Below are positions 1 to 32,000 of a DNA stretch of 32,000 nucleotides, in pieces; positions within the stretch are counted from its first letter, which is position 1, and each line of letters opens with the position of its first letter. The stretch covers positions 1,800,001 to 1,832,000 of the forward strand of contig NC_010628.1 in NCBI RefSeq assembly GCF_000020025.1, read 5' to 3'. The notes beneath the pieces were generated by a model. That model was not told the DNA's origin and searched no databases. It was given only the letters and a program-made list of their open reading frames with translations. The position numbers and the translations under genes were made by a program. The DNA is from Nostoc punctiforme PCC 73102. Lineage in GTDB: Bacteria; Cyanobacteriota; Cyanobacteriia; Cyanobacteriales; Nostocaceae.

Positions 1-90
1 GTCAAAAATCTAAACTTAACGATTTTAACATTAGCAAGCAATTTTAATATGCTTCTGGGGCTGTTTTGCAGGCAAGTCAACTTCTTCATA

Positions 91-954
91 CTACCTTACA
101 TCTCCTTGCCCATCAGATTGTTGTGACCTATGTAGCTCCATAAGTTCTCCCAGCTTGAAAAACCTTATGCCATCCTCAGAAATATTTGGCTTGATAGGTT
201 CAACCTCATAACCTTCTTTACTTGGGATTCCAACATCTTCTAAAATCAACTCGTCATAGCCTGAATTGCTTACTTCTGGATCATCTCTATAATTTTGGCT
301 GTCAAGTATTATATTGTAGCCAACCTCATATTTATAGGATTTAATAACTAGACTATGTACAATACCGGGCTGATTACGCCATAAAACACGTGTACCGAGA
401 GGATAGTAAACTACATTATTTAGTGGTGGAACCTGCTCGATAAAATTCCTGTTTTCTAAAATTTCAATTAGCTCTTCTAGCTTTTCAGATGGTAACTTAA
501 ACCACTCGCTGTCTTCTACTCGATATTCGGCGAAAGCTTCATGTAAAAGCTTTTCAAATCTAGGTGCATCTTCAAAAAAAGAAGAGCAAACAAATAAATG
601 TTTAACTGGATTGCCTGTTTGTAGTTCTCGCATCCTTTTTGCGACATCCTTAGTAATACCTATTTTGTAATATTCTCTCGACTTTAGAACATAAATAAAT
701 CTATTTGAATTAGTTACTTCTTCATCGGATTGGGTATAGAAGGGTAAATGGTTCCAAAACCAGGATTCTCCCTTCTCATCTGGGGGAAATTGGTCAAAGT
801 ACTTACCTACAACATTCGCGCATTTTCCCCAATGTGCAGAGACTATTGTACTAGGATATACACCTCTCGAAAAAATACCACCTATCCCTTTGATCCAATA
901 AGTTCCTTTATTGTCTTTAATCGGTTCTCCACAGAGGTAGCAAATAGGTTCCAA
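91..954 (-). CDS. T5orf172 / MUG113-type (GIY-YIG superfamily) domain protein
   Basis: 287-aa ORF. The central block FIYVLKSREYYKIGITKDVAKRMRELQTGNP...EKLLHEAFAEYRVEDSEWFKL fits the T5orf172 consensus as I remember it (YKIGxT, R..L, lH..f, EWF). I do not recognise the N-terminal ~85 aa (CxxC at residues 5-8) or the C-terminal ~110 aa (beta-rich). Confidence 0.6.
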   Translation of the reverse strand: MEPICYLCGEPIKDNKGTYWIKGIGGIFSRGVYPSTIVSAHWGKCANVVGKYFDQFPPDEKGESWFWNHLPFYTQSDEEVTNSNRFIYVLKSREYYKIGITKDVAKRMRELQTGNPVKHLFVCSSFFEDAPRFEKLLHEAFAEYRVEDSEWFKLPSEKLEELIEILENRNFIEQVPPLNNVVYYPLGTRVLWRNQPGIVHSLVIKSYKYEVGYNIILDSQNYRDDPEVSNSGYDELILEDVGIPSKEGYEVEPIKPNISEDGIRFFKLGELMELHRSQQSDGQGDVR

Positions 955-1103
955 TCACTTACTCCTTTGTTGCTAGCTTAAGTTTCAATTGCAATTTGGC
1001 GTATCTTCACGAACACAACACAAATCGGTAGTTATTTGCATCCTTACGAATATAACTGTAAAGACGCGCTATGCGCTCCTAACTCCTAATTCCTTTTTTG
1101 CGT

Positions 1104-3926
1104 ATGATATACAAACTCCGTCAACAAAAGCTGTTGAGATGGATTGCATTGTTCCTAGTTGGAACATTTCTGCAATTTTTGTTTTACATCCCGACACCAG
1201 TCTTATCTCAAAATTCCAATAGCTGTAGCAATATTACAGCCCCTCTGACACCTGAAGAACAAACTTACGCTCGTGGTGCTTGGCAGTATTTTGTCAAAAA
1301 TTATCAGCCAGCAACAGGATTTACCAATTCTACAGGGGGTTATCCTTCTGGTACACTCTGGGATATGGGTAATTACCTGATGGCGTTGAATGCTGCACGC
1401 TGGTTGAATCTCACTGACCAAGCAGACTTTGATGCTCGTCTCAACAAATTTTTAACGACTCTCAGCAGCTTAAAGTTATTTGAAGATGCCTTGCCCAATA
1501 AAGTCTATAACGCAGCCAATGCACAAATGGTTGATTATGGCAACAATCCACTTGAGCGAGGTATTGGTTGGTCTGCTTTGGATGTTGGGCGAATACTGGC
1601 GGCGTTTGATGTCATCCGTACCTGTCATCCGCAATATAATGATTGGCTCAAAGGAATTGTAGCAAAGTGGCAAGTGGCGCGATCGCTCAAAGATGGGCAA
1701 CTTTTTGGCGCTACTGTTCTCCCAGACAACAAAACGTTACTGGTGCAAGAAGGACGACTCGGCTATGAAGAATACGGGGCTAGAGGTTATGGACTTTGGG
1801 GTTTCCCCGCACCCAAAGCTATTTCTTTAGAACCGTTTAAGTTAGTCGAAATTAATGGCGTGCAAATTCCCGTTGATACCCGTGACTTTAAAAGCACCAA
1901 TGCTAATAATTACGTTGTTAGTGAGTCTTATATCCTTGAAGGGATTGAGTTTGGCTTGCAAGGTGAGTTAGCTGATTTTGCTGCCAGGGTTTTAGATGTA
2001 CAAAAACGGCGTTACGATACCACAGGGCAGTTGACTGCGGTTACAGAAGATAATATCGACCAAGCGCCTTATTTTCTCTACAACACCGTCTACGCCAACG
2101 GTGCAAACTGGGCAACAATCACGGATGCTAATCAACCTTATCCACAGTTTCGCAGCATCAGTACCAAAGCTGCTTTTGGTTGGCGTTATCTTTTTCCAGA
2201 TAATGCTTATGCTCAAAAAGTTTTTGATGCTGTCAAGGATCTCCGCAGTCCTGATGATAGTGGTTACTATGCTGGTATCTATGAAGAATCAAAACAGCCT
2301 AATAAAGCTTTGACAGGTAATACTAATGGGTTGATTTTGGAGATTTTATACTACAAAGCTAAGGGAAATCACCCTTTAATTGCTTCTGGTGCTGCGAGTG
2401 TGTCTACTGGCAAGCCAAGTGAGAATATTTCTCCTGCAACACCCTCAAATCAACCGAATTCTACTGTTAAAACTCCGGCTAAAACACCCTCAAATCAACC
2501 GAATTCTACTGTTACAACTCCGCCTGCAACTCCTGCGGATACTCCTAAACCAACAGAAGTCGCTGTTGCACCTATTCCACCAGTAGATAGTCCTCAGCCA
2601 TCATCTCAGATCAAGATGGAGCGACCACTAACGCTGATTGAACGGCGTTATGCAGAGGCGGCTTGGCGATACTTTCAAGCGAATTATCATTCCAAGAATG
2701 GGCTGATAGACGATCGCAGTGATTTCAAAGGCGCAACCCTCTGGGGACTAGGAGATTACCTCGCAGCACTCCATGCAGCGCGATCGCTCGATATAATTAC
2801 TCCGAAAGAATTTGATCAACGCACCCGACATCTTTTAGCAGCCTTGACAAAGTTACCGTTATTTGCTGGAGAGTTACCTGGTCGAGGTTACGATACGCGA
2901 TCGCTACAATCAGTAGATTACGGTGGAAATCCAGCCCCAGAAGGAAACGGCTGGTCAGCTTTGGATTTAGGTAGAATGCTGGCAGCACTTTACAACTTAA
3001 AAACCTGTCATTCAGAATACACGGCTGCGGTAGATAAAATTGTGCTGGATTGGTCATATTTGCGTGTGGTACGCGAGGGTATTCTCTCCAGTGCTACCGT
3101 TATCAAAGAGCAAAATGGGCGATCGCTGATCCGCGTCAACCCAGAAACCCGCTTGGGATATGAAGAATATGCAGCTAGAGCTTTTCAATTATGGGGATTT
3201 AATGTTAATGGTTCTGCTGTTGGCGGAGAATATCAAACTGCCTCAGTAGAGGGAGTGAAAGTGCCAATTCAACGCCAACGCATAGATACCAACTCAAAAG
3301 TTAACCAATATACAGTTAGTAATCCTTTCTTACTCTATGCACTGGAGTTTGGACTAGATCCAAAAATGCGATCGCTCTTTGAACCAATTTTTCAAGCACA
3401 AGCTGAACGTTATCGTCGCACCGGCAACCTCACAGCCTCAGCTACCACCTTGATCGATCGTAAGCCTTACACTGTCCACAGCACAATTACTGGAAAAGGT
3501 GAGTCTTGGGTAGCTTTAGGAGATGATGGTCAACCTGTACCAAAGGGGCGATTGGTGAGTACAGCAGTCGCTTTTGCCTATCATGCCCTGCTTCCAGAAA
3601 ACAAGTACAGTCAAGAGTTACTGCAAGGAACGACTGACTTATATAACCCATTAGCTGGATTTTATGAGGGTTTCTATGAAGCCACAGGTAAAACGGCAGT
3701 TGGTTTCACTAGTAGCACCAACAGTATGATTTTACAATCCTTGCTGTACAAGGTAATGAATCAACAACCTCTAATTCGTCCGACAAATGACATGAAATCT
3801 CCTTGGTGGCAAGAAGTTAGTAAGGGAAATTCTGGGCGAGGTCTACCCAACACTGCCACACAACGAACCAAGTTAATTTCTGATAGTTCTAGCAGTTACT
3901 GGGTTTCAGCTAGCGATCGACATTAA
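1104..3926 (+). CDS. Exported protein with two tandem DUF3131-type domains joined by a Pro/Thr-rich linker
   Basis: The track ORF is 1098-3926, but 1098 is TTG and ATG follows at 1104. The N-terminal hydrophobic segment LLRWIALFLVGTFLQFLFYI is a signal peptide or anchor. There are two clearly paralogous halves (about aa 50-430 and 520-942). Examples: GAWQYFVKNY..GTLWDMGNYLMALNAARWL..GWSALDVGRILAAF..LGYEEYGARGYGLWGF versus AAWRYFQANY..ATLWGLGDYLAALHAARSL..GWSALDLGRMLAAL..LGYEEYAARAFQLWGF. The DUF3131 (PF11329) assignment is from memory and unverified. Confidence 0.6.
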   Translation: MIYKLRQQKLLRWIALFLVGTFLQFLFYIPTPVLSQNSNSCSNITAPLTPEEQTYARGAWQYFVKNYQPATGFTNSTGGYPSGTLWDMGNYLMALNAARWLNLTDQADFDARLNKFLTTLSSLKLFEDALPNKVYNAANAQMVDYGNNPLERGIGWSALDVGRILAAFDVIRTCHPQYNDWLKGIVAKWQVARSLKDGQLFGATVLPDNKTLLVQEGRLGYEEYGARGYGLWGFPAPKAISLEPFKLVEINGVQIPVDTRDFKSTNANNYVVSESYILEGIEFGLQGELADFAARVLDVQKRRYDTTGQLTAVTEDNIDQAPYFLYNTVYANGANWATITDANQPYPQFRSISTKAAFGWRYLFPDNAYAQKVFDAVKDLRSPDDSGYYAGIYEESKQPNKALTGNTNGLILEILYYKAKGNHPLIASGAASVSTGKPSENISPATPSNQPNSTVKTPAKTPSNQPNSTVTTPPATPADTPKPTEVAVAPIPPVDSPQPSSQIKMERPLTLIERRYAEAAWRYFQANYHSKNGLIDDRSDFKGATLWGLGDYLAALHAARSLDIITPKEFDQRTRHLLAALTKLPLFAGELPGRGYDTRSLQSVDYGGNPAPEGNGWSALDLGRMLAALYNLKTCHSEYTAAVDKIVLDWSYLRVVREGILSSATVIKEQNGRSLIRVNPETRLGYEEYAARAFQLWGFNVNGSAVGGEYQTASVEGVKVPIQRQRIDTNSKVNQYTVSNPFLLYALEFGLDPKMRSLFEPIFQAQAERYRRTGNLTASATTLIDRKPYTVHSTITGKGESWVALGDDGQPVPKGRLVSTAVAFAYHALLPENKYSQELLQGTTDLYNPLAGFYEGFYEATGKTAVGFTSSTNSMILQSLLYKVMNQQPLIRPTNDMKSPWWQEVSKGNSGRGLPNTATQRTKLISDSSSSYWVSASDRH
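2439..2528 (+). repeat. 45-bp direct tandem repeat (2 copies) inside the linker of the DUF3131 gene
   Basis: acaccctcaaatcaaccgaattctactgtta starts at 2439 and again at 2484. It encodes TPSNQPNSTVKTPAK / TPSNQPNSTVTTPPA. Confidence 0.85.
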
Positions 3927-4377
3927 GATAAGCAGACGCAGGAATGCAAAGATCCGTGCCTGCGTCCTCTAGTAGTTCGCCAAGTGTACTTGGCGGGGTA
4001 AAGAGTAAGGGGTAAGGGGGAAAGGTTCAAATCCCTTAACCTTTCCCCTTTCCCCAGTCCTCACTTAGCATTTTTGGGTTGGCAGACTACTAGCAGTAAT
4101 GTTGGGTTGGTAATAGGTTGTTAGTAATGAATTCAACTAGGGAATACTGATTCTGAAGGAATGCAGATAAAGTGGGAAGCTCCGTCTAGTCTATACGGCG
4201 GGGCTTCCCATTTCATCGGGAATAGCCTCCAGGACTCCCTAGTTCTATTGGTCTAACTTTTCCTCTCTTGTCAGAATCCCAAGACCCAAATCTTTTTCTT
4301 CTCCCAAAGGGAGACGCTAAAAGCGATGCAACATATACCTATCAGCTTGGTTCTCGCTTATGGCATTGATGGTTACT

Positions 4378-4422
4378 GAGCGTAGTCGAATCTAAAATCC
4401 AAAATCGTTCGACTGAACGCTC
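4378..4422. repeat. Small dispersed hairpin repeat (TTCGACTG..CGCTCA family)
   Basis: The imperfect inverted repeat gagcgtagtcgaa (4378-4390) / ttcgactgaacgctc (4408-4422) has a 17-nt loop. It shares the core ttcgactg(n)cgctca with the element at 11838-11918. Confidence 0.6.
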
Positions 4423-4454
4423 ACGACAAGTCCAAAATCTAAAATAGTACTAAG

Positions 4455-6458
4455 ATGAGTTCAGTTTCTATTAGTGATAATTCCTCAAAGTTTTCTGGTA
4501 ATAGTCGCTCATTACTTAAAAAAAGAACGCTGTTATTTCGCTATCTTGCAGAAATAAATTTAATTTTTGGTATCTGGTATTTGCAATGGCGCGTCACCCA
4601 TTCCATCAATTTTGATGCACTGTGGATCTCTATTCCTTTATTGATAGCAGAAATTTATAGCTATTTCGGCGGTGTGATGTTTGTGATTGGGTTGTGGCGA
4701 CCTTTAGTGCGACAGGTTAAGTCTCTCGACCAGATGACCCCACCTTTACCCAGATCGGACTGGCCAACAGTAGATGTCTTTGTAACCTGCTACAACGAAC
4801 CGCCGAAAATTGTAGAGGAAACTGCCAAAGCTGCTCTAGTAATGGATTATCCGCCAACAAAGTTACGAGTTTATGTTCTAGATGATGGTAACTCGGCTGA
4901 TATGCGGGCTATGACAGAAAGATTGTGTATTGAAGATTTGCAGTCACCACAACTACAACAAGAAGCAAATCGGATTGATGCAGAACACTCTTCTTTATTG
5001 CAGCGCCTAAAGGAACTAGAAAATCTCACACCTAATACTCAAGGTGCAGAACAATGGTTGCAAACATCATCATCAGAACCCGTAGTTAATCAGTTGGCTA
5101 CGGAATTTGTCCAAAGTCTGCGACAGTTTATTCTTTGGCTACCTCCGACTCATCAAAGTATTAGCGATTCTCCTGTGGAGACGCTACGCGATCGCCTCAC
5201 TACCGAACGGAAAGCCCTAGAGGAAACTATCCGTAAGAAAGAACTCGAACTTTTGGAACTCTCTCGGTTTCGGTATATCGCTCGTCCCAAGACACCTGGT
5301 GTAGCACATCATGCTAAAGCAGGCAACATCAATTACGCAATTTTTTCTGGACAAACGGCAGGAAATTTTATTGTTACTCTAGATGCCGACCACATTCCCA
5401 AGCAAAATTTTCTGAAGCGAGTTGTACCTTATTTCTATACATATAATCTTTCAACAGGAAGATACGACCAGAATCAAATTGCTTTTGTACAGACTCGCCA
5501 GGATTTTTACAATATTCCTCCAGGCGATCCTTTTGGACATCGAGCAAATTTATTTTATGGGCCACTTCAACAAGGTAAAGATGGCATGAATGCTGCGTTC
5601 TATACAGGCACAAATGCGATATTGAGACGTGAAGCACTAGTTAGTGTAGGACTGCAAAATTTTGCTGATGAATTTGCCAAAGATGAAAAACGTTTAGATG
5701 AATTTGATTTAGTTGGTGGGGTATCAAGTAATAGCATTACAGAAGATATGAATACAGCTATGCGTCTGCATAGTGCTGGCTGGAAATCTATTTATCACAA
5801 TGAACTTTTGGCAGAAGGTTTAGCGCCAGATGACCTGAGTTCTACTCTGAAACAGCGTCTACGCTGGGCACAAGGAACTATCCAAGTGCTAGTGAGAGAG
5901 AATCCATTGACAAAATCAGGGCTAACATTTTGGCAAAGGTTGCAATATTTTAAGACGATGTATAGTTATTTCTCTGGTTTTGCAACTCTGGTGTTTATTT
6001 CTTGCCCAATTATCTATTTTTTTACGGACATTGTTCCAGTTAAAACCTACGGGTCTGACTTTGCGATACACTTTTTTCCAGCTTTTATTATCAACCGTCT
6101 CACGTTCTTAGCAGCTACCTGGGGCATTCCAGCTACAGAAGTTTGGCGTTCTGAACAATATGCGATCGCTTTATTCCCCCTGCTAATCCAAGCTGTATGG
6201 AGTGTGTTCACAGGACAAAAACTCAATTTTCAAGTCACACCTAAGCAGAGGCAGTCTGGTATTTATCTCAGGCTAGTTTGGCCACAGTTAGTTATCTTTA
6301 TCCTCACTATTCTAGGGATATTATGGAGTCTTTATCGCTTTGCAATTGGTCATCTAAATAATCCTTTGGTTCACCTACTCAATGGTGCATGGGCTATCTA
6401 TAATTTGTTACTTTTGTCTGCTATCATCCGCGCATCCGTTTGGCAACCTCCAAAATAA
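4455..6458 (+). CDS. Cellulose-synthase-like processive family-2 glycosyltransferase (BcsA/CesA-like catalytic subunit, no PilZ domain)
   Basis: 667 aa. The ordered signature is VTCYNEP, VLDDG (DDG at 4881-4889), HAKAGNIN, TLDADH (DAD at 5382-5390), TED (5739-5747), QRLRW (5853-5867). There are two N-terminal and about six C-terminal hydrophobic helices. The protein ends directly after the last helix. Confidence 0.85.
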   Translation: MSSVSISDNSSKFSGNSRSLLKKRTLLFRYLAEINLIFGIWYLQWRVTHSINFDALWISIPLLIAEIYSYFGGVMFVIGLWRPLVRQVKSLDQMTPPLPRSDWPTVDVFVTCYNEPPKIVEETAKAALVMDYPPTKLRVYVLDDGNSADMRAMTERLCIEDLQSPQLQQEANRIDAEHSSLLQRLKELENLTPNTQGAEQWLQTSSSEPVVNQLATEFVQSLRQFILWLPPTHQSISDSPVETLRDRLTTERKALEETIRKKELELLELSRFRYIARPKTPGVAHHAKAGNINYAIFSGQTAGNFIVTLDADHIPKQNFLKRVVPYFYTYNLSTGRYDQNQIAFVQTRQDFYNIPPGDPFGHRANLFYGPLQQGKDGMNAAFYTGTNAILRREALVSVGLQNFADEFAKDEKRLDEFDLVGGVSSNSITEDMNTAMRLHSAGWKSIYHNELLAEGLAPDDLSSTLKQRLRWAQGTIQVLVRENPLTKSGLTFWQRLQYFKTMYSYFSGFATLVFISCPIIYFFTDIVPVKTYGSDFAIHFFPAFIINRLTFLAATWGIPATEVWRSEQYAIALFPLLIQAVWSVFTGQKLNFQVTPKQRQSGIYLRLVWPQLVIFILTILGILWSLYRFAIGHLNNPLVHLLNGAWAIYNLLLLSAIIRASVWQPPK

Positions 6459-6532
6459 ACATAAGAGGGACATAGGGAGAAGGAAAATAACTATTAACTC
6501 CCTGATAAATTCAATGTAAAAAGAAAAAAGTA

Positions 6533-7240
6533 ATGAACATTAATTCAGACTCAAAAAACTTTGGTCAAAGAACTGTCTTAACAATTTATGCTCATGCTGA
6601 TGATGAAGTTCTACCTGCTGCTGGCACTCTCAGTTTGATGTCCAAGGCAGGGTGGAATATTCGTTGCTTAATTTTGACTGATGGCAGTCTTTCCAGTTCG
6701 CCTATTAAGGGTACACGTCATCAAGAAGCGGATGCAGCAGGTAAAATCATCGGTGCAACTTACGAGTTTTATGCACTTGAGGAGTACAATTTTTCAACTC
6801 AAGCAGTGATTAAAGTTACTGAGGAAGCTATTAGGCGTTGGCAACCGGATCTAATTATTACTCATGCACCACAACCTGAAAAATATGGACATAGAGATCA
6901 TGAAGTATGTGCGATCGCAGTTTCTAATGTTGCTACCCGCAAAAACATAACTTTGTGGTATTCAGCCCCGCCTGTTTTTTTACGTGGTTTTGAACCCAAC
7001 TTTTTTGTGGATATTACTTCTGTAATTGAGGAAAAAGTTGCAGCTATTGGTTGTTATGAATCAGAGGTAAACAAAGCATTTATGCAACTTGATGCCATAC
7101 TGGTTCTATCTCGTTTTTGGGCACGAGAGTTAGGTCAAAAAGATGGTTACTTTGAAGCTTTTGAAATTTCCCGACAATGTGTAGATGCTAGCTTTTTTTA
7201 CGCAATAGCTAATAATCACCAAGTAATTAAACCCAGCTAA
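6533..7240 (+). CDS. PIG-L / LmbE family (CE14-type) N-acetylglucosaminyl deacetylase
   Basis: 235 aa. It has LTIYAHADDEVL (an AHPDDE-type motif) and HRDHE (HxDH), the zinc-ligand motifs of the PIG-L fold. There is no signal peptide. It starts 74 nt after the synthase stop on the same strand. Confidence 0.75.
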   Translation: MNINSDSKNFGQRTVLTIYAHADDEVLPAAGTLSLMSKAGWNIRCLILTDGSLSSSPIKGTRHQEADAAGKIIGATYEFYALEEYNFSTQAVIKVTEEAIRRWQPDLIITHAPQPEKYGHRDHEVCAIAVSNVATRKNITLWYSAPPVFLRGFEPNFFVDITSVIEEKVAAIGCYESEVNKAFMQLDAILVLSRFWARELGQKDGYFEAFEISRQCVDASFFYAIANNHQVIKPS

Positions 7241-7279
7241 TCGTCATTTAATTAAATAAACGTTGGGTTTTTACCTCAA

Positions 7280-7645
7280 CTACTCATTTTCTATCAAAAC
7301 TGTAACAGCTGCGATCGCAATCAACATTTCATCATTTTTATCGTTTAGTTCGGGAATCGCCCGCCCTTGAACTATCATCCCTCCAGATTCTACGGTGAGG
7401 GTTTTTCTACCAAATGGTAGGACAGCTAGTACCTCTTCTTCTCTAACTTGTTCTGGATATGGCACTGCTACTTGAACTTCTATAATCATTTCATTGGGAT
7501 GACTTAAACCTGCAACTTCCCAAACACCAGGTAAGGCATTGTGAGCGATCGCATTCCGTACCGCCCTAGATGCTGCTATTGTTGGTTCTTGTCCATGCTG
7601 ATCTATTCCCATCCCCATCTCAATAATCAACCGTTTACGCGCCAT
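7280..7645 (-). CDS. Lin0512-family small conserved protein
   Basis: 121 aa. LIIEMGMGIDQHGQEPTIAASRAVRNAIAHN resembles Lin0512-family proteins as I remember them. The function is unknown. Confidence 0.55.
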   Translation of the reverse strand: MARKRLIIEMGMGIDQHGQEPTIAASRAVRNAIAHNALPGVWEVAGLSHPNEMIIEVQVAVPYPEQVREEEVLAVLPFGRKTLTVESGGMIVQGRAIPELNDKNDEMLIAIAAVTVLIENE

Positions 7646-7825
7646 TTCTACCTCTAGTAATTCTGCACACTTTAAATAAATTCAGGAGTCAAAAGCCAGA
7701 ATCTAGAGTTTTCTGAATACTGACTTTTGATTCCCCAAGCGAGAGGATATATGTATGGTCTTCTGGGGAGAAGGTAAGATTAGTCCATTTGTAGAGCGAC
7801 AGCTGTGCGCCCCTACTAAGGTGCT

Positions 7826-8194
7826 TTAAACCATGTGCTGCAAGCGGCTCAGACGCTCTGAGTAACTTTTCATCACCTTCAGAGCAAACATAGGTGTTTC
7901 CTGAACGGCAAAGAGAAACCCTTTCTCATCAACGAAAGCAAGTTTGCTGTCCACCTTAGCAATAGCTGTGTAAGTTCTATTTTTTACTCCTACAAGTACC
8001 CCAACACCAAAAACTTCGCCTGTGTCAATGGTTTCTACAACCTTGCCATTGACTAATATATCCACTGTTCCTTCCAGAATCCCGTACATGTTATCGCCAG
8101 GCTGTCCTTCTTCAAAAATGACTTCACCTGCTGAAAATGGTTTAGGGTCGGGTTGTTTTTGAAAGATACTGACTGTTACTACAGGACTTAGCAT
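7826..8194 (-). CDS. Stand-alone cyclic-nucleotide-binding (CAP effector) domain protein
   Basis: 122 aa. FSAGEVIFEEGQPGDNMYGILEGTVDI...GEVFG...RTYTAIA is a typical cNMP-binding beta-roll. No HTH or other output domain follows. Confidence 0.75.
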   Translation of the reverse strand: MLSPVVTVSIFQKQPDPKPFSAGEVIFEEGQPGDNMYGILEGTVDILVNGKVVETIDTGEVFGVGVLVGVKNRTYTAIAKVDSKLAFVDEKGFLFAVQETPMFALKVMKSYSERLSRLQHMV

Positions 8195-8561
8195 TAGAGC
8201 AACCCCAAAATCTTGGTTTTTAGACGAAACTTTTGGGTAGCTTTACGCGAACCCAGAAAAGTATACTACTTTATGTCGATTAACTCTCAATCCCCGCAAA
8301 ATTTCTGATTAGTCCCCTAATCACCTAGAAACCTCTAAGAAGGTTTTACTAGGCAAAATCGTCCCTCTCCAAGTCGGAGCTGCGGTGTATACACAAGTCT
8401 TCTAGAGTTGCGCTACAGGCTTTTGATCCCCCCAACCCCCTTTAAAAAGCCAGGCAAAAAGCTCTTAAAGTCCTCCTATTTATCGGGGGATTACGGTTCA
8501 AGTTTTGTAACTGTTCTGTGGTCATGTCTTTTATTTGCATAGTTTCTCCGAAGAATTTACT

Positions 8562-9291
8562 TTATTTACGTTTGGTAATTAGCCAACCTAAAGCGATAAA
8601 TACCACGGTAGCAATGATGCTTAAAGTTAACGATGCGTAAAGGGGATATTTTTGTACTAACGGCAGATTAATTTTATCAATATGTGTTGTGAATACACCA
8701 GAGGCGATGTCTACGACGGGCTACGCCTACGCACCACCGCCAAAGCCTATACCTAATATCTGGATTGTGTTTTCTAAGGAGCGATCGCGCTCACTTTGTT
8801 CTGTTTCTACTATACCTCGGATAGTATCAACGAATTGTCCAAACAATTCTTGACCTGGAGTCAGATAGTTAATATCTGTTTGGATTTGTTCTCGCCATTT
8901 CTTACATTCATTCTTTGTTGAAAAAATCTTGCCAGAATTTGGGTCTATTTCCGTTACCAATAGTTTTAATCTGATCTAAGCAAATTTTGTAGTTAATAAT
9001 ATTAGTAGTAATTGATGTGTGGTGTGTTTGTAAATCTTGTAAGCATCTGGTGTAATCAAAGCTTTTTTTGTGAATTTCTCCCATTAAGCTTTTTAAGCCA
9101 GATAATTGTGTTTGATTTTTAGATATCAGGCTGTTAAATTCTTGAATTTTATTTTCTAAATCGCTATAAATTGTTCTCGCATCTCGGTAGCGTTGACGCA
9201 AGAGATTAGCATCTGTCACAACTTCACCGGGAAGTTCAGTTAGGGTGTGGCGGAGATGAAAAGCATAAAGGCTGAGGCTGAAATTTTTCAC
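8562..9291 (-). pseudogene. Disrupted gene for a coiled-coil protein with a C-terminal membrane anchor (function unknown)
   Basis: ORFs 8908-9291 and 8727-8960 overlap in different frames, so there is a frameshift within about 8908-8970. The frame of the second ORF continues past two in-frame TAG codons (8727-8729, 8721-8723). It reads through to ...IDKINLPLVQKYPLYASLTLSIIATVVFIALGWLITKRK and the stop at 8562-8564. Confidence 0.55.
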
Positions 9292-9559
9292 TATTTTGGC
9301 TAAGATTTTTATTGTAAATTGTAGCTTTGGTTAAGAGGATGTTTGAAAAGTCATGATTGATGCATAAAATTTTTTTACCCCACCCTAACCCTCCCCTTAT
9401 AAAGGGGAGGGAACTAGATAGATTTCTTTTTTCCCACCTTTCTAAAAGAAAGGTAACTAGATTTCTTTTTTCCCTCCTTTCTAAGGCATCATGTAAAAAT
9501 AACTTGAACAATTTGCTGAATGGTAAGATGATCAGAATGTAACCGAATTAAAGGCTTAT

Positions 9560-10790
9560 ATGTCTGATAAGCAGGTAGTAGAAAGCATTCAAGACAAGTA
9601 CGATTCGTTATCGCCTTATTTGAATGAGAAAACACGGCGTATTTGGGCAGCAATTGAAGCCCGAAGCCTGGGCTGGGGAGGCGTGAGTCAGGTTGCGCTC
9701 GCAACTGGACTATCCCGGACTACAATCCATGCTGGGATACGGTTATTGTTAGACGCTTCGGGGGAAAAAACCTCGAATGATGATAGTAATCGAATTCGTT
9801 CGTCAGGTGCTGGACGTAAACTACTTGAAGAAAAAGACGCAATGCTGCTATCAGATTTAGAATCGCTGATTGAACCAGTGACACTGGGAGACCCAGAATC
9901 TCCTCTAAAATGGACTTCTAAAAGTGTTGTGAAACTGGCTGCGGCATTAAACATTGGGGGACATAGGACTAGTCCTAAAAGTGTTTATAACTTACTTGAA
10001 TCGCTTGGCTACAGCTTACAATCAAATCGTAAAACCCGTGATGGCTCATCTCATCCAGATAGAGATGATCAGTTTTTACATATTTCCAACCAAGTCTTGC
10101 ACTTTCAATCCCAGAACGAACCCGTATTTCAGTTGATACAAAAAAAAAGAATTAATTGGAGATTTTAAAAATTCTGGAACCGAGTGGTGTGAAAAGGAAC
10201 AGCCAATTGAGGTGAAAATGCATGATTTTGTTGACCCCAAGTTGGGCAAGGCAATTCCCTACGGAATTTATGACTTAACCTCAAATCAAGGATGGGTAAA
10301 TGTTGGCATTGACCACGATACCGCAGAGTTTGCAGTCGAGTCTATTCGTCATTGGTGGTACTCAATGGGTAAACAAGTTTATCCCAGCAGTGAGCATATA
10401 ATGATTACGGCTGATTGCGGTGGTAGCAATAGTTATCGCTCACGATTGTGGAAATTGAAGTTACAAGAATTAGCAACTGATACTGGTAAAACTATTCATG
10501 TGTGTCATTTTCCTCCAGGCACAAGTAAATGGAATAAGATTGAGCATCGCTTGTTTTGTCACATTACCCAAAACTGGCGAGGCAGACCATTAACTAGCTT
10601 GCAAGTTGTGATTAATCTAATTCGCAATACTACCACCACACAAGGATTAGAAGTTGAAGCTAGATTAGATCCAAATCTCTACAAAACGGGAATCAAGGTT
10701 ACAGACCAAGAGCTTGATACTATCGCAATCGAACGAAATTCTTTTCATGGTGAGTGGAACTATATTATCAAACCCAAAGTAGTCAGTTAA
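9560..10790 (+). pseudogene. ISAzo13-family DDE transposase, frameshifted
   Basis: ORF 9560-10168 (SPYLNEKTRRIWAAIEARSLGWGG..HPDRDDQF) and ORF 10212-10790 (KAIPYGIYD..GIDHDTAEFAV..CHFPPGTSKWNKIEHRLF..FHGEWNY) are the N- and C-halves of one ISAzo13-type transposase. The family motif ISVDTKKK reads only in the third frame (10126-10149), between the two ORFs. This implies two 1-nt lesions, one of them in the A9 run at 10140-10148. Confidence 0.8.
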
Positions 10791-10920
10791 TTGTTCAATT
10801 TATTTTTACATAACTCCTAAGGGGGGATTAAGGGGGGGGTAATTCGACTTGTGTATACACCATAGCTTATAAAAGTGAGGGAATTAGATGTTCTAGTTTC
10901 CCCTTTCTAATGTTATTTTG

Positions 10921-11172
10921 GCGTTCGCATTTGCTGATATAGCGTTCGCATTTGTTGATTTAGCGTTCGCATTTGCTGATTTGGCGTTCGCATTTGCTGA
11001 TATAGCGTTCGCATTTGTTGATTTGGCGTTCGCATTTGCTGATATAGCGTTCGCATTTGTTGATTTAGCGTTCGCATTTGCTGATTTAGCGTTCGCATTT
11101 GCTGATTTGGCGTTCACATTTGCTGATATAGCGTTCGCATTTGTTGATTTGGCGTTCGCATTTGCTGATTGC
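10921..11172. repeat. Tandem array, 12 contiguous copies of a 21-bp unit GCGTTCGCATTTGYTGATWTR
   Basis: I counted the units by hand starting at 10921, with period 21. The variants are C/T at unit position 13, ATA/TTA/TTG at positions 19-21, and one G>A in unit 10. Every ATA-ending unit is followed by a GTTGAT unit. Confidence 0.95.
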
Positions 11173-11338
11173 ACTTATTCTCAAACAAGAAATCGATATA
11201 AAAAATGAGTAAAAATACAGACAAACTCGTAATTATTTCGTTGAACTTTTAATGAAATAAATCCACAAAACTACCCATCTCAGGCAAAAGGATACTCCAC
11301 TATGTTGAAAAAGGAATTCTTAAAAAAAAGGATATCTC

Positions 11339-11776
11339 ATGTCTTTAAGAACTCGTGGTTCTGCTGCTGTTGACAAAGCCCAACTTCGTCTCGCCTTGCT
11401 TAAATCCGTTGATGAAAATCTTGATTTAGGACATGGATTAAGCATTGAAGCCTACAACCACCTCATTAACACTACCCGTGCGACGTTAGAAGCTCATAAC
11501 ACGCTTGTATCCAATCTTGAAGAATCGCGTAAAACAATCACCCAGATGGATAAAGCCCTCTCCGAAATGTCTGAACGAATGCTAAGTGGAGTTGCAACTA
11601 TCTACGGCAGAAACAGCATACAGTATTCCAAAGCTGGCGGCTCTAATGGAAAAAGAAATAAAAAATCTAGTTCAAAAGTTGCTCCAGTTGTAGCGGTTCT
11701 TCCCACTCAACCGGCTCAAGCTGCAATTGCGAATGCGTCAACTAACGGTAACGGCAAAACTCTTTTGCTGCAATAA
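11339..11776 (+). CDS. Hypothetical protein (helical N-terminal part, basic Lys/Ser-rich tail)
   Basis: 145-aa ORF with ATG preceded by aaggat about 9 nt upstream. I do not recognise a family. Confidence 0.5.
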   Translation: MSLRTRGSAAVDKAQLRLALLKSVDENLDLGHGLSIEAYNHLINTTRATLEAHNTLVSNLEESRKTITQMDKALSEMSERMLSGVATIYGRNSIQYSKAGGSNGKRNKKSSSKVAPVVAVLPTQPAQAAIANASTNGNGKTLLLQ

Positions 11777-11837
11777 TCCACTTGATCGCATAAATATAGT
11801 GCCGTGTCAAGCTTAAATTTGTGCATTAAATGTAAGT

Positions 11838-11918
11838 TGGGTTTCGACTGCGCTCAACCCTCAGCCATCGAGAGTTGAGCGCAGCGATGCACTGAGCGCA
11901 GTCGAAGTGTCGAAACTC
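11838..11918. repeat. Nested small dispersed hairpin repeat
   Basis: The left arm tttcgactgcgctcaac (11842-11858) can pair with gttgagcgcag (11874-11884) or with ctgagcgcagtcgaag (11892-11907). In addition, gtcgaaac (11909-11916) pairs with gtttcgac (11841-11848). Confidence 0.65.
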
Positions 11919-12071
11919 GGTTTACTAGTACTTTATTTTCACGCAAGTCCCTTAACGAAAATTCAAGGTAGAGAGAGGTTTATCAAACTCGCTCTCAAAT
12001 AGCAAATTTTGGTTTTCAGGCTATCTCCTATAATTAATAAAACCTGCACACCTAATTCTAGGCATGAGACT

Positions 12072-14951
12072 GTGACCGAATCAGGAAGTTACAAAGATAC
12101 TGTAAACCTACCCAAGACTAGCTTTGATATGCGGGCAAACGCCATCAAGCGCGAGCCTGAAATCCAAAAATTTTGGGAAGAAAATAAAATTTACGATCGC
12201 CTCTTTGAAAATAACCCCGGCGAATTATTTATACTGCACGATGGGCCTCCCTACGCTAATGGCTCACTCCATATTGGTCATGCCTTAAATAAAATTCTCA
12301 AAGATATTATTAATCGCTACCAAATGTTACGAGGGCGTAAAGTTCGCTACGTTCCTGGTTGGGATTGTCACGGTTTGCCAATTGAGTTAAAAGTTTTGCA
12401 GAACATGAAGTCAGCAGAACGACAAAATTTAACGCCTTTACAACTACGGCAGAAAGCGAAAGAATTTGGACTAGCTACGGTAGATAACCAGCGCCAAAAT
12501 TTTAAACGCTATGGTATTTGGGGTGATTGGGACAACCCTTATCTAACTCTGAAGCCGGAATATGAAGCGGCTCAAATTGGCGTGTTTGGTCAGATGTTCT
12601 TAAAAGGCTACATCTATCGCGGTTTGAAGCCGGTTCACTGGAGTCCTAGCTCTAAAACTGCTTTGGCTGAAGCTGAGTTGGAATATCCAGAAGGTCACGT
12701 TTCCCGCAGTATCTATGCAGCTTTTCCAGTTACAAGTTTGGCGGAAGCTGTAAAACCACTGTTGGCGGAATATCAGTCAGATTTGGGTGTGGCTATTTGG
12801 ACAACTACACCTTGGACAATTCCGGGGAATTTGGCTGTGGCAGTGAATGCAGATTTGAACTATGCAGTAGTGGAGGTTTCCCAGTCAGAGGCGCAGAGCA
12901 AGTTTAAATACCTCATCGTTGCAGCTGATTTAGTCGAACGGTTATCTTCAACGTTGGGACTTGAGTTAACTCTCAAAGCCACTTTTAAGGGGAATGACTT
13001 AGAACATACTACTTATCGTCATCCTCTATTTGACCGCGAAAGTCCGATTGTCGTTGGTGGTGATTACATTACTACTGAATCGGGTACTGGGTTGGTACAT
13101 ACCGCGCCCGGTCATGGTCAAGAAGACTACATCGTTGGTCAGCGCTACGGTTTACCCATCCTTGCACCAGTGGATGACAACGGCAATTTTACCCAAGAGG
13201 CGGGAGAGTTTGCTGGGTTGAATGTGCTGGGTGATGGGAATCAGGCGGTGATTGATGCACTGGCTGCGGCTGGTTCTTTGTTGAAAGAAGAACCATACCC
13301 CCACAAATATCCTTATGATTGGCGCACTAAGAAGCCGACGATTTTCCGCGCTACTGAACAATGGTTTGCTTCCGTGGAAGGATTTAGAGAAGAAGCACTA
13401 AAGGCGATCGCAACTGTAAAATGGATTCCAGCCCAAGGTGAAAATCGGATCACGCCAATGGTAGCGGAACGTTCCGATTGGTGTATTTCTCGTCAGCGGA
13501 GTTGGGGTGTACCCATTCCCGTTTTCTACGACGAAGCCACGGGTGAACCACTGCTGAATGAAGAAATTATCAACCACGTCCAAGGAATCATCGCCGAAAA
13601 AGGTTCCGATGCTTGGTGGGAACTTTCAGTTGAGGAGTTATTACCGGAATCTTATCGCCAAAATGGTAAGTCTTACCGCAGAGGTACAGACACAATGGAT
13701 GTATGGTTTGATTCTGGCTCATCTTGGGCATCTGTCGTCCAACAGCGTCCAGAGTTACGCTACCCGGCTGATATATATTTGGAAGGTTCCGACCAACATC
13801 GTGGTTGGTTTCAGTCAAGCTTGCTCACCAGTGTAGCGGTAAATGACATTGCACCTTACAAAACTGTGCTAACTCACGGCTTTGCTTTGGACGAACAAGG
13901 CCGGAAAATGAGCAAGTCAGAAGGAAATGTGGTTGACCCAAATACAATCATTGAAGGTGGGAAAAATCAAAAAGTAGAACCGGCTTACGGTGCAGATGTC
14001 TTGAGATTGTGGGTATCATCGGTAGACTACTCCGGCGATGTCCGCATTGGTAAAAACATCATCAAGCAGATGAATGATGTTAGAGGCAAGATTCGCAATA
14101 CGGCGCGGTTCTTGTTGGGTAGCTTGGATGATTTTGACCCGGAAAAAGATACAGTTCCCTTCGAGGAATTGCCAGAACTTGACCGTTATATGCTGCACCG
14201 CATCACCGAGGTATTTGAGGAAGTTACCGAAGCCTTTGAGAGTTTCCAATTCTTCCGCTTTTTCCAAACAGTACAGAATTTCTGCGTAGTTGATTTATCT
14301 AACTTTTATTTAGATGTTGCCAAAGATAGGCTGTACATCAGTGCAAAGGATGCTTTCCGCCGTCGCAGTTGTCAAACGGTGCTGAAAATAGCTTTAGATA
14401 ATTTAGCACGAGCGATCGCACCAGTGTTATCTCACACTGCCGAAGATATCTGGCAATATCTCCCTTACAAAACACCTTACAAATCGGTATTTGAAGCCGG
14501 TTGGGTGCAGGTTGAAGAAAAATGGCGTAATCCAGAGTTAGCAGAATTTTGGTCAGAGTTACGAAAAATTCGTGATAAGGTCAACAAAACTCTAGAAATA
14601 TATCGATTGCAAAAAACAATCGGATCTTCTTTAGAAGCAAAAGTTGTGGTGCATGTCTTTGATGAGAGATTGCGTCAACGTTTACAAGCTCTCAATCCTA
14701 ATACTCACGGTTCAGTTGAAAAAAGTAATGGTGTAGATGAGTTACGTTATCTATTTTTAGCTTCTCAAGTAGAAGTGCCATCTGAACCCATTTTTGAGGA
14801 AGGAGATGATGCTGGCATATATATTCAGGTTTACAAAGCAGATGGGGAAAAATGCGATCGCTGTTGGAACTACTCTACTCATGTGGGAGAATCAGCAGAA
14901 CACCCCTTAATTTGCGAACGGTGTGTTGCAGCCTTAGCCGGAGAGTTTTAG
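12072..14951 (+). CDS. ileS: Isoleucine--tRNA ligase
   Basis: Class I signature HIGHALNK and KMSKS are present, plus a C-terminal zinc motif CDRCWNY...CERC. The N-terminus SGSYKDTVNLPKTSFDMRAN is typical of IleRS. The track ORF starts at TTG 12009. I prefer the in-frame GTG at 12072 (VTESGSYKD), but the start is uncertain. Confidence 0.95.
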   Translation: MTESGSYKDTVNLPKTSFDMRANAIKREPEIQKFWEENKIYDRLFENNPGELFILHDGPPYANGSLHIGHALNKILKDIINRYQMLRGRKVRYVPGWDCHGLPIELKVLQNMKSAERQNLTPLQLRQKAKEFGLATVDNQRQNFKRYGIWGDWDNPYLTLKPEYEAAQIGVFGQMFLKGYIYRGLKPVHWSPSSKTALAEAELEYPEGHVSRSIYAAFPVTSLAEAVKPLLAEYQSDLGVAIWTTTPWTIPGNLAVAVNADLNYAVVEVSQSEAQSKFKYLIVAADLVERLSSTLGLELTLKATFKGNDLEHTTYRHPLFDRESPIVVGGDYITTESGTGLVHTAPGHGQEDYIVGQRYGLPILAPVDDNGNFTQEAGEFAGLNVLGDGNQAVIDALAAAGSLLKEEPYPHKYPYDWRTKKPTIFRATEQWFASVEGFREEALKAIATVKWIPAQGENRITPMVAERSDWCISRQRSWGVPIPVFYDEATGEPLLNEEIINHVQGIIAEKGSDAWWELSVEELLPESYRQNGKSYRRGTDTMDVWFDSGSSWASVVQQRPELRYPADIYLEGSDQHRGWFQSSLLTSVAVNDIAPYKTVLTHGFALDEQGRKMSKSEGNVVDPNTIIEGGKNQKVEPAYGADVLRLWVSSVDYSGDVRIGKNIIKQMNDVRGKIRNTARFLLGSLDDFDPEKDTVPFEELPELDRYMLHRITEVFEEVTEAFESFQFFRFFQTVQNFCVVDLSNFYLDVAKDRLYISAKDAFRRRSCQTVLKIALDNLARAIAPVLSHTAEDIWQYLPYKTPYKSVFEAGWVQVEEKWRNPELAEFWSELRKIRDKVNKTLEIYRLQKTIGSSLEAKVVVHVFDERLRQRLQALNPNTHGSVEKSNGVDELRYLFLASQVEVPSEPIFEEGDDAGIYIQVYKADGEKCDRCWNYSTHVGESAEHPLICERCVAALAGEF

Positions 14952-15006
14952 CAAATATACCTGAGTTTAACGAACCTCTCTCTACCTTTAAATAAAGTTC
15001 AAGCCT

Positions 15007-15038
15007 TTCCCTCTCCAACTCAGAGAGGGAAAATTTTG
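15007..15038 (+). terminator. Probable intrinsic terminator of ileS
   Basis: The stem is ttccctctc (15007-15015) / gagagggaa (15023-15031) with a 7-nt loop, followed by aaattttgtg. Confidence 0.45.
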
Positions 15039-15381
15039 TGTACTAAAACCAGAGTGAGGTCTGTTCTTTTAGGTAATTATATAGACACTACCTCAACCGT
15101 ATAATTCACGTTAACTCAGGTTGTAGTCACCGTCTGAAAAAGATATTTTACGCAATACACATTATTGTTTTTTTGTAAAGCAATTAATTTCTAAGGGTAA
15201 TATACTTGTAAGCAAAAACTCAGGTGTTTTTACTGAAGCCCGCTAAGTACTTTCACCGTATCCTTTTCATGTATAGAGCCGATTTACAGTATTTTTAATA
15301 AAATATAAAGGTATGGATTAATACGTAAATTTTAGATTAAAACATCCATTAACTCAATCAAAATTTAAGAGATACAAAGAT

Positions 15382-16536
15382 ATGTCAAGTAAAGTTGCTA
15401 AAGAATTGGCAGATTTTTTGCTGCAAATAGAACAGCGATCGCAGTTTCATGCAGGCTATCCGTATAATTTAAGTTGTGATTACAGTGCGATCGGCAAATT
15501 TTTCAATCATCTGTTAAATAATGCTGGAGACCCATATATTGAGCCAGATTTTGGTCTCCATTCCCGTAAATTTGAGCAAGAAGTATTATCTTTTTTTGCT
15601 CACCTCTATAAAATTCCAGAAAATCAGTTTTGGGGTTATGTTACTGCTGGTGGAACTGAAGGTAACTTATATGGAATTTTCTTAGCAAGAGAAATCTACC
15701 CTAATGGGATTCTTTACTCATCACAAGACTCTCATTACTCAATTCCGAAAGCCGCGAAATTATTCCGCATTCAACATAATGTTGTGAATTCGCAAATTAA
15801 TGGAGAAATGAATTATGACCATTTTGAACAACTCCTTAGCGAAAATCGTCGTTATCCAGCCATCATAAATTTAAATATTGGGACTACTGTCAAAGGTGCA
15901 ATTGATAACTTAGACAAAGTTCTAGAAATTTTAGAGCGCAATCAGATAAAAGATTACTACATTCATTGTGATGCTGCACTTTCAGGGTTAATATTACCGT
16001 TTTTAGATGGCGCTCCGCAAGTTAATTTTCAAAAACCCATAGATAGTGTAGCTATTTCTGCTAAATTCATTGGTTCTCCCTTACCTTGTGGTGTAGTTTT
16101 AACTAAGAAAAAATGGGTAGAGAAAGTTGAAACAGAAATTGAATATATTGGTTCAAAAGATACAACTATTCTGGGATCTAGAAACGGTCATACTCCCCTA
16201 ATTCTCTGGTATGCAGTACAAACAAGAGGTTATGATGGATTAGCTAAAGAGGCTAAGACCTGTATTCATAATGCTCAATATCTTTTCCAACAACTTCAAA
16301 TCAGAGAATATCCATGTATGTTAAATAATTTTTCAAACACAGTAGTTTTTCAAAAACCTTCTCAAAGATTAATTAAAAAGTGGCAATTAGCAGTTTTTGA
16401 AAATTGGGCACACATGATAGTCATGCAGAATATTGTCCGGGAGAAAATCGATATTTTTATTAATGAACTATTGTTAGAACAAGGGTTACTTAATAATGCA
16501 AAAAATTTCCAGCTACAGCCAGTATTACAACATTAA
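15382..16536 (+). CDS. hdc: PLP-dependent histidine decarboxylase homologue (group II decarboxylase)
   Basis: 384 aa, collinear with Gram-negative HDC as I remember the Morganella sequence: GYPYN..DY, WGYVTAGGTEGN, SQDSHYS, NIGTTVKGAID, HCDAALSG, IGSPLPCGVV, GSRNGHTPL. The PLP-lysine region reads DSVAISAKFIG rather than ..SGHK(M/F)IG. Confidence 0.8.
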   Translation: MSSKVAKELADFLLQIEQRSQFHAGYPYNLSCDYSAIGKFFNHLLNNAGDPYIEPDFGLHSRKFEQEVLSFFAHLYKIPENQFWGYVTAGGTEGNLYGIFLAREIYPNGILYSSQDSHYSIPKAAKLFRIQHNVVNSQINGEMNYDHFEQLLSENRRYPAIINLNIGTTVKGAIDNLDKVLEILERNQIKDYYIHCDAALSGLILPFLDGAPQVNFQKPIDSVAISAKFIGSPLPCGVVLTKKKWVEKVETEIEYIGSKDTTILGSRNGHTPLILWYAVQTRGYDGLAKEAKTCIHNAQYLFQQLQIREYPCMLNNFSNTVVFQKPSQRLIKKWQLAVFENWAHMIVMQNIVREKIDIFINELLLEQGLLNNAKNFQLQPVLQH

Positions 16537-16610
16537 TGTAGATTCTCAAGTGTAATTGAATTCTCAATTTTACAAGGTATTTCTCCGAACAGAAATTGAT
16601 ACCAAATAAC

Positions 16611-18229
16611 TTATCTCTTTAAAAAGTTCTTGGAACACAAGTTAGCAGCAAGTAGCATTTCTACTTCTGCACTTTCCATAGGTCGTAAGAAAAAATACCC
16701 TTGTCCATAATCACATTGTAACGCCTTCAGTTGTGCTAATTGCTCTACAGTTTCTATACCTTCTGCTGTTACAGACATGTTTAAATTATGAGCTAATGTC
16801 ACAATTGCTCTCACAATCTCTAAATTTTCTCCTCGACTACCTATATTAGTGACGAAAGAGCGGTCAATCTTCAGGGTTTTGATTGGTAGGCGGTGTAGAT
16901 AACTCAATGATGAATAACCAGTTCCGAAATCATCTATGTGCATCTCGACATTTAGCTCTGTTAACTGAGAAAGCACAGTGGTAGCTAATTCAAAATTATC
17001 CATCAACAGGGTTTCAGTAATCTCCAACTTTAAACTGCATGGCTTCAGTCCAGTTTCTTGCAAAATATGTTTAACTTGTTTAAACACATCAGGTTGCGTT
17101 ATTTGTTTCCCAGAAAAATTTACGCTAATTGTCAGAGGTAGTGAGCTAGGAAATTTTTGATGCCATCTGTGCATTTGCTGACAGGCTTCAAAAAGCACCC
17201 ATTGCCCAATACTAACAATCATTCCAGTTTCCTCAGCCAGGGGAATAAAATCTTGAGGAGAAATAAGCCCTCGTTTTGGATGATACCAACGTATCAGGGC
17301 TTCAAATCCAATAATTTTGCCAGTTATAAGTGAAATAATTGGCTGGTAATTAAGGCGAAATTCTTTTTGCTTAAGCAGTGCATTTCGCAAAGCAGTTTCT
17401 AACTCTAATAGCAAAGATGCACCCTCGTACATCTTTTGGTCAAAGACCTCATAGCGTGCTTTGCCAAGTGATTTGGCGCGGTACATTGCAACATCGGCAT
17501 CGCGGAGAATATGCGCTGATTGTTCATAATCTGGTTTACTTAAAGCGATGCCGATACTAGCATTAGTAAATACCAGATGCTCATTTAATTCAAATGGCAA
17601 AGCTAGCACCTTTTTAATTCGCTCGGCTACCTGTATGGCGATGTCAATATCCTCAATGTCCTCAATTAAGATAGTGAACTCGTCTCCACCAAAGCGGGCA
17701 ACTATGTCTCCGGTTCGCAGAACTGACTTTAACCGATGGGAAATTGCAATCAAAAGTTGATTTCCTAGTAGATGTCCCAGGCTGTCGTTAACAACTTTAA
17801 AGCGGTCTAGGTCTAAAAAGAGTACGGCAAATAAATAATTATTTTGCTGTTTAGTACGTTCTATTGCTTGCTGGACTCGCTCCATAAATAATCGTTGATT
17901 AGGTAAGCCAGTTAGTCCGTCATGAAGACTATTGTGAAGTAATTGCTCTTGTGCTTGTTGACGCTTGATAATGTCTTGTTCTAGTTGTTGATTTACTCTG
18001 ATAAGTTCAACGGTGCGTTCTAGAACCAGTTTTTCAAGCTGATAACGATATTGAATTAATTCTTCCTCTACTAACTTACGCTTAGTGATGTCACGGATAA
18101 TAACAACATACTCCCGAAGCTGAGAATTAAATGGCTGGGAAATAGTCGATTCAACAATTCTTAGACCTTGATTTATTTTTAAAGTTTGCTCAGTTCTGAT
18201 AGACCATTGCTTTGGTTTGCCGTGATAGC
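16611..18229 (-). pseudogene. 3' part of an IS-split signalling gene: C-terminal half of PAS, then GGDEF and EAL domains
   Basis: The reading frame is open from the IS boundary (18229) through the track ORF 16611-17885. GGDEF is intact (RFGGDEFTIL). EAL motifs are intact (GFEALIRW, DDFGTGYSSLSYL, KIDRSF, EGIET..QGYFF). Confidence 0.85.
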
Positions 18230-19411
18230 CAAAAGTGTTGAATGTTAAGAAAAATCCGATAAAAACAGCCCAAAATATGTTAAATTTTGGGCGGAAGATT
18301 AAAGTATATCTATTTAATAGTGATTATAAATTCATTTCCCAAGATTGTCAAAGATATCTTGAGAGGACTGCCAAAAAACGATTATCCAGTATTGAACAGT
18401 CGTCTGTTCTTTGAGTGCTGGTTATCTTATGCTATGGATAACAGCTTAACAAGTATGCGAGATTTATTTAACAGATTAAACAACACAGGATTTCCGGTAG
18501 ATATTTCTACTTTCTCTAAAGCAAACTTACATCGAAGTCAAAAACCTTTTCAAGAAATTTACCAAAAATTAAATGAATTAGTACAGAAGAAAGTTCAAAA
18601 AAAGTTACATGATAAATATGCAATTTGTCCAATAGATTCAACAATTATTACTCTCACAAGTAAATTGTTATGGGTACTAGGACACCATCAAGTAAAACTT
18701 TTCAGTTCTCTAAATTTAGCTACTGGAAGTCCATCAGATAACTTCATAAACTTTGGACATGACCATGACTATAAATTTGGTTGTAAAATGATGTCTAGTC
18801 TACCAAATAATGCTGTTGGTGTAATGGATAGAGGTTTTGCTGGATTAAAATTTATCCAAGAATTAGTCCAAGAAAACAAATACTTTGTTTTGCGGGTAAA
18901 AAACAATTGGAAGTTAGAATTTGAGGAGCAAACTGGATTAATTAAAGTTGGTGCATCTAATGATGCTCAAGCCTATAGAGTGATTAATTTTTGTGATTTA
19001 GAAACGAAAACTGAGTTTCGATTAGTAACCAATTTACCAACATTAGGAGAGGCTGCCGTTAGTGATTATGAAATCAGGGATATTTATCGATTGCGTTGGG
19101 GAGTTGAATTGTTGTGGAAGTTTTTGAAAATGCACTTAAAACTTGACAAGTTAATTACTAAAAATGTTAATGGTATCACCATACAAATTTACGTTACTTT
19201 AATAGCTTATCTAATTTTACAGATATTATCTGTACCACAACAATGGGGACATACGCTATTAGATAAATTCCGCTATTTACAATCTTGTATGTGTCAGAAA
19301 ATAAGTTATGTTCATTGGTTTGAAGAGATGATGTCATGTTGACTATTTTAGGCTTTTTAGAGTTAGTGTAACTAGATATGTAAACTTTTGTATCAGCATT
19401 CAACATTTCTG
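18230..19411 (+). mobile_element. IS4-family insertion sequence (1182 bp) with 9-bp target site duplication
   Basis: The imperfect terminal inverted repeats are caaaagtgttgaatgttaaga (from 18230) and, reverse-complemented from 19411, cagaaatgttgaatgctgata. The direct repeat CGTGATAGC is at 18221-18229 and 19412-19420. Confidence 0.85.
18287..19342 (+). CDS. IS4-family DDE transposase
   Basis: DDE candidates are CPIDST, VMDRGF and the Y-x2-R-x3-E-x6-K block YRLRWGVELLWKFLK. The track start at 18287 is TTG. GTG at 18320 is an alternative start. Confidence 0.8.
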   Translation: MGGRLKYIYLIVIINSFPKIVKDILRGLPKNDYPVLNSRLFFECWLSYAMDNSLTSMRDLFNRLNNTGFPVDISTFSKANLHRSQKPFQEIYQKLNELVQKKVQKKLHDKYAICPIDSTIITLTSKLLWVLGHHQVKLFSSLNLATGSPSDNFINFGHDHDYKFGCKMMSSLPNNAVGVMDRGFAGLKFIQELVQENKYFVLRVKNNWKLEFEEQTGLIKVGASNDAQAYRVINFCDLETKTEFRLVTNLPTLGEAAVSDYEIRDIYRLRWGVELLWKFLKMHLKLDKLITKNVNGITIQIYVTLIAYLILQILSVPQQWGHTLLDKFRYLQSCMCQKISYVHWFEEMMSC

Positions 19412-21185
19412 CGTGATAGCATACTAAGAGTTGATTTAAGTTTTGCCCAAGCAACTCCTGAACATTGGTTTGAAATAATTCTTCAGCCGCAGCATTAATC
19501 TGACAAATTTTACCGTTTTCATCTAAAACTAAAACAGTATCTGGAACAGTGTCAAGAGTAGTGATAAATAGACTTTTTGCTTGTTTGCGTGCTTCATCAA
19601 TAGCAACAATTTGTGGTAGAGTTGTCCAGCAAGCGATCGCTACCCCAATCAAAGAAAGCGTCACTAACAGAATAGCTAGTAAAGAGTTTTGAGGATTATC
19701 AGAAACTCTGCCTAATAAATCGCGGATAACCCAACTGCTTGTGGCAGTAATACAAATTAATGATACTAAAACGATCACCTGTAGTATCAGAAAATCTGAA
19801 TTGTTTCTACTAGACCAAGTGTAGTAACGCTGTGTCCACGATTCCAACTGTAATGGCGCAAACCTTAAGCGACGTAGCCCGACATCTCCTATCATCAGAA
19901 TAATGGGTAATAATAATCCCACTAAAAAATCTCTCCAATTCCAAGCTAAACCTCCTACTATTAGAACTACCGCTTCTACAAAGAAAAAACCAAGTGACCA
20001 CCAAGGCCATAACACCTGGGGTTTTCCCCGACACAGCCATAATCCCAGATGTAATCCCATAATGGACATCAGATAACAGGTGCCTGCTACTGTGACAAGT
20101 TGAGATACATTTCCCAAATTTAGACACAGCAAACTGATTAAAAAGGTAACGAAGATAGCAGGTCCAAGGACACCTTGACGGGAAACTAATGCAAATATGG
20201 AAGAAATCTGTCTGTCCAAGGCAAGTTGGTATAATATCCGAGGAGAGTTGGAAACTGCCGTAGCAGAACTTAGAAGGCAAGATACAGTAATCAAAAGTGT
20301 TACTAGAAAAGAGGCAGATTCACCCCAAAAAGGCTTAGAAGCCGCGACTAAATTTAAGAACGCATCTTCACCTATTGTTGGATTTGGAGCCGAACACATT
20401 AATACCCAAGAACCACCTAAAAATACTGGAGGAATTAGCCAAGCAGCTACGGTTAAGAACTTTAAAGTTTTATATGGATGGTGGCTATCAGCAACAAAAG
20501 AAGAAGTGGTTTCGCAAGCATAAATTGAGTAGCTAGCCAGAAAAAACCACTTTGCCCATTCTTGAAAGCTCAGACTATGTGTGCTAGTTGAGATAAGTTT
20601 AAAACTAGTAGGTGAGGAGGCGAACCATAACACACCTTGAATAGAAAATAAAAGCAGTAATAAAATCGCTGGGAATACAAAAAATAAATGCAGGAGCGCT
20701 AAAGCACGAGTGCCACTGAACGCTAAAATAAAAGGAATTGCTGTAAATAGAACTTTTAATAAAGTTTCTGGACAAGAAATACCTAATGTTTCAAAATTGA
20801 CTTTAATTAGGTTTGTCAGAATAATTGCATACAGTGCCGGTGCTGCTGCCCAGCTAAAAAAGTATCCTAATGCTACGTAACGACCGAAGCCAGGAAAATT
20901 TTTTAATAGCCTTGTGGTGTAATTCGGTGTTCCTCCAGCGATATCTGGCCAATGTCTACCTAGACTTTGTACCTGCAAGTTCAGTAAGAAGGAAACGATC
21001 GTGCCAACAAACCAAACTAAAATCGCTTTAGGCCCTAACGCCGCATGAATAATAGGGGCAGTACCAATCCATCCCACATGACCCGTTAAGCCAAAGCCCC
21101 AGGTTTCGAGATAACTCAGAGTCCGTGGTAAACGTATTACCAAGTTCTGATTTTTCTCTGTCGGTATAGAATTTTGAGTAAGCAT
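19194..21185 (-). pseudogene. 5' part of the IS-split signalling gene: APC-type permease-like membrane domain plus N-terminal half of PAS
   Basis: About 500 aa of multi-helix membrane domain carry an APC-like WPDIAGGTPNYT motif, followed by LDTVPDTVLVLDENGKICQINAAAEELF (PAS start). The native sequence ends at 19412. The last ~72 codons (19194-19411) are read-through into the antisense of the IS. Confidence 0.8.
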
Positions 21186-21419
21186 TGTTTCTTAGTAAGA
21201 TTTACTGACCTTTTCACTCAATAGCCGAATCTCACTGCATATAGCTTCCGTATAACTGCTGGACTTATATAAAAGATAACTTACTTATAGCAATACTATC
21301 TAATTTATGAAAATTCGTGCCGTCCAGATCCCCGGCAACTTTTACGAAGTCGGGGATCTAATCTTTAATGAATGATTTAGGACTGCTATATTACCCTCAT
21401 TAGCTTACTGCTTAGGTCT

Positions 21420-22328
21420 TTATAGCTTTTGCAATAACTCCTGAGTTAACTGAAAAAACGCTTTTGAACCAGCTGATTGGGGAGCATTTAAAACAGCTGG
21501 CATAAAACTATCAACAGCCTTAGCAACATTGACATCAACTGGTATTTGTACTTTACAAATTTTCTCTACACCGAAATCTTCTACAACGCGGTGCATCACT
21601 TGTTTATAGTATCTGCCCGTGAGAAGGTTAGCAGTAGACATGCTGAATACAATTCCCAGCATTTTTATATCTATTTTGGTTTCATGTCCATGACTATCTT
21701 TTAATTGGGCGATGCGTCTTTCTAGTAGTTGAATACCCACCACAGATAAGGGTTCTGGTTTTGCAGGAAGTATGTAGAAATCGCTGGCAGCTAAAGCGCT
21801 ACGAGTTAATAAATTATATCCAGGGGCACAATCGAGAAGGATAAAATCATATTCTTGACGCACTGGTTTTAAAATATTATTAATCAGGACTCTTTCAAAG
21901 CGATTCCAAATCGTTTCAAAGTCCTGTTCTCCTAGTGCAGTCGCTTGTTGATGTAGCATTTCTGATACAACAAATTCATCATACAAGTCAATATCTCCTG
22001 GTAATAAATCCAGTCCGGGAAGATTACAAACCTGGGATTGAATGATATCTTGAATTGTGAGTTTTGCTTGTGGGTCTGGATTGATAACTTCGTCGATCAG
22101 ATATCTAAATGTCTTGCTTTGTTTACGACGCTTGGCAAAATCTAAAGGCGACATCAAACTGAGTGTGGCGCTAATTTGGCTGTCTAAATCAAGGACAAGC
22201 ACCCGCTTGCCATGATTTTTAGCTAAACAGGTAGCTAAGTTGACGGTGAGGGTGGTTTTACCAACGCCACCTTTCATGTTTGCAGTAGCAATTACATATC
22301 CCATTGGTTGAGTCCTCTGTTGACGCAT
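21420..22328 (-). CDS. ParA/MinD-family P-loop ATPase
   Basis: 302 aa. It has the deviant Walker A MKGGVGKTT with the signature Lys, then VLDLDSQ and LLDCAPG. The alternative start Met9 is at 22304. Confidence 0.8.
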   Translation of the reverse strand: MRQQRTQPMGYVIATANMKGGVGKTTLTVNLATCLAKNHGKRVLVLDLDSQISATLSLMSPLDFAKRRKQSKTFRYLIDEVINPDPQAKLTIQDIIQSQVCNLPGLDLLPGDIDLYDEFVVSEMLHQQATALGEQDFETIWNRFERVLINNILKPVRQEYDFILLDCAPGYNLLTRSALAASDFYILPAKPEPLSVVGIQLLERRIAQLKDSHGHETKIDIKMLGIVFSMSTANLLTGRYYKQVMHRVVEDFGVEKICKVQIPVDVNVAKAVDSFMPAVLNAPQSAGSKAFFQLTQELLQKL

Positions 22329-22560
22329 TCACATCTAGGTAGCGTACACCTCTCTCGATTTATTAAATCTTCCATTAAATTTAATATTTTTGGAAACTCA
22401 ACGAAGAGGCAGGGGGCAGGAAGCAGGGGGAAGAGGGAAATGACCACTTCTTCATGCCGTGGGTGGATTTACCTGCTGCTGTACTACTTAAATTGCTATC
22501 ACTTTAGTTAAAACCTAGATACCATTAGATTCGGCGTGTTTACTGTTCGGGAGTGCCAAA

Positions 22561-23733
22561 ATGTCTAAACAGCTGGGTCAAAAAATTGCACCTACACCTA
22601 TATCAAATGATATCAATGTAGTGGATTTGATCGATCAATACTTCACTGCCTATAACTCAGCGCGGTTGCGGGAAATCTGCCAACTTCTGAGTCGTGATGT
22701 GCTAACCGAAGGTGTTACTGTCGGAGTTAGCCTTTCCGGTGCGATGACACCAGCAGGATTTGGGGTTTCAGCGCTTGCACCCTTAATTCGCAACGGCTTT
22801 ATTGATTGGATGATTAGTACTGGTGCAAATCTTTACCACGATATGCACTACGGTTTGGGTTTTGAACTCTTTGCTGGTAATCCCTTTTTGGATGATGTGA
22901 AACTGCGTCAGGAAGGGACTATTCGCATTTATGACATTATTTTTGGTTACGATGTACTACTAGAAACTGATGCGTTCATCCGCAAGATTCTGCAAGGCGA
23001 AGCGTTTCAGAAGCGGATGGGAACTGCTGAGTTTCACTATTTGTTGGGTAAGTATGTTCGGGAAGTAGAAAAGCAACTGGGTGTGCAGCATTCCTGCTTA
23101 CTTGCTACAGCTTATGAGTATGGCGTGCCTATATATACGTCTTCTCCAGGAGATAGCTCTATTGGGATGAACGTGGCGGCTTTGGCTTTGGAAGGTTCGC
23201 AGTTGGTGTTAGATCCATCAATTGATGTAAATGAAACTGCTGCGATCGCATATAATGCCCGTGAGTCAGGTGGTAAAAGTGCGGCTGTAATTCTCGGTGG
23301 TGGTAGTCCTAAGAACTTTTTACTACAAACTCAACCGCAACTTCATGAGGTATTAGGACTAGAAGAACGAGGACATGATTACTTTGTGCAGTTTACCGAT
23401 GCACGTCCAGATACAGGCGGTTTGTCTGGAGCAACCCCATCAGAAGCCGTTAGCTGGGGTAAAATTGACCCGGAAGAGTTACCTAACACAATTGTTTGTT
23501 ATACCGATAGTACGATCGCTCTACCACTAGTAACAGCATACGTCTTGAATAAGTGCCAGCCTCGTCCCCTGAAGCGTATCTACGACAAGCGAGAAGCCAT
23601 TTTGGATAAATTGCAAAAAGACTATCTAGCAGCCAAAACCCAACCATCGGATCAGGTTCCCGCAGCAGTGGCTGAAAGTGCCCAAAAGCAAACAGCGACT
23701 TATCCCTGTGGGCGGCTGATTCCGAATACGTAG
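22561..23733 (+). CDS. Deoxyhypusine synthase-like protein (candidate homospermidine synthase, SpeY-type)
   Basis: 390 aa. The DHS-family blocks are [19 protein letters not shown] and SEAVSWGKI (compare EAVSWGKI in eukaryotic DHS). A DHS homologue is the homospermidine synthase of Anabaena as I recall it. Confidence 0.75.
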
Positions 23734-23831
23734 GGAGCAGGAAAGGATTAGGGGACGAGGGAGACAAGGGGCACAAGGAGGACAAGGGGGAAATTATTGA
23801 ACAAGTCTCTCCTCTCCCTTGTCTCCTCTCT

Positions 23832-23866
23832 ATGCCCAATGCCCAATGCCCCATGCCCCATGCCCC
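23832..23866. repeat. Heptanucleotide tandem repeat (5 copies: ATGCCCA x2, ATGCCCC x3)
   Basis: Counted by hand from 23832. It resembles the STRR-type heptamer repeats of heterocystous cyanobacteria. Confidence 0.8.
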
Positions 23867-24332
23867 TCATCCCTTTTGCCCAACCAAAAAATAAGTTGTC
23901 ATTTTCCCTTTCCCTTTAACTTCGATTTCACCCCGCTTTTGAAATAAAAATTTATTACACAAGGACTTATAAATATCTTCTGTAACCTGGATTTTACCAA
24001 CAATACCTTGAGATTCCATGCGGCTAGCGATGTTTAGCGTGTCTCCCCAGAGATCGTAAGCAAATTTGTTGAGGTCAATTACTCCCGCCACTACGGAACC
24101 ACTATGGATGCCGATACGGTTGTTGAAGTTTTGGTTATTTTCAGTATTAAATAGAGCGATCGCTTGAGTATGATCTGGGCGGCGTGTAGGTAAGCCACCA
24201 ACTACCATATAAGCATCGTTAATAGTCTTGATTCTCTTCAAACCATGTTGTTCAGTGAGGCGATCGAAAGTTGAGAAAATCGAGTTGAGTAAGTTTACAA
24301 CTTGAATTGCACTCATACAAGTGAACCGAAAT
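23867..24332 (-). pseudogene. N-terminally truncated class III adenylate/guanylate cyclase catalytic domain
   Basis: The homology covers VNLLNSIFSTFDRL..HGLKRIKTINDAYMVVGGLP..GIHSGSVVAGVI..YDLWGDTLNIASRMES. The first metal-binding strand (FxDIxGFT) and all upstream domains are missing. The conserved Gly residues are changed (TIGDAY is TINDAY here, VIG is VID here). Confidence 0.7.
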
Positions 24333-24333
24333 A

Positions 24334-24472
24334 TAATCATGGTCATGCCCAAAGTTGATGAAGTTACCTTCTGGACTCCCAGTAGCTAGATTTAAAGAAC
24401 TGAAAAGCTTGACTTGATGATGTCCTAGTACCCACAACAACTTGCTGGTTAAAGTAATAATTGTTGAATCAA
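24334..24472 (-). mobile_element. Internal relic (~139 bp) of an IS4-family transposase gene related to the copy at 18230-19411
   Basis: The reverse complement aligns by eye, with scattered mismatches, with 18638-18773 of the intact IS. It encodes DSTIITL..LLWVLGHHQVKLFSSLNLATGSP..NFINFGHDHDY. No IS ends are present. Confidence 0.8.
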
Positions 24473-24618
24473 TTTATGATTTCAGTCCACTTGAGTGGAC
24501 TTTGGCTATCAGCCTTGCACTTCAGTGTAGGATGGGATATCGAGCAAGTGCGATACTTTAAAAAGTATAAAAAATTATTCTGTAATATAATAATTGTGCT
24601 TTTTATTAAATATCGTTT

Positions 24619-25782
24619 ATGCCTTATCGCAGAAAATTTTTAAAAAGAGCAGGATACACAACCCTTTCTGCCTTATTGACTATGGGGTTTTTACAAAAGG
24701 ATAGGCAGAAGGAAGATGGTAGCACAAATGCTGCTACGGCAAATTATCTAAGTGCAAGTGCAAATGTCAATTCTCCCCTTCGGCAATTAGCAGCTGCCAA
24801 AGGGAAGCTTTATGGCGCAGCAGTTTCTAGTGAATTTTTGCTACAAGAGAAGGGTTACGCTGACCTAATTGCTCGTGAATGTTCGATAGTGACACCAAAT
24901 GGTGAATTAAAATGGAACGCCACTGAACCACAGCCAGGAAAATTTACTTTTGAGTCAGCAGATGCGATCGCTGGTTTCTGCCAAAAGCATAATATACAAT
25001 TGCATGGGCATACCCTTTTCTGGCACATGGGAAAACCAGACTGGCTACCTTACCCCCCCACTCTTAAAATGCTAGAACGCCATATTAAAGGAGTTATGGG
25101 GCATTATCGCAATAGCCCTGTTTTAAAGTCTTGGGATATTGCCAATGAAATTATCGCTGATAGTGAAAATGAAACTGATAATGCTACCTACGGTTTGCGT
25201 AAAGGGGTAAAACGAGAATTAATTCGAGATTTGTTTTTAATTGCGGCTTCAGTTGATAACACCAAGAAATTTTACCTAAACGATTTCGGCATCGAAGGCG
25301 CTACATGGAAATCAGATCGTTTCTTAAAAATGGTCGAATATCTGAAGAATAGTGACGTTAAAATTGATGGTGCAGGTATACAGTCACATCTATGGTTTTC
25401 TACTGCTTATGGTTTTGATAAGAAAGGATTTAATTCTGTCTTAAAACGGCTTAACGATCTTCAAGTTAAACCAATAATCACAGAATTAGACATTATCATT
25501 GATGCCCCACTGCCTGATAGTATTAAAAAGCTAGATCAGATGGTAGCCGACAGTTACAAGCGATATCTTGACCTCTGCTTTGCGGCTGGAGTTGATACTG
25601 TAATTACATGGGGAATCACCGACCGTCATACCTGGATACGTCATCCCGACTGGATGCCAGGAAAAACCTTTAGAAACAATCCAAGTCTTTGGAAATTTCT
25701 GCGTCCACTTCCCTTCGATGAAAACCTGCAACCTAAACTTGCTCGCAACGCTATTGCCCAGGCTTTTCAGCAAGCAACTTAA
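24619..25782 (+). CDS. GH10-family glycoside hydrolase (endo-1,4-beta-xylanase-like) with Tat signal
   Basis: 387 aa. The twin-arginine motif is YRRKFLKRAG. The GH10 blocks are LHGHTLFWH, WDIANE (acid/base Glu) and ITELDI (nucleophile Glu). Confidence 0.8.
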   Translation: MPYRRKFLKRAGYTTLSALLTMGFLQKDRQKEDGSTNAATANYLSASANVNSPLRQLAAAKGKLYGAAVSSEFLLQEKGYADLIARECSIVTPNGELKWNATEPQPGKFTFESADAIAGFCQKHNIQLHGHTLFWHMGKPDWLPYPPTLKMLERHIKGVMGHYRNSPVLKSWDIANEIIADSENETDNATYGLRKGVKRELIRDLFLIAASVDNTKKFYLNDFGIEGATWKSDRFLKMVEYLKNSDVKIDGAGIQSHLWFSTAYGFDKKGFNSVLKRLNDLQVKPIITELDIIIDAPLPDSIKKLDQMVADSYKRYLDLCFAAGVDTVITWGITDRHTWIRHPDWMPGKTFRNNPSLWKFLRPLPFDENLQPKLARNAIAQAFQQAT

Positions 25783-25966
25783 TACTCATTTAGACGTAAA
25801 TAGCGCTTTTAAATGTCATTTTGAACTCAGGATGTGGGGATATTCTTCCTTATTGACAATGATGAAAGATAAAGTATGTGGCGTAATTAGTAATTAAACT
25901 TAATACAGTATTTCATAAATTTGTGACAAATTGAGTGACGTACTGGTGAGGCTGGACGAAACTCAA

Positions 25967-26791
25967 TTATGCTACAAACTTGTGGAATCTTGTAGTGAGA
26001 AATAACAACATTCTATTTTTTTTTTGTTGACTTGGCACACTCCAAATTTCTCGTAAAAATAATGTAGCTACAAACCAAGGCTCAAGCAAGTAACGTCTCC
26101 AAAGTCTTTTCGGTTCAGATAATAAGCGATACAACCATTCCAATCCAACCCTTCCCATCCAGCGAGGAGGAGTAGGTAATGCTCCTGCTACATAGTCCAT
26201 ACAGGCTCCACTAGTCAAAATAGTGTTGGTATGAATATATTCCAGATTTTCCGAAATCCAATACTCTTGGCGTGGCATACCCATCCCCACCATTAATACA
26301 TGAGGTTTGTAAGCATTAATTGCAGCCAGAGTCGCAAGATTTTCTTCACTATCTTTATCCATATCAATATAGCCATGAGCGCAAGCAATCTGTAAACCAG
26401 GAAATTTCTGGCGCAAAATACTTGCTCCTTGTTCTGCCACTCCTGGCCTTGAACCTAAATAGAATACACGCCAGTCTTTATTAGCTGCTTCTGCCATCAG
26501 AGGCCATACCCAGTCAGCATAGGTTACTCTTTGTTCTCGTTTCATTGGAAAACCTAACAACTTTCCAATAAACAATAGAGGCATACCATCAATATGAATA
26601 TATTCAGCCTTGGCATAAAACGCTTGCATTTTTGGATCGTTATGAAAGAGATAAAGACTATGCAAGTTGTGATTAGCAATAATCCATTTCTCGGTTTTTT
26701 CAATAGACTCTTCAATTAATAAATTTAACTCTGGGATAGAGAGTGCATCAACTTTAACACCAAGAAGCTTATAAGAAAATCGATTTTTCAT
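25967..26791 (-). CDS. WecB/TagA/CpsF-family (GT26) glycosyltransferase
   Basis: 274 aa. The hallmarks are LLGVKVDALS, DGMPLL, YLGSRPGVAEQ, VGMGMPRQEYW and GLEWLYRLLSEPKRLWRRYL. Confidence 0.8.
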   Translation of the reverse strand: MKNRFSYKLLGVKVDALSIPELNLLIEESIEKTEKWIIANHNLHSLYLFHNDPKMQAFYAKAEYIHIDGMPLLFIGKLLGFPMKREQRVTYADWVWPLMAEAANKDWRVFYLGSRPGVAEQGASILRQKFPGLQIACAHGYIDMDKDSEENLATLAAINAYKPHVLMVGMGMPRQEYWISENLEYIHTNTILTSGACMDYVAGALPTPPRWMGRVGLEWLYRLLSEPKRLWRRYLLEPWFVATLFLREIWSVPSQQKKNRMLLFLTTRFHKFVA

Positions 26792-26958
26792 GACTGAAAG
26801 AATTTTTGTTTTTATAATTATGAAAGTTGGTTTCAGAAGAAAGGCGAGTATTTAAAAATTAAGTAATAGCAATATTTAAATATTTCAAATTTCCAATGCT
26901 AAAAAAATTAAATTTAAATTTTTTAGGCCGATATATTCTTTGAAATAAATAAATTTCA

Positions 26959-28110
26959 CTAAGAAGCTCTTACTTCCATGAGAATTTTTGCTACATTCTG
27001 CGCTCTTGCATTCCAGGAATATTTCTCTGTAATTAAGGTATATGCTGTATCTACAAGTAACTGATATTTCTTAAGATTTGAAGCTGCATCTAGCACTGTA
27101 TTAGCGACATCTTCAGTAGAGTATCCTGTTACTAAAAGATGCTCTAAATGCCGAAATTCTTCTAAACCTCGCAATCCTTCTGGTGTTGATACAACTAACT
27201 TTCTACTAGCGAAATAATCTAACGCTTTATTACGAGCGCCACCTGCTACTGCTTGCTTAGAGAACGGTAACAAAGCAATATCTGCATATTTAACATGTTT
27301 AACAAAATCCTCTCTTTTAGGTAAAAATCCCAAAAAAGAAATATTAGAAGGTATTGGTTCTGAAATATCACTACTATCCCTACCTATAACAACAAAATGT
27401 ATTTTCTCCTGATGATTTTCAATATGTTTAGCAACCTGAATAGTCATTGAAACAGACATATCATTACTTGGAAACTGAAATGTTTTAGGAGCAATAAGAA
27501 GCACTATTTTTGCTGGTCTAAATGCTTGATAAGGGTCTTTGCTCAAAAAAGATTCAGTACTTAGTAAGTCTTCAGTAACTCCATTTCCGATACTATAAAT
27601 CTGCTCTGGAGCTTTACCATACCACTGTGAAATTAGTTTAGGAATTGAGTCACCTGCTGCAATAATTGGACTACCAGAAAATATCAGAATTCCCTGAGCA
27701 ATATATGTCTTAATACATTGTACAAACTCTTTGAAAGGATTGGCAACTGAAAACAAGCGCATCCAATATTCATACGCTGAAAATGTATGAAAATCTAAGA
27801 CAAGAGAGGAATTTCTGCGTTTTTTAAGCCTCAGTGAAATTAAAGCAGCTAATCCAGGTAATGTTTCTTGAGCATAAACGATATCTGGACAAAACTCATC
27901 AATACATTTTTCTATAGTTTTAATATATGACTTCAGGCTTCTTGATCCAATAGAAATAGAAGGTGCATACTTAACAGATGAACAATCTAATCCTAGCTGA
28001 AGAACATCAAAATCTTTAGTAAGATATTGTCCTAAATAAAAAGGTCTAGTAAATGCACCAAATGGTTGGCTAGAATCAAGTGTTGAGACAATAAGTAAAC
28101 GTTTTCCCAT
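26959..28110 (-). CDS. GT-B fold glycosyltransferase (GT4/GT1-like)
   Basis: 383 aa. It has the N-terminal KRLLIVSTLDS.. pattern and a C-terminal nucleotide-sugar-binding-like region (LLPFSKQAVAGGARNKALDYFASRKLVVSTPEG). The family call is approximate. Confidence 0.55.
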   Translation of the reverse strand: MGKRLLIVSTLDSSQPFGAFTRPFYLGQYLTKDFDVLQLGLDCSSVKYAPSISIGSRSLKSYIKTIEKCIDEFCPDIVYAQETLPGLAALISLRLKKRRNSSLVLDFHTFSAYEYWMRLFSVANPFKEFVQCIKTYIAQGILIFSGSPIIAAGDSIPKLISQWYGKAPEQIYSIGNGVTEDLLSTESFLSKDPYQAFRPAKIVLLIAPKTFQFPSNDMSVSMTIQVAKHIENHQEKIHFVVIGRDSSDISEPIPSNISFLGFLPKREDFVKHVKYADIALLPFSKQAVAGGARNKALDYFASRKLVVSTPEGLRGLEEFRHLEHLLVTGYSTEDVANTVLDAASNLKKYQLLVDTAYTLITEKYSWNARAQNVAKILMEVRAS

Positions 28111-28223
28111 AATACTGATGATTTAAATATTTAAGAAATTGATTTTTGAAACTACATTTTTTGACTGATTTAGATGTTTATTAATTATCCAAACATGATT
28201 AGTTAACTATCCTAGTAGCAGAA

Positions 28224-29117
28224 TCAAACTTCTGAGTTGCTTTGGTTAATATCTTCAGAAAATGTAGGAGAAATTGCCAAATTTCTGTAACCAATAATTG
28301 CTCTTATATAGGGTAAAAACCAATAGAATATCCATAACGGCCCAGAGTGTCTGATACAAAATATAGTCCAGGGTTTTAATGGAAATCCTTTAATTTGTAG
28401 CGCCTTTTTTAAGCGCTGTAATATACTTAAATTAGTATCTACCCAACTGTTACGGATAGAGTTTTTAGTACAAGTACCAATATATCCAGGAGCTATCCAT
28501 ATTTGACAACCCAATTTACGCGCTCTGAGGGCATAATCTAAATCTCCTAAACTGTGAATAAAAACTGTATCAATATTGCCAACTTTTACAGCAACAGTTT
28601 TAGGGATTAGCACACAGTTACCATACATAGCATCGCATTTTTGAATAATCGAAATTGGTTCTAAAAATTCAAATTTGTTAGAATACCACTTTTTAGATTT
28701 TACTGCTCCTCCATAGGTTGCTTTTCCTGTCATTGGGTCTTTAGTTGAACCAACTACAATTGAGTCTGGATAACCTTGTGCAGTCAAATCTTGATGAATC
28801 TGTAATAATTTGCTGACAGCATTGGGTTCTAGAAATGTGTCATCATTCAACCATAGATAATAATCATATTGATTTTTTATCGCCTCATCAAAGGCAAGAT
28901 GCATTCCTCCTACCCAAAATAAATTACCATTACCCTGAAGAATATGTACATCTGGATATTCTGCTTTGATAGCTTGTGCAGTCCCGTCAGAGCTACCATC
29001 ATCAGTTAGATAAACATCACAATGATGTTTTTGCTCATATAAAGTATGTAGACAGGCAAGAGTTGTATTACGCCTGTTATGACAGGTCATAACTACAGCT
29101 ATATTTGCTTTTTTCAT
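28224..29117 (-). CDS. Family-2 glycosyltransferase (GT-A)
   Basis: The track ORF begins at TTG 29159, but ATG at 29117 gives MKKANIAVVMTCHNRR. It has YLTDDGSSDGT and WLNDDTF (DxD) motifs. Confidence 0.75.
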   Translation of the reverse strand: MKKANIAVVMTCHNRRNTTLACLHTLYEQKHHCDVYLTDDGSSDGTAQAIKAEYPDVHILQGNGNLFWVGGMHLAFDEAIKNQYDYYLWLNDDTFLEPNAVSKLLQIHQDLTAQGYPDSIVVGSTKDPMTGKATYGGAVKSKKWYSNKFEFLEPISIIQKCDAMYGNCVLIPKTVAVKVGNIDTVFIHSLGDLDYALRARKLGCQIWIAPGYIGTCTKNSIRNSWVDTNLSILQRLKKALQIKGFPLKPWTIFCIRHSGPLWIFYWFLPYIRAIIGYRNLAISPTFSEDINQSNSEV

Positions 29118-29193
29118 CTTATTTATCTCACGTAATTTATATGGAAATGAGCAATACAAATAATAAAGCTATATGTAACTATTTACATTACGT

Positions 29194-30210
29194 TTAAAGT
29201 TTAGCCATTTTTTCTATCCAGCTACTTAAATTAATATCTAAATTAAAGTTTTGTAATTTTTGTTCCATTCTTCTAACTACCAACATATATCTGTGCAAAA
29301 CTGATACACGAGGCATTTTTAATCTGACAACCTCTTGACACAACCATAGATATTTTTCGGAATTGATGTTAAGTTTTTTCAATTTTTTTATTTGTGTATT
29401 CCAATCGTTATAGAAGAATAAGTTGAAATAATGAATTGATATAATATCATTCCAATGTTTAATTTGTAATTCTGTTGATAAACGGTTATGTAAAGGTAAT
29501 GGATAACTATAATTAGCAGGAAGATGTTCGACGTTTTCTTCCAAGGCACATAATGTTACAGATAAGACAGACTGCTCAACAAAATAAATACCTTGGGGAG
29601 GAGTGATATCAAGACGCATGACTTTTTCAAAATTCTCTTTCCAAGCTGTAAATATACCCGCACTCCTTCTCACAACGACCAAACCAGAATTCCAGTAAGC
29701 TCTAATCCTTTTTTTACCAATTGGTGTTTCAACAAATACCTCACGCTTTACCCCCAGCACTTCATATAATTTTTGCCAGTACCATTCTTGAGAGTCTCGC
29801 AAACCTGTAGAACCAATCCCTTGACCATACTCAGGACGTAAACGAACGTTACAATTAACAGGCAATAAGAACTCTTTTGGTGCAGAAAAAAAGCATTTGT
29901 CACTGTCTAGAAAAACTAATATTTCTGCATCAATATTTTGTTCTGCATAGGCACACGTCAGGGGCTTATTTGCTAAATAATATTCATGGAATTCTTGATT
30001 TATAGGGACTTGTTGATGATTTACTTGCAATGCTTCAAATGCTTTTTGGGTTTGCTTTGATATTGGTTCACCGACTCTAGGATGAAAACTATATATAGGT
30101 GTATCTTTCAATTCTCCACAGAACTTACGAATACTTTCTGCAAGCATTAATGACTGAGCTTCTAAGCGCCCAGGTTCTGTACAAATTATAAAAGCTATAG
30201 GTATTGACAT
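29194..30210 (-). CDS. Divergent GT-A protein, GT8-like (putative retaining glycosyltransferase)
   Basis: 338 aa. It has IAFIICTE.., VFLDSDKCFF (DxD) and AYWNSGLVVVRR, which resembles the GT8 NSG(V/L) motif. This is weak, motif-only evidence. Confidence 0.4.
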   Translation of the reverse strand: MSIPIAFIICTEPGRLEAQSLMLAESIRKFCGELKDTPIYSFHPRVGEPISKQTQKAFEALQVNHQQVPINQEFHEYYLANKPLTCAYAEQNIDAEILVFLDSDKCFFSAPKEFLLPVNCNVRLRPEYGQGIGSTGLRDSQEWYWQKLYEVLGVKREVFVETPIGKKRIRAYWNSGLVVVRRSAGIFTAWKENFEKVMRLDITPPQGIYFVEQSVLSVTLCALEENVEHLPANYSYPLPLHNRLSTELQIKHWNDIISIHYFNLFFYNDWNTQIKKLKKLNINSEKYLWLCQEVVRLKMPRVSVLHRYMLVVRRMEQKLQNFNLDINLSSWIEKMAKL

Positions 30211-30234
30211 ATTATGAAGTATTTATTTACTAAA

Positions 30235-31506
30235 TTAGTTACTAAATGGAGATTTCTTGCCTACCATCAATATTTCCTCAAATAAAGCTGAATAACGACG
30301 TGCTTGAAGTTCTAGGGTGAATTCTTGTTCTGCTTTCTTGCGAGCATAGAATGACAGTTTTTCTAACCTCTGCTCATTTTCAAGTATCCAGGCAATTCCT
30401 TTAGCGAAATCGTCAACTTCATAAGGGTTAGCTAAATAGCCATTTTGCTGATGCTCGACAATATCTTTTAAGCCAGTAGAATTAAATGCAACAACTGGAG
30501 TACCACAAGCAAGTGATTCAGAAGCTGTCTGTCCAAAAGATTCTTGCAGAGATGGTACAAGCATCACATCAGCTGCCGAGTAAACAGTTGCTAAAGATAG
30601 ATCATCATATAAATGCCCTAAATAGTATGTTTTAAAGCCTAAATCGGGTGGATTTTCCGGTTGAGATGCCCCAAAAATAACCACTTCAAAGTTGTCTTTC
30701 CATCCGGCCTTACTCAATTCTTGTAGAGCTGGCTGCAACAAATGAAATCCTTTATTTCGATCGCTTGTTGCTTCTATAGCTCCAAAGAGAATCAGCTTCT
30801 TATCTTGAGGTAACTTCAGTGTTTCTCGTGCAAAATGTTGATTAATAGGTCGATATTTTTGAGTATCCAATCCATGAGGAATCACCTCGATTCGCAAATT
30901 CTGGAACAAAGAACTGGATCGAGCACACTCTGCTAACCAAGAACTTGGGGAAACCAGAGTTAAATTAATATTTTTCCAAGCTTTTACTTTGCGCCGCCAT
31001 ACCCAACGGGATAAATCCCACTCATTAATACTGTTGAGTTGAGGGCAAGCTCCACAGGATACTTTGTAGCGATCGCATTCTCCAATAACGTGACATCCTC
31101 CAGTAAACCCCCACATATCATGAAGAGTCCAAACTAGAGGATGCTTTAGCTTAGCGAACGTTTCTATTTGCATAAAAGCTCCGCTAATCCAATGCAAATT
31201 GATTATATCTGGATTAATCTGAGCAACTTTAGAAATAACTCTATCTGGCAACCATTGAATAAAAAATGGAGTATTTTTCTTTTGGGTATAAAGCTTTAAT
31301 GGTAGGCATTCAAATGTCAATTTGGCTTTGGCGATGCCTTGAAACAGTCTAATTTTAGGGGCAATTACTGTTTTATCATTACTAGATTTTTCCTGAACTA
31401 GCATTTGTGACTGTAGTCCTATATCTTGCAAACCTGTGTGCAAACGATAGGCAGCCCTTGCAGCACCCCCACCAATATCGTGAGTACTAAGATGTAAAAC
31501 TTTCAT
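30235..31506 (-). CDS. GT4-family glycosyltransferase
   Basis: 423 aa. It has MKVLHLSTHDIGGGAARAAYRL and an E-x7-E block ESFGQTASESLACGTPVVAF. Its start overlaps the upstream gene's 3' end by 20 nt. Confidence 0.8.
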   Translation of the reverse strand: MKVLHLSTHDIGGGAARAAYRLHTGLQDIGLQSQMLVQEKSSNDKTVIAPKIRLFQGIAKAKLTFECLPLKLYTQKKNTPFFIQWLPDRVISKVAQINPDIINLHWISGAFMQIETFAKLKHPLVWTLHDMWGFTGGCHVIGECDRYKVSCGACPQLNSINEWDLSRWVWRRKVKAWKNINLTLVSPSSWLAECARSSSLFQNLRIEVIPHGLDTQKYRPINQHFARETLKLPQDKKLILFGAIEATSDRNKGFHLLQPALQELSKAGWKDNFEVVIFGASQPENPPDLGFKTYYLGHLYDDLSLATVYSAADVMLVPSLQESFGQTASESLACGTPVVAFNSTGLKDIVEHQQNGYLANPYEVDDFAKGIAWILENEQRLEKLSFYARKKAEQEFTLELQARRYSALFEEILMVGKKSPFSN

Positions 31507-32000
31507 TTTCTTTAACTTCGTAATTACTAACTAAAATATTTTTATGATTTCGTTCATATTCAAGAGTCAAAGATAGTGACGTAGTTACATACATTAACCA
31601 ATTCCAACTGGGAGTTAATAATCTTGCTTCTGAAAAATTGACTATTACAATGATAATTAGCATCTGCATTGGCCAATAATCTTCCGGTTTTTTAGCAACA
31701 GAAATAATTCGAGTTAATGCCATTACAAAGAACCGAAAAAAGCCTGCTGCAAAAGTCAAAAAACCTAAAAATCCTAATTCTAACAATAGTTCTAAAAAAC
31801 CATTATGAGCATTACTTGCCCAATCATAAGTAGCTCTTAGATTAGATGCAGAAGTACTAGTCCAAAATCCAGAAAATCCATAACCTAGCCAGGGTCTTTC
31901 CCAAATCTTGGACATCACTAGCTCCCAGAGATCGGAACGTCCATTAAAGGTAAGGTCTTTGCCAGAAGTACTAACTATGGTATCGGCATTATTGATAAGT
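31487..32000 (-). CDS. O-antigen ligase / Wzy-type polymerase-like membrane protein (partial, 5' end outside window)
   Basis: NAHNGFLELLLELGFLGF and the hydrophobic helices are typical of the Wzy_C/O-antigen ligase domain. The frame stays open upstream of the track start (…TFNGRSDLWELVMSKIWERPWLGYGF) to the window edge. Confidence 0.7.
   Translation of the reverse strand, partial: LINNADTIVSTSGKDLTFNGRSDLWELVMSKIWERPWLGYGFSGFWTSTSASNLRATYDWASNAHNGFLELLLELGFLGFLTFAAGFFRFFVMALTRIISVAKKPEDYWPMQMLIIIVIVNFSEARLLTPSWNWLMYVTTSLSLTLEYERNHKNILVSNYEVKENESFTS

What the first reader, a model, noticed from the sequence alone, without database searches (positions are those of the whole stretch)
1104..7240. 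Non-canonical cellulose-synthase-like module: exported tandem DUF3131 protein + PilZ-less GT2 synthase + cytoplasmic PIG-L deacetylase
Three same-strand genes combine a processive beta-glycan synthase signature (DDG, DxD, TED, QRLRW) with two partners that are not part of the classical Bcs repertoire.
- No BcsB, GH8 BcsZ, BcsC, or HlyD/TolC-type partner is visible in this window.
- The upstream protein is exported and carries two copies of an uncharacterised domain. I suspect this domain is an alpha/alpha-barrel glycan-binding or glycanase fold, which could stand in for BcsB/BcsZ.
- The downstream PIG-L enzyme family acts on GlcNAc-containing substrates and here has no signal peptide. This hints at a GlcNAc-containing primer, acceptor or product rather than plain cellulose.
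- The gaps are 528 bp (gene 1 to 2, so possibly separate promoters) and 74 bp (gene 2 to 3).

This is my best candidate for an undescribed exopolysaccharide system.
Basis: partly seen in the sequence, partly recalled or inferred. Interest (0 to 1): 0.75.

Follow-up and report, generated by a model that had tools for sequence, protein, structure and literature searches.

The report
Glucan synthase with conserved periplasmic partner
This Nostoc locus is a cut-down copy of a widespread but unstudied gene cluster, in which a cellulose-synthase-like enzyme lacking the usual c-di-GMP switch always sits next to exported barrel proteins of unknown function (DUF3131) that resemble beta-glucan-cutting enzymes; the deacetylase gene beside it is an optional Nostoc-only extra.

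Summary
Three same-strand genes encode a tandem DUF3131 protein, a PilZ-less BcsA/CesA-like GT2 synthase, and a PIG-L deacetylase.

- **Synthase:** it belongs to the already named cyanobacterial "cellulose synthase with PCR domain" class (alr3757, Npun_F1469, A2118).
- **DUF3131 link:** this is real and old. A DUF3131 gene lies directly upstream of the synthase in 78 of 78 informative Nostocales loci and 6 of 6 other cyanobacteria. Three or four copies flank the homologous synthase in five proteobacterial loci read in full (Pantoea, Salmonella, Enterobacter, Burkholderia, Ramlibacter, Paracoccus).
- **DUF3131 fold:** an AlphaFold model (pLDDT 90.7) is an (alpha/alpha)6 barrel. Its closest solved relatives are beta-1,2-glucanases and the cyclising domain of cyclic-glucan synthase, not BcsZ.
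- **PIG-L:** it is Nostocales-specific. It is intact in 60 of 80 loci, decayed in 6 and absent in 14, and absent from every other lineage examined.
- **Missed regulators:** a STAS / PP2C / RsbW-like partner-switching module flanks the synthase in about 76 of 80 Nostoc loci. In some cyanobacteria its kinase-like domain is inserted inside the synthase.
- **This window:** it has lost that module and the third DUF3131 domain. The three remaining genes are still under purifying selection.

The product is probably a beta-glucan but is unproven.

The parts
1104..3926 (+). Gene for an exported or membrane-tethered protein with two DUF3131 domains (942 aa from the alternative TTG at 1098).
   Evidence: ORF. 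Pfam DUF3131 twice, E = 0. 92.6% identical to the annotated Nostoc flagelliforme DUF3131 protein. dN/dS 0.12-0.14.
1104..1226 (+). N-terminal basic and hydrophobic segment: a signal peptide or a signal anchor.
   Evidence: The sequence MIYKLRQQKLLRWIALFLVGTFLQFLFYIPTPVLSQ has a best 19-residue hydropathy window of 1.78. Orthologues in PCC 7376 and Chamaesiphon have the same kind of N-terminus.
1227..2405 (+). DUF3131 domain 1 (residues 44-436): an (alpha/alpha)6 barrel.
   Evidence: Pfam 1e-168. AF2 model pLDDT 90.7, pTM 0.92. The top 19 Foldseek PDB hits are all GH144/162/189/192-194 structures. It keeps all 29 near-invariant family residues, including D162, E224 and E284.
2406..2609 (+). Pro/Thr/Ser-rich linker between the two barrels.
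   Evidence: Translation (…PATPSNQPNSTVKTPAKTPSNQPNSTVTTPPATPADTPKPTE…). It lies between the two HMM envelopes.
2610..3800 (+). DUF3131 domain 2 (residues 505-901), 37% identical to domain 1.
   Evidence: It keeps the near-invariant residues D623, E689 and E750; only two non-acidic positions differ.
3915..4446 (.). Lineage-specific spacer. It occupies the place where relatives carry a 352-370 aa secreted protein and a third DUF3131 gene.
   Evidence: blastn shows the window is homologous to N. flagelliforme only over 1044-3914 and 4447-7251. The spacer has no counterpart there and is shared only with L001 and L002.
4113..4170 (+). Conserved non-coding element found upstream of the synthase gene in short-gap Nostoc loci. 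It is a candidate promoter or 5' leader of the synthase.
   Evidence: Alignment of 12 species. The core pattern was found once in the window, at 4121-4148, with 0 expected by chance. It was also found in 22 loci, always just upstream of the GT2 gene. No Rfam family matches.
4455..6458 (+). PilZ-less BcsA/CesA-like processive GT2 synthase (667 aa), of the cyanobacterial "CesA with PCR region" class.
   Evidence: Pfam Cellulose_synt 1e-38. Best PDB relatives are BcsA at 5e-51 and plant CesA at 2e-36. NCBIfam CelA 332 bits, below the 699 cut-off. The protein ends about 10 residues after the last TM helix, with no PilZ. dN/dS 0.09-0.10.
4902..5264 (+). Insertion between the DDG and DxD motifs (about residues 150-270; the "PCR" region), predicted to be helical or coiled coil.
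   Evidence: In alignment A4, the same insertion point in PCC 7376, PCC 7319 and a Coleofasciculaceae genome holds a complete HATPase_c_2 (RsbW-like) domain (Pfam 6e-18 and 7e-16). Nostoc keeps only the flanking segments.
6533..7240 (+). Cytoplasmic PIG-L/LmbE-family (CE14) deacetylase. It is a Nostocales-specific accessory of the cluster.
   Evidence: Pfam 1e-20. Nearest structures are the B. cereus LmbE-like protein 2ixd at 1e-11 and diacetylchitobiose deacetylases. The AHADD and HRDH metal-site motifs are present. Intact in 60 of 80 loci, remnant in 6, absent in 14. Absent from 6 of 6 other cyanobacterial clusters. dN/dS 0.07-0.10.

Best explanation
The locus is a reduced copy of a conserved synthase-dependent beta-glucan system.

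**Synthase.** The GT2 protein is a BcsA/CesA-type enzyme. It polymerises a beta-glucan from a cytoplasmic UDP-sugar and threads it through its own membrane channel. The product is most likely a beta-1,4, cellulose-like chain made from UDP-glucose. The fold and motifs are shown; the product is inferred.

**DUF3131 partner.** The tandem DUF3131 protein is the synthase's conserved partner on the outer face of the cytoplasmic membrane. [quoted passage not shown] I infer that it binds the emerging chain and cuts or transglycosylates it: trimming, release or remodelling, a role comparable to BcsZ and partly BcsB. The fold and synteny are shown; the activity is inferred.

**Regulation.** In relatives the synthase is controlled by a partner-switching module instead of PilZ/c-di-GMP. 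The module consists of a response-regulator PP2C phosphatase, a STAS protein and an RsbW-like kinase. It probably acts on the insertion between the DDG and DxD motifs, because in some cyanobacteria the kinase-like domain is built into that insertion. This locus has lost those genes and the third DUF3131 domain, so here control is either in trans or absent.

**PIG-L.** It is an optional, Nostocales-only cytoplasmic accessory whose substrate is unknown.
For: **Synthase identity**
- Pfam and PDB matches to BcsA and plant CesA, with all catalytic and gating motifs intact.
- 89% identical to proteins annotated as cellulose synthase in Nostoc punctiforme NIES-2108.
- It belongs to the PilZ-less "PCR" class. 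Knocking out a class member in PCC 7002 removes a cellulase-sensitive, CBD-labelled periplasmic layer.

**Functional link to DUF3131**
- DUF3131 lies directly upstream of the synthase in 78 of 78 Nostocales loci that have enough upstream sequence.
- The same holds in 6 of 6 cyanobacteria from other orders.
- Three or four DUF3131 genes follow the homologous synthase in Pantoea, Salmonella, Enterobacter, Burkholderia, Ramlibacter and Paracoccus. In most of these the first DUF3131 gene overlaps the synthase stop codon by 4 bp.
- The Nostoc synthase scores higher against these DUF3131-linked or partner-switch-linked synthases (286-329 bits) than against canonical BcsA (211-244 bits).

**DUF3131 fold and pocket**
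- AF2 model pLDDT 90.7. The top 19 PDB hits are all SGL-clan enzymes, at E 5e-11 to 5e-7 and TM 0.63-0.69.
- The family profile hits only GH189 domains in the PDB, at 2.7e-5.
- Twelve polar or aromatic residues are at least 90% conserved across 164 domains and are kept in both halves here.

**Accessory hydrolases in relatives.** GH9 plus GH2 occur in Chamaesiphon, a cyanobacterial MAG and Burkholderia. GH16 occurs in Paracoccus, Ramlibacter and Sphingobium. These point to a beta-glucan product.

**Regulation**
- In the 80 Nostoc loci, STAS is present in 77, PP2C in 76 and the RsbW-like gene in 74.
- HATPase_c_2 is inserted inside the synthase in three cyanobacteria.

**Genes still in use.** dN/dS is 0.07-0.14 for all three genes, including within the trimmed lineage.
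Against: - No biochemical data exist for any DUF3131 protein. I could not superpose the model on solved SGL structures, so the equivalence of catalytic residues is untested.
- The nearest folds act on beta-1,2-glucan, not cellulose. OpgC and GH16 neighbours in proteobacteria, and the low-salinity defect of the PCC 7002 mutant, fit a periplasmic non-cellulosic glucan at least as well.
- The proteobacterial synthases have QR(F/Y)KY where Nostoc has QRLRW, so the products may differ between phyla.
- One related synthase cluster (Sphingobium RAC03) has the regulators but no DUF3131.
- I could not check whether A2118 of PCC 7002 itself has a DUF3131 neighbour.
- The 528-bp gap carries its own conserved upstream element, so the DUF3131 and synthase genes may be transcribed separately here.
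- My Nostocales sample is only the 80 closest of 306 hits.
Confidence: 0.55

Rival explanations
1. The system makes a periplasmic, osmoprotective beta-glucan rather than secreted cellulose. The glucan would be OPG-like and possibly beta-1,2-, beta-1,3- or mixed-linkage. The DUF3131 barrels would be transglycosylases or glucanases that size, branch or cyclise it, as OpgG/OpgD or the GH189 domain of cyclic-glucan synthase do.
For: - The fold and the only sequence-profile hits are to beta-1,2-glucan enzymes, including the retaining transglycosylase GH189.
- OpgC (an OPG succinyltransferase family) lies in the Salmonella, Enterobacter, Burkholderia and Paracoccus clusters and in one cyanobacterial cluster.
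- GH16 neighbours occur in three taxa.
- The PCC 7002 mutant grows at half speed and makes minicells only at low salinity, and the polymer sits between peptidoglycan and outer membrane.
Against: - The synthase is far closer to BcsA/CesA than to the OPG synthase OpgH (MdoH models score 28 bits against a 550 cut-off).
- The PCC 7002 layer was digested by cellulase and labelled by a cellulose-binding domain.
- GH9 endo-beta-1,4-glucanase genes sit in three clusters.
- Candidate outer-membrane barrel genes in several clusters suggest export.
Confidence: 0.25
2. The PIG-L deacetylase marks a GlcNAc-containing primer, acceptor or product, so the three genes form a new non-cellulose exopolysaccharide pathway.
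For: - PIG-L lies 74 bp downstream on the same strand, inside the cluster (between the synthase and STAS) in complete Nostoc versions.
- It keeps its metal-site motifs and is under purifying selection.
- GH2, a family that includes exo-glucosaminidases (my own knowledge), recurs in other clusters.
Against: - PIG-L is absent in 14 and decayed in 6 of 80 Nostocales loci whose synthase is intact.
- It is absent from 6 of 6 other cyanobacterial clusters and from all proteobacterial clusters read.
- The synthase scores far better against cellulose synthase models than against PgaC or NodC models (332 bits versus 73 and 47).
Confidence: 0.08
3. DUF3131 is a non-catalytic structural subunit. It would be a BcsB-like periplasmic guide or carbohydrate-binding scaffold that has kept a glycanase fold but does no chemistry.
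For: - The gene set keeps three or four paralogous domains, fused in cyanobacteria into proteins of 1,350-1,820 aa. That looks more like a scaffold than a single enzyme.
- The first proteobacterial paralogue is membrane-anchored and translationally coupled to the synthase.
- Separate true hydrolases (GH9, GH16, GH2) accompany many clusters.
Against: A Glu conserved in 99% of domains, together with D162, E224 and several Tyr, Trp and Arg residues, is retained in all paralogues. This is typical of an active pocket, although binding modules derived from enzymes can keep such residues.
Confidence: 0.2
4. In this particular strain the module is a decaying remnant with no role, because it has lost the third DUF3131 domain and all adjacent regulators.
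For: - Two blocks present in relatives are missing.
- Transposase fragments lie 2-3 kb downstream.
- Only 3 of 80 loci share this state.
Against: - All three ORFs are intact with their motifs.
- dN/dS is 0.07-0.14 between the window and Nostoc sp. LEGE 12447, which shares the trimmed layout.
- Forty-seven of 80 Nostoc loci also lack the third domain, so two barrels evidently suffice.
Confidence: 0.1

Closest known systems
Cyanobacterial "cellulose synthase with PCR domain" (CesA: alr3757 of Anabaena PCC 7120, Npun_F1469, SYNPCC7002_A2118)
   Same: - PilZ-less GT2 with an insertion between the U1 (DDG) and U2 (DxD) motifs and a plant-like FYTGTN motif.
- The window protein is 78-98% identical to Nostoc proteins annotated this way.
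- The C-terminal …WQP ending matches the A2118 C-terminus that I deduced from the published primer.
   Different: The literature treats this synthase as having no known partners. Here it is shown to sit in a conserved cluster with DUF3131 proteins and a partner-switching module. The "PCR" insertion is the site where other cyanobacteria carry an RsbW-like domain.
Classical Bcs systems (BcsA-BcsB with BcsZ and BcsC; types I-III)
   Same: A processive GT2 with D, D, D, QxxRW and FxVTxK motifs and its own channel, plus an exported (alpha/alpha)6-barrel protein encoded alongside it, as BcsZ is.
   Different: - No PilZ, BcsB, BcsC or GH8 is present.
- The barrel belongs to a different lineage (Foldseek E 1e-4 and TM 0.45 to BcsZ, against 5e-11 and 0.68 to GH144).
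- The barrel is present in two to four copies.
- Regulation is by partner switching, not c-di-GMP.
[quoted passage not shown]
   Same: - The closest solved folds.
- The DUF3131 profile hits only GH189 domains in the PDB.
- A periplasmic or exported enzyme acting on a bacterial beta-glucan made by a membrane synthase.
   Different: - No significant sequence match to PF10091/GH144 or to any SGL structure by phmmer.
- DUF3131 is not one of Groups 1-4 of Nakajima et al..
- Its partner is a BcsA-like GT2, not a GT84 or OpgH.
- The substrate is unknown.
Cyanobacterial XcsA-XcsB(HlyD)-TolC cellulose system (Tll0007 type; Npun_F6500)
   Same: A cyanobacterial BcsA homologue without BcsB.
   Different: That system has a PilZ domain and an HlyD-like partner. 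The system here has neither, and has DUF3131 instead.
Partner-switching control of polysaccharide synthesis (RsbU/V/W-type modules; SypE-SypA of Vibrio fischeri, from my own knowledge)
   Same: RR-PP2C, STAS and RsbW-like genes are embedded in a polysaccharide locus in relatives.
   Different: - They are absent from this window.
- In three cyanobacteria the RsbW-like domain is inserted into the synthase itself. I found no description of that arrangement.

Membership tests
BcsA (UDP-forming cellulose synthase catalytic subunit, classical) | GT2 catalytic motifs D, DxD, TED and QxxRW, plus the FxVTxK gating loop. | tested here: met
   DDG 143-145, DAD 310-312, TED 429-431, QRLRW 467-471 and FQVTPK are present. 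phmmer to BcsA structures gives 5e-51.
BcsA (UDP-forming cellulose synthase catalytic subunit, classical) | C-terminal PilZ domain that binds c-di-GMP. | tested here: not met
   No PF07238 hit. The alignment to E. coli BcsA stops at residue 690, before PilZ, and the protein ends about 10 residues after the last TM helix.
BcsA (UDP-forming cellulose synthase catalytic subunit, classical) | Score above the curated equivalog cut-off (TIGR03030 or NF008558). | tested here: not met
   332 bits against 699, and 243 bits against 992.
BcsA (UDP-forming cellulose synthase catalytic subunit, classical) | Adjacent BcsB partner. | tested here: not met
   No BcsB family hit on any ORF of about 100 aa or more in the window.
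Cyanobacterial CesA "with PCR domain" | No PilZ, and an insertion between U1 (DDG) and U2 (DxD). | tested here: met
   An insertion of about 120 aa at residues 150-270, absent from the proteobacterial homologues in alignment A4. The class definition is in PMC12430437.
Cyanobacterial CesA "with PCR domain" | Orthology to named members (Npun_F1469, alr3757). | tested here: inconclusive
   89% identical to the "cellulose synthase" of N. punctiforme NIES-2108 and 78-98% identical to many Nostoc and Anabaena proteins. The exact PCC 73102 and PCC 7120 sequences were not retrieved.
Cyanobacterial CesA "with PCR domain" | The product is cellulose. | not testable with these tools
   The only evidence is genetic and cytochemical data for A2118 in PCC 7002.
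SGL clan (GH144/GH162/GH192-194) and GH189 | (alpha/alpha)6 barrel that superposes best on clan members. | tested here: met
   Foldseek top 19 hits are all clan members, E 5e-11 to 5e-7, TM 0.63-0.69. The next fold class starts at 2e-5.
SGL clan (GH144/GH162/GH192-194) and GH189 | Clan-defining Glu/Phe/Tyr triad (E239, F286, Y367 of XcSGL) in equivalent positions. | not testable with these tools
   Model coordinates and PDB files cannot be superposed here. DUF3131 does have a Glu conserved in 99% of domains (E284) and conserved Tyr and Phe residues, but their equivalence is unproven.
SGL clan (GH144/GH162/GH192-194) and GH189 | Sequence membership in one of the defined families. | tested here: not met
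   No PF10091 hit even at E up to 10. No phmmer hit to the PDB. The profile hit to GH189 covers only the first ~125 residues, at 2.7e-5.
SGL clan (GH144/GH162/GH192-194) and GH189 | Activity on beta-1,2-glucan. | not testable with these tools
   No assay has been reported for any DUF3131 protein in the searchable literature.
PIG-L / LmbE (CE14) deacetylases | Pfam PF02585 above its gathering score, and metal-binding H-x-D-D and H-x-x-H motifs. | tested here: met
   75 bits against 28.2. AHADD at residues 20-24 and HRDH at about 119-122 align with 2ixd.
Bacillithiol deacetylase BshB1 | Equivalog score. | tested here: not met
   69.6 bits against 182.5.
OPG (osmoregulated periplasmic glucan) OpgGH system | An OpgH-type GT2 and an OpgG/D (GH186) protein. 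| tested here: not met
   MdoH models score 17-28 bits against cut-offs of 328-550. No OpgG/D family is present in the window.
GT2 + DUF3131 + partner-switching cluster (unnamed; defined here) | A PilZ-less BcsA-like GT2 directly flanked by DUF3131 gene(s). | tested here: met
   Window. Relatives.
GT2 + DUF3131 + partner-switching cluster (unnamed; defined here) | Adjacent STAS, RR-PP2C and RsbW-like genes (or a fused RsbW-like domain). | tested here: not met
   tblastn of the N. flagelliforme proteins finds none in the 32-kb window. They are present in 74-77 of 80 related loci.

The most novel reading that the evidence does not exclude
[quoted passage not shown] It is the obligate periplasmic partner of a distinct, cross-phylum clade of PilZ-less BcsA-like synthases. 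Together they build a processed envelope beta-glucan with an osmoprotective, OPG-like role, rather than classical secreted cellulose. Synthase activity is switched post-translationally by an RsbU/V/W-type partner-switching module that docks on, or in some cyanobacteria is inserted into, the so-called PCR region. On this reading, the "plant-like" insertion of cyanobacterial CesA would be a regulatory docking site rather than a homologue of the plant P-CR.
Probability: 0.3. Interest if true: 0.8.

Novelty: new variant of a known kind. Interest (0 to 1): 0.62.

Why it matters
**An open question becomes testable.** The PilZ-less cyanobacterial cellulose synthase has been discussed since 2001 as the closest bacterial relative of plant CesA. 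A 2025 review still lists its "interaction partners" and regulation as unknown. This locus and its relatives supply concrete candidates for both:
- a multi-barrel DUF3131 protein on the periplasmic side;
- a partner-switching module on the cytoplasmic side, fused into the enzyme in some species.

**The same kit is widespread.** It occurs in Enterobacter, on Salmonella and Pantoea plasmids, in Burkholderia, and in an accessory block of Klebsiella pneumoniae that tracks an ecological gradient.

**What a solved function would give:**
- a function for a Pfam DUF with about 1,000 sequence clusters;
- possibly a new CAZy family;
- an account of how a c-di-GMP-independent synthase is controlled;
- a clearer view of what the "cellulose" layer of cyanobacterial envelopes really is.

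For this strain the result is more modest. It carries a trimmed but maintained version of the system.

Tried and rejected
- **phmmer of the DUF3131 protein against PDB sequences:** no hit. Only family profiles reached GH189.
- **Pfam at E up to 10 for each DUF3131 half:** no GH144 (PF10091) signal.
- **Group 4 / PgSGL4 of the SGL paper as a possible DUF3131:** rejected. It has a beta-propeller plus CBM architecture.
- **The 352-370 aa secreted protein that relatives carry between the DUF3131 genes, as a fourth degenerate DUF3131:** hhalign is negative (probability 0.2%). It shows only a weak GH26 hit. It is unrelated to the ~300-aa candidate outer-membrane proteins of the proteobacterial clusters.
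- **One-to-one orthology between the three Nostoc DUF3131 domains and the three proteobacterial paralogues:** not resolved by bit scores.
- **Promoter and terminator consensus scans over 900-7700:** counts at or below shuffled expectation, so uninformative about co-transcription.
- **Rfam on the 528-bp gap:** only chance-level miRNA hits on a G-rich hairpin.
- **The one genome-contig scan:** it returned only the 80 closest of 306 hits, all Nostocales. Wider sampling had to come from plasmids and exact-protein look-ups.
- **Neighbourhood of A2118 in PCC 7002:** I could not retrieve it to see whether the experimentally studied gene has a DUF3131 neighbour. Its relative PCC 7376 does.
- **Stray domains elsewhere in the window as possible regulators of the cluster:** a GGDEF-EAL gene, a cNMP-binding gene and a BcsQ-like ParA were considered. 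No conserved linkage was found, and these neighbours are not shared with other Nostoc loci.

Full report
**1. What is in the window**

The window comes from a Nostoc strain. Its synthase gene is 98% identical to that of Nostoc sp. LEGE 12450, and the flanks match as well.

- 1098/1104-3926 (942 aa);
- 4455-6458 (667 aa);
- 6533-7240 (235 aa).

The gaps are 528 and 74 bp. Pfam gives DUF3131 twice (E = 0), Cellulose_synt plus GT2 models (1e-38) with no PilZ, and PIG-L (1e-20). The two DUF3131 halves are 37% identical and are joined by a Pro/Thr-rich linker. The DDG, DAD, TED and QRLRW motifs and an FQVTPK gating-loop motif are present. No BcsB, GH8, BcsC or HlyD family occurs on the window's ORFs of about 100 aa or more.

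**2. The synthase is a known class**

Its closest solved relatives are BcsA of E. coli and Rhodobacter (5e-51) and plant CesA (about 1e-36). It falls well below NCBI's BcsA equivalog cut-offs (332 against 699 bits).

The protein ends just after the last transmembrane helix, so there is no PilZ domain. It carries an insertion of about 120 residues between the DDG and DxD motifs.

[quoted passage not shown] The review states that its partners and mechanism are unknown.

For A2118, a knockout in Synechococcus PCC 7002 lost a layer between peptidoglycan and outer membrane. That layer was cellulase-sensitive and labelled by a cellulose-binding domain. The mutant also grew at half speed, with minicells, only at low salinity.

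From the published primers I deduce that A2118 ends in …YWQPEEQ and is about 790 aa long. The ending matches the …WQP terminus of the window protein and of PCC 7376. This is inference.

**3. The DUF3131 link is real, old and wide**

*Nostocales.* I examined 80 loci, one per species; these are the closest 80 of 306 hits.
- Every locus with enough upstream sequence has a DUF3131 gene directly upstream of the synthase (78 of 78).
- Of the 80, 73 have the intact tandem protein.

*Other cyanobacteria.* In six genomes of other orders, a DUF3131 protein of 1,350-1,820 aa with three or four domains sits immediately upstream of the synthase. An extra single-domain copy often accompanies it. The six are [Leptolyngbya] PCC 7376, Pleurocapsa PCC 7319, Chamaesiphon PCC 6605, a Coleofasciculaceae genome, Almyronema and one further MAG.

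*Proteobacteria.* The homologous synthase (605-627 aa, also PilZ-less) is followed by three or four DUF3131 genes.
- The first has a membrane anchor. In most of these loci it overlaps the synthase stop codon by 4 bp.
- Examples read in full are Pantoea stewartii pDSJ10, a Salmonella IncFIB plasmid, Enterobacter, Burkholderia, Ramlibacter and Paracoccus.
- Homologues are also named in Kosakonia, Cronobacter, Serratia, Yersinia, Edwardsiella and Noviherbaspirillum. A Vibrio megaplasmid has the synthase gene about 200 bp from the nearest of its four DUF3131 matches.

*Family size.* The family has 984 clusters at 50% identity with E below 1e-3. Tandem forms reach Aquificota and Campylobacterota.

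*Synthase affinity.* The Nostoc synthase scores 286-329 bits against these cluster-linked synthases and 211-244 bits against canonical BcsA on plasmids.

*Literature.* In Anabaena PCC 7120 the pair alr3756 ("unknown protein") and alr3757 is listed as one operon. I infer, but did not check, that alr3756 is the DUF3131 orthologue. I found no paper that assigns DUF3131 a role.

**4. What DUF3131 is**

An AlphaFold2 model of the first domain, built on a 49-sequence alignment, is confident (pLDDT 90.7, pTM 0.92).

Foldseek against the PDB returns beta-1,2-glucan enzymes for all of the top 19 hits (E 5e-11 to 5e-7, TM 0.63-0.69):
- GH144 (4qt9, 3eu8, 5gzk, 5z06, 4gl3);
- the families newly defined in PMC12102758 (8xuj, 8xuk);
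- fungal GH162 (6imu);

Other (alpha/alpha)6 folds follow only from 2e-5. BcsZ comes at 1e-4 with TM 0.45.

At sequence level, only a family profile reaches the PDB, and it reaches only GH189 domains (2.7e-5). GH144's Pfam model is not matched. DUF3131 is not one of the groups surveyed by Nakajima and colleagues. It is therefore a separate, uncharacterised branch next to the SGL clan.

Across 164 domains from 150 cluster representatives, the residues conserved at 90% or more include W62, Y137, D162, R165, E224, Y226, R262, E284 (99%), Q302, R305, Y371 and N410. Both halves of the window protein keep all of these. That pattern fits a working sugar-binding or catalytic pocket.

I could not superpose coordinates. 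Whether E284 matches the clan's general-acid Glu therefore remains untested.

**5.

The complete Nostoc version is seen on N. flagelliforme pNFSY07. Its gene order is: tandem DUF3131, a 352-aa secreted protein, a third DUF3131, the synthase, PIG-L, STAS, response-regulator PP2C (SpoIIE), an RsbW-like anti-sigma kinase, and a histidine kinase.

Counts in the 80 Nostocales loci:

| Component | Present |
|---|---|
| STAS | 77 |
| RR-PP2C | 76 |
| RsbW-like gene | 74 |
| Third DUF3131 | 29 |
| PIG-L | 60 intact, 6 remnant, 14 absent |

The same regulatory trio flanks the proteobacterial clusters. It also flanks a Sphingobium cluster that has the synthase and GH16 but no DUF3131.

In PCC 7376, PCC 7319 and the Coleofasciculaceae genome, a complete HATPase_c_2 domain (6e-18, 7e-16) is inserted in the synthase between DDG and DxD. 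That is exactly the place of the Nostoc "PCR" insertion. A STAS gene lies next door. This domain fusion argues strongly that partner switching acts on the enzyme itself, in the place that PilZ/c-di-GMP holds in BcsA.

The window is homologous to the complete cluster only over 1044-3914 and 4447-7251. The 352-aa gene and the third DUF3131 gene are replaced by 532 bp of unrelated sequence. Everything after PIG-L is replaced by unrelated genes (Lin0512 family, cNMP-binding) and transposase fragments. Only LEGE 12450, LEGE 12447 and one further strain share the loss of the regulators.

The three remaining genes are nevertheless under purifying selection. dN/dS is 0.10-0.12 against N. flagelliforme and 0.07-0.14 against LEGE 12447.

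**6. PIG-L**

It is a bona fide family member with metal-site motifs and no export signal. It is not a BshB1 equivalog.

It sits inside the complete Nostoc cluster. But it is dispensable in a quarter of Nostoc species, and it is absent from all six other cyanobacterial clusters and all proteobacterial ones. The case for a GlcNAc-containing product is therefore weak. I treat PIG-L as a lineage-specific accessory of unknown substrate.

**7. Product and mechanism**

*Shown:*
- a BcsA/CesA-type synthase-translocase;
- a conserved exported multi-barrel partner with a glucanase-like fold;
- conserved partner-switching genes in relatives.

*Inferred:*
- The polymer is a beta-glucan.
- Evidence for beta-1,4: the PCC 7002 data, the closeness to BcsA/CesA, and GH9 genes in Chamaesiphon, a MAG and Burkholderia.
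- Evidence for another or additional linkage and a periplasmic role: the beta-1,2-glucan affinity of the fold, OpgC and GH16 neighbours, the low-salinity phenotype, and QR(F/Y)KY replacing QxxRW in the proteobacterial synthases.

I commit to the following model. The synthase makes and exports a beta-glucan, most likely cellulose-like. The DUF3131 barrels process it at the periplasmic face. My confidence is 0.55. The OPG-like periplasmic-glucan variant is the main rival, at 0.25.

**8. Novelty and verdict**

The synthase class is known. Its conserved partner set and mode of control are not, as far as the searchable literature shows.

I therefore call this a new variant of a known kind (synthase-dependent beta-glucan systems). 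The window holds a trimmed member. Interest is 0.62: a specialist would be surprised by the cross-phylum DUF3131 and partner-switching kit and by the kinase-like domain inside the synthase. These findings make the open question of how PilZ-less cellulose synthases work directly testable.

Noticed in passing
L091:16968-19352, L092:14239-16605, L094:14110-16512: In [Leptolyngbya] PCC 7376, Pleurocapsa PCC 7319 and a Coleofasciculaceae genome, the cellulose-synthase-like GT2 carries a complete HATPase_c_2 (RsbW-like anti-sigma kinase) domain. It is inserted between the DDG and DxD motifs, with a STAS gene next door. This is the position the literature calls the plant-like "PCR domain".
   Followed up: partly
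window 4113-4170 (core 4121-4148): A non-coding element of about 55 nt (…GTTGTTAGTAATGAATTCAACTAGGGAATACT…GATGCAGAT) is conserved upstream of the synthase gene. It occurs in 22 Nostoc loci, all of the type that lacks the third DUF3131 gene. In most species it lies 20-100 nt before the ATG. Here about 285 bp of extra sequence separates it from the ATG. No Rfam family matches.
   Followed up: partly
window 3992-4065: A G-rich, near-perfect hairpin (gggtaagggggaaaggttcaaatcccttaacctttcccctttcccc) lies in the spacer. It gave only chance-level miRNA hits in Rfam. It could be a small repeat element left by the deletion.
   Followed up: no
L005:7207-9939 and L083:15011-17530: In complete Nostoc clusters, the stop codon of the 352-370 aa secreted protein (weak GH26 hit) abuts, in the same frame, the ATG of the third DUF3131 gene. 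The first residues of that gene (…KSMILQSVLY..NQQPL) resemble the last helix of a DUF3131 barrel. This may be a split or read-through gene. hhalign found no DUF3131 similarity in the upstream ORF.
   Followed up: partly
L081:8733-10550, L087:6783-8666, L088:6779-8620, L082:8513-10348, L089:9935-11743: All proteobacterial synthases of this cluster type have QR(F/Y)KY in place of QxxRW and VSED in place of TED. They also have two insertions that cyanobacteria lack. The acceptor site, and perhaps the product, may differ from BcsA.
   Followed up: no
L086:4449-5348, L081:6142-7041, L088:5001-5933, L091:15576-16694: Conserved ~300-aa secreted "hypothetical" proteins lie in the proteobacterial clusters, with repeated aromatic-Gly motifs. 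PCC 7376 has a 372-aa protein with a weak BcsC C-terminal hit that ends in Phe. These look like outer-membrane beta-barrels and may be the export pore.
   Followed up: partly
L003 (CAZZZY010000186.1): A contig binned as an "uncultured Acetobacteraceae" MAG carries a synthase and a PIG-L gene that are 95% identical to the Nostoc ones. This is most likely a binning error in a lichen or cyanobiont metagenome.
   Followed up: no
window 25967-31918 (- strand): A separate Wzy-type polysaccharide cluster: a WecG/TagA-family transferase, two GT4 genes, a GT2 gene and a Wzy_C fragment running off the window end. It is unrelated to the finding.
   Followed up: no
window 9560-10790: An ISAzo13-family (DDE_Tnp_ISAZ013) transposase is split into two ORFs (202 and 192 aa), so it is probably inactivated. 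It lies 2.3 kb beyond the point where homology to the complete cluster ends.
   Followed up: no
window 10893-11208: A highly repetitive stretch reads as ANANAKS-type repeats on one strand and AFAFAD-type repeats on the other. It is a tandem DNA repeat, not a credible gene.
   Followed up: no
window 16611-21185: A GGDEF-EAL protein has a GGDEF match that starts at profile position 17, so it may be N-terminally truncated. A DDE transposase ORF (18287-19342) overlaps the end of an amino-acid-permease-PAS fusion ORF (19194-21185). This suggests insertion-sequence disruption of a signalling gene.
   Followed up: no
window 91-954 (- strand): A T5orf172/MUG113 (GIY-YIG-like) domain protein lies immediately upstream of the cluster. 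It is shared only with LEGE 12450, which is another sign of recent rearrangement at the cluster borders.
   Followed up: no
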